Positions 1 through 64,000 of a stretch of 64,000 nucleotides of DNA are shown one piece after another. Every line of letters starts with the position of its first letter. Positions within the stretch are counted from its first letter, which is position 1. The stretch lies in IMG/VR virus record IMGVR_UViG_3300042197_004918, positions 109,818 to 173,817 of that record, one strand, 5' to 3'. The notes below the pieces were generated by a model. That model was not told where the DNA came from. It saw nothing but the letters and a program-made list of their open reading frames with translations, and did not search any database. Source of the DNA: a virus. The position numbers and the translations under genes were made by a program.

Positions 1-174
1 GCTTCCATCGGGCATCATTCCTCTCACACAAATTCCCCATCCCAGGTCGTCTTCTTCCCATTTTTCCAAAGTGATATGTTTCTTTAATTCGTATTCCTCA
101 TTATAGTCATACACTTGGGTCCCTGACCTAAACCACGAAGAAGGTTCTTTTACTGTAAGTTTTACGTATTTCAT
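1..174 (-). CDS. hypothetical protein, runs off the window edge
   Basis: Open frame MKYVKLTVKEPSSW..., ATG overlaps the stop of the GIY-YIG gene. Confidence 0.6.
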   Translation of the reverse strand, partial: MKYVKLTVKEPSSWFRSGTQVYDYNEEYELKKHITLEKWEEDDLGWGICVRGMMPDGS

Positions 175-428
175 ATCAATATCAATGCCAACTTTTCTTT
201 TCTCGAAAGTTTCTTTATTTGGTGTTCACGCTTTAATGCTTCGGATTTGGTTTTTAACTCTTCTGAATACACTAATGTCACCGGTGTTCTTCGTCGAGTA
301 TATTTAGCGCCCTTCCCACGATTATGAGTCTTTACTCGTTTTTCCAAATCATCGGTGTAGCCACAATATAATGTGTTATCTACACATCTCAGTAGGTATA
401 CAAAGTAAACTTTTGTGATATTATTCAT
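171..428 (-). CDS. GIY-YIG nuclease (small UPF0213/YazA-like)
   Basis: FVYLLRC..LYCGYT.DLEKRVKTHN.GKGAKYTR..A.K.E motif. Confidence 0.9.
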   Translation of the reverse strand: MNNITKVYFVYLLRCVDNTLYCGYTDDLEKRVKTHNRGKGAKYTRRRTPVTLVYSEELKTKSEALKREHQIKKLSRKEKLALILI

Positions 429-813
429 TTATTCCTGCGAACTCTTCCGCTCCAGAACTTACATCGGAATAAAAAAACCTTGTGTTTCCGTGGACATTAA
501 GTTCCAAATTTCTTTCTAAATCCATCCTTGAACAATTCTCAAGGGTTGAATAAATTTGGTCAGTTGACTTCTGAAACAGTCGAATAGTGGTATCTCTGAC
601 GATTGATATGTTATTCCCCATATAAAGCATAAACTAGGTTTAAATCTGATATTGTCCGAACGGCACTTTCGATTGGAATTGAAATAGATTGTGCTTCTAT
701 TCTATCCATTGTTTCTTTTGAAATTTCGTATAAGCATCTATTTGTCGAATTATGGTCTACCGAGTGGCTAAATTTTTCAAATACCCTATCAATTCGTCTG
801 TTTGCTGACAGTT

Positions 814-1107
814 TCATTTCATGTCTATGTAATGGAACACTAGCCCTGCCCATTCATCTTGAAGAAAATCGACTTCATCCGAATTTAATCTCGAAGAAAT
901 GGTTTTTGGCATATCAAGATAATCGGGGTAATCAAACGAACAAGCAAGGTCATCACTTAACGACTCACATTCACGTTTGGTTAACAACCTCATGCCATGT
1001 TCTGTAGCATATTCCTTTATTATTCGTTTTCCATTTCGATTAAACCACTCAACTGCCTTTTTGAGAGTTTTAGTGACTCGGCCGTAAGGATAGTCGGATG
1101 ATTTCAT
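814..1107 (-). CDS. hypothetical protein
   Basis: ORF coupled to thyA (overlap). Confidence 0.6.
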   Translation of the reverse strand: MKSSDYPYGRVTKTLKKAVEWFNRNGKRIIKEYATEHGMRLLTKRECESLSDDLACSFDYPDYLDMPKTISSRLNSDEVDFLQDEWAGLVFHYIDMK

Positions 1108-2276
1108 ACAGCCACCGCCGCTTTAATTGCATCCTGCGGATGGTATCCGGTCAATTCTATGTCTTCAAATTTTATATCAAATATGGATTTGCCCGGAGTC
1201 TTAATCGTCACTCTTGGAAGTTCTCCGGGATGTCTTCCCAGTTGAGTCTTGGACTGTTCGACATGATTCTCATACAAGTGTAGGTCAGCTATACTTGCTA
1301 CCAACGTTCCTACCACCATGTTTAGTTGATTTGCTACCAGATGGGTTAATAGGGCGTAGAATGCGTCATTATAAGGCTTTCCTAAGAAAATATCGTTTGA
1401 CCTCATCGAATAGTAACAATTCAATCGCCTGGTAGGAATGTTATGATACTTTCTTTCTCCCTCCGAACCGTTTCCGGTGAAAGGTTTATCTTTTGGCCAA
1501 CACTTTTCGTGAAGCAATCTGTTTTGTTCATCCAACGTCAGCTCTTCCGTCCCAAATTGAATATAGTTGTGACAGGCAGGAAGAACCGCATCTTCCTTTC
1601 GGTTACTGTGGAACGGGTGCCATGCTGAAATGATTATCCTACGACTGTCTGGGTTTGTTTTTAAATCGTTTAAGGCGGTTGACAACTGGTCGATTTCGAT
1701 ACTGTCTTCTTCATACGACATATCCGCGCCTGCCTGCCACGTTCTAGCCGGAAATCTCCGCCACAGACCACCGTAAGCAAACTTTCCCACGCTACCGAAT
1801 CGAAATGCAAAGATTTCGTTGTCAACAATCCGTTGTTCAAATTCTTTTTGTGTAAACGGTCGGTTACTTCTAGCACCAATATCCATGCCATAAAATGTTC
1901 CTCCCTCGGTGCAAATTGCCATACCGTTTTCTTCATAATGTTTGAGATATGACTGATACGGCCACTCCGTCCAGAAAGTCACTCCGTTTTGAAGCAAATA
2001 ACGGATGTTTGTGTCTCCGTGAATCATCCACAAAAGTTCGTGAACCACACTTTTCCAATACATCTTCTTTGTGGTCATCAAAGGAAATCCCTGATTCAGG
2101 TCAATGTGTGTCTGCCGGCCCCATACCTTACGGGTATCAATTCCTGTTCTGTTTGAGGATTTTCTACCGTTTGAAAATACATCGAATAACAATGCAAAGT
2201 AATCTGATTCGTATTTATTCATATTCTTCTTTAATAATCTCCAAAAGACTTTGTAGTTCGTCTTTATCAATGCCAC
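1104..2276 (-). CDS. thyA: thymidylate synthase (start may be the M at 2222)
   Basis: RTG, FPLMTTKK, ELLW, DSRR, LPACH (catalytic Cys), RSNDIFLG.PYN, DLHLYENH. Confidence 0.97.
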   Translation of the reverse strand: MALIKTNYKVFWRLLKKNMNKYESDYFALLFDVFSNGRKSSNRTGIDTRKVWGRQTHIDLNQGFPLMTTKKMYWKSVVHELLWMIHGDTNIRYLLQNGVTFWTEWPYQSYLKHYEENGMAICTEGGTFYGMDIGARSNRPFTQKEFEQRIVDNEIFAFRFGSVGKFAYGGLWRRFPARTWQAGADMSYEEDSIEIDQLSTALNDLKTNPDSRRIIISAWHPFHSNRKEDAVLPACHNYIQFGTEELTLDEQNRLLHEKCWPKDKPFTGNGSEGERKYHNIPTRRLNCYYSMRSNDIFLGKPYNDAFYALLTHLVANQLNMVVGTLVASIADLHLYENHVEQSKTQLGRHPGELPRVTIKTPGKSIFDIKFEDIELTGYHPQDAIKAAVAV

Positions 2277-2610
2277 CGTTCATATAGGCCACGAACGGAT
2301 AGTAACCTTTTTTAATCTCAACTGTGGCAGCACTGTTCTCATATACATCAGTTTTCTCTATGAGACTCCACTGATGGCCGCCGATATACTCCCATTTTCT
2401 GTTTTTCATAAAATCGGATTAACGTCACGATTTAATTGGACTATAAACGCAACATCAGCTGTATAGGCAGCTTTGGATAATGGGTCTATGAACAGCATAT
2501 ATGGAGAATTGAGTTCCCAACCTGCTTTTGCTAAAAATTCGTTGATATACTCGACGGCTTCTTTCCCAGCTTCCACTCGTTCACTCGTTCTCATATTCAT
2601 AAATCAACGG

Positions 2611-2859
2611 TTATCTTTTAACAAATTTACTAAATTTTCGGTATTCATTCGCGTGGTCGTAAGAGTCGAACGACATACGTTTGTCACAATCAAGACATCT
2701 TACCACCACCCAATATTTATCATCCATAGGATCAAAATTTCCCGTATTTGAATCATAATGTGCATCAACACTCTCATGTGAACATTCGGCTTGAAGATTT
2801 CTCAACTGAACATTGAGTTTATCAATTTTCTTGATGACGGATTCAATTTTCGTATTCAT
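2611..2859 (-). CDS. hypothetical small Cys/His protein
   Basis: ORF in packed operon, CxH and CxxC. Confidence 0.6.
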   Translation of the reverse strand: MNTKIESVIKKIDKLNVQLRNLQAECSHESVDAHYDSNTGNFDPMDDKYWVVVRCLDCDKRMSFDSYDHANEYRKFSKFVKR

Positions 2860-3142
2860 AAATCATCTTTTCCACTTTTGCCCACTCTTCGTTGGACTTT
2901 TTAGCAACAGCAAGTTCTACAGCCATGTGGCCTGCGGCCACTTCTATCTGAGCTTCCACGGAATTCATCTTTTCGGTGAATCCAAGGGAGAACCTTTCGT
3001 CCGATTTTTCCATCCTATCCTTTAATTCCATCAATCTGTCAAATTCTGCAATCCAGAAGTTGGCGGAGGATTTAATCATGGTGTCGGATTCGCCTTGGTC
3101 TATTAACCTCTCACGGGATTTCTTTGTAAGTGTCTTTTTCAT
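2843..3142 (-). CDS. hypothetical protein
   Basis: ORF overlapping its neighbours in the operon. Confidence 0.6.
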   Translation of the reverse strand: MKKTLTKKSRERLIDQGESDTMIKSSANFWIAEFDRLMELKDRMEKSDERFSLGFTEKMNSVEAQIEVAAGHMAVELAVAKKSNEEWAKVEKMIYEYEN

Positions 3143-3612
3143 TCGGTGAAGTATTCTCTGACGGTGTTTTCTAGTATTTTTCTGAGCTGTGGTGGGATGT
3201 TGTATTTTTGAGAGTTGATTTCGATGGATTTTCTTATATTTCCATCTTTATTCCGCATCGTAGCAGCTTTCCAGTCGGCCAACATTTCCAATACGTCAAC
3301 CAACGTCATGTCTTCTACACCATTCGGCCAGTGTTCAGGGTGATGACGGTTCTTTGAATAATGGTGGGTTATGGCCGGGCGGACTTCATCCAACAATTTC
3401 TTATATTCATCGCTTCCATAAACAGTTTCACCTAATTTGTGAGTGTTAGCTGCGAAGATTTCAAGTTCCGGTTCTTCAAACTTGGAATTATCGTGGTTTT
3501 CTCCACGGATGATTAAATCGGTAACGAACAGATTGAGGTTTTTCTGAACGGTTCTTACGTGTTTATGAGTCTCGGCCAAACAATGGCTAATCTCATGGTC
3601 TGTAGCTTTCAT
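3139..3612 (-). CDS. HD-like phosphohydrolase (DUF5662-like)
   Basis: H..HD.SKF..HHY..NRHHPEH..EMLADW. Confidence 0.75.
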   Translation of the reverse strand: MKATDHEISHCLAETHKHVRTVQKNLNLFVTDLIIRGENHDNSKFEEPELEIFAANTHKLGETVYGSDEYKKLLDEVRPAITHHYSKNRHHPEHWPNGVEDMTLVDVLEMLADWKAATMRNKDGNIRKSIEINSQKYNIPPQLRKILENTVREYFTE

Positions 3613-3613
3613 A

Positions 3614-4084
3614 TCACCGACTATATTTCACAACACGATGTCCGTCAAATTCTTTTACCACCGACTGTGTAGGCAATAAATGTTCAAACGGAGGCATGAA
3701 TGTGTCGCCTTCATATTTCCCCGCGACGTGTGTGACGTAAAACTCGGTGATTCTATGTAAGAACTGTTCGTAAATCTTGGCGCCGCCACAGATTATAACA
3801 TCTTCCGGTGCTTCGTCGGCAACTATTTTACCACAACTTACAATAAACCACTCTTCAATCGTGGTGTCGCCCTTCATCCAATTCTCCGTATTGGATGCTA
3901 CTACAATATGTCTCTTCGGGAGGTATCCCCTACCAAAAGATTCGTAGGTTTTTCTCCCAACCAAAATGGTTTTATCCATAGTGATTGATTTGAACCATTT
4001 AAAATCCTCTTGGATTGACGGCCAAGGAAGCCTTCCGTTTAACCCCAAGACTCTCCCCTCTGACATGGCAGCAACAGCAATCAT
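3614..4084 (-). CDS. folA: dihydrofolate reductase
   Basis: LPW, DFKWFK, GRKTYES, LPKR, GGAKIY, GDTFMP. Confidence 0.95.
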   Translation of the reverse strand: MIAVAAMSEGRVLGLNGRLPWPSIQEDFKWFKSITMDKTILVGRKTYESFGRGYLPKRHIVVASNTENWMKGDTTIEEWFIVSCGKIVADEAPEDVIICGGAKIYEQFLHRITEFYVTHVAGKYEGDTFMPPFEHLLPTQSVVKEFDGHRVVKYSR

Positions 4085-4239
4085 TCGAGTGCGACCATTT
4101 TCTTAGATACACCGTTGGTGTTATAGGCGTAGTTAATCGTTTCCACATCCTTCTTGGAAAGAAGGTATTCAACGTTATCCACTCTGTCACCTGTGACTGA
4201 ATCTACAAGTTTGTATTTTTCGTAGTTTTTTTCCATATC

Positions 4240-4638
4240 TTATGTAGTTTTAATTGTCATTACTCTATACACCGACTCAAACCCATTGACGTCAGCAATC
4301 TTAATCACCAAATCTTTTTCCGTTGAGAAATAGTGAGTCACAAACTTAAATTTTGAAGACTTATCTTTGAATCCCTTCTCAAGAGCCTTCTGTAAGAACT
4401 CCGTGAACTCTGCTTCAGATAATTCGGTTTTCTTTGCTTTATCTACAGCCGGTTCTTCTGACTCGATACCAGATAAAAACGCATCAACCTTCTTGTCGTC
4501 GTGAAACACTCTATCTCTTAAAATAGATACTAATGCTTCTCTACTCTCCGACTGGTCAATTTTTTCAAGAGTCGGATCCTTAGAAATTTCTTTGGTGAGT
4601 TTGAGTTTTACTTTGGTTGCGAGGGTTTTCAATTCCAT
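4240..4638 (-). CDS. hypothetical protein
   Basis: ORF; start reassigned to the ATG just after a TTGACT..TATCAT promoter. Confidence 0.65.
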   Translation of the reverse strand: MELKTLATKVKLKLTKEISKDPTLEKIDQSESREALVSILRDRVFHDDKKVDAFLSGIESEEPAVDKAKKTELSEAEFTEFLQKALEKGFKDKSSKFKFVTHYFSTEKDLVIKIADVNGFESVYRVMTIKTT

Positions 4639-4685
4639 AGAAACATGATAGTAGATTTCTGCCAAAAGTCAATTCCGTAATTACT

Positions 4686-5288
4686 TCAATCCCAAAGGTT
4701 TCTGAAGTATTTTCCGAAAAGTTCAAATCCCTCGTCAACTCTTTTTTCGTGATTGAAAACAGGTGACCAATCAATAGGGCGTTCATCCGCTGCTTTGAAT
4801 GTAGTTCCTCTTTCCTCAACCGAAACCACAATTTGACGTTTATCGTATCCGGGTGGATAAATTGGGTCAACGTCATCCCCATGATGTTCCATAGACCAGA
4901 TGATTTTGTCTAAAATAGCTTCCCACTTTTCGTGAGCAGTGGGCGTCACGGTGACATCCTTAATAAAGTCGAAATAAAGCTGCTGAGTTGCATTCAAGTC
5001 GTCAGCCTCAGTGCAAAAATACACAGGATGTCCACTTAGATTGTCTCTAAGCTGTTTAAGTCTCGGTAAAGACCACTTTGAACAGTGAGAATAGAAGTCA
5101 AAAGACTCTTCGGACGGAAATCCATCACGAATCGACTGCCCCTTTTTTCTAAACCAATATGAAATGTCATTCCACCACCATTTCGGTGTGTATTGGATCC
5201 GTTCCCACCACTTTAGCGGAGTAAAATCAAACCCAAATGCTGAAACATAATCTCCGACTTTTAATTCTTTTCGTTTAGCCATAACCAT
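4686..5288 (-). CDS. hypothetical phage protein
   Basis: 200 aa ORF ending GFELFGKYFRNLWD, a C-terminus recurrent in large phages. Confidence 0.7.
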   Translation of the reverse strand: MVMAKRKELKVGDYVSAFGFDFTPLKWWERIQYTPKWWWNDISYWFRKKGQSIRDGFPSEESFDFYSHCSKWSLPRLKQLRDNLSGHPVYFCTEADDLNATQQLYFDFIKDVTVTPTAHEKWEAILDKIIWSMEHHGDDVDPIYPPGYDKRQIVVSVEERGTTFKAADERPIDWSPVFNHEKRVDEGFELFGKYFRNLWD

Positions 5289-5293
5289 TTATA

Positions 5294-5593
5294 CTACGAC
5301 TCATCCTCAATGTCAATACCTTCGTTATAATATGAATATTCACAACACGGATACTCTCTACCAAGTTCATCGGTGTGGACCCATACCATGCCTTCTTTTA
5401 TCCACTTGAACTCCTTTTCTGGAGGATTTTGTCCCACATTTAATCCGTCATAAGTAGCATCCGGGTTCTCCGGCGTAAGTTCTCGGTTACAGCTACATCC
5501 ACGAGAAACACAGTTTTCACAAAAATCTCCGTTTCCTGGCATATAAGACCACACAGCCATTTCCTTTGCACACGTATCACACAGTTTTTTCAT
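5294..5593 (-). CDS. Cys-rich hypothetical protein
   Basis: CxxC, CxxC..GCSC, GREYPCCEY. Confidence 0.65.
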   Translation of the reverse strand: MKKLCDTCAKEMAVWSYMPGNGDFCENCVSRGCSCNRELTPENPDATYDGLNVGQNPPEKEFKWIKEGMVWVHTDELGREYPCCEYSYYNEGIDIEDES

Positions 5594-5594
5594 T

Positions 5595-6089
5595 TTAAGT
5601 TAAACGTATGTATTTTATCTCTTCCGACGAAAGCTTTTGTTTAACAGATTCCCAAATTTTTGACTTCTTTTCTTTAAGAGCATCTCTCTTCTGTTTTAAC
5701 GTCAACTTCTTCTGTTCTACGACTGACTTATGTTTGGATACCTCTCTATCAAATTCTTTTTTAAAATCCGCTTCCCATAACCATCTAGTAGGAAACGAGT
5801 TATCGCAACCGTAAGGTTCTGGTAAAGATGCATAATCCCCACCTACGGTTATTTCCGTCTTATACTCGACTATATCAAAATCTCCGTCGTGGCCGTCTTC
5901 TCCATATCCACAGTTTCCGTAGTCAATCCAACCTTTTTTGTTGATATTCGGAAGCATGACGTTAACAATTTCATAAAATCGGTCATTTATTTTCGATATT
6001 ATCTCATCATATCTTTGACAAGTTATCTTTGGATTATACAACGACTCGAAATCTTTTTTTGTTATCGTATTATTCATATGTTTCTTCAA
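5595..6089 (-). CDS. hypothetical protein
   Basis: ORF in operon. Confidence 0.65.
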   Translation of the reverse strand: MKKHMNNTITKKDFESLYNPKITCQRYDEIISKINDRFYEIVNVMLPNINKKGWIDYGNCGYGEDGHDGDFDIVEYKTEITVGGDYASLPEPYGCDNSFPTRWLWEADFKKEFDREVSKHKSVVEQKKLTLKQKRDALKEKKSKIWESVKQKLSSEEIKYIRLT

Positions 6090-6447
6090 AGTGAGTGTAT
6101 CCGGCCTTTTTTAACTTCTCAAGTCCCTCGTTTAAGTCAGCGGTATATTCATAGGTGCTTTCCATAGACTCGTGAAATCCATTCGGAATAAATCTACCAA
6201 AATTCTTCAAACCCGAGTTGTAATAGAAATCTTTGAACTCACCTTTCTTGATTATCCCCAAAATATATTGAGGTGGCCCACCGTATGCGGCCCTGAGATA
6301 TTGAACTGCAAGGGTCAATTTTTTAGACTTCGCTTCGGCTTTTATCGAATTGTTACTCAGTGACTCTTCATACTCAGCAACATCCTTATGTCGGCGCCTC
6401 ACTTCGGCAAGCAAATCTCCGATTGGTATTTTTGATAAATCTTTCAT
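6070..6447 (-). CDS. hypothetical protein
   Basis: ORF in operon. Confidence 0.65.
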   Translation of the reverse strand: MKDLSKIPIGDLLAEVRRRHKDVAEYEESLSNNSIKAEAKSKKLTLAVQYLRAAYGGPPQYILGIIKKGEFKDFYYNSGLKNFGRFIPNGFHESMESTYEYTADLNEGLEKLKKAGYTHFEETYE

Positions 6448-7055
6448 ATTTCGTAAATCTTTCCATCTAACATAGTCTTGACCCCCAACTTAGCACTCAC
6501 AACTCTGACTTTGATGTGGGATTCATAAATCATCAAGTCGCTTCTTGCTCCACTAGCCGCCCACTTCTCTCGTGCAGCCTCTAATGAAAGCCCATGTTCC
6601 CACTCCTCGTGCAAAACTATCTCTGAAATTCCTGATTGGATTATGGCCCGAGTGCAATCGCTACACGGAAGTCCCTGTGTGTATAGAGTTGTTCCTAAAG
6701 TAGATATACCATTTCTGGCACAGTGGTAGATGCTGTTCCTCTCCGCGTGTTCTGCCCAAAAATACTTTTCGGGTCTTTCGTGTCGTTCGGGGAAAGTGTC
6801 TATAACTCCTCGACAAAATCCGTTATATCCCTCACTTATTACCGCATTGTTTCTTACAATTACCGCACCAATCTTTGTCATCTTATCCTTGCTTTTTGAA
6901 GCAATAAGATATACGTGTCTCAAAAACAATTCATCCCAATTTGGGATTTTCCAATCAGAATGGTCCACTATATCCCTCCATAATGTCCTGTCCAGCATGA
7001 AACGTCTCCCACCATTCTGAATATTGTTGAACTTGATTCTCGTGGATAAGGTCAT
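6444..7055 (-). CDS. dCMP deaminase
   Basis: GYNG, HAE and PCxxC zinc motifs. Confidence 0.93.
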   Translation of the reverse strand: MTLSTRIKFNNIQNGGRRFMLDRTLWRDIVDHSDWKIPNWDELFLRHVYLIASKSKDKMTKIGAVIVRNNAVISEGYNGFCRGVIDTFPERHERPEKYFWAEHAERNSIYHCARNGISTLGTTLYTQGLPCSDCTRAIIQSGISEIVLHEEWEHGLSLEAAREKWAASGARSDLMIYESHIKVRVVSAKLGVKTMLDGKIYEI

Positions 7056-7197
7056 TCAAAGCACATTTTAAAGCCTCTACGTTGGCTACATCTTCGGTTG
7101 TGAATCCATGACTATCCACGAGGTCAATGATTTCTTCGACGAGCTGATATGGTGATTTCTCTGTCATAAAGGTATCTTACATCCGAACAATGCTCGG

Positions 7198-7860
7198 TCA
7201 ACTTTTTTCATTAACATGGTGGTCAACTTCTTTGATTTTTTTCTTGGACATTACACTCTTAATGTCATCGAAGGAATATGGTCCGAGATTTCCATCCCAT
7301 CCGATGTCCAGTATCAACCCTTCCTTAGCGTCTGCCCTGGTAGCAGGAAAGCTATAGTGACTGTGTCCACAAAGCATGAATGCACCTTCCTTCATAAAGT
7401 TCCACACAGAAAGAGGGTAGTGCATCATAATCAAAATCTGTCCATCAAGAAGAAGTTCTTGATAGTCTCCAAGAAAAATTACGTTCTTATAACGAAACGG
7501 CGTGACCTTAATATCCTCTCCATACTTCGCGAAAACTTCCCTCCGATAGACAGATTCCACCGGATTGTTATGGTTCCCCCACAACATATAGATGTTCTGG
7601 CAATTAATCCGTGAAAGATACCCCTCAAATTGAGACTCTTTTGTGTTTAAACAAAAATCTCCGATGAAGAACAACTTATCTTCTGGCTTAACCTTCTCGT
7701 TCAGTGTTGAGATGATATAATCTGTGCATTCATCTACGTTTTTGTGACCCCTCTTCTCCCAAACAAACGGTTTGTTATGTCCGAGGTGAAAGTCGCTACT
7801 AAACCAGACCTTAGAATTTTCTTCGGTCTTCATCTTCATCATGTGTGATATGTTTGACAT
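7198..7860 (-). CDS. calcineurin-like metallophosphoesterase
   Basis: SDFH, GDF, GNHN, MHYP, GHSH; start reassigned downstream of the promoter. Confidence 0.9.
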   Translation of the reverse strand: MSNISHMMKMKTEENSKVWFSSDFHLGHNKPFVWEKRGHKNVDECTDYIISTLNEKVKPEDKLFFIGDFCLNTKESQFEGYLSRINCQNIYMLWGNHNNPVESVYRREVFAKYGEDIKVTPFRYKNVIFLGDYQELLLDGQILIMMHYPLSVWNFMKEGAFMLCGHSHYSFPATRADAKEGLILDIGWDGNLGPYSFDDIKSVMSKKKIKEVDHHVNEKS

Positions 7861-7944
7861 TGTTTCTTCTAATGTAACACTCCGTTTGTAAATAGTCAAC
7901 GATATTAAATCGACAATCTTTCAGTGAATGTGTAATGTGTTGAT

Positions 7945-8382
7945 ATGGATACAGTCCCACCACCAAGTTTTGTAAAAAACCGATACAAACCGGTTACTCA
8001 ACGATTTGATGGGTCGTTTCATAAATTTGGGCCAGAGATGACTAAGCTGTTATCCGCCTATCCGTCGGAAAATCCTATTTGGTATGTGATTGGAGAAGAA
8101 TTCATAACCTCATACAAGTTAGTTAGAAGCGACGCACAACTTCTCGACCCCTGGAATCGTCCGTTTCCTGATGAAATGATTTCTAAGATGGTCACAGTGG
8201 AACTTCCCGAAAAACACGTAAAAATTCCAACCACTGTCAGTGGAACACTGTATATGTGCAATGTTTATGTGCGGGATTTAAATCAATTGGAGATCGACTG
8301 TAACGATTGTATAGGCAGAAACGAGTGTATAGAATGTAATAAAACTCGTCGGAAAATTGTCGTATTTCCAAAAATGAATTGA
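7945..8382 (+). CDS. hypothetical protein with C-terminal Cys motifs
   Basis: First ORF after the strand switch. Confidence 0.6.
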   Translation: MDTVPPPSFVKNRYKPVTQRFDGSFHKFGPEMTKLLSAYPSENPIWYVIGEEFITSYKLVRSDAQLLDPWNRPFPDEMISKMVTVELPEKHVKIPTTVSGTLYMCNVYVRDLNQLEIDCNDCIGRNECIECNKTRRKIVVFPKMN

Positions 8383-8394
8383 ATATTTATTGGC

Positions 8395-8769
8395 ATGAAC
8401 GAACTTTTGAAGAGTATCTTTATCGTGTCGATTTCCGTGGCATTATCAATGCAATGGTGTCATTCTCATTTTGATAAACGGCTGCCACCAGCTAGAACTG
8501 ACTCGCCAGCGCCAAAAAACATCCCTGCGTCAAAAATGATGACAGTGACAAACTACCTTACCATCACGAATTACGTCACGGTAACGAATATCGTCGAAAG
8601 TGTGCCAGCGGAGAAGAAATCAATCCTTTCTCCAGGAATACCGCTTCAGCAAGACACCCAATCGGTTTCATCCGTTGACATTCAACCACCGATTGAAAAC
8701 GAAACTCGTCTCCGTAAGATAGCCAAAGAGTTGACAGACATCTTAGATGAGGTTAAGATAAAGAAATGA
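8395..8769 (+). CDS. hypothetical protein with N-terminal hydrophobic segment
   Basis: Preceded by TATTTAT; VTN repeats. Confidence 0.6.
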   Translation: MNELLKSIFIVSISVALSMQWCHSHFDKRLPPARTDSPAPKNIPASKMMTVTNYLTITNYVTVTNIVESVPAEKKSILSPGIPLQQDTQSVSSVDIQPPIENETRLRKIAKELTDILDEVKIKK

Positions 8770-9785
8770 TAAAGTTAAAACCTATCGCGGAATCTATTAT
8801 TAAGGAGGGAGGAAAGCTCTTTGGAGCCAGAGCTCAACGTGTTTCCACGGCTGAAATGAACGCGGTTTTCAATGAAATTCAACAGGTCCTAAAACCCAAC
8901 TTTCAGAGAATGGAACTTTCCCGTGCGCTGAAGACAAAAGCAGACCACGGTGACATCGACATCGTGATTTTAAATCGAGACAAACTACTGATGATGGACG
9001 TTCTAAAGAAAGCGTTCGGAGACAGAATAGAAGACCTCAGTAGAAATGGAAACATATACAGCATCCTTTATAGATCTCCAGCAATAGGAAAAACCGTCCA
9101 CATTGATTTTCTGACCGCAGCCTCACCGGAGGCTTTCGATTCACAATGGGAATATCTAAGCTATAACGATTTCAGCGGAATCTTAGGAGTCTTCGCTCGT
9201 AGAATGAAGTTCATTTACGGGACACATGGTTTTTTTAAAATCTACATAGACAAAAAAGGAACGCACCATCACGTTTTTATAACAAATGATTTGAGAAAGG
9301 GGCTCAAGATATTGGGTTACACTGATATTAAGAAATATGACGACATAAGTTCGGTGGATGACATAGTTTCCTTCATAATAGACTCTCCGCTGTTCGCCAG
9401 CGAGGATTATGTGGGTCAAACCATGAATCACAGTGATAGAAAGAGAGTCCGTTCGGGTAGACCAACGGCCGATTACATCCGTAATAAGTTGATTTCTCTT
9501 AACATCCCTCGGAAGATAACCGACGAAGACTACTTCTTCAAGAAGCTTTATCCCGATGATTATACCAAATATTTAAAGAAGTGTGAGGAGATAGAATCGA
9601 CCGTCATACCAAAGAGTAAATATAACGGAGGATGGTTGATGGCTAATTTTCCAGAAATAAAGCCCGGTCCGTTTGTAGGGAAGGTTATTAAATTCTGGTT
9701 CGACACCTTTGGGGATAAACTGGATGATGTGGATGAAAGTGAACTTAAAAGAATTACGGCTGAATTCTTGAAGAAGAATACGTGA
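8766..9785 (+). CDS. Pol-beta-superfamily nucleotidyltransferase
   Basis: DHGDIDIV motif, third Asp in VHIDF; C-terminal IKPGP..G like CCA-enzyme tails. Confidence 0.7.
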   Translation: MIKLKPIAESIIKEGGKLFGARAQRVSTAEMNAVFNEIQQVLKPNFQRMELSRALKTKADHGDIDIVILNRDKLLMMDVLKKAFGDRIEDLSRNGNIYSILYRSPAIGKTVHIDFLTAASPEAFDSQWEYLSYNDFSGILGVFARRMKFIYGTHGFFKIYIDKKGTHHHVFITNDLRKGLKILGYTDIKKYDDISSVDDIVSFIIDSPLFASEDYVGQTMNHSDRKRVRSGRPTADYIRNKLISLNIPRKITDEDYFFKKLYPDDYTKYLKKCEEIESTVIPKSKYNGGWLMANFPEIKPGPFVGKVIKFWFDTFGDKLDDVDESELKRITAEFLKKNT

Positions 9786-9837
9786 ATAAATAACGTCGGC
9801 AATCCGTGGTAGACTATATTTATAGGGAGATATAGAT

Positions 9838-12516
9838 ATGGCAAACGTAAAAATCTCCAATTTATCCGCCACCTGGACATCCTCAGCTGAGCTGACGGCT
9901 ATTAAGATGGACGTGACCGACACGGCTTCGTCAGGTTCAAGCAAACTCATGGACCTACAGTTAGGTTCGGTGAGCAAGTTTTCCGTCAGAAAAGACAGCG
10001 TAGTTACTGCTACATCATTTGTCGGTGGTCATACCGGGTCATTAGTAGGAACCTCCAGTTTTGCGGTAAGTTCAAGCACCGCTCAGTATAGTTCGACTGC
10101 GAGCTATGCTTCATCGGGCATCAGTGCGAGTTTTGCACAACAAAGCAATCAATCAGTGACGTCAAGCCACTCTGTAAGTGGTCTTAGCTCAAGTTATTCT
10201 TCATATAGTGGTCAGAGTAATACTTCGTTGAGTTCAAGTCAATCCAACTGGTCAAACACCGCAAGTTATGCTCTGAATGCGGGCAGCAGCGCAGGAACAA
10301 CTTTGAACAGCGGTAGCTCCTATAATATCACAGCATCTTGGTCAGTTTCATCGAGTTATGCGTTAAATTCTTCGGTAGGAACTACACTTGAAAGCGGAAG
10401 TTCTTACAATATAACCTCGTCGAGATCGATTTCTGCAAGCTTCGCTCACTCCGCTAGTTCGGCTATGACAGCAAGTTTTGCTTTAAGTGCAATTGCATCT
10501 CTTTCTTCGGGGAGTTCTTACAATATAACTGCCAGCCGTGCGGTCACTGCGAGTTATGTTCTGTCTTCCAGTTATGCTATCACAGCAAGCTTCGCTGAAC
10601 GGTATGCACCATACTGGCCTTCAAATGTAGAAATTTCTGGTGCCGGCCTAACTCCATCACTTAACAATGTGGTGAATTATGTGGCAACAAGTGGGTCATT
10701 TAGTTTATTCGCGAGTGCTCTAGGGAACACCCCTCAGTATTTTAAATGGTATATCAACTCCTCTTCATTATTACAACAGGGAACAGCGAGTGCATACAAT
10801 GTCACTTCTTCTATGAAGAATCCCAACAGCGGCATTTATACGTGCCAGGTGACCAACAGTTATGGCTCAGCGACTTCACAAAACTTTCAAGTTCAAGTCC
10901 TCGATCCTGTGGAGTTAGTGTCAGAAACTGCTCCAACTCCAACTCCCTCGGTCAACTCAATGGTCTATTTCATCGTGAGTGCGACTGGAGACCTTATCCG
11001 TTACAGGTGGAAGAAACGTGGAACAACGCCGGCTTTAGACACCTATGTTGTAGACGGTGTGCCTAGTATTCTTAATGAGGGTTATGCATCTTCAACGTTA
11101 ACCATCCAAGCCATAAGTCCAGAATCCGAGGGGTCTTATTTCTGTGAAATATCAAACAGCGTCAGTAACACATCTTCCTCAAATATGTTGATTTATGTTA
11201 CAGCACCTACAATCGTGACACAACCGGAAGATTTGGATACATTTGGAATGGCCACGGTATTGGCAACCGGCTCGGCCATCAGTTATTCGTGGCAATATAA
11301 TGGCATTGATATAGTCGAACAGACCGCAGCGACTTTGAATTTATCCACTGCTGTCAACGCTAATTATTTTACTCAGCCGATGATGGATCAATTATACTCC
11401 TTACGGTGTAAGGTCTATAACGGAGTCGGATACAACCTTAGCGATTCTATTCAAGTCAAACCGTTTAAGAAGGCCGGTGTCGCACTATCAGGTCACGCTG
11501 GGTCTGCCACGAGAACCGATCACTTTGTCGTCGCAATAGATGCTGCCTCTCAAATCATAGCCCCAGTGGGAACAACGTATGCAGTCGTTAAAAACAACGT
11601 TAACGTGGGTTCCGATGTCACTGCTTTGGGAGAGTCTACGCCAAAACTTACTCTCCATAACGTCCAATCGTCGGACGCGGGAACATATGCTGTAAGTGCC
11701 AGTTTCAATGGACTTAGTGTTACAAGTGACGCGATATCTCTGACCATTGCCGAGAATGCTAGTTATCATAACGCGTTTCCTTTGATCAGGTATGTTTTTG
11801 ACGATGAAACTCATACATTAGTCGCGGACTATGGAATGTCGCTTGGAACCACATATAACGGCCCCAACGGCACACCTCCAGGAACTTATTACATAGGTCG
11901 CGCCATCCGCCAGTCTCAGAACTTCACTGCATACGACCAGGCCGATTTGAATGGAAGTGTTTCATGTCCCGATCACGCGCCGTTTCCGACCACGTTGGGT
12001 TTTCCAACTTCCACGGTCACAATTACTGGCCGAAACATATCCGGCTCGTCTTCCTCGGGTTCTACAAGCATATTTTACCAATACGCTTACTCATACACGT
12101 TCGCCTCTTGCCCAACCAACTCTGTTAGCACTCCTAATCCGTGGCCGTGCGTCCACCCTGACACGTTGGCAGACACCTGCTCGGGTGGACAAACAGCCAC
12201 GTCGGCTGCCAATCTAATGACCGTCACCGTAATGAGTTTTGGTAATCTTGGAATTACCGTCCATCCGACTGGTAGCCAGTCAAAAGCCACCGGAAGCGCC
12301 GTGGTGCTTAGAACCGTCGGAACTGCCGGTGGCGCAGACCTACACTACAGATGGTATAGGAACGGTGTAAGAATCCCTGACTCTGATTCAAGCCTCTATT
12401 CTATATCCAGCGTTGCACTGAGCGACTCGGGCTCTTATTATTGTATTGTCGGTGCTAAATCCACACTGTCTTATAGAACGATGCAGTCGTCTGCATCTAT
12501 ACTTAACGTGGTGTAA
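9838..12516 (+). CDS. Ig-like-domain virion surface protein (fibre or decoration)
   Basis: Ser/Ala-rich SASYA and SGSSYNITAS repeats, then several Ig-like domains (Y.W....SG.Y.C). Confidence 0.8.
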   Translation: MANVKISNLSATWTSSAELTAIKMDVTDTASSGSSKLMDLQLGSVSKFSVRKDSVVTATSFVGGHTGSLVGTSSFAVSSSTAQYSSTASYASSGISASFAQQSNQSVTSSHSVSGLSSSYSSYSGQSNTSLSSSQSNWSNTASYALNAGSSAGTTLNSGSSYNITASWSVSSSYALNSSVGTTLESGSSYNITSSRSISASFAHSASSAMTASFALSAIASLSSGSSYNITASRAVTASYVLSSSYAITASFAERYAPYWPSNVEISGAGLTPSLNNVVNYVATSGSFSLFASALGNTPQYFKWYINSSSLLQQGTASAYNVTSSMKNPNSGIYTCQVTNSYGSATSQNFQVQVLDPVELVSETAPTPTPSVNSMVYFIVSATGDLIRYRWKKRGTTPALDTYVVDGVPSILNEGYASSTLTIQAISPESEGSYFCEISNSVSNTSSSNMLIYVTAPTIVTQPEDLDTFGMATVLATGSAISYSWQYNGIDIVEQTAATLNLSTAVNANYFTQPMMDQLYSLRCKVYNGVGYNLSDSIQVKPFKKAGVALSGHAGSATRTDHFVVAIDAASQIIAPVGTTYAVVKNNVNVGSDVTALGESTPKLTLHNVQSSDAGTYAVSASFNGLSVTSDAISLTIAENASYHNAFPLIRYVFDDETHTLVADYGMSLGTTYNGPNGTPPGTYYIGRAIRQSQNFTAYDQADLNGSVSCPDHAPFPTTLGFPTSTVTITGRNISGSSSSGSTSIFYQYAYSYTFASCPTNSVSTPNPWPCVHPDTLADTCSGGQTATSAANLMTVTVMSFGNLGITVHPTGSQSKATGSAVVLRTVGTAGGADLHYRWYRNGVRIPDSDSSLYSISSVALSDSGSYYCIVGAKSTLSYRTMQSSASILNVV

Positions 12517-12724
12517 TTTTATAAAGTCCGTTCAACTATATATTGAATATGAGATATTTCACAGGCATGGTACCACTCCAACCAATCGGAGGACTCGTCA
12601 CAAACAACCCAGCTACGACCGTTCAGGAACAAGCTGATAAACAGAAGCAAGAAGCGGCCATCAAAGAGGCCATGAGGCAGACACAGTTGGAAAAGGAAGA
12701 GAAGAAGAAAGCCAGATAAAGCGT

Positions 12725-13234
12725 ATGGACGAAGATGTGAGAGAATACGGTTGTTTAATGGCGTATATCGAACCGGCTTCTGCGAATAAAGTGGTGGAGC
12801 TTGGAAAAAAGATTATACCTCAATCAATTCTCTACGAGGTTCCTGGTGAAGAATATGGTAGAGAGACAGAACCTCACGTCACCATAAAGTATGGTTTCAC
12901 CCGAGATTTGACCGACGAAGAAGTAAAGAAAATCATCGGAAAAACAAAATCATTCTCCGTAGTCGCTGAAGGCCTAAGCACGTTTGATGGTAAAGAATTT
13001 CAAGTTGTAAAATTTGATATTCGCAGGGATGGGGTATTGTTATCCATGCGTAAGCTATGTGACGCATTTCCAAATAAAGACTCGCACCCCGACTTCCATC
13101 CTCACATGACATTGGCATACACAAAGCTAAAGTCATTCCCACACAAAAAGACCGGTCTATCTCTATCCTTTCGAGTAAACAAATTTGTCTACTCTCCTAT
13201 AACTGGAAAAAAGAGAGACTATAACCTATCTTAA
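12725..13234 (+). CDS. 2H phosphoesterase (T4 gp57B/Acb1-like)
   Basis: Two HxT motifs: PHVTIKYG and PHMTLAY. Confidence 0.8.
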   Translation: MDEDVREYGCLMAYIEPASANKVVELGKKIIPQSILYEVPGEEYGRETEPHVTIKYGFTRDLTDEEVKKIIGKTKSFSVVAEGLSTFDGKEFQVVKFDIRRDGVLLSMRKLCDAFPNKDSHPDFHPHMTLAYTKLKSFPHKKTGLSLSFRVNKFVYSPITGKKRDYNLS

Positions 13235-13236
13235 TG

Positions 13237-13260
13237 TGATGCCCAAATATATGGGCATCA
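13237..13260. terminator. perfect hairpin, possible terminator
   Basis: TGATGCCCA-AATATA-TGGGCATCA directly after a stop; no strong U-tract. Confidence 0.5.
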
Positions 13261-13310
13261 ATGAGATAAAAACTTTACTTTAAGCAGGCATGAGTTAGTA
13301 TTTATTCAAA

Positions 13311-13862
13311 ATGAGTAACGATACCACAAAGTTTTATGTAGAGAGTGGGAACTGGAGAGGTTGCATCTCTTTGCCGGTGAAGAGGTCTGAGGTATCTAAC
13401 TATGATTATATTGAAGCTGCCACCAGAGCAATGGAAGCGGTGTTCGATGAACGAAAAGAGATAGGCAAAGAGTTTGAAATTATAAGTCTGCTCGATAAAT
13501 CAGGAAAAGATTACTTCGACTCAGAGTTCACCGGACAGTTGAGTGATGTTCCTGAATGTCTCTTCGGATTGCTTACTGCCTGCTTCCTTGAAAAAGATGT
13601 AAACAATCAGGAAAATTGGTGGTATTTCCTATCAAGTAAGATTTTCGCCAATGCTGGACAACATAGAAACGTTTCCCTTGCTACTGCGGTAGAGAAACAG
13701 TATTCCAAAGAGGTAAATGAGTTTAAAGCCAGAGAGGAAGAGCTCATAGATTTAGACAAGCGGGGAGAAATGGATGCCCGGATAGCGGAAGCGAAAAAGA
13801 AGATGAAGAAAAAATCTCCTCCCAAAAAGGACTCCGGAAATGAATCTGATAATCAGTTGTGA
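13311..13862 (+). CDS. hypothetical protein
   Basis: 183 aa ORF after TATTTAT. Confidence 0.7.
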   Translation: MSNDTTKFYVESGNWRGCISLPVKRSEVSNYDYIEAATRAMEAVFDERKEIGKEFEIISLLDKSGKDYFDSEFTGQLSDVPECLFGLLTACFLEKDVNNQENWWYFLSSKIFANAGQHRNVSLATAVEKQYSKEVNEFKAREEELIDLDKRGEMDARIAEAKKKMKKKSPPKKDSGNESDNQL

Positions 13863-14133
13863 ATTGACTGCCCCTCCCAGTGAGATTGGAGCCTTCCGAA
13901 ATCTCACTCTTTATGCGACGATTTTCAAAAAAATGGATTGTCTCATAGAAGCCGAACCAGATGAAGTTGATTTTTACTACAACTGGCTGAAACGAAATTA
14001 TGCCTACGATTTCGTCAAACAGTTTGTGAAGAAACGTGAAGTCACGGGAATAAGATTGAATTACGATAGAATCCAACGTCTCACATTCAACAACTTAAAT
14101 GATATGATATTCGTAGTGAGTATGGCAAAATGA
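13840..14133 (+). CDS. hypothetical protein
   Basis: Overlapping ORF. Confidence 0.6.
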   Translation: MNLIISCELTAPPSEIGAFRNLTLYATIFKKMDCLIEAEPDEVDFYYNWLKRNYAYDFVKQFVKKREVTGIRLNYDRIQRLTFNNLNDMIFVVSMAK

Positions 14134-14676
14134 CTTGACAAAAAAACGGACTGTTTGTATATTGCTGTAATGGATAATGCCCGCCTTAAAGAAATCGTCC
14201 TCAAGTTGATGGATGATAAGCAGAAATCTACTTTGGTATGTGACCACGGAGATTATAAAGTGATGTTCCCATACTGTATTATGCAGCATCTAAACGAATT
14301 GGAGGATCTTTATGCAGATGAAACTTCGCAAGAAAGTTAAACTTTACAATATCAAGGAACGTCCCGACGGAAACTGGAAACTATGTCCACTTTGCGACTC
14401 GGAATTGGATTCTTGCCATATCGGAGTATTTTGTTCAAGTAAAAAATGTCGTTATGTAGATGGTATCGCTTTTTTGACCAAAGGCGAATACAAAAAATTT
14501 AAAGATAAAATCGAATAATTTAGCGGTTTTCAAAATTTCGTAATATGTATTGGATAATGAACGTAGAATCGTATTTACCGTCACTGTCTGTGTGGGCACC
14601 AGTTGCCCTCGGGAGTGCTGTATTGTCAGCCCCTCTCGGGTAACCTTTCTAACGGCATATCTTTACATAAGGACCG

Positions 14677-14700
14677 TTGGAAAAACTTCCAACGGTTTTT
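14677..14700 (+). terminator. intrinsic terminator upstream of the RNA island
   Basis: ACCGTTGGAA-AAAC-TTCCAACGGT-TTTT. Confidence 0.8.
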
Positions 14701-14729
14701 GACGTTTTTGGGATGGTTGAAGAAAGTAG

Positions 14730-14757
14730 TTGACGGATTTGAAAAGAAGTGTAAGAT
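14730..14757 (+). promoter_or_regulatory. sigma70-like promoter for the tRNA array
   Basis: TTGACG-N16-TAAGAT. Confidence 0.65.
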
Positions 14758-14900
14758 AGTAACAGTTGAATTTGAAACAAGACGTTCGGTTGAAACTCCG
14801 AACCGTAGAGGCAGAGTCTAAAAGACAGAGCCGGTCGGGCTAGTCCCGGTCACCACACGATAGGTCTGCCGACTAACCCCCGGAAAATAAAAGGGTCAAC

Positions 14901-14974
14901 GCGGGTATGATGTAATGGTAGCCTATAACTTTGCCAAAGTTGATGCGAGGGTTCGATTCCCTTTACCCGCTCCA
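14901..14974 (+). tRNA. tRNA-Gly(GCC)
   Basis: Cloverleaf, loop TT-GCC-AA, U73, CCA encoded. Confidence 0.93.
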
Positions 14975-15070
14975 GTAAATTGTTGTGTAAGTGGATTTAA
15001 CCACCTTGACAACGGATATAAACCCCTTAACTGGGTTTTCCAATGTAGTCACAACGATTTATCAATTAAT

Positions 15071-15144
15071 GCGGAATTGTTGTAATGGTAGCGATTCTGA
15101 TTTACACTCAGACAGAGGGGGTTCAATTCCCTCATTCCGTACCA
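15071..15144 (+). tRNA. tRNA-Val(TAC)
   Basis: TCTGA-TTTACAC-TCAGA, A73, CCA. Confidence 0.9.
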
Positions 15145-15235
15145 ATTAATTTGTTAACAAAGAAAGCCGAAACCCTTCTGGTATGGGAGCGTTTTTATCG
15201 GGGGTAAAAGTCCCAACTATCACCGCATTTTCAAT

Positions 15236-15312
15236 GGCCCCGTCGTCTAAGGTGGGTAGGACTTTTGATTCTCAATCAAAGAAACTCGGTTCGACCCCGA
15301 GCGGGGCTACCA
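15236..15312 (+). tRNA. tRNA-Glu(CTC)
   Basis: TTTGA-TTCTCAA-TCAAA, CCA. Confidence 0.9.
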
Positions 15313-15477
15313 AATTTAAGGCAAAGCATCCTTTAATCCCAAACCGCACGTAAAGCGGGGATGGAAGCTTGACAGCTGGAGAGAAAGCACCAATTTTAAT
15401 GGTCGGCGTATGACACCTCTACAACGGGTTGCTCTGTTGAACAGTGAATAATTACGAGGATCCCCGGCCGCCAACTT

Positions 15478-15559
15478 AAATCACGGAAGTTAGGGTTCGA
15501 GGTCCTTGGGTCTTCTTGTAGGGAGGACACTTAATGTAAGTGGAAGCATACCGTGATTT
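15478..15559 (+). ncRNA. circularly permuted tRNA-like RNA (YrlA/Y-RNA-like layout)
   Basis: Terminal stem AAATCACGG/CCGTGATTT encloses a T-arm (GTTCGA), then a closed acceptor-like hairpin, then a D-arm (TAATGTAAGTGGAAGCATA). Confidence 0.5.
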
Positions 15560-15569
15560 GAAGTTTTTT

Positions 15570-15644
15570 GGGGGATTAGTGATAATGGTAGCACGACTGA
15601 TTTGCACTCAGTAGGTACTGGTTCGATTCCTGTATCCTCCACCA
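15570..15644 (+). tRNA. tRNA-Ala(TGC)
   Basis: G3:U70, ACTGA-TTTGCAC-TCAGT, CCA. Confidence 0.93.
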
Positions 15645-15645
15645 A

Positions 15646-15718
15646 CCGTTCGTAGGATAATGGCTATTCCGCCTGCTTTGGGAGCAGGATATTGTGAGTT
15701 CGAGTCTCACCGAGCGGA
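15646..15718 (+). tRNA. tRNA-Pro(TGG), no encoded CCA
   Basis: CCTGC-TTTGGGA-GCAGG, C1:G72, A73. Confidence 0.9.
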
Positions 15719-15787
15719 CAGCGTAGCGCCGGGTTGGGTATTGCTCCAACGGTAATGTGTTAGTGTTAACGCCCGGCGGTCACGTAT

Positions 15788-15861
15788 GCTCAAGTGATGT
15801 AATTGGAAAACATCTTTGTCTCAAAAACAGAGTTTTGTGGGTTCAACTCCCACCTTGAGCA
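15788..15861 (+). tRNA. tRNA-Leu(CAA), short variable loop
   Basis: TTTGT-CTCAAAA-ACAGA. Confidence 0.85.
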
Positions 15862-15863
15862 CC

Positions 15864-15943
15864 GTTCAGTTGATGAAAATCGTAGGGAAACATCTGGGAC
15901 GAAAATCTCGGTTTTGTAGGTTCGACTCCTACACTGAACACCA
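15864..15943 (+). tRNA. atypical tRNA with 6-nt anticodon loop (CGAAAA; Phe-like?)
   Basis: Perfect acceptor GTTCAGT/ACTGAAC, T-arm and CCA; loop lacks U33. Confidence 0.6.
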
Positions 15944-15947
15944 TAAT

Positions 15948-16022
15948 GGTCACGTAGCCCAATTGGCAGGAGGCGCAACGTCGAGAACGTTGACAGTGTG
16001 AGTTCAAATCTCACCGTGACTA
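15948..16022 (+). tRNA. tRNA-Leu(GAG), C33, short variable loop
   Basis: CAACG-TCGAGAA-CGTTG. Confidence 0.8.
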
Positions 16023-16031
16023 CCGTATTTT

Positions 16032-16119
16032 GGGCAAGTATCCAAATGGTGAAGGAGACTGACTGTAAATCAGTTGCCATGTGCTAAACTTACAGGTTCG
16101 AGTCCTGTCTTGCCCACCA
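16032..16119 (+). tRNA. tRNA-Tyr(GTA)
   Basis: ACTGA-CTGTAAA-TCAGT, long variable region, CCA. Confidence 0.92.
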
Positions 16120-16324
16120 AACATCAAGCTCCCTTGAATTACACAACCTATGCATGGGTCAACGAAATGGTGTATTAACCGATTGGCTCGGTCGGCCTCT
16201 GATGTCTTTGATTTAAACAGACTAGCGTTTTCGGCTAGCCTGGCAGAGTGAGATAGATACCGTAGTAGGGCACGAGGCGGAGAACATCAGTGAAATCCTC
16301 ACAAAACCATTTCGTAAGTATAAT

Positions 16325-16402
16325 GGCTACGTAGCCCAATTGGAAGGAGGCGTCTCATTTAAAACGAGAACAGTGCAGGTTCGAGTCCTGTCGTAGCTAC
16401 CA
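16325..16402 (+). tRNA. tRNA-Leu(TAA), short variable loop
   Basis: TCTCA-TTTAAAA-CGAGA, CCA. Confidence 0.85.
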
Positions 16403-16606
16403 TTTTTGATTTCGGGTGTATATGACACAACGAATTACGTATATTTGTGTCAAAATGTGGAATGGATTGGGCACGAAACTCCGAATTGCACTGACCAATC
16501 ACACTCGAATTTTGAATCTATGTTGGGGCACGGTAGGCTCCGATGTAAGTAGAGGTCGCGGGTGGTGCCCTCGGATGGGTTCAAGTCCCAGACCACCAAA
16601 TTTCAT

Positions 16607-16681
16607 AGGGATATAGCTCAATGGCGGAGCAACACAATGACATTGTGAAGGTTGCTGGTTCAAGTCCAGTTATCCCTACCA
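16607..16681 (+). tRNA. tRNA-Val(GAC)
   Basis: Loop AT-GAC-AT, A73, CCA. Confidence 0.88.
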
Positions 16682-16933
16682 GATTGAAGAAAATTGTGCT
16701 AGATTTAAGCGGTAAACGTAACCGGCTCTCCTAAAGGAAGGGAAATTTTAAATCACTTCAACATTTTGTAGATGAGCGGTGGAGAAGTGCCACTAGAACA
16801 TGAGTAGTGCGTAAATAGGTGTGTGATGTCCCGACAGTGGAATAAACGGAAACGGCCGTAACAACGGTGTAGCCGCCACGACGTAGAAAATACGCCATGA
16901 AGATTAAATTCTTTCCATCTACAATCCCTTTAT

Positions 16934-17010
16934 GGTCACGTAGCCCAACGGCAGGAGGCGGGAGTCTTAGAAGCTCTACAGTGGGGGTTCAAATCCCTCC
17001 GTGACCACCA
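16934..17010 (+). tRNA. tRNA-Leu(TAG), short variable loop
   Basis: GGAGT-CTTAGAA-GCTCT, CCA. Confidence 0.88.
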
Positions 17011-17431
17011 TTTTGTTTTTTCTTCTCCAGTTTGGTGTTATGGAATGGCAATTAGGACATAGAAGTTTTAAGTTTTGGTTTTGATTATTTTTCTTGTTTC
17101 CATCCACATGATGAACCTCAAGCGTTATTGGTTCTCCCAACCAATCCGCAGTCGAGCATCGTTCGCATTTTAATCCTCTCTCTTTAATGAGACAGTTTCT
17201 ACGAGCGGTTGCGGAAGAATAATCTTCTAAAGATTTCAAAGATTTACCCTTATTCCACAGTTGATGTGAAAAATGACTTATATCAAGATTCAATCGTTCA
17301 ATATGAAGTTTAACGGACCCCTGAGTCCCGCCGGCTTGAACTAATCCAAGATTTTTCAAAACTTGACTATAAGCACGACTTTTGGAAACAGCAACTTTTA
17401 ATTCTTCGTCTGAGTATGTTCTTTTTTTCAT
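16976..17431 (-). CDS. HNH homing endonuclease, ends antisense inside tRNA-Leu(TAG)
   Basis: CxxC..LEVHHVDGN..NN...NL.LLCPNCH; start reassigned to MKKRTY. Confidence 0.9.
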   Translation of the reverse strand: MKKRTYSDEELKVAVSKSRAYSQVLKNLGLVQAGGTQGSVKLHIERLNLDISHFSHQLWNKGKSLKSLEDYSSATARRNCLIKERGLKCERCSTADWLGEPITLEVHHVDGNKKNNQNQNLKLLCPNCHSITPNWRRKNKMVVTEGFEPPL

Positions 17432-17487
17432 ATCAATAAATATGAAACGGTAGACGAATAACACAATATTTATGTGTCAACCATTTT

Positions 17488-17731
17488 GAAAACGTGAGCG
17501 TGATAAAACGCAATGGGAACTAGACCACAACGAACCGGGAAGAAATGAAAGGTCGATAAACTATAGTTCTCATGTCGATTGAGGCGGTGCGATAATCCGA
17601 TGGCGAGCGGACGCTCGTTGTGATTGGAAACAATCATACTATGGGGAACTAAGCGGTGATATATCACAAGGCACCCATAGCGCAGGGCCAGTCTTAGACA
17701 CATACGGGTCCGAACCCCGTCGTTTTCACCA
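17488..17731 (+). ncRNA. 244-nt tRNA-ended structured RNA of unknown class
   Basis: Acceptor GAAAACG/CGTTTTC-A-CCA, D-like arm, T-arm ACGGG-TCCGAAC-CCCGT, ~170 nt internal helices. Confidence 0.65.
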
Positions 17732-17733
17732 TT

Positions 17734-17966
17734 TTGAAGTAGTAGGCTTAGAAGCAGCCATCTTTAATCAGCGAATCGAAACGCTGGCGACGACGCCTCC
17801 GTGCAACACCGACATTACGATTGGATGTTGTGAACGAGGTGATACATAAGAAGATATAGAGAGATAATAGTCTTGTGTATTGCCGTCCAGTATCTCCGCA
17901 GAAAGTAAACGGATACTCCGTAACTGGTAAGGTCCAATTATTCCTTGGCGTAAAAGCAGACTTCAA
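17734..17966 (+). ncRNA. 23S rRNA GTPase-centre (H43-H44) mimic RNA, copy 1
   Basis: GTAGGCTTAGAAGCAGCCATCTTTAA ... GCGTAAAAGC closed by TTGAAGT/ACTTCAA. Confidence 0.75.
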
Positions 17967-17969
17967 TAT

Positions 17970-18044
17970 CCATCCGTCGCCTAACTTGGTATGGCATCTC
18001 ATTTGGGGTGAGAAATAATCTCGGTTCAAATCCGGGCGGGTGGA
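17970..18044 (+). tRNA. tRNA-Pro(TGG), copy 2
   Basis: TCTCA-TTTGGGG-TGAGA, C1:G72, A73. Confidence 0.88.
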
Positions 18045-18047
18045 CCT

Positions 18048-18315
18048 GATTAGAAGAAAGTAGGCTTAGAAGCAGCCATCTTTTAAAAAGTGACGAGTGG
18101 AAAAAGTATCTGTTGCAACAGAGAAATAAGCGTAACGGGTTTGTCAAGTCCCCGACGTATAACCACAGGGAATATAAATCCAAAAAACGATGTAAATAGT
18201 TACGGTGGGACAAGCAAGGTTGACCAACTAATGTAGAATAACGAGTGTCTAAGGGGTTCTACAAATGACTATTTTACCCTTTAACAGTCTTTGGCGTCAT
18301 AGCATACTTCTAATC
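18048..18315 (+). ncRNA. 23S rRNA GTPase-centre (H43-H44) mimic RNA, copy 2
   Basis: GTAGGCTTAGAAGCAGCCATCTTTTAAA ... GCGTCATAGC closed by GATTAGAAG/CTTCTAATC. Confidence 0.75.
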
Positions 18316-18320
18316 TTTAT

Positions 18321-18391
18321 AGCGTGGCTACTGGGTAGTGCGGAAACTCCAAATCTCTGCTTCGTCGGTTCGATTCCGACTCACGCTGCCA
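18321..18391 (+). tRNA. tRNA-Trp(CCA) with reduced D-arm
   Basis: Loop CT-CCA-AA, G73, CCA; D-arm only CTAC-TGG-GTAG. Confidence 0.75.
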
Positions 18392-18422
18392 GTGGTGTCA
18401 GTAACACAAAACTATTGATTAT

Positions 18423-18538
18423 CGCAGTTAGGGCAAAGATACGAGCCGCCACGGTATGGACTGTGGAGGGGTGTGTGAGACGAGATTTGACGCTGGAATC
18501 TATCACTGTTAACAGGTTAAAGTCCTGTAGCTGCGACC
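18423..18538 (+). ncRNA. Pro-like tRNA derivative with ~45-nt variable region
   Basis: CGCAGTT/AGCTGCG-A-CC, stem CCACGG-TATGGA-CTGTGG, T-arm ACAGG-TTAAAGT-CCTGT. Confidence 0.5.
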
Positions 18539-18546
18539 TTAATTTT

Positions 18547-18619
18547 CGGGATGTAATGTCAGTGGCAGACGGCCGAGCCTGGAACTCGGAGGTCGCAGGT
18601 TCGAGTCCTGTCATCCCGA
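18547..18619 (+). tRNA. tRNA-Pro(TGG), copy 3, C33/A37
   Basis: CCGAG-CCTGGAA-CTCGG, C1:G72, A73. Confidence 0.8.
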
Positions 18620-18686
18620 CCGTGTGAGTGTGCATACAGAACTAATCGGGACAAATGCCGAAAAGTAATCCGAGTTCACATATAAT

Positions 18687-18758
18687 GGTCTGTTCGTCTA
18701 TCGGCTAGGACGATGCCCTTTCAAGGCGTAAAGATGGGTTCGATTCCCATACGGACTA
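18687..18758 (+). tRNA. tRNA-Glu(TTC), no encoded CCA
   Basis: ATGCC-CTTTCAA-GGCGT. Confidence 0.9.
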
Positions 18759-18760
18759 CA

Positions 18761-19009
18761 GTTTAACACGGTCGATCTATAGCGGGTGTAGAAATACATC
18801 TGAGGAAGTTCGCGCCACTAAAGCAGTTGATTGGGAGAATCGGCCGAGAGCAGAAATGCCGGTCGCAAAGACAGCCGATTCGTTAATACCACACAATAAG
18901 TGCAAGCCAAACAGAGCCGAGGGTAGTGCTTCCCGTTATGGTAGGCTCGGGTTGGTGCATAGTCAAATTATAGAATAAAACAGAAGCGCGGCTACATGAT
19001 ATGTTAAAC
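18761..19009 (+). ncRNA. rnpB: RNase P RNA, minimal form
   Basis: P4 halves GAGGAAGTTCGCGC (18802) and ACAGAAGCGCGGCTA (~18980) pair with the bulged U; P1 GTTTAACA/TGTTAAAC; P2 TCTATAG/TTATAGA; P3; P15/16 region. Confidence 0.88.
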
Positions 19010-19053
19010 CATTTTTGATTGACTTGTCGTTTGAGATGTCCTATCATTTTATT

Positions 19054-19293
19054 ATGAATACTTCATCTATTGCAGAAACTTGTTCTTTTTGTAAAAACCC
19101 GGCTGCAGGATACAATATCATGGGAGATTTTTGCAGTGGACATAAAGAACTGTTTGTCAGAGATTGGACAAAACAGACTTTGTATGACCTATTACTTGAA
19201 TACCCGAATGAACGGGTGGATGGTTTGGTGAAGTTGTTCAATGGATATAAAAACTTCACAACACGCTGGCCCGATGGTAATATCGTTGGATGA
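19054..19293 (+). CDS. hypothetical protein
   Basis: ATG 6 nt after TTGACT-N17-TATCAT. Confidence 0.6.
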   Translation: MNTSSIAETCSFCKNPAAGYNIMGDFCSGHKELFVRDWTKQTLYDLLLEYPNERVDGLVKLFNGYKNFTTRWPDGNIVG

Positions 19294-19802
19294 AGAAATA
19301 TCAAATGTATCTCAACGTAGGGGATTGGTCTGGTGATGGTCACGAAAAACACGACCGAGTTTTGGTTGAATCCAACCTTCCGGTTGCCGACGTCCAACAG
19401 GCATACAAGGATTCTTGTAAGTTGACCGGAGTTCAACTCAACGGTAATGAAGATTATACCGGTATTAAACGCGATTGGATGGCCGCTAGAGAAGTCCAGC
19501 TTCTCACCGAGTATGAGGAATCAAAAATTACTCCAAAACAATTTGAAGTGTTACAAAAACACGGATTGAAGTCGAAAATGATAGCCAAGTGGAACGGAGA
19601 AGATGATGCCGAAGAAACTGCTGAAGGTGGATATTATATCTACGGTGTCGATGCGTATGTCAAATTTTGGATATGGTTCACATCACTCTCCAACAAAAAA
19701 CTAAAAATTACCGAAATTCCTGACGATGAAAACATCCCCAATATCAACGGATACTGGGATAAAAATCTCAACGCGGGATTTGGATATGGAATTTATTCTT
19801 AA
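19290..19802 (+). CDS. hypothetical phage protein (GDWSGDGH motif)
   Basis: 170 aa ORF, C-terminal FGYG. Confidence 0.75.
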   Translation: MKKYQMYLNVGDWSGDGHEKHDRVLVESNLPVADVQQAYKDSCKLTGVQLNGNEDYTGIKRDWMAAREVQLLTEYEESKITPKQFEVLQKHGLKSKMIAKWNGEDDAEETAEGGYYIYGVDAYVKFWIWFTSLSNKKLKITEIPDDENIPNINGYWDKNLNAGFGYGIYS

Positions 19803-19807
19803 CTAAT

Positions 19808-19884
19808 GGTCAAGTGATGTAATTGGAAAACATCGTTTACTCAAAATAAACGTTTTGTGGGTTCAACTCCCATCTTGACTACCA
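19808..19884 (+). tRNA. tRNA-Leu(CAA), copy 2, short variable loop
   Basis: GTTTA-CTCAAAA-TAAAC, CCA; near-duplicate of 15788. Confidence 0.87.
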
Positions 19885-20503
19885 ATTTCTTTGCTCGTCG
19901 GTAGTTTCGTCCGTTCTCAAGTCCGACCTTTTTAAGAGCTTGGTGGATATTTTCCGAAGATTTTAACGATTCAATCAACTCTTCATCAGAAACATTTCTT
20001 TTGATTTTATTTCTTCCACCATAAGTGGGTGTTATGGAATGACAGTTCGGACACAACAATCTTAGATTTTCACGAGTATTGTTTCTTCTGTCTCCGTTAA
20101 TATGGTCTAATTGAAGAGACAGTTTAACCCCATTCCAACTATCAATTCCACACAAACATTTGTCGGATTGTTCAGATGAAATCAAAGATTTGATAACGTT
20201 TTTACTTAAAAGTTCAAATGGAGTTTTGGAAATTCTATCGTCTAAAGATTTCCGAGAAGCTATAACCGCCTTAATTCTATCATCGTTTGTAAAAACTTTT
20301 CGTCTTGAGTCAAACCCCGAAACGAATCCTCTGCCGGGGGATGATTTACCTGTCAAGGTTTTAGACACCTTTTCGTTTATCTCCTTTCTCTTATTTTTGG
20401 TTGCAAACGACCTAGAACATTTAATAGAACAGAATCGTCCGCTTCCAATAATAATTGAAAAGTCGGAATTACAATTTTCACAAGATTTTATCACAGAGTT
20501 CAT
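19841..20503 (-). CDS. HNH homing endonuclease with N-terminal Zn finger, ends inside tRNA-Leu(CAA)
   Basis: CxxC..FCSIKC; LQLDHINGD..NN..NL.LLCPNCH; start reassigned to MNSVIK. Confidence 0.9.
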   Translation of the reverse strand: MNSVIKSCENCNSDFSIIIGSGRFCSIKCSRSFATKNKRKEINEKVSKTLTGKSSPGRGFVSGFDSRRKVFTNDDRIKAVIASRKSLDDRISKTPFELLSKNVIKSLISSEQSDKCLCGIDSWNGVKLSLQLDHINGDRRNNTRENLRLLCPNCHSITPTYGGRNKIKRNVSDEELIESLKSSENIHQALKKVGLENGRNYRRAKKLVVKMGVEPTKRLF

Positions 20504-20547
20504 ATAGACATAAATATATCTCTGTAGGTTCAAAAGCAAAAATATTT

Positions 20548-20623
20548 GCGGATGTAGCTCAACTGGCAGAGCGCTTGCCTTCCAAGCAGGCTGTTGTGGG
20601 TTCAACTCCCATCATCCGCTCCA
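20548..20623 (+). tRNA. tRNA-Gly(TCC)
   Basis: CTTGC-CTTCCAA-GCAGG, U73, CCA. Confidence 0.95.
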
Positions 20624-20790
20624 TGAATACTAATCAGAAACGAATTAAACACGAGGAGGATTACATAAACTTCCTCGAAAAACGTCTCGGTAGTATGAAT
20701 TTCAAAAGGAATTCTTCTCCGGAAGAAATTGAAAAAACTGAAGCAAAACTCAAGAAAGCAAAGTTGGTTTTGAGAGTTTTGAAGAAGTAA
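20623..20790 (+). CDS. small basic protein; ATG shares the A of the tRNA CCA
   Basis: MNTNQKRIKHEEDY...LRVLKK fills the spacer between two tRNAs. Confidence 0.55.
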   Translation: MNTNQKRIKHEEDYINFLEKRLGSMNFKRNSSPEEIEKTEAKLKKAKLVLRVLKK

Positions 20791-20793
20791 ATT

Positions 20794-20881
20794 GGACGGT
20801 TATCCCGTAGGGGTAGCGGTACGCGCTGTAAACGCGTTGCCTTAACAGGCTCGGGTGGTTCAACTCCATCACCGTCCACCA
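20794..20881 (+). tRNA. tRNA-Tyr(GTA), copy 2
   Basis: ACGCG-CTGTAAA-CGCGT, long variable arm, CCA. Confidence 0.92.
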
Positions 20882-21049
20882 TGAAAAAAATAAATCGCCT
20901 AAACGAACCTAAGAAAGATAAAACAAAGGTGAGGGTTCCTCAATGGACTCTGGCACTGATGGTTGCTGGTGTGATAAGTAAGGATTCGGTCGTTGAGACA
21001 TTAAAACAATCAAAGTGAGACTTTATCTAAGTAGTGACTATTTATAGTT

Positions 21050-21619
21050 ATGAACAGATTCAAGTTTCTTTCGGTATTTCTTTTAACTTCGTTAATCCTC
21101 TTAACGTCGGTATTTTTTACTGGATGTGAGAACGGGTCCGCTCAAACATCGACAAAGTTACCGTCAGCTCCTTCAAAGGTTTATACAGCGGATGAGCTGC
21201 AAAATTTAATGTTTAAAAACGGTATAAACACCGGAACATTCTTACTTGCCGACAAAAACTACGTATTAACTACAAGGGAGTGGATTAGGTCTGACTTTTC
21301 CCGTGGTCTGACAGCATTTCAGTTTCAGATGGGGATAGACAAGTGGGTGGCTGAAACAAATGATTGTGATAAATTCGCCACTGCTGCGACATTTTATGCT
21401 AAGTGGCTGAGTCATTCATCCCCGAACAGAAATGTTAGAGCATCCCTCGCTTTTGGTGAACTGCACTATTCGAGGGAGAGTGACGGACGTGCCCACGCTA
21501 TAAATTTCTTCGTAGTTAATGAAGGGGAACTCAAACTCGTGTTCTATGAACCACAAAATCATAAAATCGTGAATTTGACCAAGGGTGAACAATTTAGTGT
21601 ATTCTTCTGGAGACTATGA
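21050..21619 (+). CDS. putative lipoprotein with Cys-protease/transglutaminase-like motifs
   Basis: Signal peptide + FTGC lipobox; NDCDKFA..HAIN..YEPQ. Confidence 0.65.
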   Translation: MNRFKFLSVFLLTSLILLTSVFFTGCENGSAQTSTKLPSAPSKVYTADELQNLMFKNGINTGTFLLADKNYVLTTREWIRSDFSRGLTAFQFQMGIDKWVAETNDCDKFATAATFYAKWLSHSSPNRNVRASLAFGELHYSRESDGRAHAINFFVVNEGELKLVFYEPQNHKIVNLTKGEQFSVFFWRL

Positions 21620-21761
21620 AAAAACTCATTTTAATAATCGTATTTTCGTCAGTATTGATGGCCTGTAAGACGGCCGACGTGTTTCCACCAAGGAACATCC
21701 CAAAGCCCCCTGTAGAGTTCTCTAGTATTGACAAATAATCAATCTACTGTATAGTGTTCTT

Positions 21762-22124
21762 ATGGATGAGAACGAAGTATTGAACGAGATTTTTGGTCAG
21801 ACGCCCTTGTGGAAGGGTAAATATAAAATCAAGTGGTGTGAACTGTGTCGGACTTCCATCATCGTGTGTGAAGAGTGTAAGAACAGTTCTTGTAACGGCG
21901 GCGGATGTAAGGAGTGTGACGAAGCATTTTCGTCCTTCGCTAAGGCCAAGACAACCATTGAAGAATATCTCACCGAAGAAGAAATATACGCATACCACAA
22001 AGCGATGTATTTGAAGGAGTTTATACAAACGTCACTCGGTAAGGGTGAAAATGAAATTGACTTTGAACGGATGAATAGAGACGGTGAACTTTCCGAAGTA
22101 ACGCGAAAGATGTTTTTGAAGTAA
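21762..22124 (+). CDS. Cys-rich hypothetical protein
   Basis: Multiple CxxC; ATG 6 nt after TTGACA-N16-TATAGT. Confidence 0.65.
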   Translation: MDENEVLNEIFGQTPLWKGKYKIKWCELCRTSIIVCEECKNSSCNGGGCKECDEAFSSFAKAKTTIEEYLTEEEIYAYHKAMYLKEFIQTSLGKGENEIDFERMNRDGELSEVTRKMFLK

Positions 22125-22130
22125 TTTAAT

Positions 22131-22203
22131 GGGTCTATGGTGAAATTGGACATCATAGGAGTTTCCTAAACTTTTGTTTCCGGTTCGAGTCCGGATAGAC
22201 CTA
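22131..22203 (+). tRNA. tRNA-Arg(CCT)
   Basis: GGAGT-TTCCTAA-ACTTT. Confidence 0.87.
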
Positions 22204-22508
22204 CCGCGCGGGTTTCGGTTGGGTGCCCCAAAGGACGGGATTAACTCCGTCAGAGGCCCATGTGGTCGAGGGAGTTGATTGAAACCAACTCCAAACCGTT
22301 TTAATTTTATGAACATGGATCGTATGTTAGATGAAGGTGGTTACACCTTAGACGAAGAGTTATTTATAGCAAATCACTCTTCCATAGAAATATGCGAACT
22401 GTGTGGTGACTATTTTGCTATTCATCCCGACTACTGTTATGTCGGACGCAATAATTTCGTAGAATTGACCTTTGGAGGACGATTCTACTGTCAGAAGTGT
22501 AAGTAATT

Positions 22509-22599
22509 GGATGGTAAACCCGAAAGGTTTGGGAACTGCCTCGAAAACAGATTGCTGGGCTTAAAACCCAGTGGGCTTCGATTGCTCTGCCATCCGCCA
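22509..22599 (+). tRNA. tRNA-Ser(CGA), 8/4 fold
   Basis: 8-bp acceptor GGATGGTA/TGCCATCC, 4-bp T-stem GGGC/GCTC, long variable arm, G73, CCA. Confidence 0.82.
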
Positions 22600-22602
22600 G
22601 AT

Positions 22603-22869
22603 ATGGAAACAATAAGATTGTGTGCTCGAGTAGTGGACAACGGCGATAAATCCGTTAATTTAGTTGACTTGCTCGTTGGGTCAAAATTGACAAAGAGCAA
22701 ACGAGAGGCGAGAGATTTAATCTCTTCGGGTGGAGCTTACATAAACGGCGTCCGAACCACTGAAAATAGAGATATATCTACGGATGATTTGATTGGTGAT
22801 GAAATAGTTCTCCGTAAAGGTAAAAAAACACATTTTGTTCTAAAGTTCTTAAATATAAGAGGTAAGTAA
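22603..22869 (+). CDS. stand-alone S4-like RNA-binding domain (TyrRS C-terminal-like)
   Basis: L.DLLV...L..SKREAR.LI..GG.YING....LRKGKK. Confidence 0.8.
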   Translation: METIRLCARVVDNGDKSVNLVDLLVGSKLTKSKREARDLISSGGAYINGVRTTENRDISTDDLIGDEIVLRKGKKTHFVLKFLNIRGK

Positions 22870-22889
22870 AACCGATAGGTTTGGTCATT

Positions 22890-22977
22890 GGAATGCAAAA
22901 CCTCAAGGCGAGGTCGGTGATTGGAAATCACCTGGACGCCCTAAACCAGCGTTGAGATTCGAGTTCTCTACATTCCG
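22890..22977 (+). tRNA. tRNA-Ser(GGA), 8/4 fold, no encoded CCA
   Basis: GGTGA-TTGGAAA-TCACC; GGAATGCA/TACATTCC; T-stem GAGA/TCTC; G73. Confidence 0.8.
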
Positions 22978-23637
22978 CAGTATTATTTCCAGATATTTTT
23001 CTGAAGTTCTGTCGTTGAAGTGTTTTTGGTCAGAAATATCTATGACTACTAACTTGATGCTGTTTTCCAAACAAGATTTAACTTTCTTTTTATCATTCTT
23101 GACGGTGGAAACCAGTTTATCTTTTCCAAAAATCGGTTTATAATGAAAAATACCGTTCAATTCAAAAGCCAATCTCAAAGAGGGAATATAAATATCCAAC
23201 TCGGAGTTTATGTCTTTTCTCTGATTAAATCTAATCTCTAATGTTGGAAAAGTTTTTTTAAGTTTCTCTTCCAAATATTTTTCAAGTTTAGATCTCCTAC
23301 AACCACACGATTTTCTAACAAAATGTTCATTATTATACTTTGCTGCACAAGAATTTGAACAGAATTGATTTCCGGTTTTTGACCTCTTAATGAGAGAATT
23401 CTTTCTATAAAAAGAAAGGTCACACACTTTACACTTCACGATTTTTCCTTTATTTAGAGCAACATTTCTACAATCCGTTCCACAGTATTTTAAAATTTTC
23501 CTATATCCACATTTCTCCGACCATTTGATGTCGTTTTTCTTTCCGTAAAATTGGGCATGGCAATTTTCACATTCCAACTTTAATTTTTCCGTGGATTTGG
23601 CAGAAGAAAATTCCTCATCCGTGTAAAGCTTAATCAT
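22903..23637 (-). CDS. Zn-finger + Vsr/DUF559-like PD-(D/E)xK endonuclease, ends inside tRNA-Ser(GGA)
   Basis: CxxC repeats; ELDIYIP...AFELNG.FHY; start reassigned to MIKLY. Confidence 0.8.
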   Translation of the reverse strand: MIKLYTDEEFSSAKSTEKLKLECENCHAQFYGKKNDIKWSEKCGYRKILKYCGTDCRNVALNKGKIVKCKVCDLSFYRKNSLIKRSKTGNQFCSNSCAAKYNNEHFVRKSCGCRRSKLEKYLEEKLKKTFPTLEIRFNQRKDINSELDIYIPSLRLAFELNGIFHYKPIFGKDKLVSTVKNDKKKVKSCLENSIKLVVIDISDQKHFNDRTSEKYLEIILRNVENSNLNAGLGRPGDFQSPTSP

Positions 23638-23946
23638 GTTAATAAATATCAAGGAATTTTCCGAAAACACGGCTTACCGCCTGCTACTTCATTATGGAAA
23701 CCATGTAGTCGCCAGTCAAAGATGGGGTGTAATAACTATTCGTATTTCCACGTTTCTCATATAATGGAATGAAAGTGTTTCCGTCTTTATCAGTGTAACC
23801 TTTCCTTACAAGTCTGTAATATTCTTTATTGACTTGGACGTTGTATGGGTCTGAACATGAGACAAACAATAGGGTGGTGAGGACCAAAAAAATCTTTTTC
23901 ATCAAAAATAAATATCTCGTTATGATTCTAACACATATTTATAAAC

Positions 23947-24198
23947 GTGGAAGATAAAGACATCAAACAATTAGGTGTATATCTCGACTTGTGTGGAGAA
24001 CGTGAGTTTTTATTAAGTGCGGTCTGGTTATCTTTCAGATACAAGGAAATTCATCCAGAGTGGAACGTCAATCAGTGTTTTGAACAAGCAATTTGGGATG
24101 TTATGGTGAGTGAAGCCAAGCGTGAAACTAAACTCGATTTAAGGTCAACTGTGGAGAAGATAAACCAAATCCAAAGCTTGTGTTCCACCAAAAAGTAG
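23947..24198 (+). CDS. hypothetical protein
   Basis: GTG 4 nt after TATTTAT. Confidence 0.55.
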   Translation: MEDKDIKQLGVYLDLCGEREFLLSAVWLSFRYKEIHPEWNVNQCFEQAIWDVMVSEAKRETKLDLRSTVEKINQIQSLCSTKK

Positions 24199-24234
24199 GT
24201 TGACAAGTATTATAATTACACGTATGATCTCTAC

Positions 24235-24741
24235 GTGCAGACATTTCTACCATACTCGGATTTTTCAAAATCAGCAAATTGTTTAGATGACCGCCGGCTT
24301 GGAAAGCAGAGAGTAGAGGGTTATCAAATTCTAAAATCTCTAAGCATCGGCCCGTATCAACGTTTCCACAAAGATGCTTGGGTAGCTTGTGACGAGAGAA
24401 CGTATAATTCGTTAAAATCATTGAAAGTCAAGAAGTTGGTTAGAAAAACTCCTTGGTATAATCATCCAGCCACAAAAATGTGGGCGGGGTCTGAGGGTTC
24501 TCTAAAAGAATACACAGTTACCGTATGTTCAGTTTGGACCAGCCGTGGATTCAAGGATACGATTACCGATAAACTCAATAGTGTCCCGAATTCTTCTATA
24601 AAGAGTAAAACTCCAAGTTGGATTGGCGATGAGTCGTTCCACGCTGCCCATCGTTCTAATTTGTTAAGAAAAAACAAAGTATGGTATTCTAAGTTTAATT
24701 GGAAAGAATCGGACGATTTACCTTATGTCTGGCCAAAGTAA
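24235..24741 (+). CDS. pyrimidine-dimer DNA glycosylase family protein (DenV/MSMEG_6728-like)
   Basis: MQTFLPY..LD.RRLGKQRVE, HPA..MW, HRSNLLRK, PYVWP. Confidence 0.85.
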   Translation: MQTFLPYSDFSKSANCLDDRRLGKQRVEGYQILKSLSIGPYQRFHKDAWVACDERTYNSLKSLKVKKLVRKTPWYNHPATKMWAGSEGSLKEYTVTVCSVWTSRGFKDTITDKLNSVPNSSIKSKTPSWIGDESFHAAHRSNLLRKNKVWYSKFNWKESDDLPYVWPK

Positions 24742-24804
24742 GATTCTGAAAGAAAAGGCTAGACGAAACGGATTTCAGTGGTATAGTTATTTTGTAGTGA
24801 GAAT

Positions 24805-24884
24805 GGTTCCGTAGCCAAGATGAAATAAGGCGTCTGTTCCGCAAGGACAGAAAATCGGTGGTTTAATTCCATCCGGGACCTCCA
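24805..24884 (+). tRNA. Cys-like tRNA with 9-nt anticodon loop (TCC-GCA-AGG)
   Basis: Stem TCTGT/ACAGA, U73, CCA; T-loop TTTAATT. Confidence 0.6.
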
Positions 24885-24887
24885 GTC

Positions 24888-24962
24888 GGGCAGGTCGTCT
24901 AGTGCTTAGGATATTCCCCTTCGCGGGGAAAGACGAAGGTTCAAATCCTTCCCTGCCCACCA
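24888..24962 (+). tRNA. atypical tRNA, anticodon TCG (Arg) on a Glu-like body, C37
   Basis: TTCCC-CTTCGCG-GGGAA; perfect acceptor and T-arm; CCA. Confidence 0.6.
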
Positions 24963-24966
24963 GTAT

Positions 24967-25224
24967 ATGAAAACAAAACTGTAGAATTGTAAAGAAGTCG
25001 TGTTTCACTTCAACAAGGGTCACCTGGCCAATCCAGAGATTCCTATGTGGGTGTTAAAAACAAAAGGCGAAAGCTACTATGTGAATCACGTCACCGCGAG
25101 TTGTTCTTGGACAACCAAGGAAACTCCCGACAATCCTACAACCAAAGGTTCTTTGAAGTTTAAGAACGTGGATGTGGAAATCAGTGAAGATAGAGAAGCG
25201 ACAATTTTTGCGTCTGTAGTTTAA
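24967..25224 (+). CDS. hypothetical phage protein
   Basis: FHFNKGHL..PMWV.K.KG..YYVNHV..TKETPDN..TKGS; 3' end overlaps the suppressor tRNA. Confidence 0.65.
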
Positions 25225-25284
25225 TGGTCAGAACTGGCGCCTCTAAAACGCCGTGTGTGGGTTCGACTCCCATTGGACGCACCA
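25210..25284 (+). tRNA. amber suppressor tRNA (CTA)
   Basis: GGCGC-CTCTAAA-ACGCC puts CUA at 34-36; canonical D and T arms; A73, CCA. Confidence 0.78.
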
Positions 25285-25526
25285 TGTTTGAAAAAATTAA
25301 CGAACTGTTTAGTGCTTTGGAGAAAGAGTTCCCATATTCAACTATGGGAGTAGATTTTAAGGGACGCCATGCCATAACGAGGGAGAGAGATGGAGTATTA
25401 GTTGTCTCTGTTTGGTCCAAGGGTTCAGTCTATCCAATAGGCGTTGACCCTAAAGATTTTGAAGATATTAACAAGTTTGTGGCCGATTCGAGAGTGATAG
25501 TGGATGGATGGAAGAAATCTGGTTGA
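25284..25526 (+). CDS. hypothetical protein; ATG shares the A of the tRNA CCA
   Basis: MFEKINELFS... Confidence 0.6.
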   Translation: MFEKINELFSALEKEFPYSTMGVDFKGRHAITRERDGVLVVSVWSKGSVYPIGVDPKDFEDINKFVADSRVIVDGWKKSG

Positions 25527-25576
25527 CGGAATCGGAAAGTCTGATATAGTTATTTCAAGGTTAGTTGAGTGAACAC

Positions 25577-26538
25577 GAAAGACCTTAGATTAAAAACTCA
25601 ACTGTATGATTGATACACAAATTAATCCGTTTACTGGTGACGATAGTGCGGTAAGACCGATGTGGGGTTGATTTAATCCACGTAGTTTTGAGGTGACTTA
25701 TCATCCTCACGTTTTGTTGATTGTTCTTTGTAAGTAGAATTTGGGAGGCCTGACTCCCTTCAAGATAAACCGTCGTAAGACGGCTAAAGCAGAAACCCCC
25801 TAACGGGACTGCGCCACAGTAATGTGGACACTCAGGCAACTGACGAATCAGTGTCTTTCACTCAAAAGGTGGAAGTATGTCTGAAGCTGGATTGGTAAAT
25901 GGTGATTGAGGGTAACACTGTAAATCATCTACTAACGGTACCGCCGAGCACTACTAATTCCTAACGGAACAGCCAAGAATAAGATTCAAGTCAAACGTAT
26001 AGATACAAGTCCGCAAGCAAGTGTTTATATGTAGAATGATAGAGAGTGGCCCAGGGTAACCGAGGACATAATCTTGAAATTCGGTGAAGTATCCGCAAGA
26101 GAAACACAAATGGTGTGTGGTATATTGGTTCCCAAAAGGAATTGATGTCACAAGCAACGCACGTCATTGTTAGGTGCATATTATATCATTGTTAGATAAA
26201 CTATATACAAAAAAGCCAAGTCGTTGCTTGTGTTCGTCGAAAAGAACGTAACTCTGAGGCCGTAAGGTAACTCAGACAACGAAGCGCTCGCAAGGTGTTA
26301 GTTGTTGATCCGAGTTTGGACGTGGTCCGCAAGACCTAATTGCTCGCAAGGCAACCGTTTGAATAGAGGTTGATTAGATGGACATTAAAGATGAAAAGCC
26401 GCATCTCTAAAAAGGCCGTTCTGTCAAATACAGACATAAACCGTAAGGTTGTGGATGTGGATACGTTGGGAAAGCAGCCCGCAAGGTTGTAATAATCCAA
26501 TCAAAGGTTGACACGAAACACTGTAGTCTCAGGTTTCA
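25577..26538 (+). ncRNA. large ornate ncRNA, GOLLD-like
   Basis: ~960 nt without a credible ORF; own promoter (TTGACG-N16-TATAGT at 25523); terminal helix; about 10 GCAA/GTAA-capped hairpins; flanked by tRNAs. Confidence 0.62.
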
Positions 26539-26542
26539 TTTT

Positions 26543-26631
26543 GGATGGGTGGCGGAGCCCGGTTTATCGCGCTAGTCTTGAAAACTAGAGAGGCCTAAAA
26601 ACCTCCGTAGGTTCAAATCCTACCTCATCCG
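26543..26631 (+). tRNA. tRNA-Ser(TGA), no encoded CCA
   Basis: CTAGT-CTTGAAA-ACTAG, long variable arm, G73. Confidence 0.92.
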
Positions 26632-26636
26632 CAGTT

Positions 26637-26728
26637 GGAAGTTAGCCAAATATTGGTTTGTTGGAGCTGTTTGCTAAACAGTGCCGGTGTAAAAGCCGGT
26701 GAGGGTTCGATTCCCTTGACTTCCGCCA
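26637..26728 (+). tRNA. tRNA-Ser(GCT), 7/5 or 8/4 fold
   Basis: GCTGT-TTGCTAA-ACAGT, long variable arm, G73, CCA. Confidence 0.88.
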
Positions 26729-26744
26729 TCCCGCAGTAGGCATT

Positions 26745-26778
26745 CTCCGATGACGTAATTGTTGTCGGAGGATTTTTC
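26745..26778 (+). terminator. terminator closing the RNA island
   Basis: CTCCGATGAC-N-GTTGTCGGAG followed by a T-run. Confidence 0.65.
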
Positions 26779-26824
26779 ATGTCCAAATTGGACGTAATCT
26801 TAGTTGTTGTGATATTTATTCTGT

Positions 26825-27193
26825 ATGGAAACCGACTTAAAGGGAATTGTAAAAGAATTTGGTGTATTTATAGTCAAGAAATTGTCTATCACCAAACCGT
26901 TTAAGATAGAGTTGACGAACAACCGGGAAGGTCTTAAAACCTATGCTTATTACGACCCAAAGACCGGATTGGTTAGGGTGTATAAAGGAAATCGTTCCAA
27001 AGCAGATATTCTCCGTTCCATTGCACACGAGATGGTTCACCACCAACAGAACCAAAATGGTAAGCTCACACAAGACCCCAAAAATCCTATTCCCGACATC
27101 GGCGGCGAAATCGAAGACGAGGCCAATGCAGTTGCTGGTCAGTTAATCAAAGAATTCAGTTACGCTCACGAAGATTTCAAGTTGTATGATTAA
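26825..27193 (+). CDS. zincin-like metallopeptidase domain protein
   Basis: AHEMVH (HExxH) ... EDEANA. Confidence 0.75.
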   Translation: METDLKGIVKEFGVFIVKKLSITKPFKIELTNNREGLKTYAYYDPKTGLVRVYKGNRSKADILRSIAHEMVHHQQNQNGKLTQDPKNPIPDIGGEIEDEANAVAGQLIKEFSYAHEDFKLYD

Positions 27194-28232
27194 GCTGGTA
27201 GAACAACTTCTATCAGAGTCCTTGTTGACCGAGATTAGTGAGAACACCTCTCTCTATCACCGGAGCTATAAGAAAATGGAGCCGGGCGAGATAATCAAAC
27301 CACACATAGCGGATGGAGGACTCTCATATAAATTCTCCGAATTAGCTTTGGAAGAAGAACGAAAACTTACCGCACCTAATGCACCTAGTAGACTCAACTG
27401 TGTTTTCAGTAGTTTAATACCGAGAAGTCGATTTGTTGACAAGGGGTATCTATACCGAATTAAACCGATTGGGAAAATATTCCTAGCAGACAGCACTCTG
27501 ATAGACGTTATCACCGAAAAATTTGAACGTGAGTATTACGACCGCATTGGTAGATATGACCAACAAGAACGTAAGCACTATGAAGAAGATTTCAAGAAAA
27601 AACCATCAATGCTTCTACAGTTCCTTCCATACGATGCGAATTATTATTGGAAGGGTTACGTTCCTGAATTTTCAAAACACGGAAAACAAGCTCTAAGGGA
27701 TATTGAAGTTTTGAGCGACAGTGCCAAGGTTTTAGAAGTTGTCCAAGAATCCGAGAAATCTACACCTTTTGTGGTCGGAGATATTGTGGAAGTTACCGAA
27801 CCAAAAAAGATTCGTGCGTCGTTGACGATTTACTTCAACTCGAAATATGAAAAAAAGGACGAACCGAAGGCCAATCTATCCACCGACGAAATGGCAGATT
27901 TGTTGCATAAAATAAAGAACCAAGTTTTTGACGGGGTTGACCCAGAACCATCGAAGTATTCCGACAGCACCTACGATTTCTTAGGTCATCTTAAAAAAGG
28001 AGCCCGTCTAAGGGTAATCAATTTAGCCAGCAGCATTAGAGGCGGCGACGGACGGTCGCAGATAAATACGGGAAGAAAATATGAGTCTCTAATGTTCGAC
28101 TTCTTTTTGGATGGTAAAGAAATTCATCGGGGTGCTAAGAAGAACGATAAAAACATAACCCACAGATTTCAAATGTATAGACTCAACAATGAATCTGTTC
28201 CCGATGTAAGCAAATATCTAAAGAAGGTCTGA
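27186..28232 (+). CDS. putative virion-packaged ADP-ribosyltransferase-fold protein
   Basis: LYHRS..PSRLNCVFSS..YLYRI..YW.G..IEVL; MIKL..LLSE leader. Confidence 0.5.
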   Translation: MIKLVEQLLSESLLTEISENTSLYHRSYKKMEPGEIIKPHIADGGLSYKFSELALEEERKLTAPNAPSRLNCVFSSLIPRSRFVDKGYLYRIKPIGKIFLADSTLIDVITEKFEREYYDRIGRYDQQERKHYEEDFKKKPSMLLQFLPYDANYYWKGYVPEFSKHGKQALRDIEVLSDSAKVLEVVQESEKSTPFVVGDIVEVTEPKKIRASLTIYFNSKYEKKDEPKANLSTDEMADLLHKIKNQVFDGVDPEPSKYSDSTYDFLGHLKKGARLRVINLASSIRGGDGRSQINTGRKYESLMFDFFLDGKEIHRGAKKNDKNITHRFQMYRLNNESVPDVSKYLKKV

Positions 28233-28499
28233 CAGTCAGATATTTCTTCTAATCTCGACCCGCGATGATTCTTTGAGATATTTCCACGCTTGGGATTTTA
28301 ATTGTCTATCCGACAAATCATCGTTCTTGTCAAGAATTCTCACATAAACTGGCTTGTCGTTAATTTCAAAACAAACTTCGTGAGTGGTGAGTCTTCTAGG
28401 GTAATCGTATTCTGAGTATGTCATAAACTCTGACTATACCTCTGAGTTTTTGTTTGTCAATCTACTTGACAGATTCACGATTTGATTTATGATTCAACC

Positions 28500-29027
28500 A
28501 TGCGAATCGAACCTTCTAAAATTTCAAACTGGTCCAAAGCCACGAAAACCAAGCCCGTCAAGGCAAAACCCCTTATCAGTCTCCTCGTTGATAAATCCAT
28601 CACAAGTAAATTTCTGGTAGATACCCTTGAGGGAAACGAACCCCTTGGTGCAGGGGTTGTGATTTGTGTAGGTGAAGCCGGCGATGTTTGGCAACAATCT
28701 CCTAAAAAACTTCTCCAAAAATACAACGTAACCAGTATTGACGACGAAGGGTGGTTGCTTTGTGAACCTAAGCCGGAAAATTTAGTTGATTGTATCAAGG
28801 TTCAGAACTTTTCCGACCTCCCGTTCGCGGTTGCTCCTCCTAGCGATGAAATGTATAAAGCCTACGATTTCTATGTGATAGGTTTGTGGGGTGCCACTGT
28901 CGATGGGTTTGGAAAATGTGTCCAATGGGGGGATAGTGGAGATTATCTATGTCGAAATCAAACCGACCACTCCGACGTATGGATTGTAAAGAAAAAAATC
29001 TTCGATAATACGTATTCAATTCTATGA
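28500..29027 (+). CDS. hypothetical protein (PGDYG-like)
   Basis: TLEG..G.AGDVW, GD.GDYL..W.V.K.IF..TY. Confidence 0.6.
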   Translation: MRIEPSKISNWSKATKTKPVKAKPLISLLVDKSITSKFLVDTLEGNEPLGAGVVICVGEAGDVWQQSPKKLLQKYNVTSIDDEGWLLCEPKPENLVDCIKVQNFSDLPFAVAPPSDEMYKAYDFYVIGLWGATVDGFGKCVQWGDSGDYLCRNQTDHSDVWIVKKKIFDNTYSIL

Positions 29028-29521
29028 ATGTAGTTTATTCTGACCAACCTATTGCCGCGTTGGCATTGATTAGTCCATCGGTGTTTCTGGCAGGCCCCAC
29101 TCCCAGAGACGCAGAGACTAAATCCTGGAGGCCTGATGCTCTTGATTTGTTTTCAAAACACCCTCTTGCCAGAGACATAAGCATTTTTATCCCAGAGAGA
29201 AGTTCTAAGGAATATCAGGATAATTATTATGACCAGGTGGAATGGGAAAAGCGGGGGTTGACTTATGCGAGTATAATTTTGTTTTGGGTTCCTAGAAAGA
29301 TTGACAAGATGCCTGCATTTACAACGAACGTAGAATTCGGTTTTTACTTGGGCACCAGAACCAACGATGTTTTATATGGTAGACCCGATGATTCCGAGAA
29401 AAACAAGTATTTGGATTGGTTATATACATCGGAAACTAAACGGAATCCAATCAATACATTGGACGTTCTCATTTCAACTACAATGGAAGAACTAATTAAA
29501 CGATACAAACACAACACATGA
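29024..29521 (+). CDS. nucleoside 2-deoxyribosyltransferase-like protein
   Basis: VFLAGPTPR..SWR..QVEWE..FWVPR..TTNVEFG. Confidence 0.8.
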   Translation: MNVVYSDQPIAALALISPSVFLAGPTPRDAETKSWRPDALDLFSKHPLARDISIFIPERSSKEYQDNYYDQVEWEKRGLTYASIILFWVPRKIDKMPAFTTNVEFGFYLGTRTNDVLYGRPDDSEKNKYLDWLYTSETKRNPINTLDVLISTTMEELIKRYKHNT

Positions 29522-30123
29522 ATAAATGGATTACTGCCGATTGGCACCTTGGAGAGACGCGGTTTGACATCATGCAACGTCCATTTAACGACGTTAATGT
29601 CCATTGTGAGACTATCATAAAAAACCACAATGCAGTCGTGGCTAAGGACGATATTGTGTATGTAGTGGGCGACGTTATTTACCAAAAGTCGGACCCGGAG
29701 GTTTATCTTCCAATGGTTTCCAAGATGAACGGCGTCAAGACTCTGATTAGAGGGAATCACGACGCTCCTTTCAGCGAAGAACAGTTTAAGCCCCATTTCA
29801 AAGGTGGAATAATCGGTGACGGTGACGGGGTTCCGCTTCTTATAGATGGCGTCAAGTGTTACGCGACTCATTATCCGTCCGCCGGCAAGTCAGACGCTTT
29901 CAATCTAGTCGGACACATTCACGGTGCATGGAAGGTTCAGTTAAATTGTCTTAATGTAGGGATCGACGTTCACCACTTCTATCCCGTCCCATTCAGCAAC
30001 ATATCCTTCTACGTCAATGCCATTACTAAATTTTACGATAATGACGTATTCGCTGCATATCTCGATGTAAATTCGACATTCAGAGAAGCCCGTGGTAAAA
30101 AATCATCATACTTGAAAAGATAA
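29518..30123 (+). CDS. calcineurin-like metallophosphoesterase
   Basis: ADWH, VGD, GNHD, THYP, GHIH, NVGID. Confidence 0.9.
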   Translation: MNKWITADWHLGETRFDIMQRPFNDVNVHCETIIKNHNAVVAKDDIVYVVGDVIYQKSDPEVYLPMVSKMNGVKTLIRGNHDAPFSEEQFKPHFKGGIIGDGDGVPLLIDGVKCYATHYPSAGKSDAFNLVGHIHGAWKVQLNCLNVGIDVHHFYPVPFSNISFYVNAITKFYDNDVFAAYLDVNSTFREARGKKSSYLKR

Positions 30124-30428
30124 TTTATGAAAAGTGAATCCTCGTGGGAAGACCACAAGCCAGAAGGAAGAAATTTCAAAAACAAAGACGTAGATGTGCG
30201 TGGATATTCCCCTAAATACGACGCATACTATAATGTGAAGACGGGAGAATGGTTTGAAGAAAATTGTGGACACGAAGACTGTGAGTTTTGTAAAGATAGG
30301 CCGGAAAAACACATAAGGCCAAAGGCTTGACACTTTTGGACTTTTGTCCTATAGTTATTCTCAGACAGTAAATCCTGATTTTGATAAGGGTTTAGCAGTC
30401 AGAAAACATAACAGATTAAGATACGATT

Positions 30429-31400
30429 ATGAAAGAAAAACAAGCAGATGTTACAGCGTGCGGCGTAATAGTCGCCAGATTCCAACTCCACGAACTCCAC
30501 GATGCTCATCGTGATTTAATCCAAAGCGTCATTGATAGACACGAACGGGTTATTATCTTCTTGGGACTTTCGCCCCTAAAAAATACCGTCAACAATCCCC
30601 TTGAATTCAAACAACGCAAGGCGATGATTGAAGAAGAATTTAAGGGTTGCACCAAAAACATCGAAATTCACTACGTTGACGATAATCGTGACGACCACGT
30701 TTGGTCGAAGAATCTCGACAAACAATTGGCCAAGTGGTTGAACCCCGGACAGAAGGCAACTCTTTATGGCAGTCGGGACAGTTTTCTAAAGTGCTACCAC
30801 GGAAAGTATCCGGTCTGTGAACTCGAATCGGATTATTTCGTTTCGGCCACTGACATTCGGAAGAAAATCATCAACAATTATCCGCCAACGAAGGATTTTC
30901 GTGCTGGTCTGATTGCTGCTACCGGGTTGAAATACCCGACAGCATTTCAAACAGTGGACGTGGCCGTGGTGAACGATAAAGGTGAAATTCTCCTCGTCAA
31001 AAAGCCCGGAGAAGCGCAATGGAGATTCATTGGTGGATTCAGCGACCCCCGTAGTTTGAGTTTGGAAGAGGATGCTCGCCGAGAGATTCACGAAGAAACG
31101 GGAGTTGCTACTGGAGACCCGATTTATCTCGGAAGCACTCTCATTGATGACTGGAGATATAGACGGGAAACGGACAAAATTAAGACCGCTTTCTTTGTCA
31201 CAAAATATCTCTATGGGGCACCTCAAGGCGCTGATGATGTTGAGGTTGCTGGGTGGGTTAATCTCGCTGACCTCGTTAAAAACCAGAACATTGTTCCGGA
31301 ACACACGGTTTTGCTCAAAATGTTAATTGATAAATATTTGGGCAACGTTGAACTGTATAAGAAATTCAACGAACGTATGGCCGACGGATTAATGCCTTGA
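30429..31400 (+). CDS. bifunctional NMN adenylyltransferase / ADP-ribose pyrophosphatase (NadM-Nudix)
   Basis: ARFQ..H.AH, NPL, SAT.IR; Nudix box GG..D....EEDARREIHEETG; GADD. Confidence 0.9.
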   Translation: MKEKQADVTACGVIVARFQLHELHDAHRDLIQSVIDRHERVIIFLGLSPLKNTVNNPLEFKQRKAMIEEEFKGCTKNIEIHYVDDNRDDHVWSKNLDKQLAKWLNPGQKATLYGSRDSFLKCYHGKYPVCELESDYFVSATDIRKKIINNYPPTKDFRAGLIAATGLKYPTAFQTVDVAVVNDKGEILLVKKPGEAQWRFIGGFSDPRSLSLEEDARREIHEETGVATGDPIYLGSTLIDDWRYRRETDKIKTAFFVTKYLYGAPQGADDVEVAGWVNLADLVKNQNIVPEHTVLLKMLIDKYLGNVELYKKFNERMADGLMP

Positions 31401-31484
31401 CTTTCGGTGATGGCGGTGATAACATAAATGTGACCTGATTTAGATGGGTCACGGAAACTAAAATAGAAAGATAAAGATAACTCT

Positions 31485-32918
31485 ATGAATGCTAACGAAA
31501 ATATTATCCTTTTAACGGATAGCTACAAAGTCGGACACCACAATATGTATCCGACAGGCACACAGAATGTTTACAGCTACTTTGAGAGCCGTAAAGGTGC
31601 CAAATTCAACGAAACCGTCTTCTTCGGGCTCCAAGCATACTTGAAAAAGTATTTTGCTGGAGTCGTCGTGACTCAGACCGACATTGACAAGGCGGACGAG
31701 TTTTGCAAAGAACACTTCCTTGGAATGAATTTCTTTAATCGTGCCATGTGGCAACGTATTGTTGACGTTCACAATGGAAAACTTCCTCTCCGGATTATGG
31801 CTGTCAAAGAAGGAACTCCCGTTCCGGTCGGCAACGTCTTGATGACGGTTGAGGCCACGGACGAGACGATTAACCCTGAGACTGGTAACGCTTATTTCGC
31901 TCCTCTTACAAATGTGTTTGAAACCATCTTGACTCACGTTTGGCACCCAAGCAATGTCGCCACTATCAGTCGGGACATCAAGAAACACTTGAAGGCTGGT
32001 TTCGATAAAACGGTTCCCGACGAATTGGGTTGGTTACTTGACTATATGCTCCACGATTTCGGTTTCCGTGGAGTAAGCTCGGTTGAATCGGCTGGAATGG
32101 GTGGTGCAGGACATTTGGTTAATTTCAAGGGAACAGATACCCTCGTCGCAATCACTTATGCCCGGCGTTATTACAACACAACTGAAATGGTGGCTCACAG
32201 CGTTGCTGCCACGGAACACAGTGTTATGACCGCAGAAGGGCCTGCTGGCGAGTTTAAGGTGGTTGAGAAGTTGATTAAAGACTATCCCGCCGGCATCCTT
32301 TCGGTTGTCAGCGACAGTTACGACATTGAGAACGCCATCAGACAGTATGGAACTACATACAAAGAGGCTATCCTTGGACGAAATGACGGTGCTAAGTTTG
32401 TTATTCGTCCGGACAGCCCTCGGTTTGAGGACGATACGCCGGCAGCACAAATTCTATGGATTGCTCAGGAGCTTGAGAAGTATTTCGGTGCTACGGTGAA
32501 CGGTAAAGGATACAAGATGCTTCACCCGAAAGTTGGTATCATCTACGGAGATGGACTCAGCCGAGATGAAATCATCGAAGCAATCGACACGCTTATTGTG
32601 AATGGATACGCCGCAAGCACTTGTGTCTTCGGTATGGGTGGTGGATTGTTACAGAAACACAATCGGGACACTCAACGAAACGCTTTCAAGTGTTCGGCTC
32701 AGAAGCGTGGAGACAAGTGGGTTGAAATCTTCAAAGACCCAAAGGACAAGACCAAGGCATCGAAACGTGGTCGTCTCGCACTTGTCTTGGAAAACGGCCA
32801 GTATAAGACCGTGTTGGAGAGTGAAGCGAAAGACAATCTCTTGGAAGTCGTTTTTGAGAACGGTGTTTTGACCCGAGATATGACGTGGAACGAAGTTCGT
32901 AACAACGCAAAAGTATGA
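31485..32918 (+). CDS. nadV: nicotinamide phosphoribosyltransferase
   Basis: TDSYK..H, ESR, LHDFGFRG, A.EHS, SVVSDSYD, IRPDS, IYGDG, FGMGG.LLQ..NRDT, K.SK.G. Confidence 0.96.
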   Translation: MNANENIILLTDSYKVGHHNMYPTGTQNVYSYFESRKGAKFNETVFFGLQAYLKKYFAGVVVTQTDIDKADEFCKEHFLGMNFFNRAMWQRIVDVHNGKLPLRIMAVKEGTPVPVGNVLMTVEATDETINPETGNAYFAPLTNVFETILTHVWHPSNVATISRDIKKHLKAGFDKTVPDELGWLLDYMLHDFGFRGVSSVESAGMGGAGHLVNFKGTDTLVAITYARRYYNTTEMVAHSVAATEHSVMTAEGPAGEFKVVEKLIKDYPAGILSVVSDSYDIENAIRQYGTTYKEAILGRNDGAKFVIRPDSPRFEDDTPAAQILWIAQELEKYFGATVNGKGYKMLHPKVGIIYGDGLSRDEIIEAIDTLIVNGYAASTCVFGMGGGLLQKHNRDTQRNAFKCSAQKRGDKWVEIFKDPKDKTKASKRGRLALVLENGQYKTVLESEAKDNLLEVVFENGVLTRDMTWNEVRNNAKV

Positions 32919-33196
32919 AACCAATTACTGCTGAAGAAGCGAGAAAGTTGTCTATGACTTCCAAAGAGTCTTTGGCTTCAAAGTTTATCATTGACATTTA
33001 CGCTTCAATTGCTTGTAAAGCTGAACTTGGTCATAATCAATTGTCGTATCCGATAAATAATACAAAAATCGACGAAGTTATCCTAAGTATAGTCATTTCA
33101 AAGTTAAAAGAACTTGGATATAAAGCAGAACACAGTTCTGGAAGTGATTGCCGTGACGGCGATTCTTGGAACAACCTTAACATCTCTTGGTGAATT

Positions 33197-34153
33197 ATGA
33201 CTAAACATTGGAATCAAACTAAAATAATCAATTCTTCCGACGAGAACGTGAGGAAGTATGTATTTACAAACGTCAATGCTGTGGCCGAGGCGGTTCTATA
33301 CAAATACCCCACGTATGTAGAGAGAACGGTAATCTGCTGTTCCACTCAATCTGGATGTCCCGTTGGATGTAGGTTCTGTGGTGCAGGAGATAATTTTGTC
33401 AGGTCGTTAACGACAGACGAGATTGTGAGTCAGCCGGAACAACTGTTGAGGGATACCGGTGTGGACGTATCTTCGATTGACCGTCTTCAAATCATGTTTA
33501 TGAGCATGGGAGAACCTATGTTAAATTGGAAGAATTTGAAGCCCGCATTGTATGAGTTGTATAAGAAGTTTCCAAAAGCACGACTTCTTATCAGCACATC
33601 CGCTCCGAGGGTTTTTGAAAACTTCGAGGATCTCTGTAAAGTTTCAATTGACATCCCTACGATTGGTTTACAGTTTTCGGTTCACGAAAGCACGGACGCG
33701 GCTCGTAAAAAGCTCATCCCAAGCGCCACTCAGACATTGGATGAAATTGCCATGAGCGGAGAAGATTGGTCTATTGCCACTCAACGCCGTCCGTTTTTCA
33801 ATTATTGTGTTCACCCCAACAATAATACTCAGGAAGACGTGAATCGTTTGACGAAACTTTTCCTTCCTAGTATCTGGGAAGCAACTCTCTCTGTAATTTG
33901 CGAACGAGACGAACACGTAGCGGCGGCTAATGAACGTCAGAGGAAACTTGCTCAGGACTTCTCCGAGAAGATGTTAAAATCGGGTTACAATGTCAGAGTA
34001 TTCAATCCTGCCGGGCAGGATGATATTGGAGGAGGTTGTGGACAATTATGGTTTGTCCAAGACTGGATGAAAAAACATCCGGAATTGACCAAACATACGG
34101 CTGGTTACGGTCTTGATAAGGTCCACACACCGAAATCAGTTGACTTTGTATAA
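33197..34153 (+). CDS. RlmN/Cfr-family radical SAM methyltransferase-like protein
   Basis: CCSTQSGCPVGCRFC, FMSMGEP, GQDDIGGGCGQL. Confidence 0.82.
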   Translation: MTKHWNQTKIINSSDENVRKYVFTNVNAVAEAVLYKYPTYVERTVICCSTQSGCPVGCRFCGAGDNFVRSLTTDEIVSQPEQLLRDTGVDVSSIDRLQIMFMSMGEPMLNWKNLKPALYELYKKFPKARLLISTSAPRVFENFEDLCKVSIDIPTIGLQFSVHESTDAARKKLIPSATQTLDEIAMSGEDWSIATQRRPFFNYCVHPNNNTQEDVNRLTKLFLPSIWEATLSVICERDEHVAAANERQRKLAQDFSEKMLKSGYNVRVFNPAGQDDIGGGCGQLWFVQDWMKKHPELTKHTAGYGLDKVHTPKSVDFV

Positions 34154-34393
34154 AACCGATATACACTGATAGTATGTTACACTTTCACGGCCAATTCAAA
34201 GAATCCAGATTCGCGTGGGAACTCTGTATGTTCCATAAACTACGAGAATTTTCAGATGGATTGACTCTGGTGGATTTCGACGTTAATTACGATAAATACG
34301 TCGGCGACCACACGCCGAAATTTGAGGTTCTTCTCGTGTTGTTCAACTATGTGATTGTCGATTTCTCAATCTATAACATTTATCATGCAGACC

Positions 34394-34567
34394 ATGAGGC
34401 CTATCAGAGCAATCATCGACCGGGCGGTTTTTAATTCCGTCTCAGACGCAGTTAATGAATATGAGGCCGACGAAGACGATATATGGTTCACCTTTATGTC
34501 CATTGATGACATTTATGACGACGCTTTGTTGATTCCACACTTTTACGTGAAGGACTTAAATTCCTAA
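34394..34567 (+). CDS. small acidic protein, paralog A
   Basis: R.IID..VF..V..AVNEYE..E..WFTF shared with the next ORF. Confidence 0.6.
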   Translation: MRPIRAIIDRAVFNSVSDAVNEYEADEDDIWFTFMSIDDIYDDALLIPHFYVKDLNS

Positions 34568-34579
34568 GTAACACTTATT

Positions 34580-34759
34580 ATGGCTGTCAGAACAATAATT
34601 GATGAAGTAGTTTTTTCTCCCGTCGCAAATGCAGTCAATGAATATGAGGGATGTGAGCATGAGGTGTGGTTCACATTTTTGTTAAACGACGAAGCGGATG
34701 AGAATTTTACAGATTTGCTGAATCTGATTCAACACATTTATGCAAATTCCAACGGCTGA
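34580..34759 (+). CDS. small acidic protein, paralog B (59 aa, not in the ORF track)
   Basis: MAVRTIIDEVVFSPVANAVNEYEGCEHEVWFTF... Confidence 0.6.
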   Translation: MAVRTIIDEVVFSPVANAVNEYEGCEHEVWFTFLLNDEADENFTDLLNLIQHIYANSNG

Positions 34760-34906
34760 ACGAGCGGTCGAAAGAATGGTTTTAGACAACTATTCTTTAG
34801 ACGATTACGATTTTATCGCAGATGAAAGAGATGACTTGAAAAGAATCGTCTCCGATGGTAGTCTTGAAGCAGTGATATTGACAGCGGTGAGTGACTTTTT
34901 ATACAC

Positions 34907-35875
34907 ATGAACACATTAAAAATATTCAGTGGAACCTCTAATCTACCCTTGGCTAAATCTATTGCTGAGAACTTGTCTTTGAAGTTAGGAGACATTTATC
35001 ATCACAATTTTCCAAGTGGAGAGAGTTATTGTCAATTCAAAGAAAGCATTCGTGGAAACGATGTATTTCTGATTCAGGGCATAACCAATCCGGCGAACGA
35101 GAGTCTGATGCAATTGCTTGTCATGGCAGATGCGGCTAGACGTTCAAGTGCTTCACGTATCACCGCAGTTGTTCCTTATTTTGGGTATGCTAGACAAGAC
35201 CGTAAGGACAAAAATCGTGTTCCTATCAGTGCGAAGTTAGTGTTGGATTTAATCGAGGCTGCCGGTATTAACCGAGTGTTGACTATGGACCTCCACAGTC
35301 CTCAAATCTGTGGCTTCACAAATCTGCCGTTTGACCATCTGACGTTTGAACCGGTCCTTTCCAATCACATCAAATTGTGTTTTCCTAACAGAACAAATCT
35401 CGTCATTATGGCTCCCGACGTTGGGGCGGTGAAACGGGCTGAAAAATACGCAGAAACTCTTGGGTGTGAATTCGGATTCATAAGTAAAAAACGTCTCGGT
35501 GATGAATCGGTTGAATTTCAGAGTATTGTCGGCAACGTGTCTGGAAAATCTGTGGTTATCATTGATGATATGACGGAAAGCGCCGGCACTCTGATTCAAG
35601 CCGCTCAAGCGTGTAGGGCAAACGGAGCAGTTGAGATAATTTGCGCCGTGTCACATGGCTGTTTCACGGATGTTGGTCGGCAAAGACTGTGTGAGGCTAT
35701 GCCGCCGGCTGGGCCAGGATTAATTGACGGGTTTATCCACAGCGACTCCGCTGACGTTGTGTGGAAGGAAAAATGCAAGCCATTGGAAATTCAATCTTTA
35801 AGCGTTGACAAGTTATTCGCTTCGGCTATCAACAACATCCATAACAATGAAAGCGTAAGTGAGTTATTCGTATGA
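34907..35875 (+). CDS. prs: ribose-phosphate pyrophosphokinase
   Basis: FPSGE, VPYFGYARQDRK, DLHS.QI, PDVG, IIDDMTESAGT. Confidence 0.95.
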   Translation: MNTLKIFSGTSNLPLAKSIAENLSLKLGDIYHHNFPSGESYCQFKESIRGNDVFLIQGITNPANESLMQLLVMADAARRSSASRITAVVPYFGYARQDRKDKNRVPISAKLVLDLIEAAGINRVLTMDLHSPQICGFTNLPFDHLTFEPVLSNHIKLCFPNRTNLVIMAPDVGAVKRAEKYAETLGCEFGFISKKRLGDESVEFQSIVGNVSGKSVVIIDDMTESAGTLIQAAQACRANGAVEIICAVSHGCFTDVGRQRLCEAMPPAGPGLIDGFIHSDSADVVWKEKCKPLEIQSLSVDKLFASAINNIHNNESVSELFV

Positions 35876-36089
35876 AATACGTATTTTTATACCGTATTGC
35901 CAGGAAAACCCGCGACATATATGGGACGGTTTCTGTTTTTAAGGAAATTGTGGACGGCGACGACATTTTTAGTCGAATGCAAGAAGTGATTGACGAACAC
36001 AACAAAAACACCTTCAATGGGACGTTCGGAGGACTTCCAAAAAAAGCACAATTCTTTCCTATTAAAAGATACGAACCATCATACTGTAT

Positions 36090-36719
36090 ATGATAGAATA
36101 CCCCTCCATAATCAATTCAAGTAAAGCTCCCCGAGAACACTGCGTCGCATTCGACAAGTTGGACGGTTCCAACATCCGTGCCAAGTGGACGCAGAAGCAT
36201 GGCTTTTCTTTATTTGGAACCAGAACACAGCTCATAGACGAAAAGACGGCTTTTTGGGGAGAAGCGGTTACGTTGTTTAAGAGTCATCAATCCGAACCTC
36301 TGGATAAAATCTTTCGTTCCGACAAAGCATATCGTAACGAACGTGAAATCATTGTCTTTGGAGAGTTTGTCGGGGAAAACTCTTTTGCTGGACACCATGA
36401 AACAGAACCTCATAAGGTGGTGGTTTTTGATATATTGGTTGGACATAAAAATCAATCATTTGTCAAACCCCGTCAATTTTTAGATTTTGGTTCAATTGTT
36501 GAGATTCCAAAGGTCATCTATGAGGGAAACCTCAACGAAGACTTGATTGCATCGGTTAGACGCAACGATTTCGGTCTTAAAGAGGGGGTAATTTGCAAAG
36601 GTTCCACCACGCGAGGTGCATATCGTGGAAAAATTTGGATGTGCAAGATTAAGACACAAGAATACCTTGACAAGTTAAAAGGCCGTTTTGGAAAAGATTG
36701 GGAAAAATACGGCGAATAG
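36090..36719 (+). CDS. RNA ligase (Rnl2-like adenylation domain)
   Basis: KLDGSN, FGE, FDI, EGV, KIK nucleotidyltransferase motifs. Confidence 0.8.
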   Translation: MIEYPSIINSSKAPREHCVAFDKLDGSNIRAKWTQKHGFSLFGTRTQLIDEKTAFWGEAVTLFKSHQSEPLDKIFRSDKAYRNEREIIVFGEFVGENSFAGHHETEPHKVVVFDILVGHKNQSFVKPRQFLDFGSIVEIPKVIYEGNLNEDLIASVRRNDFGLKEGVICKGSTTRGAYRGKIWMCKIKTQEYLDKLKGRFGKDWEKYGE

Positions 36720-36725
36720 ATATTT

Positions 36726-36989
36726 ATGATAAGAATGAGATACCTTCTCTATCTTACGGTGGCCGTCCACTTCATCGCCGTGGTGGGAAACCTCGCTTCA
36801 GTTGTTTATTTACTAATCTACAGCCCGTGGTATATATGCTTTCCAGCAATAACCTTCATAGTTGACCTCGGAGTTAATAATTGGAAGTGTCCACTGACCA
36901 TGTTGGAAAATTCAATTCGTATAAAACTCGGTATGCCCGTCATACGTGGGTTTATTGGACATTACTTCTTACCTAAAAAAGACGGTTGA
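36726..36989 (+). CDS. small membrane protein (DUF2784-like)
   Basis: Two TM segments, CPLT.LEN, GFI.HY. Confidence 0.6.
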   Translation: MIRMRYLLYLTVAVHFIAVVGNLASVVYLLIYSPWYICFPAITFIVDLGVNNWKCPLTMLENSIRIKLGMPVIRGFIGHYFLPKKDG

Positions 36990-37702
36990 CATTGTTATAC
37001 TATGTGTTAGACTATTAAGGTGAGTTTGAAACGTTACGATGTAAAGTCTCTTTACAGAGACAAGAACCTTAGACGATACCTTTTATGCGAAGGGACTCGT
37101 GTGTGTATGTTGAGAGAAGACATCGTAGTTTCGATTGAAGTAATTTATCAAATGTATGATAGATTTCAATCAAAAGGATTAAAACTCCCAGACGGATATT
37201 GTTATGAACATTGAATTTCTTAAAGACAGCGTTGAACTCGCCACGTTCGTAGAATCGTGTAGAAAGATTGACGACGTGAATCACGAAAACGAAGAAGACA
37301 GACATTTCTTCGACAGAATCTACCAGGCTCCCGACGGAAAGACTTATTCCGTTGAATGTGTTCTTAGAAAAGGAATTAAGACAAAATCGGAGTTTCGTTC
37401 CCACCGAAGAGATTTCAAACACACCGAACCATATATCGTGTTATTCCATGAGGTTGTGCCAGTTGAAGTAACAGAAACCGTTTGGGAATGTGTAGATTGA
37501 TGAAAAATTACAAACAGACATTGCCAGTGAAGATTTGTGAGGATGATAGAACTCCTCTATGTCAGCATTTGGATGAAATCACCGGGGAGTCCTGTGACAA
37601 ACTTTCGGTTGTGGAGAATTTTATCTCAGAAGGAGAAGAAACCAACCGAATTCACATAATTTTCCTTTGTAATAAACACGCAGACCTTAGACACAAAAAC
37701 TT

Positions 37703-38158
37703 ATGAAAACAGACTTAGCTTTATACATCTTGATGAGAAACGACTTGGCCAGCATGAATGCAGGCCGTTGTATGGCACAGGCCTCTCATGCTTCAAACGC
37801 ATTTATTCACAGATTCGGAAAAAACTCCACCGTGAAGGAGTGGCAGAAACAGACCAATCAGGGATTCGGCACCGCGATTGTTTTGTCGGCTGACGAATTT
37901 CAGATTCGGTTGACCAACCAAAAACTTTTCGAGGCTGGTTTCGCGATTCGAGACTATTTGATTGACCCCGAATACTCTTACATTGTTCAAGATGAATTCA
38001 TTGAACTTATTGCTGAAGATAAACACGTTCTGGAACCAGTCCGCAAGGATGATGGAACGTGGATTGCATGGAGAAAAGAGATGACCTGTTTCTACGCATT
38101 TGGTGACAGAAACAATCCCGTGTTCAAGGAACAATTCTCTGGATTAAAACTCTTTTAG
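37703..38158 (+). CDS. peptidyl-tRNA hydrolase, PTH2 family
   Basis: MRNDL.SMNAGR.MAQASHA, W......G..IVL, C-terminal LKLF. Confidence 0.75.
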   Translation: MKTDLALYILMRNDLASMNAGRCMAQASHASNAFIHRFGKNSTVKEWQKQTNQGFGTAIVLSADEFQIRLTNQKLFEAGFAIRDYLIDPEYSYIVQDEFIELIAEDKHVLEPVRKDDGTWIAWRKEMTCFYAFGDRNNPVFKEQFSGLKLF

Positions 38159-38162
38159 AACC

Positions 38163-38852
38163 ATGCACCCTCAAAGAATATTTTTGATAAGACATGGTGA
38201 AAGCGTCGGCAACGCCAATAAGGAGATTTACAAGACCGTTCCTGATTACGCGGTGAGATTGACCGACCGAGGTATAAACCAAGCCACCGTCGTAGGAAAA
38301 AAACTCTCAGAGATGTTATCGGATCCGTGTGCGGTTTATTACAGCCCGTTTCTTAGAACCATCGAAACCACCAATCACATTCTGGGGGAATTGAAGAAAT
38401 CCTCTCTGGTAGATAAGGAATTTGTTCGAGAAGATGCACGACTAAGAGAACAAGAATGGCACTCGGTTCTTCCTCTATCTGAACATAAAATTCAATACGA
38501 GAAAGACAGGATTTCTTTCGGAGTGTTTCATTATCGGTTCCCGAATGGAGAGAGTCCTGCCGACGTTTATGACCGTGCCGGGTCTTTTGTAGAAAATATG
38601 TATAGGGATTTTGAGGATCCATATTTCCCACAAAATGTGTTGGTTGTCACACATGGTATGACCATGCGGATACTGTTAATGAAACTGTTCAATAAAACCG
38701 TTGAAGAGGTGGATTCTTGGGTAAACCCACCTAACTGCACAGTGTGGGGAATAGACTACGACGAACAGACAGAACGGTTAAATTTTGACTTTTCGACAAT
38801 CAGACGTCGTGAAATAAAACATAGCTACAGACTAAAATTAATTGATTTATGA
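38163..38852 (+). CDS. histidine phosphatase
   Basis: RHGES, SPF.R..ET, LREQ, GES, THG. Confidence 0.93.
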   Translation: MHPQRIFLIRHGESVGNANKEIYKTVPDYAVRLTDRGINQATVVGKKLSEMLSDPCAVYYSPFLRTIETTNHILGELKKSSLVDKEFVREDARLREQEWHSVLPLSEHKIQYEKDRISFGVFHYRFPNGESPADVYDRAGSFVENMYRDFEDPYFPQNVLVVTHGMTMRILLMKLFNKTVEEVDSWVNPPNCTVWGIDYDEQTERLNFDFSTIRRREIKHSYRLKLIDL

Positions 38853-39265
38853 AAAACTGGACACAGATGATTTATGACCTACGGGTTCAAAAAGAGATCC
38901 GAGGGTGGGAAAAGCTCTATTGGGCGATTGACCTTCACGATACGGTCATAACCGGAAAATATAACAAGTTTAACCACGGAGCCACCTTATTTCCTGGTGC
39001 AAAGAAAACCTTGGATTATCTCTACAATAGGAAAGACCATGCGACGATTCTATGGACGTCCAGTTATAGTGAAGCTGCAAACGATGCGCTTTCTCTGTTC
39101 AACCTGAAGTTCAATTATTTCAACGAAAATCCAGAGTGTCCGAACTCGGATTTGTGTGATTTCAACCGGAAATTCTACTTCAATTTCCTATTGGATGACA
39201 AAGCTGGTTTCGACCCACACTCAGATTGGGAAGAGATATACACAGCACTTCTAAAAAATCCTTGA
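38849..39265 (+). CDS. HAD-like hydrolase
   Basis: IDLHDT, WTS, LDDKAGF. Confidence 0.7.
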   Translation: MKNWTQMIYDLRVQKEIRGWEKLYWAIDLHDTVITGKYNKFNHGATLFPGAKKTLDYLYNRKDHATILWTSSYSEAANDALSLFNLKFNYFNENPECPNSDLCDFNRKFYFNFLLDDKAGFDPHSDWEEIYTALLKNP

Positions 39266-39298
39266 TTTACCCCAAGTGTGGTCTATTTATATGGATAG

Positions 39299-40534
39299 AT
39301 GACTACACTAGAAGAAATCCTATTAAGCGAGGGCATTACCTACAAGCCCGGTGACATAATTGTGGGTATGACTAAACGTGACACTTTCAAATCCGTTCAC
39401 TCGGATGCCGTCGAAGGGCATCAACAATTAGTAGATAAACACAGGACTTTTAATACCCGCGATCTCGCTTGGAGATACAATAAAATAACCAAAGAGTTGT
39501 TTTTCTGGGACGCTAACGTGATGTTGAATCTTAAAGAAGCCGTCAAACAATACATTAACGACTTAGGATTCCAAATCTCCGGAGTCAAAAACATTTATAG
39601 TTACGATAGGGATTCTTACGAATTTAAGAAGGCGGGTTATCACTCTCATGGAGGAAGTCATTCGTTTTATGACCCGGATGCCGAGGCTATCGCTGAGGCA
39701 CCAATGGATACGTTTCAGACCATTGGAGACTTTGAAAAAGGCGCATCTTTCCGAGATAGACGTGACAGAGACATCATCAAACATCCCGTTACACTCACCA
39801 AGGTCAAGGATTTCTTCAAAAACACGTCCGTCGATTTCGATTTCTATTTCGTTAACCTGCCCGGTCGCAGACAGTTTGCTGAAAAGGGTTTGGTAAAACA
39901 AGAATTTTTATTTGAACCATATCCGAAGGGATTGGGTATAACTCCGGAACAGTTGAGGAATGGTTCAATTAACGATAATAACATAACAGTGTTCTTCGTC
40001 GGCAACAGTGCTGGTGAAAAGGTTCCAATGACCGCGTGGACGATGGCTCACCGGTTCGGTCACGCAATAAGACGTGAATACGCATTCGTTCAGCTGACTA
40101 ACTGGTTGGAAGGACAATTCGAGGAAGTTCTCAGAGAGTATAATCTCGATAAAGGGAAAACGTCCGGTGGTTATGATTACCGAAACTATGATAGAGACGG
40201 AGGCCCTTCACGTTTACCAGATATTCATAGACTCGTCAAAGCCAGTCTCTTCAACCAAATCGGAACAATGAGAAGTGCCCGTGAAGGAAAAATATCCCGA
40301 TATTTCGAGTTTTACTACGAACTGTTTGCACAGTATCTCAAGGACGGTAAAATCACTCTTAATAGACTCAAACCTCACATACGAAAGAAGTATGGTGCGT
40401 ATGGGAGAGAAGAAATGGCTTACACTAAGCACGTTGAACACGTAAACGAAAGAATACATAGTATAGAACGAGATTTCGGTTACTATGCAGAAGATGCGTT
40501 GGGAGAGCTTGTGGGCAAAGTGTTCATAATGTAA
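39299..40534 (+). CDS. putative virion internal protein, two-domain
   Basis: TATTTAT promoter, LLSE leader, WRYNK..LFFW domain, HRFGH motif. Confidence 0.6.
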   Translation: MTTLEEILLSEGITYKPGDIIVGMTKRDTFKSVHSDAVEGHQQLVDKHRTFNTRDLAWRYNKITKELFFWDANVMLNLKEAVKQYINDLGFQISGVKNIYSYDRDSYEFKKAGYHSHGGSHSFYDPDAEAIAEAPMDTFQTIGDFEKGASFRDRRDRDIIKHPVTLTKVKDFFKNTSVDFDFYFVNLPGRRQFAEKGLVKQEFLFEPYPKGLGITPEQLRNGSINDNNITVFFVGNSAGEKVPMTAWTMAHRFGHAIRREYAFVQLTNWLEGQFEEVLREYNLDKGKTSGGYDYRNYDRDGGPSRLPDIHRLVKASLFNQIGTMRSAREGKISRYFEFYYELFAQYLKDGKITLNRLKPHIRKKYGAYGREEMAYTKHVEHVNERIHSIERDFGYYAEDALGELVGKVFIM

Positions 40535-41661
40535 TGAAGAGTTTCAAACAAATTATTTTTGAGAATATGCCTGTGGCGAAGATAAAACATCTTTACGGAG
40601 CAGTTCCGCTGGATAAATTGATTTCAAAGAAAGCGAAGGAGTTGGTTAATGAGTCAATCCATCCTGCTGATAGATGGGTTGGAGTGGTGGACCATAACGG
40701 TTCGGTTATACTCCCGCCCAATCAAGATGGAGATAGGCAACACTATCATTACGGACTCGAAGGACATTTATATAGATTTTCATACTGGCCACATAAAAAG
40801 GAAGTGAGTTGGTGGAATTTTCCATCCGATGAGGAAGAACTTGCTGTGAAGGTAGAGGATTATCTGATAAGAAAAGGATACCCGGTTGACAGACACGTTG
40901 ACTATACTGGAAGAAAAATACGAGACACGTTGAATGAATCAATGTTTCCCAAAGACTTCGATAGACACTCTCTCGGAAGTTGTATGGCCGCTGCTGCCAT
41001 GGCTACTGACTATCTGTTATCAAAAGGCCGTTCCGATTTCAAAGTAGTTGAGGGTTGGGTTTCTTTGGATCCTAATCAAGAGGAAGAGGATTTCTCCCCT
41101 CACACATGGATACAATTCAATAACGGCAAAATCTTTGACCCAACGAAGAAACAATGGGCCGCGTGGGGATTTGACCCAAATGAAGTCCGGTTTGAAAGTA
41201 TCAAAAAGACCTACACACCAGAAGAATACCAATCGGTTTGCCAACGTCAGCCCGATGATGTCTCCGAGTTTAAGAAAATGGCTGAAGCGACTATGATTAA
41301 CGATGAGATTCCTGAGAAGGTGTATCATGCCACCTATCGTGCTCTGCTCGACGAAATACTTGATGGAGGTATAGTTCCTGGAGGTAAAGACATCCAGAAT
41401 TTCGATTGGTCAGGGAAGTATGTATATCTCGCTGAGACTCCTGAGAATGCAATATCGTTCGTTGAAAATGCCGAGAATGAGAGTATTCCGGAAGAATGGT
41501 TGGATGATATTGTCGTATTGGAAGTGGATATGTCTAAACTAGATTTGACGAATATGGCTCCGGATGAAAACTGGAATCCATCCATTGAAGACGGCGAAGA
41601 GGGATACCGTTCTTTTCAATATAATGGCATTGTGCCACCGGAGGCTATAAGGGTGTTATGA
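40534..41661 (+). CDS. putative virion polyprotein: WRYNK-like, transglutaminase-like and ART-like domains
   Basis: MKSFKQIIFE leader; C..HTW..D; VYHAT..YVYLA..G.VPP. Confidence 0.6.
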   Translation: MKSFKQIIFENMPVAKIKHLYGAVPLDKLISKKAKELVNESIHPADRWVGVVDHNGSVILPPNQDGDRQHYHYGLEGHLYRFSYWPHKKEVSWWNFPSDEEELAVKVEDYLIRKGYPVDRHVDYTGRKIRDTLNESMFPKDFDRHSLGSCMAAAAMATDYLLSKGRSDFKVVEGWVSLDPNQEEEDFSPHTWIQFNNGKIFDPTKKQWAAWGFDPNEVRFESIKKTYTPEEYQSVCQRQPDDVSEFKKMAEATMINDEIPEKVYHATYRALLDEILDGGIVPGGKDIQNFDWSGKYVYLAETPENAISFVENAENESIPEEWLDDIVVLEVDMSKLDLTNMAPDENWNPSIEDGEEGYRSFQYNGIVPPEAIRVL

Positions 41662-43598
41662 TAAAACTCAAAGACATTGTATCTGAATTAGACTATCCGT
41701 TAGCAGGAAAGGAAGACCTTCAATCCTACGGTGGTATGGCCGGATGGAAAGGTAAGATTGTCTATATGTCTCCTGACAAATTTCTTAGACTTGCTGCTCC
41801 TCTCCCCGATTGGGCAATCAACAAGGAAGGTCTAAAGAAGATAGAAGATAGAATGAAAGGTCAACTTCCTCTGGACTTCTGTGTATTGGAAGTCAATATG
41901 AAGACGAGAACGGTGACTGGTCACGAGGGCCGTCATCGTTGTATGGCAGCAAAGAAATTGGGAATTGAAAAGGTTCCTGTGTTGATTTACACCGGAAGCA
42001 GTTTTGACCGCGTTCCGCAGTGGGACCAATCTACTCACGATGATGTAGATAAGGCTGAGTTTAAACCACAATTAAAGGAGTCTACTGATGGAAACCTTAT
42101 CGTTGGTTCAATATCTAAAGATGGGGAGAATAGAATCATATCTTCCGATAAAGTCAAAATGCATCTGGATTTATACAAGTTACATCCGGAATTTGATAGA
42201 AAGAATTGTGAAAGTTGGAGGTATAATAAAGAATTGAAATCGCTGTTTTTCTGGCACAAATTCGTTGAAACAAAGTATTCAGAACCCGTGAAGGAATACT
42301 TGAAAGGTAAGGGGTTTGAAGTGAATAAAGTTACGTCAATAAACGCTTTACCTGATGCTGGTATGAGACCGGGATACGATAAACAAAAGGCCTTATATCA
42401 ATCTCATGGAGCTGTCAGCAAGTTTTATCGGGACCCAGATGGAGAACCAATCGCTGAGTCTGTAGATTCCACATTTAAGATGTATCACGGAGGTTCTCGG
42501 TGGTCATATCTCCCAGACGAAATACAGCCTGGTAAAAAGAATCACTATGAAGCTGGTGTAGGCATCTATTTTACAAATTCATACAACACGGCTAGAAGGT
42601 ATGCTAAGGGCGGTAAGGTGGTTCACTTGGTTGAGATTGACAAACAATTTAAAGATATTGACGATGTAACTGTTCCGGTGGGTAAACTCACAGAGTTTGT
42701 TAAAAATGTCCCGCAACTGACATCGAAGAATGATATTATACGTGACATCAACGCATATGCAACTCGTGTTGGGAAAACCGAGATTCCGTTATCCATATTA
42801 AACAACCTCGTGGTCAATTATCAGGCGGCAAGAGGAAAATCGGGAGTTTACATTGCCAAGTTCTTTTCAGAAAACGGTGCTGATGGACACGTTCAAGAAC
42901 AGAGTGGTGGTGAAATTTGGTTGGTGGTGTTTAATCCAAAGATTCTAAAGTCAGTGAAGGTTGTGAATCCAAAAGAAATCAATTCCGACTCACAGTTTAT
43001 GCTACCCGGCAGTTTAACGGAAGAACGTGATTTAGATTATGACGTCGCTGAGGATTTCATGCGGAGAAGAGATGAAGAATTGATGTATCTATGTCGTGCT
43101 CTCAAAAACAGCGGCGGTAAGGGTAGAGTGACGTGGAAAACTATTCCGGCGACCCTACTGAAACGAGTCTGGCTTCAGTTTGGAAAATACAATAGGATAA
43201 ATTCCAACGATTTAGATAAGATAGCTGACCAAATACTCACCAATATAGCCAGATTGAGAGCTTCCACTGAAATGATGGGCCATGCTCAAATCGGTAAAGA
43301 AGATATTGAGGATGAAACCGGATATGAATTTACAGAGGAAGAGTGGGACGACTGGATGACTTCTTATTTTACAGATTTGAACGGAAGTTGGTTGTTGAGT
43401 GATTATGGATTGCCCAAACTTGAGTCAATCTACCCATTGATTTTTAATGCGAAGACGGATGAGGAAAAATTGTATGCGTGTGATAAGGCGTTAAACGTGA
43501 TTCACCAACGAAACGACTTGGCTTCGATGTTTGTCGAGGGTGGAAGCAAAACCTTGTTGGATGTGGCCCGCCAAGGTGGTTACACAAGTGATACTTGA
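41658..43598 (+). CDS. putative virion polyprotein: ParB-like, WRYNK, ART-like and unknown domains
   Basis: HEGRHR..A...GI..VPV; MYHGG..G.GIYFT..A..YA. Confidence 0.62.
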   Translation: MIKLKDIVSELDYPLAGKEDLQSYGGMAGWKGKIVYMSPDKFLRLAAPLPDWAINKEGLKKIEDRMKGQLPLDFCVLEVNMKTRTVTGHEGRHRCMAAKKLGIEKVPVLIYTGSSFDRVPQWDQSTHDDVDKAEFKPQLKESTDGNLIVGSISKDGENRIISSDKVKMHLDLYKLHPEFDRKNCESWRYNKELKSLFFWHKFVETKYSEPVKEYLKGKGFEVNKVTSINALPDAGMRPGYDKQKALYQSHGAVSKFYRDPDGEPIAESVDSTFKMYHGGSRWSYLPDEIQPGKKNHYEAGVGIYFTNSYNTARRYAKGGKVVHLVEIDKQFKDIDDVTVPVGKLTEFVKNVPQLTSKNDIIRDINAYATRVGKTEIPLSILNNLVVNYQAARGKSGVYIAKFFSENGADGHVQEQSGGEIWLVVFNPKILKSVKVVNPKEINSDSQFMLPGSLTEERDLDYDVAEDFMRRRDEELMYLCRALKNSGGKGRVTWKTIPATLLKRVWLQFGKYNRINSNDLDKIADQILTNIARLRASTEMMGHAQIGKEDIEDETGYEFTEEEWDDWMTSYFTDLNGSWLLSDYGLPKLESIYPLIFNAKTDEEKLYACDKALNVIHQRNDLASMFVEGGSKTLLDVARQGGYTSDT

Positions 43599-43632
43599 CT
43601 TCTAGGAAATTTTTAGTAAACTCTTATAGATT

Positions 43633-45063
43633 ATGTTAATGAAAGATTTATTGTTGGAAGGTATAAAGGAAACCGCTGCGTTGGATTATCTGACGCAGTT
43701 GGTTAAATCTGGCCCATTTAAGGGCAGGGTGTTCCTCGCGGGCGGAGCTGTCCGAGACATGGAACTCGGCAAAGACCCAAAGGATTTAGATGTAGTTGTC
43801 ACCGGAGGAATTGAAGCTGGGATGGAGTTTGCACGATGGGCGACTCGTCAGATGGGGAACTATAAAACGGATTCAAATCCCGTCGTCTTTCCACAATACG
43901 GAACCGCGAAGTTCACTTTACAGGGAATTACCCACAACGGAATTGATTTGAGTGATATAGACATCGAAGCTGTTGCTACCAGAAAAGAAAAATACTCTGA
44001 TGGCAGTCGTAAACCGGAGGTGACTTCTGGCGACTTGGCCGATGACGTAAATCGTAGAGATTTCACGGTCAACAGTCTATTGAAAGACTTGACCACGGGT
44101 GAAATTCTGGATTTGACCGGCAAGGGTAAAGACGACATCCGTAAGGGTATAGTTCAGACTCCCCTTAATCCAGACATAATCTTCACGGAAGACCCGCTTA
44201 GGATTTTGAGGGCCGCTAGATTTGCTATCAAATACGATTGGGATTTGCCATTGTTCATGGTGAGGGCCATGAAACGCAATTCCGCGAAGCTGAAAAACAT
44301 CAGTTTTGAAAGAATCAGAGACGAACTTGATAAGATGTTGCTGACCGGTTCTCCACACCGAGCCATCAAACTTTTGAAAATTACAGGTGTCTTGGAATAC
44401 GTTGTTCCTGAATTTAAGGCAGCCTACAAGATGACCCAAAACATACACCATAAGCACGACGTGTTTGCACATTCTATGGATGTATTAAGTAAAACCAAGC
44501 CTGTTCTTGTTCAACGGTTGATGGGACTTTTCCACGACATCGGTAAAACGGTGACTCGTAGCGTAACTCCTACGGGTGTTCATTTCTATGGCCACGAATA
44601 CGAGGGTGCCAAGATGGTTGCTGAGATAATGAAGAGGATGAAATACCCAAATGAGCTTATTAAGCAAGTTGTCCTTGGAGTCAACAGCCACATGAGGCTC
44701 AAATCTGGTGGACCGGATTCCTTTAAGTTAAGCGATAAGGCTTTGAGAAAGTTCAAGGTTGAGATGGGTGACGAAATAGAGAACATTTTGGATGTTATCC
44801 ACGCCGACAATATCAGTCACAGTGAGGCATCTAGTATGCCGGCTCAAATAGATAATATCAGAGAAAGGTTGTCTAACCTGTCAATCACAGCTGAGAAGCC
44901 AAAACTTCCGATAACCGGTGAGGATTTAAAACTAGCAGGAATTAAGCCAGGACCAATTTACTCTGAAATAATGAGTGCGGTCTTGGAGAAGTGGTATGAG
45001 AATCCGTCTATATCCAAAGAGGAGGCTTTGAACATCGCTAGAGAACTTTCCAAGAAAGTTTAA
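43633..45063 (+). CDS. cca: CCA-adding tRNA nucleotidyltransferase with HD domain
   Basis: GGAVRD, DLD, RRDFTVN, EDPLRILR, ERI.DE, FHDIGK. Confidence 0.92.
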   Translation: MLMKDLLLEGIKETAALDYLTQLVKSGPFKGRVFLAGGAVRDMELGKDPKDLDVVVTGGIEAGMEFARWATRQMGNYKTDSNPVVFPQYGTAKFTLQGITHNGIDLSDIDIEAVATRKEKYSDGSRKPEVTSGDLADDVNRRDFTVNSLLKDLTTGEILDLTGKGKDDIRKGIVQTPLNPDIIFTEDPLRILRAARFAIKYDWDLPLFMVRAMKRNSAKLKNISFERIRDELDKMLLTGSPHRAIKLLKITGVLEYVVPEFKAAYKMTQNIHHKHDVFAHSMDVLSKTKPVLVQRLMGLFHDIGKTVTRSVTPTGVHFYGHEYEGAKMVAEIMKRMKYPNELIKQVVLGVNSHMRLKSGGPDSFKLSDKALRKFKVEMGDEIENILDVIHADNISHSEASSMPAQIDNIRERLSNLSITAEKPKLPITGEDLKLAGIKPGPIYSEIMSAVLEKWYENPSISKEEALNIARELSKKV

Positions 45064-45763
45064 TAGTGAATGTCTGGAGTATCTGATGGTTTGGGTGAAG
45101 ACGACTTGGATTCAAAATACATCCAAAGTATTCCTACGGAGTATATGATTCCGAAGAATACAGTCAATCCCATACACACGGATAACATAGCTAAAAGTCT
45201 TAGAGCGTTCATTTTAAGGTTCTTCGTTTAACTCCTTCAACTCTTCTTCTGTAAGAGTGGATTCTAACGCACGACGTTTGTTAACCAGTCGCCGATGTTC
45301 CATTTTCAGGCACAGCAATTTGATTTCAAGGTAGATTCCATAAAGAAACATTGAAAGTCCAGACACGGCAATACAGAGGATTATTGCCCATAGCATCCAA
45401 CCAAACCAGTATGCGGATGGTAAATTCATTTCGGATTTTCAGCAGGGCTGATAATCTCCACTCGCATCTTTTTCTTTTCAATGAAGGCTTCGTCAATAAG
45501 GTATTGGACTAGGCTATCGGCGGTGGATTTGAAATCGTAAAAAGGGACATTGGCGTTATTGTATATCTCCAGCTTGTCTTCGTGAATGTTGATTCTGTGA
45601 CCGAACAATACAATTTCCTCTACGGTTTTTTCTTTTTTCATAAGATTCTATGAGTATAAGATGTTCCTCTGATTAGTCAAGTCGATTCGACTACTGCAAT
45701 AAATATTGACTCACATATCGAATACATTGACAATACGGATATTTCTTTGTAAGCTTTATCAAA

Positions 45764-46111
45764 ATGAGATTAGCAATAATAGGTTCACGCAGTTTTACAA
45801 ATATTGATTTGGCCGAACAGGTTTTTGTTTCATTTTTCCCAAAAGGAAAAGTTTCTTTAATTGTTTCCGGTGGCGCCAAAGGTGCGGATTTGATTGGAAG
45901 AGAAATTTCCAAAAGACATTCAATCGAACTTCTTGAGTTTATACCAGATTGGGAAAATTTAGGAAAGTCCGCCGGATTTATAAGAAATCGGCAAATAGTA
46001 GAATCATCCGACATGGTGCTTGCGTTCCACGATGGAATCAGCCGAGGAACACAAAACTCTCTGGACGTTTCCAGACAATTAAAGAAACCATCATTAATTT
46101 GGTTTTTCTAG
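45764..46111 (+). CDS. SLOG family protein (DUF2493/YspA-like)
   Basis: IIGSR, VSGGAKGAD, AG.IRN, S.GT. Confidence 0.8.
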   Translation: MRLAIIGSRSFTNIDLAEQVFVSFFPKGKVSLIVSGGAKGADLIGREISKRHSIELLEFIPDWENLGKSAGFIRNRQIVESSDMVLAFHDGISRGTQNSLDVSRQLKKPSLIWFF

Positions 46112-46146
46112 GTTGACTTTTTTTCCGTCGGTGTTAATATCATTCT

Positions 46147-46722
46147 GTGAGTAAGAAATTTTATTCGTGGATGAAGAATGGGTCGAACGTGAGGAAGGTT
46201 AAATCTCTTTACACGTTGAGGCCATACCACAATTGGAAACATATTGAGAAGTGCCTCTCGTTTTTCGATAAACGATTGCAACCTCATGCGACCGATGAAT
46301 TGTTGTTTGCTGTAGTTTATCACGACGCGATATACAATCCAGGATCGAATACCAATGAGGAGGATAGCGTGTCACTGGCAAAATTGGACCTGTCTGGTCT
46401 TGAGTTAAATCTGAACAAAATCTCAGACCTCATTATTTCAACTAAGCACCGCTATCATACATCTTTCGCTGATGACGATGAGACACAGTGTATGCTTGAT
46501 GTAGATTTGTCCATACTGGGTTCTCCGAGAGACGAGTATATCGAATACGCTCAGTCAATACGTGAGGAGTATTTGTTTGTAAATTATCCCACGTTCTCAA
46601 AGGCGAGAATAGATTTCTTACAAAAGATGCTTTCGAGAAAAGTGATTTTCAACAAACTCACGGAATTGGAATCCGTAGCGAGAACAAACTTATATGATGA
46701 AATCGTGCATCTATCCCGGTAG
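46147..46722 (+). CDS. HD-superfamily phosphohydrolase
   Basis: R.YHN..HI, YHDAIY..NEE.S, D.DLSILG, IREEY. Confidence 0.85.
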   Translation: MSKKFYSWMKNGSNVRKVKSLYTLRPYHNWKHIEKCLSFFDKRLQPHATDELLFAVVYHDAIYNPGSNTNEEDSVSLAKLDLSGLELNLNKISDLIISTKHRYHTSFADDDETQCMLDVDLSILGSPRDEYIEYAQSIREEYLFVNYPTFSKARIDFLQKMLSRKVIFNKLTELESVARTNLYDEIVHLSR

Positions 46723-47821
46723 TTTTGACCCACTCACTCTAGGACACCTTGACATAATCTCTCGTGCAGCCAATATGTTCGAGACTGTTTATGTTGCAGT
46801 GGGCATCAATAAATCAAAAACGGGAGCATTTACCGTAGATGAAAGAACGTCTCTCATAACCGAGGCCACCAAACGAATTCCGAACGTCAAAGTGGTTCAA
46901 TTCAGTGGATTATTGGCAGATTATTGTTATGAATTGGGTTGCAAAGTTGTGATAAAGGGAGTCCGAAATTTTCAAGACTTTGACTATGAACGGTTGTTGA
47001 ATGATGTCGGGCATACACAACAACGGGGAATCGAAACGATTACACTTTTCGCTAAGACAGAACTATCCCATGTCAGTTCTTCCGCTGTGAAGGAGTTGGT
47101 TAAATACAATGGGTTGATAGATGGATACGTCTCACTTAATGTAAAAGAAGCACTTGAGGCCCGTTGTATGAGTCAGTATGTGCTGGGTGTCACAGGAGAA
47201 ATAGGGATGGGGAAATCCTTCTTTTCTAAAAAAATGGTGGAGATTGGAAATACGTCGTTTCATTCCATGACCAAAGAAATCGACCTGGATAAGATAGGCC
47301 ACGATATTCTTCACGTTAGAACCGAACCGGTTTATCTTGAACTCCGAGAAAACATCATTAAAGAGTTTTCCCTCGGCGGCGACGTTATTGACCGAAAACT
47401 CTTAGGTTCAATCGTGTTCAACGATTCGTCTGCGCTTGATAAATTGAATGCTATGATGAGGATTCCAATGTTGACCCGTATAAGGAAAGAAATGGGCACA
47501 TGGAAAGGATTGTTAATTTTAAATGGTGCTTTATTGGTCGAATCCAACCTGTTGTCCCTCTGTAATAACAATGTGGTCTTGGTATCTTCCAGTGAAGAAA
47601 ATCAATTGAAGGTATTGAAGAACAGAGGGATGTCGGACGAACAGATTTCACGGAGAATTCGGAGTCAGCTCACCAATTCTAAGAAACTGGAGAAGATTAA
47701 GGAGTCGATAAACATTTCCGGCCACGGTGAGGTTGTGGTGATAACGGATATTTACGACAATGACTCGGTTTCCAATGTAATTAATCACATTTCCACGAAC
47801 GCGCTCAGGAAAATCCCTTGA
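46694..47821 (+). CDS. coaD: fused phosphopantetheine adenylyltransferase + dephospho-CoA kinase (CoaD-CoaE)
   Basis: YPGSFDPLTLGH, SSS.VKE; then GVTGEIGMGKS, D.D.IGH, IDRK.LG.IVF, R...Q. Confidence 0.88.
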   Translation: MMKSCIYPGSFDPLTLGHLDIISRAANMFETVYVAVGINKSKTGAFTVDERTSLITEATKRIPNVKVVQFSGLLADYCYELGCKVVIKGVRNFQDFDYERLLNDVGHTQQRGIETITLFAKTELSHVSSSAVKELVKYNGLIDGYVSLNVKEALEARCMSQYVLGVTGEIGMGKSFFSKKMVEIGNTSFHSMTKEIDLDKIGHDILHVRTEPVYLELRENIIKEFSLGGDVIDRKLLGSIVFNDSSALDKLNAMMRIPMLTRIRKEMGTWKGLLILNGALLVESNLLSLCNNNVVLVSSSEENQLKVLKNRGMSDEQISRRIRSQLTNSKKLEKIKESINISGHGEVVVITDIYDNDSVSNVINHISTNALRKIP

Positions 47822-47851
47822 CAATCGGAGTAAGATGTATAGAATGTATGT

Positions 47852-48409
47852 ATGTCTAAAACAGTTATTACATTCCTATCCATCGGAGCAGTTTTGCTCG
47901 TCACCGCAATCGTGTTGGTTCTGAGCGGCGTCTCAATCTACAACGACGCAGCATCAGTAAAGAACACCTATGAAATGAAGGTTAAGTCGAACGAAGCAGA
48001 GTTCGATAATATGTGGAAAAAGATTCAGCAAGTCGCTCAAGTCCCTGACGCACAGAAGGAAGCATTCAAGGAAGTCTATTCCTCTTACGCAAGTTCACGG
48101 ACGTCTCCGAATCAAGGTCAGATGATGGCGTGGATAAAGGAATCCGTTCCAAATTACAACGGAGAGATTTATACACAATTGATGAATGTTATCACGGGGT
48201 CAAGAGACGGATGGACCATGAGACAGAACGAACTTGTGGACGTGGCCCGGCAGTATAACGCCAATCTTGTGGTTTTCCCAAAGAACATCTTATTGAAAAT
48301 GTTTGGCTTTGAGAAGATTGAACCAAAGGTAATCACGTCTTCAAAGACAGAACAATCGTTCAAGACCGGTAAGGACGACGACGTGGAACTCTTTAACAAG
48401 AAGAAGTAA
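47852..48409 (+). CDS. LemA-like membrane-anchored protein
   Basis: N-terminal TM; R...YN.....FP..I...FGF. Confidence 0.6.
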   Translation: MSKTVITFLSIGAVLLVTAIVLVLSGVSIYNDAASVKNTYEMKVKSNEAEFDNMWKKIQQVAQVPDAQKEAFKEVYSSYASSRTSPNQGQMMAWIKESVPNYNGEIYTQLMNVITGSRDGWTMRQNELVDVARQYNANLVVFPKNILLKMFGFEKIEPKVITSSKTEQSFKTGKDDDVELFNKKK

Positions 48410-48442
48410 ACTAAACTAACTAAACTAAACTAACTAAACTAA
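48408..48442 (+). repeat. AAACT/AACT short tandem repeat
   Basis: (AAACTAAACTAACT)x2.5 fills the intergenic gap. Confidence 0.8.
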
Positions 48443-48892
48443 ATGAATATCATCAACTTTATCAGAGGCATGGATACCGAGTCTCGTGTATTGTCAGTCA
48501 CCGTTGCTGTGTTTTTGTTTTGGGTGCTGTGTCTCAACCACACGGAACCATTTAACGTCGCCGTGACATATAATTCTCTCAATGGAAATATCGGATTTCA
48601 AACAAACGGTGGGTGGCATCTAACGTCTCCGTTTGTCAGAACATCAGAAATTCCATGCCGTCCAGGCCGAGTTTCTCTAAACTCTCATCGACCTGGGTCA
48701 TCCGTAATAGACGACAAGATTGTTAAATTCATCTTAACTCCCGATGCGTTGACCGAGTTTGTGAAACTGGAGGGGTTTAGATACTCCTACACGCATAACT
48801 CACTCACGGCTTACGCGTTTTCTGGAAAGAAGTTTCCGTTCTTTGAGATAGTGGATGAATACAAGTCATCGGAAAAAACTCCTAAACAGTAA
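48443..48892 (+). CDS. membrane-anchored hypothetical protein
   Basis: N-terminal TM segment. Confidence 0.6.
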   Translation: MNIINFIRGMDTESRVLSVTVAVFLFWVLCLNHTEPFNVAVTYNSLNGNIGFQTNGGWHLTSPFVRTSEIPCRPGRVSLNSHRPGSSVIDDKIVKFILTPDALTEFVKLEGFRYSYTHNSLTAYAFSGKKFPFFEIVDEYKSSEKTPKQ

Positions 48893-48897
48893 TCCTC

Positions 48898-50082
48898 ATG
48901 TATCTGTTTTACATATTTTCGCTCATCCCTCTCATAATTGGATTAGTGTTCTGGCTCCGGTCAGATAAAATAATCTGGCAAGAGTGGGTAGGTGCATCGG
49001 TTCTCGCATTCGCAATCTCTGGTGTGACACACCTAGTTGCTGCAAAAGGAATGACCGATGACAGAGAGACGTGGAGCGGACAGGTTTCTGCTGTTCAATA
49101 TATTCCTCGTTGGAAAGAGTATTACGAAGAAGCGATATACAGAACAGAATATTATTCCGAAAACGAAACCAGAACTAGAACGGTTGGTTCGGGAAAAAAT
49201 TCAAGAACGGAAACCTACACCGTCAGCGTCCAAAAAAGTCGGAGAGTGTTCGACCACTGGGAATCCCGGCGTAGGTGGCATGAAGCTAAGTGGCACTGTG
49301 AAACCGACTTAAATCAATCATTTTCTATCTCGGAGGGAGATTACAATAGAATCGTGTCGAGGTTCGGGAAGACTGAACCGAAGCCGGGCAGAAGGAGAAC
49401 GGGTGAACATGCATCCCGTATGTTGGAAGGCGACCCGAATGACCATTGGAGTGTCAACGTAAATCGTTGGTGTGAACCCGTCACTGACAGCAGAACATTT
49501 GAAAATCGAATCAAAGCGGCTCCAAGCGTATTCTCCTTTGTCAAGGTTCCAACTAACATAAACGTGTTCCCATACCCAAACAACAAGGATGTTTTTCATT
49601 CCGACCGACTATTGGGCGAAGCGAGAAAGATTGACTGGCTGAAGTTCGACCAACTCAATAGTTTCCTGGGTGCTAGAAAAAAGGTAAACCTGATAATGGT
49701 TGGATTTAAGGATGCGGATTCAATGATAGCTGAATATCAGAAAGCTGCGTGGATTGGTGGGAAGAAGAACGACATAGTTCTAATGTATAATTTGAACTCC
49801 GGGTCTACTAAACCATCTTGGACAAGAGTGTTCGGTTGGAGTGAGTCGGAACTGTGTAAGCGAAACTTGGAGACAATTCTTCTTTCTAATCCAATTGATG
49901 ACACAATCCTTGAACGTATTAACAAAGAGGTGAGCACCAACTACACCATCAAGGATTGGTCCAAATTTGATTATTTGACCATCGAACCGAGAACGTCTCA
50001 CTTTGTTTGGTTCTTCGCGATTCTCATCTTGACTCAGACGGGGTTGTATGTATACTTCCATCGTAACGAATTCTCAAAATGA
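48898..50082 (+). CDS. membrane protein (2 N-terminal and 1 C-terminal TM)
   Basis: 394 aa; W.GGKKND motif. Confidence 0.7.
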   Translation: MYLFYIFSLIPLIIGLVFWLRSDKIIWQEWVGASVLAFAISGVTHLVAAKGMTDDRETWSGQVSAVQYIPRWKEYYEEAIYRTEYYSENETRTRTVGSGKNSRTETYTVSVQKSRRVFDHWESRRRWHEAKWHCETDLNQSFSISEGDYNRIVSRFGKTEPKPGRRRTGEHASRMLEGDPNDHWSVNVNRWCEPVTDSRTFENRIKAAPSVFSFVKVPTNINVFPYPNNKDVFHSDRLLGEARKIDWLKFDQLNSFLGARKKVNLIMVGFKDADSMIAEYQKAAWIGGKKNDIVLMYNLNSGSTKPSWTRVFGWSESELCKRNLETILLSNPIDDTILERINKEVSTNYTIKDWSKFDYLTIEPRTSHFVWFFAILILTQTGLYVYFHRNEFSK

Positions 50083-50275
50083 GAGTAGTCCTAAGAAAAA
50101 ACAAAAAGATAGACGGTGTGGACTACATCAAGCATGAAGAGTTTATACTCAAGGGGTTTCACTGGACGGATGTGGTTGGAAGCGATATGTATTATGTCGA
50201 ATCCAAATCAGGCAAATTCCACACGGTAGAACCGAACCTTTTCGATTTCGATTGTAGAGATTTAAAACCAAAACT

Positions 50276-50701
50276 ATGAACAACACAGAACTAACTAAAC
50301 TAAAAAAGACCCTCGCTAAGAAGGCTGAACAATTCAAGAAAGCTCAATCCGAATCGTTCAGAGAAATGTCATCCGTGATTTTTGATGCGTTTCCGGAAGT
50401 AAAAAGTTTTGGATTCCGTGGATATACTCCCGGATTCAATGATGGTGATGAATGTCTGTTCACCTGCGACTTGAGTTATCCAATCGTAAACGGGTATGAC
50501 TCTAATATGTGTGACTGGGTTGACGACACGGAACGGACGGAGAAAGAAACCAGTGCTGCAAACGAGCTTGCAGATGAAGTCGGAAAAGTGTTGTCCGAGA
50601 TTCCGAAGGATTTGATTGCTGGCGTGTTTGGTTCAAGTGGATTCACCGCCACGATTACGAGGGATAAAATCACAGTAGAAGATTACGACTGTGGGTATTA
50701 A
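50276..50701 (+). CDS. hypothetical protein (FNDGD motif)
   Basis: YTPGFNDGD; related to 54061. Confidence 0.7.
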   Translation: MNNTELTKLKKTLAKKAEQFKKAQSESFREMSSVIFDAFPEVKSFGFRGYTPGFNDGDECLFTCDLSYPIVNGYDSNMCDWVDDTERTEKETSAANELADEVGKVLSEIPKDLIAGVFGSSGFTATITRDKITVEDYDCGY

Positions 50702-51107
50702 GTTATATGCGACTTCCAACATTCAATAACGAATCGTTTACTAAAGATTTTCCTGTTCACCCAGGACGATATATTCGGCGGTTTGGGCATTTCCCACATG
50801 AGGAACTTATGACCGTGGTTAAAAAGGGTCCATTGGATTTGGTTTACATATTAGGAAGAACGGAACAAGACGAAGACTACCTTCGACGCCAGGACGCATC
50901 CTGCGGTGCGTCTTACTGTAAATTTGTTCCAGCGAAAGTGACTGAGGTTTGTTATGCAGAGGGATGGCATGCTGCACAGTATGCTGCTCAAAAACTGTTG
51001 GGTTCTTATTTTCCGTCATATTGGAATGATGACACGGTTTCAAAGGAGTTAGCGGAAAAATGAAACTCCTAGTTGACATCTATAATATCCAGATGTAAGA
51101 TTCTAAT

Positions 51108-51617
51108 ATGTCTAAGCCATACATTCATTCACAGAGCTCGGCCCGTAAATACGGTGGGGTTCCCGAAGATTATCTTGAGATTCATGCTTTTATGGATTGT
51201 TCAAAGGGATCGATGGCCGATAACAGACACAGAGCTTTGACGCATAACTCTTGGTTCCTCTCTAACATCTTGGAACGTATCAACTTTTCCAACTCTAATC
51301 CGATGTTGCCGAACGGAACATTTCCGACTATTACAAACAGTGAAGGAAAGGTCGTCTCCGTTAGAGATATTGGCGAGCAACACATTCTTGAGGATTATGC
51401 AGGCCGTTTTATCCCTTCGGCTCAAGACTTTCTCTGTGAAATGGAATATAAACCTTGGATGCAAAATGGGAAGGGTACCCCTCCCAGCTTTGAAAAGATT
51501 GAGAAACATCGGAAGGTGAGAGTCCTTGATGAACTCGGGAAAGACCATCCATTTAACAAACCGTTGGTTATTGAAGAACAGCCAAAAATTAGCGTCAGAG
51601 GAACACTTTTAGATTAA
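51108..51617 (+). CDS. hypothetical protein (DUF6915-like)
   Basis: PY.HS.SSARKYGG..EDY..IH..D, HRALTH, EQHILED. Confidence 0.7.
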   Translation: MSKPYIHSQSSARKYGGVPEDYLEIHAFMDCSKGSMADNRHRALTHNSWFLSNILERINFSNSNPMLPNGTFPTITNSEGKVVSVRDIGEQHILEDYAGRFIPSAQDFLCEMEYKPWMQNGKGTPPSFEKIEKHRKVRVLDELGKDHPFNKPLVIEEQPKISVRGTLLD

Positions 51618-51623
51618 AACATT

Positions 51624-52028
51624 ATGAAAAACTCATTACCACCAATATATTCGGGAGGATTCAAATTATTGACCCAAAAAGACCTTGAGACTTTGGGGAT
51701 CAAAGCTCAATTTGATAAACAAGCGTCTGATTCTTACAACCGTTACAGAGATTTCGTTAGAACCTATTATCCGCATAATGCCGCTTTGGCCGAGGTAATG
51801 GTTGATAGCGAATACAACGACAACACTTACGATAACCAAATTCAGATGTTGGTCGTTTATGATGAAAATGGCGACGAACTCGTTCCAAATAAAGATACTG
51901 CCAGGAAGTGCAGAGAAGAAATGAGAATGTTGGGGATGCCAGGTGGAAGATACGATTCGAGTGAACCAGAGGAATCATTCTTTGTTCAAATGGATCCAAA
52001 GTTTCCCGACCTCTACGTTAAGGTTTAA
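51624..52028 (+). CDS. hypothetical protein
   Basis: ORF in operon. Confidence 0.65.
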   Translation: MKNSLPPIYSGGFKLLTQKDLETLGIKAQFDKQASDSYNRYRDFVRTYYPHNAALAEVMVDSEYNDNTYDNQIQMLVVYDENGDELVPNKDTARKCREEMRMLGMPGGRYDSSEPEESFFVQMDPKFPDLYVKV

Positions 52029-52876
52029 TGAAAGTCCGCTGGATAGTCGAAAACTTCACCGATTCTGAAGATTATCGCAATCTAATTCAATCGGTAAGAG
52101 ACTCTGGCCGTGACTGTTTTGTAATCGGTCGGCACAACCACTTTGACTTCGACCCAACCTCATTTAAATCAAATGAGTGCATCATGTTCTTGGGGTCCAT
52201 TCAGATGACTAAGAACGTCACCGATAGGCTTCCTTCCGGGTGTTTCCCGATTTCCTATAATACGTGGAAGAACTACTTGTGTTCATCCTACTACCCACCG
52301 TTGAAGAATCATCTCTTTAACGATAACTTTGAATTCACCACAATCGGTGAGTTTAGGGCAAATTTCTTTGAATTTTATAGAAAGTTTGGAAAAGAAGCAA
52401 TGGTATTCATCCGACCGGATACCGGAGAGAAATCGTTTCAAGGCCAACTCCTAGACATTCAAGACTTTGATAAATTTTGGGGAAGTTCACAGATTCAATC
52501 GGACGACCCGACTGAAAAGATGATAGTGTCTTCACCGAAGAATATAAACGGTGAGTGGCGGTTTGTGTGTTCAAAGTATAATGGTGGAGAAATCATTGCA
52601 CAGTCCACGTATCAGTATCAAAAGAAAAGAACACTTATACCGTCTGCTCCTGTTGGGGCGACCAATAAATGTTTGGAAGTTCTCAAAGAGGGATATTATC
52701 CAGATTCAGTGTTCTGCGTGGACATCTGTGAGGACAATGATGGAAATTTCTGGTTGCTTGAACTGACCTCGTTTTCTTCCGCTGGTTTGTATGCCACTGA
52801 TAAACAGAAGGTTGTGAACCGCGTCAACGAAATTGTTGAAATGGAATATAAAAATCACGTTGACATTTTGGTTTAA
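52028..52876 (+). CDS. ATP-grasp protein (DUF4343/R2K-like)
   Basis: FIRP..G.KSF.G, EWRF, VDI, LE...FSSAG.Y. Confidence 0.75.
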   Translation: MKVRWIVENFTDSEDYRNLIQSVRDSGRDCFVIGRHNHFDFDPTSFKSNECIMFLGSIQMTKNVTDRLPSGCFPISYNTWKNYLCSSYYPPLKNHLFNDNFEFTTIGEFRANFFEFYRKFGKEAMVFIRPDTGEKSFQGQLLDIQDFDKFWGSSQIQSDDPTEKMIVSSPKNINGEWRFVCSKYNGGEIIAQSTYQYQKKRTLIPSAPVGATNKCLEVLKEGYYPDSVFCVDICEDNDGNFWLLELTSFSSAGLYATDKQKVVNRVNEIVEMEYKNHVDILV

Positions 52877-52894
52877 GGTGATAGGATTATCTCA

Positions 52895-54052
52895 ATGAAC
52901 AAACTCTACGACACGCTCTACACGATTGATTCCACCGGTAAGACCCGTGTGTGGAGACAGGAACAACAGGGAAACAAGTATCGAACCATCGCTGGGGTGA
53001 AGGGTTCGGATAACATGGTCACGAGCGAATGGACTTTGTGTGAGGGTAAAAACGTGGGTAAGGCTAACGCCACGTCGGGTGAGAGTCAAGCCGAGGCCGA
53101 AGTTTTGGCTAAATATAAGAAACAACTCAAGACGGGGTATGCTAAGTCTGAAAAGGATGCTTCAAAGGGAACTTCTTACGTTGAACCGATGTTGGCAAAG
53201 GAACTGAATGATTACATCACAAAGATTGACTTCTCAAAGGGTGTGTTGGTTCAAAACAAATACAACGGCGCTCGTTGTGTCGCCACGTTGGAAGATGGTA
53301 AGGTGGTGCTGAAGTCTCGTAAAGGAGAACTGTGGGTCAGCGTCCCACATATCAATAAAGACCTTGAGAAATTCTTTAAGAACTATCCAAATGCGGTTCT
53401 TGACGGAGAACTCTACAATTATGACCTTCGCGAAAAATTGAATGAATTGATGAAGTTGGTCAGAAAAACAAAGGACATCACAGCGGAAGAACTTCGCAAG
53501 AGTGAACAGATGGTTAGGTTCTACGTTTACGACGGTTATGGAACCGACGTTAAGACGCTCAATCAAGAGGTTGATTACGTTATCCGTAAAGCGTGGATTG
53601 ATGAAGTTTTGCCCGATTACTCTACCTATTACCGTCAGGTCAAGACAACACTTGTTCGCTCCATGAAGGAGGTTGACAAACTTTATGGAACCTTCTTGGC
53701 AGACGGTGAGGAAGGTGCAATCATCCGTATGCCGCACTCTCCATACGAGAACAAACGCAGTAAATTCCTTTTGAAGTATAAGCCCGTGGACGATGACGAA
53801 GCGGTTATCGTGGAATTAATTGAAGGAACAGGGAACTGGTCCAAGACGGCCAAGACTGCTACTTTGAAGTGGAAGGGAATGACGTTTGACGCAACCTTCC
53901 TCAAGAGCTACGAACTCGGCGTTGAACGCCTCAAAAATAAGAAGGATTGGGTTGGTAAGACGGTCACGTTCCTTTACACTGGACTGACGGGATTGGGAAC
54001 GCCCAATTACGCCAGAATTGACCCGGAGAATTGCTTTAAAAACGACAGATAA
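52895..54052 (+). CDS. ATP-dependent DNA ligase
   Basis: PMLA, KYNGAR, LDGELY, EGAIIR, LLKYK. Confidence 0.92.
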   Translation: MNKLYDTLYTIDSTGKTRVWRQEQQGNKYRTIAGVKGSDNMVTSEWTLCEGKNVGKANATSGESQAEAEVLAKYKKQLKTGYAKSEKDASKGTSYVEPMLAKELNDYITKIDFSKGVLVQNKYNGARCVATLEDGKVVLKSRKGELWVSVPHINKDLEKFFKNYPNAVLDGELYNYDLREKLNELMKLVRKTKDITAEELRKSEQMVRFYVYDGYGTDVKTLNQEVDYVIRKAWIDEVLPDYSTYYRQVKTTLVRSMKEVDKLYGTFLADGEEGAIIRMPHSPYENKRSKFLLKYKPVDDDEAVIVELIEGTGNWSKTAKTATLKWKGMTFDATFLKSYELGVERLKNKKDWVGKTVTFLYTGLTGLGTPNYARIDPENCFKNDR

Positions 54053-54060
54053 ACAAAACC

Positions 54061-54462
54061 ATGAGAGACATTAACACAATAAAAACCGAACTGGCTCAAC
54101 TCAACCTTCAGATTCAAAATCTCACGGAGAGAACCAAGGTAAATTTCAAATCCGACCTAAAGGATTTACTTGAGGAATACAAGGGGAAGTTCGACCGGTT
54201 GGATATTGGTCTAAACAACCACGAATTCAACGACGGTGACGCCACGTATTTCGGCCTTCATTACGAAGACATGACGTTGGTTTATTCCGATGAACTTGGA
54301 AATGAAAGTGAACAGTCATCTTACGGAGATAAAGACAACCCAGACATGGAAGCAATTCGTATGAAGTTCGTTGAATTGTTTAAAGCATACGACCTCGGCG
54401 ACCTCTACGAATCTCTCTACGGTGATGACTACGAATCCGTCACAATCGAAGCTCTGAGATAA
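54061..54462 (+). CDS. hypothetical protein (FNDGD motif)
   Basis: HEFNDGD; related to 50276. Confidence 0.65.
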   Translation: MRDINTIKTELAQLNLQIQNLTERTKVNFKSDLKDLLEEYKGKFDRLDIGLNNHEFNDGDATYFGLHYEDMTLVYSDELGNESEQSSYGDKDNPDMEAIRMKFVELFKAYDLGDLYESLYGDDYESVTIEALR

Positions 54463-55389
54463 TATGTTTGAACATCTAAAAAAATACACGGATGCGGAAG
54501 ATATACTAAGAAATTCCGTGGCCTTCGATGTCTCGGACGTTTTTCTGAAATCCGCCTTGACCATTGAACGGAAAAATGTAGGAAAAATAAACGAGAAGAC
54601 CATAGTTGTTCTCCCTTACAACGAAACTGGACTGGAAGAATATCCTGAGTTCAACTTCAAGATTAGCCGTGAACAACACGATGACCTAGTGGAACGATTC
54701 AGAGTTATTCAGGAAATATGAATAACACTGAAACGGAGTGTTTGGCGTTGTCGAAAATTCCAAAGGATTTCCTTGATAGAGTAGATTGGGGATTATACGG
54801 TGGAAGGGTCCAATTTTACATAAAAGGCGTAGATGGAACTCTTGCTCAACTTGGGTCAGAACTCCCCGATGAGGTCAGTCTTCGGAAAGTAATAGCTTAT
54901 GCCGATGTGGAACATAAACGGCTTGTTAAAAGACATGAAAAAAGTAAACAGTGGTAACGATACTCCCCGGACTGATGAAGAATGTTTCTCTGGACCTTAT
55001 GGTTCGGAGGTTTTCGTCCCGGCAAATTTCGCTAGACAGCTTGAACGAGAACTAATTATCGCTCTCTCAAAACTCAAAGAGTGTGAACGACAAATAGTTC
55101 AGTTGGAGACTGAGAATATGAGAATCAACGAAGATAAACTTAGGTTGGATTGGCTTCAATACGGTCACGGAGTAGTCGCATTGTCGAAATCCGCTGGAAA
55201 AATAGTATTCTCTGCTAATTTTGAAGAACAAGACTGGGACGAACATGAAGATGTTCGGAAAGCAATAGACGTTGTTAAAAACACGAGTCCTAAATGCCCC
55301 AAGTGTGGAAGTCACACCCAACTCTGGGTGAATCAAGACACTAAGAAGTTGACTTGTCATAGGTGGGGATGTAATAATGTAGAACTTGA

Positions 55390-55932
55390 ATGAGTGACCT
55401 TATGTTTAACGAGGTTCCCATCGTTGGGAATGAATACTCCAAAGGAGACTGGCAGAAAATTGCAGTTCACGATACCAATGTCATCAAAGGTTTCTTTGGC
55501 GACTATAGATTTCTTTCCAACTTCTACGATTCGCCGGTCTATTACGAGGGGTTGTTATATCGTTCATCGGAGTGTGCATATCAAGCAGCAAAACTTCTTC
55601 CACATTATCGTTCAGCTTTACAGTCGGTGTCAGCAGCAACTTCTAAGAAGATTTGGAAAAGTTTCGGTGAGGATTCTTTATACGACAATTGTGCTGAAGA
55701 GTGGGATGAACGAAAATATGATGTAATGTCTTCCATCGTGTTTGAAAAATTTTTGAGGAATAAAGTTCTTCGTCATAAACTTAGTTCGACAGGAGATAGA
55801 CATTTAGAAGAAACAAATTGGTGGAAGGATGTTTGCTGGGGAGTGGATATTAACCTCGGCGGTAAAAACTGGTTGGGAATCATACTGATGAATACCAGAT
55901 ATTTCTGGGAAAATAGACCGAAGGAATTGTAA
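55390..55932 (+). CDS. NADAR family protein
   Basis: FLSNFY, SE.AYQA.K, KF..N..L...L.STG, E...W.D..WG, G.N.LG.ILM. Confidence 0.9.
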   Translation: MSDLMFNEVPIVGNEYSKGDWQKIAVHDTNVIKGFFGDYRFLSNFYDSPVYYEGLLYRSSECAYQAAKLLPHYRSALQSVSAATSKKIWKSFGEDSLYDNCAEEWDERKYDVMSSIVFEKFLRNKVLRHKLSSTGDRHLEETNWWKDVCWGVDINLGGKNWLGIILMNTRYFWENRPKEL

Positions 55933-56148
55933 TATGAAAGCGTATAAAATAGAGTTACTCGTCGTTGATTTTGATGAATTAGGTAAAGATGGTATAATTC
56001 GAGAAATTGAGAACGCCAATTATCCAAACGACTGTCTCTCGCCGAGGGTAAAATCGGTGACTGAGAGGGATATTGGAGCGTGGCACGACGACCATCCGCT
56101 CAACAAATTTGCCACGATGGATAATGCATATAAGGAGATTTTCGACAA

Positions 56149-56655
56149 ATGAAACTAATAGATTTGATAAAGTCGGTTGATTTGGAGAAGGTATATCTAT
56201 ACATATCCAAGATGGATGAGGATGGAACGGAGTCTGATATAAAGGATGTCCGTAGGTGTTACGGAAAGACCGTCGAAGAGATGTTGTCCAATACCACCGT
56301 GGCGACAACCGACGTAATTCTTGTCAAAAATGAAGTCGATTGGTATTACGACTACTTGATTGAAAATCCCGAAGAAACAAAAAAGACTACGGATGTAAAA
56401 TATCTTCCGGATGGAACACTGGACAAAAACCATTACACATACATAAACATCAACTTGAAGGATTCGTCGGGAGAGGAAACCGGAATCGGGAACCAGCCGT
56501 GGGCAGAATTGATTTCTATGGAAATAGAAAACACTGTCGGGCTTTCTAACGAGGCATTGCTTGGAGAAATTTTGTGGGAAATCACCTTCCACGGATTTTC
56601 TGAAATTAAGGTCAAGAATTTCTGGGAAGACCTTTCGAGAAACGTTCCTCAATAA
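56149..56655 (+). CDS. hypothetical protein
   Basis: PW..L..LWEITF.GF. Confidence 0.65.
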   Translation: MKLIDLIKSVDLEKVYLYISKMDEDGTESDIKDVRRCYGKTVEEMLSNTTVATTDVILVKNEVDWYYDYLIENPEETKKTTDVKYLPDGTLDKNHYTYININLKDSSGEETGIGNQPWAELISMEIENTVGLSNEALLGEILWEITFHGFSEIKVKNFWEDLSRNVPQ

Positions 56656-56698
56656 AACAAGTCATTGACATTCACGGTATCCATGATAGAGTGGTTAC

Positions 56699-57103
56699 AT
56701 GGACCGTATCATACAAAACGCAGTTAAGATAACCGAAGACGGTGTAGTGACTTACTTGATTTCTGCCAACAGACATCATTACGATAAATACACCTTCAAG
56801 GATGGTTCTTATATAGCTGTTGATGGGGGAAACGATTATATCCGACGGGGTTTTGGTGGTGACACCGAATCAAAGGACATTGAAGATTACAACTTGTCCG
56901 ATACATCCACAAAACAGGAAGTTCTTGACAAACTTTTGTGGGGAACTTTGGGGGAAAACCGAAAGGGGCCGCTCCGTTACGTTCCCATATCAACGCTTAC
57001 ACAACAGCACCTTAGAAACATTCTACGGGATGACCTTTACGGGAAATTTTCGTATCCTCTCTCCGCGATTCACAAAACGGCAATTCAATCCTTAATACAA
57101 TGA
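56699..57103 (+). CDS. hypothetical phage protein
   Basis: AVDGG.DY.RR, WGT.G. Confidence 0.7.
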   Translation: MDRIIQNAVKITEDGVVTYLISANRHHYDKYTFKDGSYIAVDGGNDYIRRGFGGDTESKDIEDYNLSDTSTKQEVLDKLLWGTLGENRKGPLRYVPISTLTQQHLRNILRDDLYGKFSYPLSAIHKTAIQSLIQ

Positions 57104-57573
57104 AATTCTTTTCAAAAGCCAAAGAGATACGGTCTAGGACAGGAGAACTCCATTTCGAGAGATTTGCTGTGGTGGAACTTCCGTTCTTCGCCATCTATAT
57201 TCACAGAATTCATAAAGCGGATAAAGATCCGCACCTTCACAGTCATCCGTGGAATTTCGCTACAGTCACATTGAAGGGAAGGTATCTTGAGAAATACCTA
57301 AGCACCGACCTCTTTTGTGAAAATCAGGAGGTTGAACGATTGAAACGTCCCGGTTCATTTGCAACTGCGAACAGAAACTATTTCCACAAGATTGAAGAAA
57401 TTTTAGATGGGCCGGTTCACACTTTGTTTGTGACGTGGGGGTTTTCTAAAAATTGGCACTATCTTGTAAATGACAGTAGGATCGAATCCTCGACCTACAG
57501 GCACCTAAAACATTCAGCAATACCGAACGACGTTAATACCGCCGTAAGTGGAAGCAATTATTCTATAAAATGA
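57100..57573 (+). CDS. cupin-like protein
   Basis: HLHSHPW, FHKI, TLF. Confidence 0.6.
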   Translation: MKFFSKAKEIRSRTGELHFERFAVVELPFFAIYIHRIHKADKDPHLHSHPWNFATVTLKGRYLEKYLSTDLFCENQEVERLKRPGSFATANRNYFHKIEEILDGPVHTLFVTWGFSKNWHYLVNDSRIESSTYRHLKHSAIPNDVNTAVSGSNYSIK

Positions 57574-58358
57574 AAACAATTCGACAGAACGCATTTGAAA
57601 CGAACAGCAGTTCAACCCACAGTATCACCATAAATGATAAGTCTGGTGTGTTTGAAAGTATTTCTCCCGACTACGACGGAGTGATCCGTCTTACGGGTGG
57701 AGAGTTTGGTTGGGGGTGGTCTAAACACGACGATGCTGTAACCAAGGCCAATTACTGTGCCGTGGTCGCTTTGGACGATGAATTCAAGACTCAACTCTTG
57801 ATTGATACGATTAAGAATCACACTGGTGCTAAATCCGTGGAGATTATCTGTAGTTCCGATTGGGATGACGATAACCGTTCTTATATTGACCATCAGAGTC
57901 ATGGTCGTGCAGAACTTGCGTTCTCGAATGAAGATACTCTCAAGAACTTTATTTTCGACAGGAAGAGCGTATTGTTCCTCGGTAACGATAATGGTGGAGA
58001 ACCGCCTAATTTCTACGATATGGATGTTGATAAGATGTCTCACGTTGTAGAGCTTGAGGGTTCTTCTGGGAAATACTACATGCATCCAGAAAATATAACT
58101 GACAGAACTAAGGTGTGGGATGCGGTTATGTCTGTTTATGAACAGGGAAGCGCCTATTCCGGTGAAAGGTTTGGTTCCGAAGGACGTTCTTGGGAAGTAG
58201 ATTGGCGTAGGGGAATTGATATGGATTCCAAGACACTTAAATTACACAAAACTAAGCCCGTGTATTCCGATGGTGACGACCGCCGATGGTTGAGAACCGA
58301 AGTTCTCGACGAAATGTATTTGAGGTTCACAATCAGAAACCGATTTCAGAAAAAATAA
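57570..58358 (+). CDS. hypothetical phage protein (FETNSSSTHS motif)
   Basis: IR...FETNSSSTHS, YIDHQS, GNDN. Confidence 0.75.
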   Translation: MKTIRQNAFETNSSSTHSITINDKSGVFESISPDYDGVIRLTGGEFGWGWSKHDDAVTKANYCAVVALDDEFKTQLLIDTIKNHTGAKSVEIICSSDWDDDNRSYIDHQSHGRAELAFSNEDTLKNFIFDRKSVLFLGNDNGGEPPNFYDMDVDKMSHVVELEGSSGKYYMHPENITDRTKVWDAVMSVYEQGSAYSGERFGSEGRSWEVDWRRGIDMDSKTLKLHKTKPVYSDGDDRRWLRTEVLDEMYLRFTIRNRFQKK

Positions 58359-59169
58359 AGTTATGGCACTATACGGAAGAGGAAAATATCCATTTATCGA
58401 CTTAATCAACAAATTCGTTGGTAAGCCGCATGTTCAGGCATATCTCGTATACAAGAGAAATAAGTGGTTTGACGAAGACTTGTTCGACAAACCCAAAAAG
58501 TGTTGCGTCGAACAATGGTTGTATAACGAAGGCGCGAACGAAATCAGCAGAGAACTTAGTGGGTTTGTCGCCGGCATGACTTTTAATGAAAAACCTTACC
58601 CAGATGTGGACCAAGTTATAGCTCAACAAGAGTTGTTTACAGAAATTTGTAAAATTTGGAATGATATGGAGACGAGTGGCGCATGGGATAAAGACGAAGA
58701 ATGGGCACATAAATCCGATATGGTCAGTAGTCGAATATGAAACCTATGTTAAACATAGTAGAAGTTGATAAACAGATTCAAACCGTAAACGCCAGGTATG
58801 CCAAGGGTTACGAGGGCACACTTGACTTTAACTTCGGATATATTACCGCACTAAAAACCCACAATCTAATCTCTGAAAGGGATTATGAAAATTTACTATT
58901 GGTTCACGCCAGTCCTAAAAACGCAGATTGTAGATACAGCATTTCTAAATCGGGGAAATTAATAGACTACGAAAGTTAGGTGTTGACTTTATTTAATCCT
59001 CCAGATACAGTGTTATCTGTGAGTGAAAACCATATAGGTCAGAAAGCTTGGAACCGATTAAGTCGGAAGCAGAAACTCGCCATCGTGAAGAACCGAGACT
59101 CTGGGAGAAAATTGTTTGAATCCTTCTCCAAAGAAAGGTTTGCCCGTCTCTACCCAAATTCAAAGAAAA

Positions 59170-60084
59170 ATGGAACTCCTTAACAAATACAAAAACGGCA
59201 ATTACACCGTCAGCATCTTTGATGATGGAACAAAGGAACGAGAGTTTGAGGAAACTCCGAATCCAGTTTGGCCAGAGTCTATGGATGTTAAAGTGACGGA
59301 TTACTGTGATGCTGGATGTAAATTTTGCCATGAAATGTCCACTACGTCGGGCAAAGAAGGCAACTTGAACGTCGGGTTGAATCTATTTCGAGATTTACCC
59401 GCAGGAACAGAAATCGCAATTGGCGGTGGAAACCCTCTCTCTTGGGGAGGATTGGATAGATTTGTTTCCACGATGTCGGATCGTGGTGTTATATGCAACA
59501 TGACCGTGAACAGCGTTCATGTTAAACGATATGATTCACGAATCGGATGGTTCACCGATGGACAAAAGGGATTTAATAAGGGCAAAATTCACGGATTAGG
59601 TTTGAGTTATTTTAAACCACTTTTCAAGGATTGCCTCGAAATCACTAAAGTCGTTCCACACGTCGTTTTCCACCTTATTATGGGAATTCATACGCTCGAG
59701 GATTTAGACCTCATTGCGTCACGGGTTAGTAACCCCAAGGTTTTGTTGCTTGGATATAAACAGTATGGTCGGGGAGAGAACTTTTATTCAAAGGCAGTGT
59801 CCGATAACATCCAACAGTGGTATTACCGGTTACACGAGTTTTTCCGTAAAGACGGATTAACTATCAGCTTCGATAACCTTGGGATTAAACAAATGAATCT
59901 CAAACGGTTCTTTAACAAGGAAGAATGGGAAAAGTTTTACATGGGTGATGATGGGAAGTTCACTTGTTACGTTGACTTGGTGAAGAAACAGTATGCGACT
60001 TCATCAACGTCGAAGGAACGATTTGATATTCTACCGGAAGATACCACACAGTCTATATTTAAACGAATTCGTAATGAACAATAA
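59170..60084 (+). CDS. radical SAM protein
   Basis: CDAGCKFCHE, GGGNP; start reassigned to MELLNKY. Confidence 0.85.
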   Translation: MELLNKYKNGNYTVSIFDDGTKEREFEETPNPVWPESMDVKVTDYCDAGCKFCHEMSTTSGKEGNLNVGLNLFRDLPAGTEIAIGGGNPLSWGGLDRFVSTMSDRGVICNMTVNSVHVKRYDSRIGWFTDGQKGFNKGKIHGLGLSYFKPLFKDCLEITKVVPHVVFHLIMGIHTLEDLDLIASRVSNPKVLLLGYKQYGRGENFYSKAVSDNIQQWYYRLHEFFRKDGLTISFDNLGIKQMNLKRFFNKEEWEKFYMGDDGKFTCYVDLVKKQYATSSTSKERFDILPEDTTQSIFKRIRNEQ

Positions 60085-60308
60085 CATAATCCATTGTTGC
60101 ACCTGCGGTAAGCAAGTCATTAGTTGGTGTAAACCTTCGAGATTCGATAAGGAAGTCACAACTATGGAAGGTGCTAAAGCAGCTTTCAATCGAAACGAAG
60201 TGTTTTGTGGATATTGTGCAGAGGAATTGGATGAAAATGGGTTGTTTCCAGATGAAAGATGTGAATAAACCGATTGACTTTCTTGGAAGGTGTAATAGAA
60301 TCTTAGAT

Positions 60309-60575
60309 ATGAGTAAACAACCGAGAGATAAAGTATTGACCACCCACACGTTTGTATTCAATGACCGTGATAATAGCGGCGAGGGGCTTTCCATTGATAC
60401 CTCCTTTCTGGATAATGGTGACGATAAAGATAATATCTATTTGAATCAACGGATTACTCTCCAAAGTTACTGTAACTCAGCGTCTTTCGAGCTGTTCGGT
60501 GCGTGTCTCACTTCCGAAAAACTTCGTAAGTTGGCCGATGAGTTGGATTCGCAAAAAGCAAAACTAACACGTTAA
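60309..60575 (+). CDS. hypothetical protein
   Basis: ATG 7 nt after TTGACT-N16-TAGAAT. Confidence 0.65.
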   Translation: MSKQPRDKVLTTHTFVFNDRDNSGEGLSIDTSFLDNGDDKDNIYLNQRITLQSYCNSASFELFGACLTSEKLRKLADELDSQKAKLTR

Positions 60576-60826
60576 TATGAATATATCAGACAGTATTAAG
60601 GCGTCGTGGCCGGCACACCAATTTTTCATCCGGCGTGAAATCTGGGAACAGTTGGTTGTAAATCCAGAGCAACTCAAGTATCCATGGCGTATTACCTTAC
60701 TGTCAGATTATGTCGTTGACCGATGTGGGAAATTAGTGAAATCCAGAACATCGAAACTAAAAAAGAGATTTACTGCAAAAGATATTCGCAATTTCGATGG
60801 CGTCATAATCAACAACATCAATTAAT

Positions 60827-61666
60827 ATGGACAAATTCTCAAAAGACCCGCTGGGCGAAAGAATGAAAGGACAGTATGAAGTCCGTTCAAGACAGCTTCT
60901 TCCTCGACGGACATATACCATCATTAGATTAGATGGTAAGGCTTTCCACACTTATACCCGTGGTTTGAACAAACCATTTGATAGGGATTTAATTGATGAC
61001 ATGGACGCAGCCGTGGTAAAGATTTTACCGGAAATCCAAGGTGCTCAGTTCGCATACGTTCAGAGTGATGAAATCAGTATTCTTTTGACCGACTTTGCTA
61101 AGGAGAACACCGACGCTTGGTTCGATGGAAATGTGCAGAAGATGGTGAGTGTGTCAGCGTCTCTGATGACGGCTTATTTTAACAGAGAAAGATATTTGAG
61201 ATGTGGAAACGGTCACAGTGCAGCTCAACCGACTGCTGACTTGGATACCATCGAAGATATGCCGTTGGCCACATTCGATTCTCGGGTGTTCACAATCCCA
61301 GATAGGATTGAGGTTATGAATTACTTCATCTGGAGAAACAATGATGCTGCCCGTAATTCTATTTCAATGGTCGCACAGAGTCTTTACAGTCACAAAGAAC
61401 TCCACGGTAAATCTTCTTCTGACAAACAGGAGATGATTTTCAGAAAAGGAATCAATTGGAGTGAATATGATAAGTCTCTCAAAAACGGACGACTGATTGT
61501 CCGAGAGGAATATCGGATAGATAATCCGTGTTGTGAGATAAATTTATCAGACGGAAAACCATCCGAACCGATGATGAGAACGAAGTGGTCAGTTAAATCC
61601 GCAGAAAAATTCACCCAATCAAAAGATTCGTTGTTAAGCATGATACCTACTTATGAGAATTCCTAA
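60827..61666 (+). CDS. tRNA(His) guanylyltransferase Thg1 / TLP family
   Basis: RLDGKAFH, QSDEIS, FDSR, Y..WR.DA.RNS, KGINW. Confidence 0.93.
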   Translation: MDKFSKDPLGERMKGQYEVRSRQLLPRRTYTIIRLDGKAFHTYTRGLNKPFDRDLIDDMDAAVVKILPEIQGAQFAYVQSDEISILLTDFAKENTDAWFDGNVQKMVSVSASLMTAYFNRERYLRCGNGHSAAQPTADLDTIEDMPLATFDSRVFTIPDRIEVMNYFIWRNNDAARNSISMVAQSLYSHKELHGKSSSDKQEMIFRKGINWSEYDKSLKNGRLIVREEYRIDNPCCEINLSDGKPSEPMMRTKWSVKSAEKFTQSKDSLLSMIPTYENS

Positions 61667-61968
61667 ACAAAAATACTTCGTCACGTTCGACCCAAAAGAA
61701 CTTATTATATGGGGAGTTGGGTTGTCTGTAAGTGGATCTATGTCAGACGCGGCAGTAAATCTCTCAGACCAGGGGTTGATTTGCTGAAAACTAAAACCAT
61801 CCAGTGTGGTAAGGATTTCTTTACAACCGTATATGAAGACGGTCACTGTAAAGACATGACATGGGCAATAGTGAACGGCACACCATCCTTTATCCACGAA
61901 GACCTTTTTATCGGAAATATTCAATCGACCAAGTTTAGAAAGAAAACCTTTACCATTGAGAGGCCACG

Positions 61969-62181
61969 ATGAAGACAGAATTTAGGATCGTATTTAACGG
62001 ACACATCTTCAAGATTCAAAAAAAAGTAAAAAGTCAATTCTATGTGCCGTTTATTATTGACAAATATCTTTGGATAGACGTAGGACTTCACGGTTATGGA
62101 ACAATCTTTGAGGCCCGTTCGTATTTGGCCTCTCTCGAAAACCACGAAGAGAAATTAACCGATTGGAAGGTGGTAGAATGA
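61969..62181 (+). CDS. small protein, paralog A
   Basis: FRI..NG..FKIQ..W.D.G..KLTDW. Confidence 0.6.
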   Translation: MKTEFRIVFNGHIFKIQKKVKSQFYVPFIIDKYLWIDVGLHGYGTIFEARSYLASLENHEEKLTDWKVVE

Positions 62182-62405
62182 AATTCAGAATAATGACCAA
62201 CGGAATCAAATTTAAGATTCAAAGAAGTTCCGTGGAAGGAATCTTCTTCAAAGAAGAAGTTTGGAACGATTTGGGACGTCCGGTGCTAGGTTGTTCAGCG
62301 ATTTTCACAAAGTATTATGACACGCTGAGTGATGTCAGAGTTGATTTTGATAAATTCGTAGAACATGACCGCAAGTTGACGGAGTGGACGGAGGTAAGCG
62401 TATGA
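62178..62405 (+). CDS. small protein, paralog B
   Basis: FRI..NG..FKIQ..W.D.G..KLTEW. Confidence 0.6.
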   Translation: MKFRIMTNGIKFKIQRSSVEGIFFKEEVWNDLGRPVLGCSAIFTKYYDTLSDVRVDFDKFVEHDRKLTEWTEVSV

Positions 62406-63395
62406 TACCCGTCGAAGGAGAAAAACATCTGCCAAAATATCTCGTCAAACACGCGAGAGATTTCTGTGAAAGTATCAATGCCATTGAAATCCATAACATC
62501 GCGGGGCTTGGAGAAGGTGATTACAGAATCATGTATTGGATAATGGAAGGCGAGAAGAGAAAAATGGAAGCAATCATATTGAGAGTTCCACACCAAGACT
62601 AACCTATGGACGAAATCAAATATAAACACCGCTGGAACGAGATTGACGAGAGATTCAATAAGTGGTTTGTTGGAGACTCTTGGGATAAACAGGTAAAGTT
62701 TCTGTCCACCGAGATTAGCGACGCCTTCGCTCTCTCCAAAAAACAGGTCAAAGACATTTTCGTTACTTTCCACGAAGTTTATAGAGAAAACCGAACTATC
62801 AGTTTTAATTGGAAAGACTATCAATTTCCAACACTGGTAGCTATAACCGCAAATTACGTTAAATTCAAAAAATAATACCACTATGCTAATAATAGATGTA
62901 AACACGGAAAGTATGTATCGGTCGTATGTAAATTGTATGACGGATATAATTTGGGACAATACTCGTTCAGGTGGAGTTGTCACAGACGGCACAAATGAAT
63001 TCAAACATATGGTGGAGTGCCTTTGTTATGAAAGATTTGAAGAGATTCGAGAAATGTTTAAAGATGGTTATACCCGTATGTTGATTCCAGAGGTTATGGA
63101 TTGGATTGACAATTCCACCGAAGTTGATATTATGTTAAGAGTGTTCGGAAGGAACGGTGTCCTTTTGGGAGCATTAACAAAGTCACAACTCAGCTATTGA
63201 ACATATGTCAAATGGAAAGGGAGACAGTCCGAGAAACTGTTTCAGCAAAAAATTCAAGGATAACTACGACGCCATTAACTGGGGTAGAGCTAAAACCATT
63301 GATGAATACTGTGGTTCTCCGGAAGGCACTTTCAAGAAGTTTGTTAAAGAGCAATCCGAATTAGAGAAATTTAACCTCAATCGGAACCGAAAGTT

Positions 63396-63680
63396 ATGAA
63401 CTGTGTGTTCTGCAAAAGAGACGTTACCACTCGTGGCCACCACATAGTTCCGAAATGTAAGGGTGGAAAAGAAATCGTGGAAGCGTGTGAATCTTGTGAA
63501 GACTTCATTCACAACACATGGACACACAACGAGTTACGTGACATTTACAATAACGTAGAAACCATAGTGAACAACGAAAAGTTCTCTAAATTTTTGAAGT
63601 GGTTATTGAAACAACCAAAGGATACAGTATTTAAGTCTTCTATATCAAACAATAGAACACGTAAGGGTAAATATACATGA
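63396..63680 (+). CDS. small HNH-like nuclease
   Basis: CxxC..HHIVPK..GG...CxxC..FIH. Confidence 0.75.
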   Translation: MNCVFCKRDVTTRGHHIVPKCKGGKEIVEACESCEDFIHNTWTHNELRDIYNNVETIVNNEKFSKFLKWLLKQPKDTVFKSSISNNRTRKGKYT

Positions 63681-64000
63681 CACTAAACGCACTACCAACC
63701 CCCGCAGCTTATACCACAGACGAGGTCCGAGATATGTATCTCAACCACATGAGAGTTCTGGTTGATTATTGGCACAACGAATCTCGGTGTGAGACTGAAC
63801 GTGAACGTATGGAAGGATTAGTGTTCAGTATCCTTGTGATGTTAGACGGTGGTTCAGCTTCGTTGCCCTCGGTTGACCTTTGTTTGTCTCCTCATCCAAC
63901 TGATAAAGAATATTTGACTTCCATTGGAGAAAAACACTTTGAGGCCGGTATGATAATCAACAACTGCCAATTACACGAACTTTGGTTTAAGAAAAAATAA
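63677..64000 (+). CDS. hypothetical protein
   Basis: 107 aa ORF ending at the window edge. Confidence 0.65.
   Translation: MTLNALPTPAAYTTDEVRDMYLNHMRVLVDYWHNESRCETERERMEGLVFSILVMLDGGSASLPSVDLCLSPHPTDKEYLTSIGEKHFEAGMIINNCQLHELWFKKK

Follow-up and report, generated by a model that had tools for sequence, protein, structure and literature searches.

Predicted non-coding RNA genes in a phage tRNA array whose ends copy the uL11 site of 23S rRNA

In 23S rRNA the GTPase-associated centre, where uL11 binds and translation GTPases dock, comprises the top of H42 together with H43 and H44 (positions 1051–1108 in E. coli). It is an autonomous fold whose tertiary structure is recognised by uL11 (PMC6239185), and within rRNA the length of H42 is fixed (PMC1919483). 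RNAs that imitate a ribosomal-protein binding site away from the ribosome have been described as mRNA leaders (L1, L10, L20, S15), which are cis-regulatory 5′ UTRs of cellular ribosomal-protein operons and usually loose structural mimics. Among phages and prophages, the large structured RNAs GOLLD (RF02032) and ROOL (RF03087) typically adjoin tRNA genes, are not rRNA mimics and form RNA-only cages (bioRxiv 10.1101/2024.12.08.627333). Small stable RNAs also lie within the tRNA cluster of T4, where species 1 and 2 (rnaC and rnaD) are released with the tRNAs. Other phage-borne copies of host RNAs, such as pseudo-ToxI and nuclease-resistant phage tRNAs, divert or replace the target of host factors; unlike the RNAs analyzed here, these copy an antitoxin RNA or tRNAs, and we know of no described phage decoy that copies a functional rRNA centre.

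The present study analyzes two units in 64,000 nucleotides of an uncultured phage from IMG/VR, hereafter the window. Judged by their sequence, these are two non-coding RNA genes among the tRNA genes of the phage, and their ends make up a near-exact copy of the uL11 site of 23S rRNA. Both lie inside an array of 24 tRNA genes, on the tRNA strand (+, as for all parts of the units and for the two tRNAs named next) and 2–5 nt from tRNAs or tRNA-like ends; flanking tRNA or tRNA-ended genes had been proposed in the initial annotation of this DNA. Copy 1 (17732–17968, approximately 233–237 nt) starts 2–3 nt past a CCA end at 17729–17731 and stops 3 nt ahead of tRNA-Pro(UGG) (17970–18046; ARAGORN, and 46.1 bits with the Rfam tRNA model), while copy 2 (18049–18314, approximately 266–268 nt) starts 2 nt past that tRNA and stops 5 nt ahead of tRNA-Trp(CCA) (18321–18391; ARAGORN). 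A 21-mer that had been reported twice, at 17742 and 18060, occurs exactly twice on the + strand of the 64 kb (17742–17762 and 18060–18080) even with up to 3 mismatches tolerated, and none of 100 dinucleotide shuffles contained a match, with 0 expected by chance. The second motif lies 183 nt downstream of the 21-mer in copy 1 (17945–17958) and 211 nt downstream in copy 2 (18291–18304), so that the earlier spacing estimate of about 180–205 nt is roughly correct. Each unit is closed by a terminal helix of its own, P1, also as first described. What the two units have in common is confined to the core, in which 25 nt agree at 100% and 23 nt at 83%. Open reading frames overlapping both units have no Pfam match and run across tRNA genes. 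Neither scanning for exact matches to the 5′ portions of the two copies nor searching with a neighbouring protein as query found near relatives of this phage.

Compared part by part, the units have the helices of the 23S centre in unchanged order and share with it the H43 loop, the G/U/A frame of the H44 loop, the 1082:1086 lone pair and the 1087:1102 pair. Boundaries were assigned from the sequence and from alignment to a family covariance model, R1, described below. In copy 1 the P1 stem (17734–17740 with 17960–17966), equivalent to the top of H42, encloses an H43 mimic (17741–17763; loop 17748–17756, with the equivalent of A1067 at 17750) whose basal stem is one pair short of the consensus, a junction equivalent to positions 1082–1090 (17764–17772), an insert of 172 nt that follows position 1090 within the 5′ strand of H44 (17773–17944), and a U-rich linker followed by the H44 hairpin mimic and the equivalents of 1101–1102 (17945–17959), the H44 loop being GUAAAA (17950–17955). 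In copy 2 the corresponding parts are P1 (18048–18056 with 18307–18315), the H43 mimic (18058–18082; loop 18066–18074, A1067 equivalent at 18068), the junction (18083–18091, placed by R1 alignment and family pair counts, with U18083:A18087 as the 1082:1086 pair), an insert of 198 nt (18092–18289, R1 alignment), and a UUU linker with the H44 hairpin mimic (18290–18305), whose loop is GUCAUA (18296–18301) and has C as the equivalent of A1095, which is rare in the family (1/89). The 1087:1102 pair is C17769:G17959 in copy 1 and A18088:U18305 in copy 2, each in place of the G:C of the family. Unlike the 23S centre, the phage RNA is a free-standing gene, has a closing stem that varies in sequence and length (5–15 bp), carries an insert of 23–333 nt past position 1090, has A rather than U at 1101, is relaxed at 1096 and 1097, and is without the uL10 site. 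Both P1 stems of the window consist of non-rRNA sequence ending at the 1051/1108 boundary. Because P1 is variable in both length and sequence, the copy comprises the minimal uL11/thiostrepton domain only, without the uL10 site lower in H42.

The two units are not isolated. Pattern scans of IMG/VR together with one scan of bacterial genomes recovered at least about 190 distinct relatives, in phages of hosts from many phyla, a family much larger than could have been known when the window was first annotated. A 54-nt query taken from a consensus-like member identified unannotated members in four cultured phages in GenBank, namely GAP32 of Cronobacter, pf16 of Pseudomonas putida, XacN1 of Xanthomonas citri and Aeromonas phage 4_4572, while blastn of 17430–19000 against GenBank phages returned tRNA matches only, because the common core is too short to reach E 1e-5. 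The plan common to all members is a variable closing stem, H43 with the A1067 loop, the 1082:1086 lone pair, the G1087:C1102 pair, the insert after 1090 and then the H44 hairpin; in approximately 9% of members the 3′ strand of H43 bears a second hairpin, at 1077/1078. Model R1 was built from 28 IMG/VR members with the window excluded, and both window copies match it over its full length (model positions 1–171), copy 1 with 58.7 bits (E 6e-16) and copy 2 with 74.9 bits (E 8e-21), and both have the insert after 1090, U-rich linker, H44 hairpin and A1101 of the family. On R1 a real 23S centre reaches 62 bits, indicating that the core is rRNA-like in sequence and structure. These matches support the central proposal of the initial annotation, that the units represent a selected RNA family mimicking H43 and H44 and not rRNA debris, and copies 1 and 2 are, from sequence comparison, most likely paralogous genes of one large phage RNA family.

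Patterns of covariation and conservation are in agreement with this. Across 91 members, 91–92% of cells were paired compared with 69% in shuffles. All P1 pairs covary with double changes, which bears out the compensatory differences first noted between the closing stems of the two copies, and the pairs 1057:1081 and 1058:1080 at the base of H43 covary as well. The lone pair 1082:1086, which also covaries, is UA in 44 members, CG in 20 and AU in 5, and the pair 1087:1102 is GC in 81, CG in one and AU in one, the last two combinations being those of the window copies. Only the two loops had originally been thought to be conserved between the copies; the loops are indeed kept, but so is the whole 58-nt core, junction included. 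With reciprocal ascertainment, G1071, C1072 and A1073 are conserved at 99%, G1093 and A1098 at 100% and U1094 at 99%; G1071, C1072, G1091, C1092, G1099 and C1100 are residues that we take to form the base triples between helices. Position 1061 is variable in the family, as it is in rRNA (PMC6239185). The family also has a signature of its own across very different hosts, consisting of A1101 (98%), a GAGU-type junction and the U-rich linker. GAP32 has this signature, where the 23S rRNA of enterobacteria presumably reads GAAAG at the junction. Retention of the signature across such hosts suggests that the family arose once and has a partner conserved in all of them, as opposed to repeated capture from hosts.

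The inserts are far less uniform. They had been described as unrelated to each other and rich in helices, and each description fits in part: copies 1 and 2 have no insert similarity, but a module of the copy 1 insert (module A, 17912–17934) recurs in about 20% of the family (37 of 184 members), and copy 1 as a whole unit folds better than shuffles (MFE z-score −2.85) whereas the overall fold energy of copy 2 is no better than shuffles (z-score −0.35). The copy 2 insert has no relatives among the retrieved family members. Module A consists of a 3-bp covarying helix, an asymmetric AC/UAAG internal loop and a hairpin with, in copy 1, a UAAC tetraloop; in 31 of 34 instances every pair of the outer helix forms, with several pair types, and the loops are UAAC, GAAA, UAAA or GAGA. 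The internal loop presumably resembles the 11-nt tetraloop receptor. A helix closing the insert was considered as a family feature and is not claimed, its mean run of 3.7 bp being weakly above the 2.7 bp of the control.

Searches for a known identity were negative. Rfam 15 placed nothing on either unit, whether the window was scanned at gathering score or 17400–19000 at E ≤ 10; this agrees with the failure of the initial annotation to recognise a named family, and the two short LSU partial matches per copy that it had anticipated did not appear even at E ≤ 10. No match to contiguous rRNA or to a self-splicing intron was found, group I and II intron models giving no intron family in the inserts at E ≤ 10, and at gathering score the 12 loci with the best members yielded only tRNAs and one ROOL. 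Full-text literature searches found no description of the family, which, judged from these and Rfam 15, is undescribed. The units were rejected as genuine 23S fragments, being flanked by tRNAs and without an LSU match at E ≤ 10; one retrieved locus that is a true 23S fragment (L123) is, unlike the window copies, continuous through the domain, and Paenibacillus phage Pd_22F and several short records labelled as phage were likewise excluded from the family as contiguous real 23S. GOLLD and ROOL show no sequence or model match to the units, even at E ≤ 10 over 17400–19000, although all are large structured RNAs of phages next to tRNA genes. The T4 species resemble the units in lying within a phage tRNA cluster, but were rejected as members, since R1 reached no more than 5.9 bits across the T4 tRNA cluster with filters off. 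Ribosomal-protein leaders are comparable as RNAs imitating a ribosomal-protein site off the ribosome; the phage RNAs differ from them as near-exact sequence copies in tRNA arrays with no ribosomal-protein gene nearby. A leader identity was rejected, the units lying between tRNA genes and a uL11 gene (PF00298) being absent from all 5 genomes searched (this record and the four cultured carrier phages), and Rfam gave no match to a uL11-binding leader. Motif searches for mimics of other rRNA domains, among them the sarcin-ricin loop, H69, the A loop and the 16S 530 loop, gave none in 1.8 Mb of family loci.

The genomic setting is that of the tRNA array. tRNAs occur at 59 of 71 family loci with the nearest ones all co-oriented, and 43 of 71 members are within 100 nt of a tRNA, many at 0–13 nt. 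GOLLD is found at 26108–26535 of the window and ROOL co-occurs with a member at another locus (L084), both by Rfam, and the present family is a third large class, beside these two, of structured phage tRNA-array RNAs. No protein neighbour is conserved, the largest cluster being present at 6 of 145 loci, and together with the lack of a phage uL11 gene this indicates that any partner is a host component. TAG recoding was considered as a link to uL11-dependent RF1 termination and was dropped as unsupported, the window showing none; a suppressor tRNA-CUA is present at 13 of 203 loci, a count without a base rate for comparison.

The family probably imitates the ribosomal uL11 site away from the ribosome. 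The units would be transcribed with the tRNA array and released by normal tRNA processing, with RNase P cutting where the following tRNA begins and the preceding tRNA being trimmed at its 3′ end, so that processing of tRNA-Pro would define both where copy 1 ends and where copy 2 begins. The ends of the RNA would then rebuild the autonomous 58-nt centre, with its presumptive tertiary fold, from the closing stem (the top of H42), H43, junction and H44, with the variable domain inserted in the 5′ strand of H44. Binding of host uL11 by this folded core is the candidate function and the most likely of the readings considered, in which case the RNA could be a uL11 sponge or a free uL11–RNA particle presenting the A1067/A1095 surface. 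For the complete proposal, that the paralogues are cut from the tRNA transcript and bind host uL11 off the ribosome in either form, we consider the chances about evenly balanced. Several observations weigh against this reading. The insert enters H44 1–2 nt from A1088, which we take from crystal structures to be near the uL11 interface, and either this or the second H43 hairpin of some members could interfere with binding; in copy 2 the equivalent of A1095 is C, and the overall fold energy of this copy is no better than that of shuffles. A pure sponge would need no insert, yet inserts of 23–333 nt are the rule.

How such an RNA would act is more tentative. It may be that, in phages of many bacterial phyla, a stable RNA that re-creates the uL11/GTPase-associated centre off the ribosome manipulates host translation control, a possibility to which we give somewhat less than even weight. 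uL11 could be drawn off ribosomes, blunting the RelA-dependent stringent signalling that uncharged phage tRNAs would provoke; RF1-dependent termination could be altered; or an immune effector that targets this part of the rRNA could be soaked up, with the variable insert adding lineage-specific functions. The benefit of uL11 titration to a lytic phage is speculative.

An alternative explanation could be a decoy or platform for some other ligand of the same surface, diverted from ribosomes whether or not uL11 is bound, candidates being a translational GTPase (EF-G, EF-Tu, IF2, RF3), RelA with deacylated tRNA, a thiopeptide, the elbow of a tRNA, or a toxin of a defence system or competitor directed at this part of the rRNA. 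Phage tRNA arrays presumably replace tRNAs that host defences attack, and the location of these genes in such arrays, a context that may imply high expression, would fit a decoy. So would the conservation of A1067 (90%) and A1095 (93%; A in 83 of 89 members, C in one), which are exposed contact bases and not helix formers. At least one bacterial toxin does target H44, Tre23, which ADP-ribosylates positions 1095–1098 and blocks the EF-G GTPase (PMC8661411). However, positions 1096 (74%) and 1097 (46%), within that target, vary more than any others in the H44 loop, copy 2 departs from A at 1095, and no mimic of the sarcin-ricin loop, which forms the second half of the factor site, occurs in the 1.8 Mb of loci. 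To our knowledge no anti-phage system is aimed at this rRNA domain, and overall we regard a decoy for a ligand other than uL11 as unlikely.

It is also rather improbable, in our judgement, that the core is an RNA-only scaffold, in which an ion-stabilised three-way junction captured once would hold and protect a functional insert, for instance one that self-assembles as in ROOL and GOLLD, with no ribosomal ligand in common. That inserts are the rule and are modular is consistent with this, as are the GNRA-like tetraloop and presumably receptor-like internal loop of module A, which are typical of RNA–RNA assembly, the presence of GOLLD and ROOL in the same arrays, and the ability of the centre to fold on its own (PMC6239185). 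Against it, the inserts have no common core, and in one member (L117, 86 nt overall) the insert is only a 23-nt hairpin; exposed loop positions would moreover be expected to drift in a scaffold, and they are rRNA-like in phages of many phyla.

A purely cis-acting element of the tRNA operon (a processing guide, spacer fold or sensor of ribosomal-protein level), with no role as free RNA, might account for tRNAs only 0–13 nt away at many loci, but would not account for the 12 of 71 loci without a tRNA in the retrieved stretch, for GAP32 and XacN1, in which the gene lies between protein genes, for two divergent copies in one array, or for conservation far above the needs of a spacer, and is very unlikely. 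Captured rRNA debris, assembly contamination or chance similarity, suggested by the near-identity of the core to 23S and by true rRNA contamination among GenBank phage records, is refuted by flanks that are not rRNA, P1 stems closing exactly at the domain boundary, at least about 190 distinct members with covariation and a family-specific signature, the lack of other conserved rRNA motifs in 1.8 Mb of loci, and the expectation of no chance match.

Should uL11 or translation factors prove to be bound, viruses would for the first time be known to carry a copy of a functional rRNA centre, and the family would represent an unrecognised route by which phages may interfere with the ribosome, the stringent response or ribosome-directed immunity. 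Since the family is abundant, with members in tractable cultured phages, the question is directly testable. The family also provides naturally occurring variants of an RNA tertiary fold that is among the best studied, each with its insert at a defined site.

The two units in the window, copy 1 (17732-17968) and copy 2 (18049-18314), both on the plus strand, are paralogous genes within a tRNA array and belong to a family of phage RNAs whose core matches the GTPase-associated centre of 23S rRNA in sequence and pairing. A covariance model built from 28 short members, from other phages only and with the structure set by hand after the rRNA, matched the window exactly twice, each time at full length, with 74.9 bits for copy 2 and 58.7 bits for copy 1. 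A genuine 23S centre, from contaminating rRNA in a GenBank phage record, scored 62 bits on this model with the insert skipped, which is a measure of how rRNA-like the core is. The 21-mer repeat reported in the initial annotation occurs in the window only at 17742 and 18060, even with 3 mismatches tolerated (matched in 0 of 100 shuffles), and the second motif, both terminal helices and the tRNA flanks were found as described there; likeness between the copies is confined to the core, where one stretch of 25 nt is identical and another of 23 nt is 83% identical. The array comprises 24 tRNA genes, all on the plus strand, at 14.9–26.7 kb of the window, within a parent record of 174 kb. A CCA end (17729-17731) directly precedes copy 1, which stops 3 nt short of tRNA-Pro, while copy 2 starts 2 nt past tRNA-Pro and stops 5 nt short of tRNA-Trp. 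ORFs overlapping the units extend through tRNA genes and contained no Pfam families. Exact scans with the 5′ parts of both copies and a search with a neighbouring protein found no near relatives of the window phage.

Members share a plan in which an H43 core with an rRNA-like junction is followed by 23–333 nt of divergent sequence and then a conserved 3′ motif with the H44 hairpin, the whole unit being closed by a stem of unrelated sequence. When IMG/VR was scanned for exact copies of the 18-nt H43 core, at least 117 stretches matched, almost none of those listed being 23S rRNA, and a scan with the 3′ motif gave at least 86 new loci. Among 185,579 species genomes the 3′ motif was present in 88 contigs, mostly from MAGs and some from isolate genomes, with about 45 confirmed by the model, in Bacillota, Bacteroidota, Proteobacteria, Chloroflexota, Nitrospirota, Actinomycetota and others. 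Verified cultured carriers are Cronobacter GAP32, Pseudomonas pf16, Xanthomonas XacN1 and Aeromonas 4_4572, and GAP32-like giant phages of Serratia, Erwinia, Pectobacterium and Yersinia were added by BLAST only; in cultured phages the RNA lies in unannotated intergenic DNA. In total at least about 190 distinct sequences were gathered. Rejected candidates included Paenibacillus phage Pd_22F (locus L123, MZ092003.1, ~83.3–84.7 kb), which is contiguous genuine 23S, unannotated, at the end of the record, and several short "phage" records of 2–7 kb (Staphylococcus, Listeria, Escherichia, Klebsiella) that are plain rRNA. No Rfam 15 family covers the window units or the best family members, and no description of the family turned up in full-text literature searches, in the GOLLD/ROOL structure papers or in a 2023 survey of phage structured RNAs.

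In a structure-blind MAFFT alignment 92% of cells were paired, compared with 69% in shuffles, and the covariation score was 0.42 compared with 0.10; no shuffle matched the observed values, and shifting the 3′ partners by 1–3 columns lowered pairing to 29–54% of cells. A 91-member model alignment was consistent with these counts, with double changes at every pair of the closing stem, covarying pairs at 1057:1081 and 1058:1080, and a lone pair 1082:1086 that is UA in 44 members, CG in 20 and AU in 5. Half of these members have U at position 1061 and the rest have a mismatched purine there, and natural rRNAs vary likewise (PMC6239185). The pair 1087:1102 is G:C in 81 members, and the sole C:G and the sole A:U belong to the two window copies, so that each is a compensatory variant both of the other copy and of the family.

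Loop conservation was scored with control for ascertainment, the H43 loop being read solely in the members that came from the 3′ motif (n=113) and the H44 loop solely in those from the 5′ motif (n=89). Conservation in H43 was 92% for U1065, 98% for U1066, 90% for A1067, 83% for G1068, 96% for A1069, 84% for A1070 and 99% for each of G1071, C1072 and A1073; in the H44 loop and 3′ strand it was 100% for G1093, 99% for U1094, 93% for A1095, 74% for A1096, 46% for U1097, 100% for A1098 and 98% for A at 1101, which is U in rRNA. Conservation is strong without being absolute at the two exposed adenines, which contact factors and thiostrepton, and 1096-1097 are unconstrained. A1088 and the inter-helix triple residues are near-invariant, the assignment of residues to triples or to uL11 contact following crystal structures. 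Given the known specificity of uL11 for this fold, host uL11 may bind the phage RNA; this is our leading reading, to which we lend about even credence. Alternatively, the RNA could act as a decoy whose target is a factor, RelA, a thiopeptide or a toxin like Tre23, which ADP-ribosylates H44 at 1095-1098 (PMC8661411). Both the relaxation at 1096-1097 and the absence of a sarcin-ricin partner speak against a decoy, and we consider it unlikely.

Inserts enter chiefly past position 1090 in the H44 5′ strand, and about 9% of members (including L157, L172, L192, L197, L173, L175 and L210) carry in addition an extra hairpin in the H43 3′ strand at 1077/1078. The smallest member, at locus L117, spans 86 nt, and its insert is a 23-nt hairpin. 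Inserts are mainly idiosyncratic, yet some modules recur: module A, found in 37 of 184 members, copy 1 (17912-17934) among them, consists of a 3-bp helix, an internal loop (AC / UAAG) and a hairpin whose loop is UAAC, GAAA, UAAA or GAGA. Its helix covaries, with full pairing in 31 of 34 and several pair types, and as a lead we take the module to resemble a GNRA-type tetraloop beside a variant 11-nt tetraloop receptor. The insert of copy 2 had no detectable relatives among the fetched members. Across the family, a helix closing the insert is only weakly supported. That the unit serves as an RNA-only scaffold carrying its insert is an unlikely alternative.

Among the 71 first-scan members listed, 59 have tRNAs at their loci, 43 have one less than 100 nt away (many at 0–13 nt), and the nearest tRNAs are on the same strand in every case. 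GOLLD and ROOL share arrays with the family: full-length GOLLD (RF02032, 211 bits) lies at 26108-26535 (+) in the window, with two tRNA-Ser genes directly 3′, and ROOL (335 bits) at 12810-13403 (-) of another viral contig, L084, about 3 kb from a member in the same array. T4 rnaC/rnaD have the same kind of context; they were rejected as members on testing. In XacN1 (locus L122, AP018399.1) the member is outside any tRNA array, directly 3′ of an annotated 2′-5′ RNA ligase gene. No protein family recurs beside the RNA, the biggest cluster covering 6 of 145 loci, and the uL11 gene is absent from the window's record and from four cultured carriers. A role as a cis element of the tRNA array seems very improbable.

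Other features were noted in the window's array. The stretch 5′ of copy 1 (17488-17731, +) ends in T-arm-like sequence and the CCA and has no ARAGORN tRNA call; spacers at 18392-18546 (155 nt) and 18622-18686 (65 nt), both plus, lack Rfam matches and may hold other small RNAs. The segment 18774-18995 (+), directly 3′ of tRNA-Glu, weakly matches the archaeal RNase P RNA model (RF00373, 32.6 bits, E 3e-7, gathering score 84) with P4-like ends aligned, and could represent a reduced RNase P-like RNA encoded by the phage. A tRNA at 25210-25284 (+), labelled Pyl by ARAGORN, has the CUA anticodon of an amber suppressor; the window has no sign of TAG recoding, and 13 of the 203 viral loci that bear the family carry a CUA suppressor, a count without a base rate for comparison. 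An HNH endonuclease ORF (16976-17464, -; Pfam HNH, 22.6 bits) overlaps the 3′ end of tRNA-Leu (16934-17010) in antisense.

The family signature is A at 1101, a U-rich linker and a GAGU-type junction. GAP32 also keeps it despite the GAAAG junction of enterobacterial rRNA, which points to a single origin followed by spread among phages rather than repeated host capture. Other conserved rRNA motifs, including the sarcin-ricin loop, were not found in 1.8 Mb of family-bearing loci with hand-entered query motifs; this excludes rRNA contamination, and the probability that the units are rRNA debris is negligible. The closing stem is 5–15 bp and free in sequence, whereas H42 in rRNA is fixed in length (PMC1919483), and the family lacks the lower H42, the site of uL10 binding in rRNA. 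The unit therefore matches the minimal uL11/thiostrepton-binding fragment, which folds autonomously and whose tertiary structure is read by uL11 (PMC6239185).

Established tRNA processing suggests that the units would be co-transcribed with the tRNAs and freed by RNase P and 3′-end maturation, and conservation suggests that the core would adopt the rRNA-like tertiary fold. If host uL11 does bind it, the RNA could act as a sponge, or form a free particle displaying the factor-binding surface.

Follow-up and report, generated by a model that had tools for sequence, protein, structure and literature searches.

A predicted miniature RNase P RNA gene within a phage tRNA array

RNase P RNA is a universal and essential cellular ribozyme that removes the 5' leader from tRNA precursors. 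In the bacterial enzyme, U(-1) of the precursor is read by an adenosine of J5/15, and the 3' CCA is read by the GGU of L15. The archaeal enzyme has four or five proteins, none of which would be expected in a bacterial host. Two kinds of RNA show how far the molecule can be reduced. The type T RNAs of the Thermoproteaceae (RF02357) are natural RNAs of about 200 nt whose C-domain is conventional but whose S-domain is all but missing, while in the engineered C-domain-only or mini-M1 RNAs the S-domain has been deleted and the core is still catalytic, acting through the acceptor stem, the leader, the CCA and protein. We searched the literature, with coverage of part of the journals, and found no account of an RNase P RNA encoded by a phage or other virus.

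Here we describe a 249-nt element at positions 18761-19009 (plus strand) of the window, by which we mean the whole 64,000-nt stretch of viral DNA analysed. The window is DNA of a large freshwater phage, with genes for ThyA, DenV, a DNA ligase, a CCA-adding enzyme and NAD salvage. Sequence comparison shows the element to be homologous to RNase P RNA and to form a phage-encoded family of its own. It is nearest to bacterial type A in architecture, to the archaeal model in Rfam score and to type T in spirit. The features to which we refer below are as follows.

14901-26728, plus strand: tRNA array of 24 genes, the presumed substrates; U at -1 in 21 of 24, encoded 3' CCA in 16 of 24.
18687-18759, plus strand: tRNA-Glu(UUC), called by ARAGORN and Rfam; it ends 1-2 nt before the start of P1, and such flush packing recurs in relatives.
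18761-19009, plus strand: the whole putative miniature RNase P RNA gene, with a full-length sub-threshold match to RF00373; the unit used for covariance model R1.
18761-18768, plus strand: P1 5' strand (GUUUAACA), partner 19002-19009; compensatory changes in 8 of 8 pairs, 92% paired in 22 sequences.
18776-18782, plus strand: P2 5' strand (UCUAUAG), partner 18968-18974; 6 of 7 pairs covary, 94.6% paired.
18784-18801, plus strand: P3 hairpin (GGGUGUA-GAAA-UACAUCU); all 6 modelled pairs covary, 97.3% paired.
18802-18816, plus strand: CR-I and P4 5' strand (GAGGAAGUUCGCGCC), bulged U at 18809/18810; GAGGAA and the bulged U invariant in 22 of 22.
18816-18819, plus strand: P5 5' strand (CACU), partner 18899-18902 (AGUG); 98.8% paired, 3 of 4 pairs covary.
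18821-18825, plus strand: 5' strand of the P6 pseudoknot (AAGCA, in J5/7), partner UGCUU at 18927-18931 in the P17 loop; found in 18 of 21 sequences.
18826-18897, plus strand: S-domain stub; helices 8-11 covary and are 91-100% paired.
18902-18905, plus strand: J5/15 GCAA, invariant in 21 of 21 aligned sequences.
18906-18956, plus strand: P15 (GCCAA/UUGGU), L15, P16 (GAGCC/GGCUC) and P17 (GGG/CCC); compensatory changes in P15, P16 and P17.
18957-18967, plus strand: J15/2 (GCAUAGUCAAAU region); YUAGACAAAU in relatives.
18980-18995, plus strand: CR-V, comprising J2/4 ACAGAA, the P4 3' strand GCGCGGCU and the next A; ACAG and the post-P4 A invariant in 22 of 22.
19019-19047, plus strand: promoter-like site TTGACT-17-TATCAT, identified by its strong consensus match only, at the start of the next unit just after the element.
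43630-45063, plus strand: CCA-adding tRNA nucleotidyltransferase with an HD domain (Pfam PolyA_pol, PolyA_pol_RNAbd, tRNA_NucTran2_2, HD).

The catalytic domain appears complete and type-A-like, comprising P1-P6, P15-P17 with an L15 GGU, CR-I, the J5/15 adenosines, J15/2 and CR-V. P4 consists of AGU[U]UCGCGC (18807-18815) paired with GCGCGGCU (18986-18993), the U being bulged. With E. coli M1 RNA (rnpB; type A, RF00010) the element shares P1-P5, P6 between J5/7 and the P17 loop, the series P15-L15(GGU)-P16-P17, the J5/15 adenosines, J15/2 and CR-V, and the motifs of the two RNAs align. The E. coli counterparts are GAGGAAAGUCC at 61 (CR-I), GCAAGG at 246 (A248/A249, to which A18904/A18905 are equivalent in the motif alignment), GGGUAGGCU at 291 (G292/G293), UAGAUGAAU at 327 (J15/2) and ACAGAACCCGGCUUA at 347 (CR-V). 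The core strands of RNase P RNA, CR-I GAGGAA(A)GUC, the J5/15 AA, J2/4 ACAGAA and GGCU(U)A, are all present; CR-I is one A shorter, reading GAGGAAGUUC in the phage against GAGGAAAGUCC in E. coli. The original prediction, of a minimal RNase P RNA of about 250 nt in the tRNA array with an intact P4 carrying a bulged U, with P1-P3 and with a P15/16 region bearing GGGT, thus agrees with what we found, at the same coordinates.

The two RNAs differ mainly by what has been lost. The phage element has 249 nt where E. coli has 377, and it is without P18, P13/P14 and the P7-P9 cruciform, as well as any recognisable CR-II/CR-III; it is also encoded by a phage without rnpA. The predicted lack of room for P18 was borne out, there being no P18 between P15 and P2 in the window element, and a P18-like hairpin is kept in some relatives (L026, L002, LR756501.1 and DLP6). 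Type T resembles the phage form in the near loss of the S-domain, but it is a cellular archaeal gene, whereas the phage form retains a conserved stub together with P15-P17 and P6. Likewise, the mini-M1 RNAs are laboratory constructs, whereas the phage form is natural, virus-encoded and under selection.

Taken by itself, the sequence of the element was not sufficient to decide its identity. A permissive Rfam scan of 18600-19200 gave a full-length match (1-288 of 288) to RNaseP_arch (RF00373) at 18764-19006, with 34 bits and E 4e-8, which is sub-threshold given the gathering cut-off of 84 bits for this family. Over the whole 173,817-bp record the match has E 3e-9 and is the only one of its kind. 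Both the CR-I-like GAGGAAGUUCGCGCC and the CR-V-like ACAGAAGCGCGGCUAC were aligned in it. At gathering thresholds, Rfam placed no RNase P family on the window element, and none of the curated thresholds of the RNase P clan (CL00002) was reached by it. The bacterial type A and type B models (RF00010 and RF00011) had no matches at the locus, RF00010 not even at E<=10, and the truncated type T model (RF02357) scored 15.8 bits against a cut-off of 60. Thermodynamic folding was uninformative, the minimum free energy being no better than that of shuffled sequences (z -1.4 sense, -1.7 antisense).

Homologues were sought in public collections with patterns that required only those letters of both P4 strands that never vary and allowed any letter at the three variable positions. 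Matches came from contigs of viruses and metagenomes and from three archaeal MAGs. On inspection they fell into three sets: chance matches within coding sequence, cellular RNase P RNAs from archaea of the Ca. Micrarchaeia type, and a phage group whose elements are almost always flush against tRNA genes, typically 0-16 nt from the next one. A covariance model, R1, was built from the window element, L031 (96% identical), L026 and L043, with a structure derived by hand. With it, another 21 copies came to light, which lie on 20 other phage or metagenome sequences and score 24-294 bits; all of the phage-group elements were recovered, while the archaeal RNAs scored 12-31 bits. The pattern matches L006/11/13, L007, L010, L014, L019 and L038 were discarded as chance occurrences in coding DNA, being rejected by R1 at E<=0.01; on L038 only an unrelated place was scored (7.5 bits, E 0.79). 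One 5.5-kb metagenome contig, L043, carries two diverged copies, at 1742-1980 (plus) and 3504-3745 (minus), with R1 scores of 142 and 205 bits, which could reflect a duplication or an assembly artefact.

Scanning of whole records with the model added three copies, in a 98%-complete 373-kb phage, in the published 735-kb phage LR756501.1 and in the cultured Stenotrophomonas maltophilia phage DLP6. The LR756501.1 copy (181309-181541, minus strand) is unannotated and free-standing, with no tRNA within 1.5 kb and a clear intrinsic terminator (GGGGUA...UACCCCUUUUUU) after it; a terminator of its own and the absence of a tRNA array indicate that some phages transcribe the gene independently. The DLP6 copy (KU682439.2:105774-106018; 80.8 bits, E 5e-26) is likewise unannotated and lies between a hypothetical CDS and tRNA-Arg. 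The DLP6 genome paper mentions neither RNase P nor a ribozyme. The Rfam family matched by the relatives is RF02357 or RF00373, and for L001 and L003 the best match is RF02357, at 30.9 bits. The large phages with copies are unrelated and come from freshwater and soil metagenomes; a soil isolate has a copy too, and the locus or its close relatives were seen in freshwater, river and drinking-water metagenomes of at least four other studies.

Other searches added nothing to this set. Distant-mode blastn of the element and two relatives against 50,697 phage records returned no match, which we attribute to the divergence of the family, since the LR756501.1 and DLP6 copies were found by the covariance model only. 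A pattern independent of CR-I (TAGACAAAT...ACAGAAG...GGCTA) yielded no additional viral contigs. Lak-A2 and Tunturi_5, which have related CCA-adding enzymes, gave no match to the model.

In the alignment of 22 sequences, standard pairs occupy 93.5% of cells, against 32-40% when the partners are slid by 1-3 columns; changes on both sides of a pair, of the compensatory kind, were seen in 53 of 70 pairs, and none of 500 shuffles matched the observed value on any measure. The nested helices P1-P2-P3 and P5 around the core are 92-99% paired, with compensatory changes in nearly every pair, and P15, P16 and P17 are 92%, 85% and 93% paired. An alignment made with a covariance model is biased toward the helices that were modelled. 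P4 and P6 lie outside the model and are exempt from this bias, and we therefore place most weight on these two helices. P4, which is pseudoknotted with respect to P2, is 99.4% paired across the 22 sequences, with four covarying pairs and an invariant bulged U; its versions include CGCGC/GCGCG, CCGAC/GUUGG, CAGCC/GGCUG and CGCGA/UCGCG. The P6 pseudoknot was not part of the original prediction. Of 21 sequences, 18 have it as a helix of five or more Watson-Crick pairs, spelled in about 11 different ways, and such a helix is found with 82% of cognate and 13% of mismatched partners (Fisher, combined p ~8e-7).

The closest relative gives the same picture over a shorter distance. Between the window element and L031 there are 10 substitutions: three fall in loops and seven in helices, where every one preserves pairing, including three full compensatory doubles in the arm of the S-domain stub, and no change breaks a pair. 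The single-stranded core is invariant or nearly so, namely GAGGAA, the GCAA of J5/15, most of the L15 GGGU, the ACAG of J2/4 and the A after P4. Retention within the L15 GGGU (18949-18952) is 19 of 22 for G189, 20 of 22 for G190, 13 of 22 for G191 and 18 of 22 for U192. Because of the covariation among the 22 homologues, the behaviour of P4 and P6, to which nothing had been fitted, and the pair-preserving substitutions relative to L031, we do not regard the sub-threshold Rfam match as a chance resemblance, and the evidence argues that positions 18761-19009 hold a real, miniaturised RNase P RNA gene whose fold is kept by selection.

The S-domain is much reduced, as had been predicted from an estimate of only about 80 nt for it: about 79 nt (18820-18898) separate the P5 strands, and the distance from P6 to the P5 3' strand is 72 nt. 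It does not follow that no structure is left. The stub consists of an interrupted helix (GUUGAUUGG/CCACACAAU), a junction whose two strands read GAGA and CGUUAAUA, and an arm (GAAUCGGC/GCCGAUUC) that branches and bears the hairpins GCA-GAAA-UGC and GUC-GCAAA-GAC. Among the sequences that have the junction, the arm can be as small as 3 bp or as large as a branched 45 nt, and the junction letters (GGGAGA ... CGUUAAUACCAC) are conserved wherever the stub is present, in a subfamily of 13-14 of the 22 sequences. This conservation suggests that the stub is a structured module under selection and more than a gap, so that the reduction, but not the absence of structure, stands. In its order of helix, strand, variable hairpin, strand and helix, the stub has the topology of P10/11-J11/12-P12-J12/13, the site of the tRNA elbow-reading module in cellular RNase P RNAs, and its 5' strand is too short for a canonical T-loop. 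A low-confidence Infernal alignment suggests P7-P9 for the same stub, where topology suggests P10/11-P12. P13/P14, a P7-P9 cruciform and a recognisable CR-II/CR-III T-loop module were not found in the window element, and with the elbow module unrecognisable, the efficiency of the RNA on its own could be low.

The archaeal family is the best-scoring one, and archaeal RNase P RNAs have the absence of P13, P14 and P18 in common with the element. The GAGGAAGUUC form of CR-I is also common to the element and the RNAs of Ca. Micrarchaeia, but the latter keep the S-domain strands CAGAAACG and GAUGAAACGG, are without the CGGGUU of L15 and have no tRNA neighbours. We set aside an origin from an archaeal virus, since the archaeal RNAs lack that L15 sequence, lie away from tRNAs and are weak with the phage model. 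The scans also turned up short RNase P RNAs on DPANN-type archaeal contigs (L047, L048 and L049, from MAGs of Ca. Micrarchaeia or an uncultured archaeon, and L024, L039, L042, L045 and L046). Their span from CR-I to CR-V is about 165-200 nt, with the GAGGAAGUUC CR-I and no L15 GGU loop, and they are presumably the cellular RNase P RNAs of those archaea.

The element sits among genes for its presumed substrates. In the array, 8 of the 24 tRNA genes are without an encoded CCA, and the CCA-adding enzyme, whose closest relative is in LR756501.1 (51% identity), would be a second tRNA-maturation function of the phage. A full-length GOLLD RNA (26108-26535; 211 bits, cut-off 150) lies in the same array, 8 nt before a tRNA-Ser (26543-26632), so that with the RNase P RNA the phage has two large structured RNAs among its tRNAs. 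A tRNA with a CUA anticodon (amber suppressor, 'Pyl' according to ARAGORN) is found at 25210-25284. It had hinted at genome-wide recoding of TAG, of which we saw no sign, the standard-code ORFs being long and dense. Long antisense ORFs overlap tRNA genes at 16976-17464 and 19841-20605, both on the minus strand, and the array also contains small ORFs to which no function was assigned. Elsewhere in the window, an NAD+ salvage cluster (30420-35872) comprises an NMNAT/NUDIX fusion, NAMPT and a ribose-phosphate pyrophosphokinase (PRPP synthetase), and an 896-aa protein (9826-12516) with several immunoglobulin-like domains (Ig_2, Ig_3, I-set) is possibly a decoration or adhesion protein.

It had further been proposed that a reduced S-domain would suit non-canonical tRNA-like RNAs in this array. 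The array does have oddities: a 71-nt tRNA-Trp, four tRNAs that fall under the Rfam threshold, and five tRNAs with Leu anticodons (15788-15863, 15948-16024, 16325-16402, 16934-17010 and 19808-19884; CAA, GAG, UAA, UAG and CAA, respectively) that are 76-78 nt long, are without the long variable arm usual in bacterial tRNA-Leu, and have normal-looking T- and D-loops. However, the tRNAs of the array keep normal T-loops and the GG of the D-loop, which speaks against the proposal. With elbows that are normal even in the four sub-threshold tRNAs and the short Leu-anticodon tRNAs, there is no call for elbow-independent recognition.

Two lines of evidence bear on the limits of the gene and its expression. 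No promoter-like site was seen directly upstream of the element; this, the promoter-like site downstream and the tight packing against tRNAs lead us to infer co-transcription followed by processing. In contigs of relatives from two RNA libraries, similarity to the window begins at 18760 and ends near 19015, limits that would support the boundaries of the element, although such contigs cannot prove transcription. In RNA-labelled runs 19052-19700 is uncovered; the relatives there have other flanks and are represented by contigs only, so that this has no bearing on the limits of transcription.

Building on the homology, the fold and its selection, the phage location and the recurrence in other phages, we suggest that 18761-19009 encodes a phage-specific, miniaturised catalytic RNA of RNase P that matures phage pre-tRNAs together with host RnpA, and we hold this reading to be probable. 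The RNA would be made, probably, by co-transcription with the upstream tRNAs and be freed when the tRNA ends are processed; many relatives would owe the 3' end of the RNA to RNase P cutting at the next tRNA. The predicted ribozyme would act on the 24 phage pre-tRNAs, cutting off their 5' leaders, with recognition mainly through C-domain contacts, a J5/15 adenosine with U(-1) and the L15 GGU with the encoded 3' CCA, and the frequencies of U at -1 and of encoded CCA in the array fit recognition of this kind. Host RnpA would assist the phage RNA, a partner suggested by the lack of an rnpA in the phage. The prediction that the window has no rnpA extends further than was claimed: PF00825 is absent from the whole 174-kb record, which is about 49% complete, and from two large relatives, the 98%-complete 373-kb phage and the 735-kb LR756501.1. 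The phage may thereby gain a tRNA 5'-maturation capacity of its own during infection.

The same absence of rnpA leaves room for other readings, as it implies a function that involves the host protein or none at all. The RNA might be a decoy or hijacker that retains the surfaces for binding protein and substrate but serves mainly to capture host RNase P protein or pre-tRNAs without itself being the catalyst, so that host tRNA maturation is starved or redirected to phage transcripts. The S-domain is largely lost, as such a role would allow, but the nucleotides for catalysis and docking (the P4 bulged U, CR-I, ACAGAA, the J5/15 AA and most of the L15 GGU), needless in a pure decoy, are near-invariant, and the covariation of P4 and P6 preserves the exact geometry of the core; we consider this reading improbable. 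Slightly less improbable, though still unlikely, is a functional ribozyme that dispenses with host RnpA, acting as RNA alone in vivo or with an unrecognised phage protein as cofactor. The incompleteness of the record, the many ORFs without a family assignment (most of them) and the small unassigned ORFs inside the tRNA array give such a cofactor somewhere to hide. However, bacterial RNase P RNAs require protein in vivo, truncated C-domain constructs being even more dependent on it, and no match to the RnpA family was seen in the 373-kb or the 735-kb relative.

Decay of a cellular rnpB that was once captured, or a likeness due to chance, in either case without a function today, might be read into the sub-threshold Rfam score, the large deletions relative to cellular RNase P RNAs and the non-significant folding energy. 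We find it very hard to reconcile with compensatory changes over 22 diverged sequences, with the invariant core nucleotides, with the lack of any pair-breaking change relative to L031, or with the presence of the element in unrelated large phages of freshwater and soil and in a soil isolate, and we give it the smallest chance of all. A working, miniaturised RNase P RNA that borrows host RnpA remains our preferred reading.

We also put forward a broader proposal, though tentatively and thinking it somewhat more apt to fail than to hold: large phages of several lineages may have miniature RNase P ribozymes of their own, a virus-specific class that uses C-domain contacts alone (U-1 and CCA), borrows host RnpA and matures the tRNA array independently of host rnpB. 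The copy in DLP6, a cultured phage, makes the function directly testable. If the proposal is true, the class would be the first virus-encoded ribozyme belonging to the machinery that matures the translation apparatus, a possible safeguard against host shut-off or defences directed at the tRNA supply, and a natural experiment on the minimum size of an RNase P RNA in a bacterial cell.

Current Rfam thresholds miss this class of phage RNase P RNA, and the family would account for stretches of about 200-300 nt left without annotation in phage tRNA arrays. As naturally reduced RNase P RNAs suited to a bacterial setting, its members would bear on how far the S-domain is needed and on what RnpA makes up for. 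For the phages themselves, an RNase P RNA family at two-thirds of the bacterial size would add 5' processing to the tRNAs and CCA-adding enzyme already among the translation functions of large phages.

Follow-up and report, generated by a model that had tools for sequence, protein, structure and literature searches.

What does a large phage keep at the end of its tRNA genes, in almost a kilobase of DNA that holds no credible open reading frame (ORF)? A preliminary description of this locus had proposed an ornate non-coding RNA of ~960 nt with its own promoter, either a member of the GOLLD family or the first of a new class of large non-coding RNAs. We analysed the whole 64,000-nt stretch of DNA in which it lies (the window), which is the final 64 kb of a 173,817-nt IMG/VR viral record that is 49% complete according to CheckV.

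Identity of the RNA and its phage

Scanning the window with all Rfam families returned a single match other than tRNAs, to GOLLD (RF02032), on the + strand at 26108–26535. The match scored 211.4 bits (E = 2e-58), 61 bits above the gathering score of 150 bits, and covered model positions 1–416 of 416; the model spans only the conserved 3′ region of the GOLLD family. The ROOL model gave no match, either at its gathering score in the window or at E values up to 5 in 25400–26800. A search with these two models was the check that had been put forward with the preliminary description, and the full-length RF02032 match together with the absence of ROOL therefore decides between its two proposals: membership of GOLLD holds and the new class falls. 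Judged by this homology, the region is a genuine GOLLD RNA gene and a new example of a known family. The locus is laid out as follows, with all features on the + strand.

25523–25550, predicted sigma-70-type promoter (−35 TTGACG at 25523–25528, 16-nt spacer, TG at 25542–25543, −10 TATAGT at 25545–25550)
25557–25722, leader of ~166 nt
25723–25730, GTTCTTTG box of 8 nt, 12 nt before the first helix, P1
25736–25841, sub-domain A of the 5′ domain
25842–25883, extra element of ~42 nt
25884–25993, sub-domain B, collinear and weakly conserved
25994–26107, distal 5′ sub-domain (C), diverged
26108–26542, GOLLD 3′ domain
~26170–26225, A/U-rich variable linker within the 3′ domain
26281–26356, hairpins L20, L21a and L21b
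26524–26532, terminal loop with the family motif GUA-N-UCUCAG
26543–26632, tRNA-Ser(TGA), called by ARAGORN and Rfam
26637–26728, tRNA-Ser(GCT), called by ARAGORN and Rfam
26742–26778, terminator-like hairpin from a consensus scan (14-pair stem, 4-nt loop, T-run)

The source is an uncultured large myovirus, as the contig carries genes for a tail sheath, a tape measure protein, a family-B DNA polymerase and a ribonucleotide reductase, has an even GC content and showed no host flank among the contig proteins sampled. Its DNA polymerase is 79% identical to that of another IMG/VR contig, IMGVR_UViG_3300045538_000426 (hereafter G001), and 44% identical to that of Microcystis phage Mel-JY01. The window encodes two auxiliary metabolic genes typical of large phages, for thymidylate synthase (1104–2276) and nicotinamide phosphoribosyltransferase (31485–32918), as well as a CCA-adding enzyme (43633–45063) whose best match, at 51% identity, is in the 735-kb uncultured phage record LR756501; a GOLLD scan of that record gave no match. 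The 24 tRNA genes of the window lie at 14.9–26.7 kb, and the GOLLD sits at the end of this island. One of the tRNAs called by ARAGORN (25210–25284), ~240 nt upstream of the GOLLD promoter, has the amber-suppressor anticodon CTA and is labelled Pyl; the long ORFs of the phage are normal in code 11. The protein encoded downstream of the locus (27186–28232) had no relatives in the viral contigs searched.

Several features that had been read from the sequence beforehand were borne out. The tRNA-Ser(TGA) gene starts 4 nt past the 3′ end assigned earlier (26538), and the lack of a credible ORF was confirmed in that the longest ORFs in 25527–26542 reach at most 84 aa and no stop-free stretch keeps its place or frame in the relative on G001. 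The GCAA/GTAA hairpins appear as CGYAAG at every position that had been listed, nine times on the + strand within 25774–26485 (712 nt), against ~0.2 expected from the 46 matches found in the 128,000 strand-bases of the window as a whole. The proposed extent of ~960 nt was right as to a large non-coding RNA but too long: the structured body comprises ~800 nt and starts at ~25736–25743, with 796 nt of structured, family-homologous sequence at 25743–26538. By contrast, a supposed pairing of the two ends was not supported. Its best duplex (−13.1 kcal/mol) is no better than the mean for shuffled leaders (−13.2 kcal/mol), and equally good duplexes arose with 480 of 1,000 shuffles and with 137 of 332 natural window segments. 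The 3′ partner in this duplex is the near-invariant terminal loop of GOLLDs, including the 3-bp stem of that loop.

In a blastn search of 25400–26700 against GenBank phages, only the tRNA-Ser genes found matches, and two exact 22-mers from this GOLLD had none in the viral contigs searched. Scanning the records of polymerase relatives revealed a GOLLD on G001 (locus L220, 216.9 bits); eleven further polymerase relatives, all of them fragments, gave no GOLLD match. At 88% identity, homology to G001 covers exactly 25512–26542 and does not extend into either flank. Identity is highest in the 3′ domain and the extra element (95% each), followed by sub-domains C (93%), B (88%) and A (82%). None of 100 predicted pairs in the 5′ domain is broken in G001, where six show double and four single changes; in sub-domain C, too, no pair is broken. 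Substitutions cluster in the distal leader and the internal linker, without codon phase. Both loci share the promoter hexamers, the box, the 5′ subtype, the 3′ domain and the same two downstream tRNA-Ser genes. They differ in that G001 carries an ORF of ~135 aa with an HNH endonuclease signature between GOLLD and tRNA-Ser (L220:1990–2400), whereas the junction is uninterrupted here.

A protein-coding or decayed coding region is exceedingly improbable, since the stop-free stretches of up to 90 codons on the − strand that might suggest one are shifted in place and frame in G001, substitutions in the body fall by phase as 23/18/12 without a third-position excess, stem changes are compensatory, and the 5′ half folds better than shuffles on the + strand (z = −2.1) but not on the − strand (z = +0.7).

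The 5′ and 3′ domains

Upstream of the Rfam match, the locus has to be compared with GOLLD 5′ regions. Scanning viral contigs for the GOLLD 3′-end signature yielded at least 120 loci. Sorted by their upstream 450 nt, those listed comprise a main group of 76, a second one of 13 and further small ones. The main group represents the type of GOLLD env-38, because the env-38 construct (PMC12286853 Supplementary Table 4) starts with the consensus that we derived. Three covariance models, R1, R2 and R3, were built from 41–42 non-redundant main-type sequences (41 for R1). R1 matched sub-domain A over its full length with 26 bits (E = 1e-4), the best match in the 64 kb on both strands, followed by a runner-up of 12.6 bits. 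R1 also matches GOLLD subtypes outside its training set, at 31–34 bits, suggesting that this GOLLD is about as far from env-38 as accepted variants are.

Sub-domain A opens with the P1 hairpin (25743–25747 with 25754–25758), whose loop (25748–25753) pairs with 25832–25837, and contains three more hairpins. Aligning 40 sequences, including this one, on the model, we found 96.8% of pair cells to be standard, compared with 75% for shuffles and 29–44% for slid partners, and double-sided changes at 23 of 31 pairs. The P1 hairpin, which lies outside the model, is 95% paired, and the helix between its loop and the strand ~80 nt downstream is 100% paired. All six nucleotides of the P1 loop are engaged with the downstream strand, leaving no linker nucleotides, and both helices covary. 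Loop and hairpin pairing within one chain would be sterically tight, which is why either the hairpin or the loop helix could instead join two subunits of the cage. A pattern built from the junctions of sub-domain A hit 75 viral loci, which were discarded as chance matches as they had neither blastn similarity nor an R1 match.

The extra element occupies the gap between the R1 and R2 matches and has no counterpart in the env-38 type. It is common to a GOLLD subtype represented by two contigs, L002 and L111. A pattern derived from it found only L002, L111 and G001 among viral contigs, and only fragments of the same two contigs among metagenome contigs. By these searches, the element defines a rare 5′ architecture, present on three viral contigs besides this one. 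A conserved 30-nt piece of it (L002:8645–8674) otherwise occurs only in the GC-richer L002/L111 subtype and in the relative on G001. We considered L002 and L111 as close relatives and rejected this, as they have this one element in common and are otherwise distant.

Sub-domain B was matched by R2 with 12.8 bits, the best score in the window, at an E value of 0.71 window-wide and 0.0065 within 25527–26120. It keeps an internal-loop motif at ~25908–25922, matched by a profile HMM, and an AAUAAGA junction. On sub-domain C, which measures 114 nt compared with ~169 nt in the env-38 type, R3 gave a non-significant match of 8.8 bits (rank 6) that starts where B ends. As in the rest of the family, a less conserved 5′ domain, of ~400 nt in GOLLDs, lies upstream of the 3′ domain in an RNA totalling ~800 nt.

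Within the 3′ domain, the A/U-rich linker aligns to the unstructured positions 63–135 of the Rfam model and is the part of the body that has diverged most from G001 (9 substitutions in 50 nt); no tRNA was found inside it. In the L21a loop, the GC dinucleotide that makes the symmetric kissing contact is retained. L21b takes a form that is in the minority among GOLLDs, and the terminal loop is kept. Both loop forms, of L21a and of L21b, occur among 69 other viral GOLLDs compared.

GOLLD env-38 forms a closed 14-mer cage with D7 symmetry, as determined by cryo-EM (Kretsch et al. 2025, PMC12286853), in which the terminal loop makes tertiary contacts with seven regions (PMC12286853). The RNA described here resembles env-38 in its full-length 3′ domain, A/U-rich linker, L21a GC dinucleotide and terminal loop motif, and in a 5′ domain that opens with the same P1 hairpin, loop-to-strand helix and three hairpins. 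The two are also of similar size (~800 nt here, 830 nt for env-38), and both are phage-borne and near tRNA genes, with tRNA-Ser genes downstream in this case, whereas env-38 itself lies downstream of a tRNA-Met. Unlike env-38, this RNA has the extra element of ~42 nt after sub-domain A, a sub-domain B that is only weakly alike, the shortened distal sub-domain and the minority L21b loop, and it is preceded by a conserved promoter and a 166-nt leader. ROOL, which forms octameric cages and is found in phages and prophages near tRNA islands, is likewise a large ornate RNA that builds a cage from RNA only beside tRNA genes, but its sequence and fold are unrelated to those of this RNA.

These differences from env-38 bear on whether the locus could after all encode a large structured RNA of a new class with no more than a resemblance to GOLLD. 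Such a class might be suspected from the failure of the env-38-type model to recover the distal 5′ domain, from the additional 42-nt element and from the lack of a close relative among GenBank phages. However, the family model is matched end to end, 61 bits over its curated cut-off, and sub-domain A is common to GOLLDs and covaries. A divergent 5′ region is, moreover, a stated feature of GOLLD RNAs, as are a disordered internal linker and an occurrence in phages near tRNA islands (PMC12286853). We therefore give the new class hardly any credence and treat the RNA as a GOLLD.

Promoter, leader and the upstream box

The promoter that had been proposed for this RNA corresponds to the sigma-70-like site at 25523–25550, which is kept in G001. 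In the promoter consensus scan, it had 10 of 12 matches plus the TG, with a predicted start near 25557. In G001, the spacer sequence is scrambled, yet both hexamers and the 27 nt past the −10 element are retained, as a functional promoter would leave them; by this footprint, we regard the promoter as real.

The leader that follows lies outside the family-homologous GOLLD body. It is unique in the genome, matches no Rfam family and contains no conserved ORF; a 21-aa candidate at 25606 was dismissed, as no ribosome-binding site was seen by eye and G001 has GTG in place of its ATG, followed by an immediate stop. Folding 25557–25744 gave a structure no better than shuffles (z = −0.03). One stem (25562–25570 with 25596–25604) is kept in G001, to which the leader is 66% identical. 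Two hairpins, at 25662–25681 and 25690–25708, are each followed by a U-rich run, with T-runs extending to 25719, and the distal half of the G001 leader has different hairpins that also come with U-runs. The two hairpins with their U-runs could stop transcription before the GOLLD.

Between leader and body lies the GTTCTTTG box, which is kept in G001 and stands in register with P1 here and in many other loci. Among the viral loci listed, 55 of 71 non-identical ones carry it on the GOLLD strand 800–920 nt before the 3′ motif; the distance here is 810 nt. Counting box copies among the at least 120 loci listed, we found at least 136 forward and at least 37 reverse, at least 81 of the forward copies being at the GOLLD 5′ flank. 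Ten copies among the loci listed precede a tRNA by 7–22 nt. Where GTTCTTTG(A) precedes a tRNA, an ATATTGG-like element often follows. The env-38 cryo-EM construct is devoid of the box, from which it follows that the cage does not need it. Together with a downstream A/T box, it does not fit sigma-70 spacing, there is no −35 element at the right distance, and a tRNA ends within 40 nt upstream of only 1 of 52 boxes among the loci listed. Its position suggests that the box may be a start signal or a processing or cleavage site. Searching the literature for the box or for a promoter of GOLLD genes brought up only unrelated papers and no description.

Two other roles of the box were considered and rejected. 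A general promoter of this phage was discarded on finding 7 copies against 3.7 expected, with the others inside ORFs. A link to ROOL was likewise dropped, the full motif being present in only one lineage of four near-identical sequences in the ROOL alignment (PMC12286853).

A start signal at the box would raise the question of whether the locus comprises two transcription units, the promoter making a leader RNA of ~110–160 nt that ends at 25662–25689 or 25690–25719 and the GOLLD starting separately near the box. The two hairpin and U-run sites between promoter and GOLLD, whose substitutes in G001 also carry U-runs, would provide the ends of such a leader RNA. The box, in register with P1, is present in 55 of the 71 loci listed whatever lies upstream, and with just 1 of 52 boxes closely following a tRNA, most would have room for start signals of their own. 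Against this, box and A/T box are off sigma-70 spacing, the −35 element at the right distance is missing, and the hairpins fail simple terminator criteria, one being bulged and one having a 9-nt loop in G001. In addition, the homology block shared with G001 begins at the upstream promoter and not at the box, indicating that promoter, leader and GOLLD travel together. Thus, two separate units are a serious but somewhat improbable alternative to a single unit that is read from the upstream promoter.

At the other end of this single unit, the two tRNA-Ser genes are probably co-transcribed with the GOLLD. The last base conserved with G001, 26542, directly precedes tRNA-Ser(TGA), which starts at 26543, and we infer that the GOLLD 3′ end would be freed by RNase P. 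A tRNA, mostly tRNA-Met, starts on the same strand 11–40 nt past the 3′ motif in 25 of 117 viral GOLLD loci listed. RNase P cannot be a general route to the 3′ end, because the tRNA-Ser genes of G001 do not abut its GOLLD.

Proposed expression, assembly and significance

We propose the following course of events. Host RNA polymerase would start at the sigma-70 promoter near 25557, read through the leader of ~166 nt and on across the GOLLD body and both tRNA-Ser genes, and stop at the terminator near 26775. An RNase P cut at the 5′ end of tRNA-Ser would free the GOLLD 3′ end at 26542, and the 5′ end would be defined at the GTTCTTTG box or close to it. For the RNA of ~800 nt, homology predicts a 5′ cap domain and a 3′ ring domain, and copies of the folded RNA would assemble into a protein-free cage through the same loop–loop and A-minor contacts as in env-38. 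The loops that make these contacts in env-38, L21a, L21b and the terminal loop, are kept here; cage formation is predicted by homology, and stable expression from the promoter footprint. In env-38, the cap is formed by the distal 5′ domain. As this part has diverged in the present phage and sub-domain B is only marginally matched, we take neither the cage nor its 14 subunits for granted. Overall, we consider it very probable that the locus is a GOLLD RNA gene at the end of the 24-gene tRNA island of a large myovirus.

What such a cage might do can be guessed from context. Given that GOLLDs are constantly found near phage tRNA genes and that a CCA-adding enzyme is encoded here, the cage might take part in the phage takeover of translation, holding or organizing tRNAs or parts of the ribosome; this is our best guess, although we rate it as rather improbable. 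More speculative still, and in our view unlikely, is a joint reading of the locus. In it, the box would mark where the RNAs of phage RNA genes, comprising GOLLDs, some tRNAs and other small RNAs, are started or cleaved, the promoter and the two-hairpin leader would control how much transcription reaches the operon of GOLLD and tRNA-Ser, and the diverged cap would give a cage with different contacts and perhaps a different number of subunits.

A GOLLD beside phage tRNAs is in itself expected. What this locus offers is a footprinted transcription unit of promoter, leader, box, GOLLD, two tRNA-Ser genes and terminator, as predicted from the comparison with G001 and from consensus scans. Its 5′ subtype has its first helices in common with the solved structure and departs from it where the cap is formed. 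If confirmed, the family-wide 5′ box would give a handle on how the GOLLD 5′ end is made.
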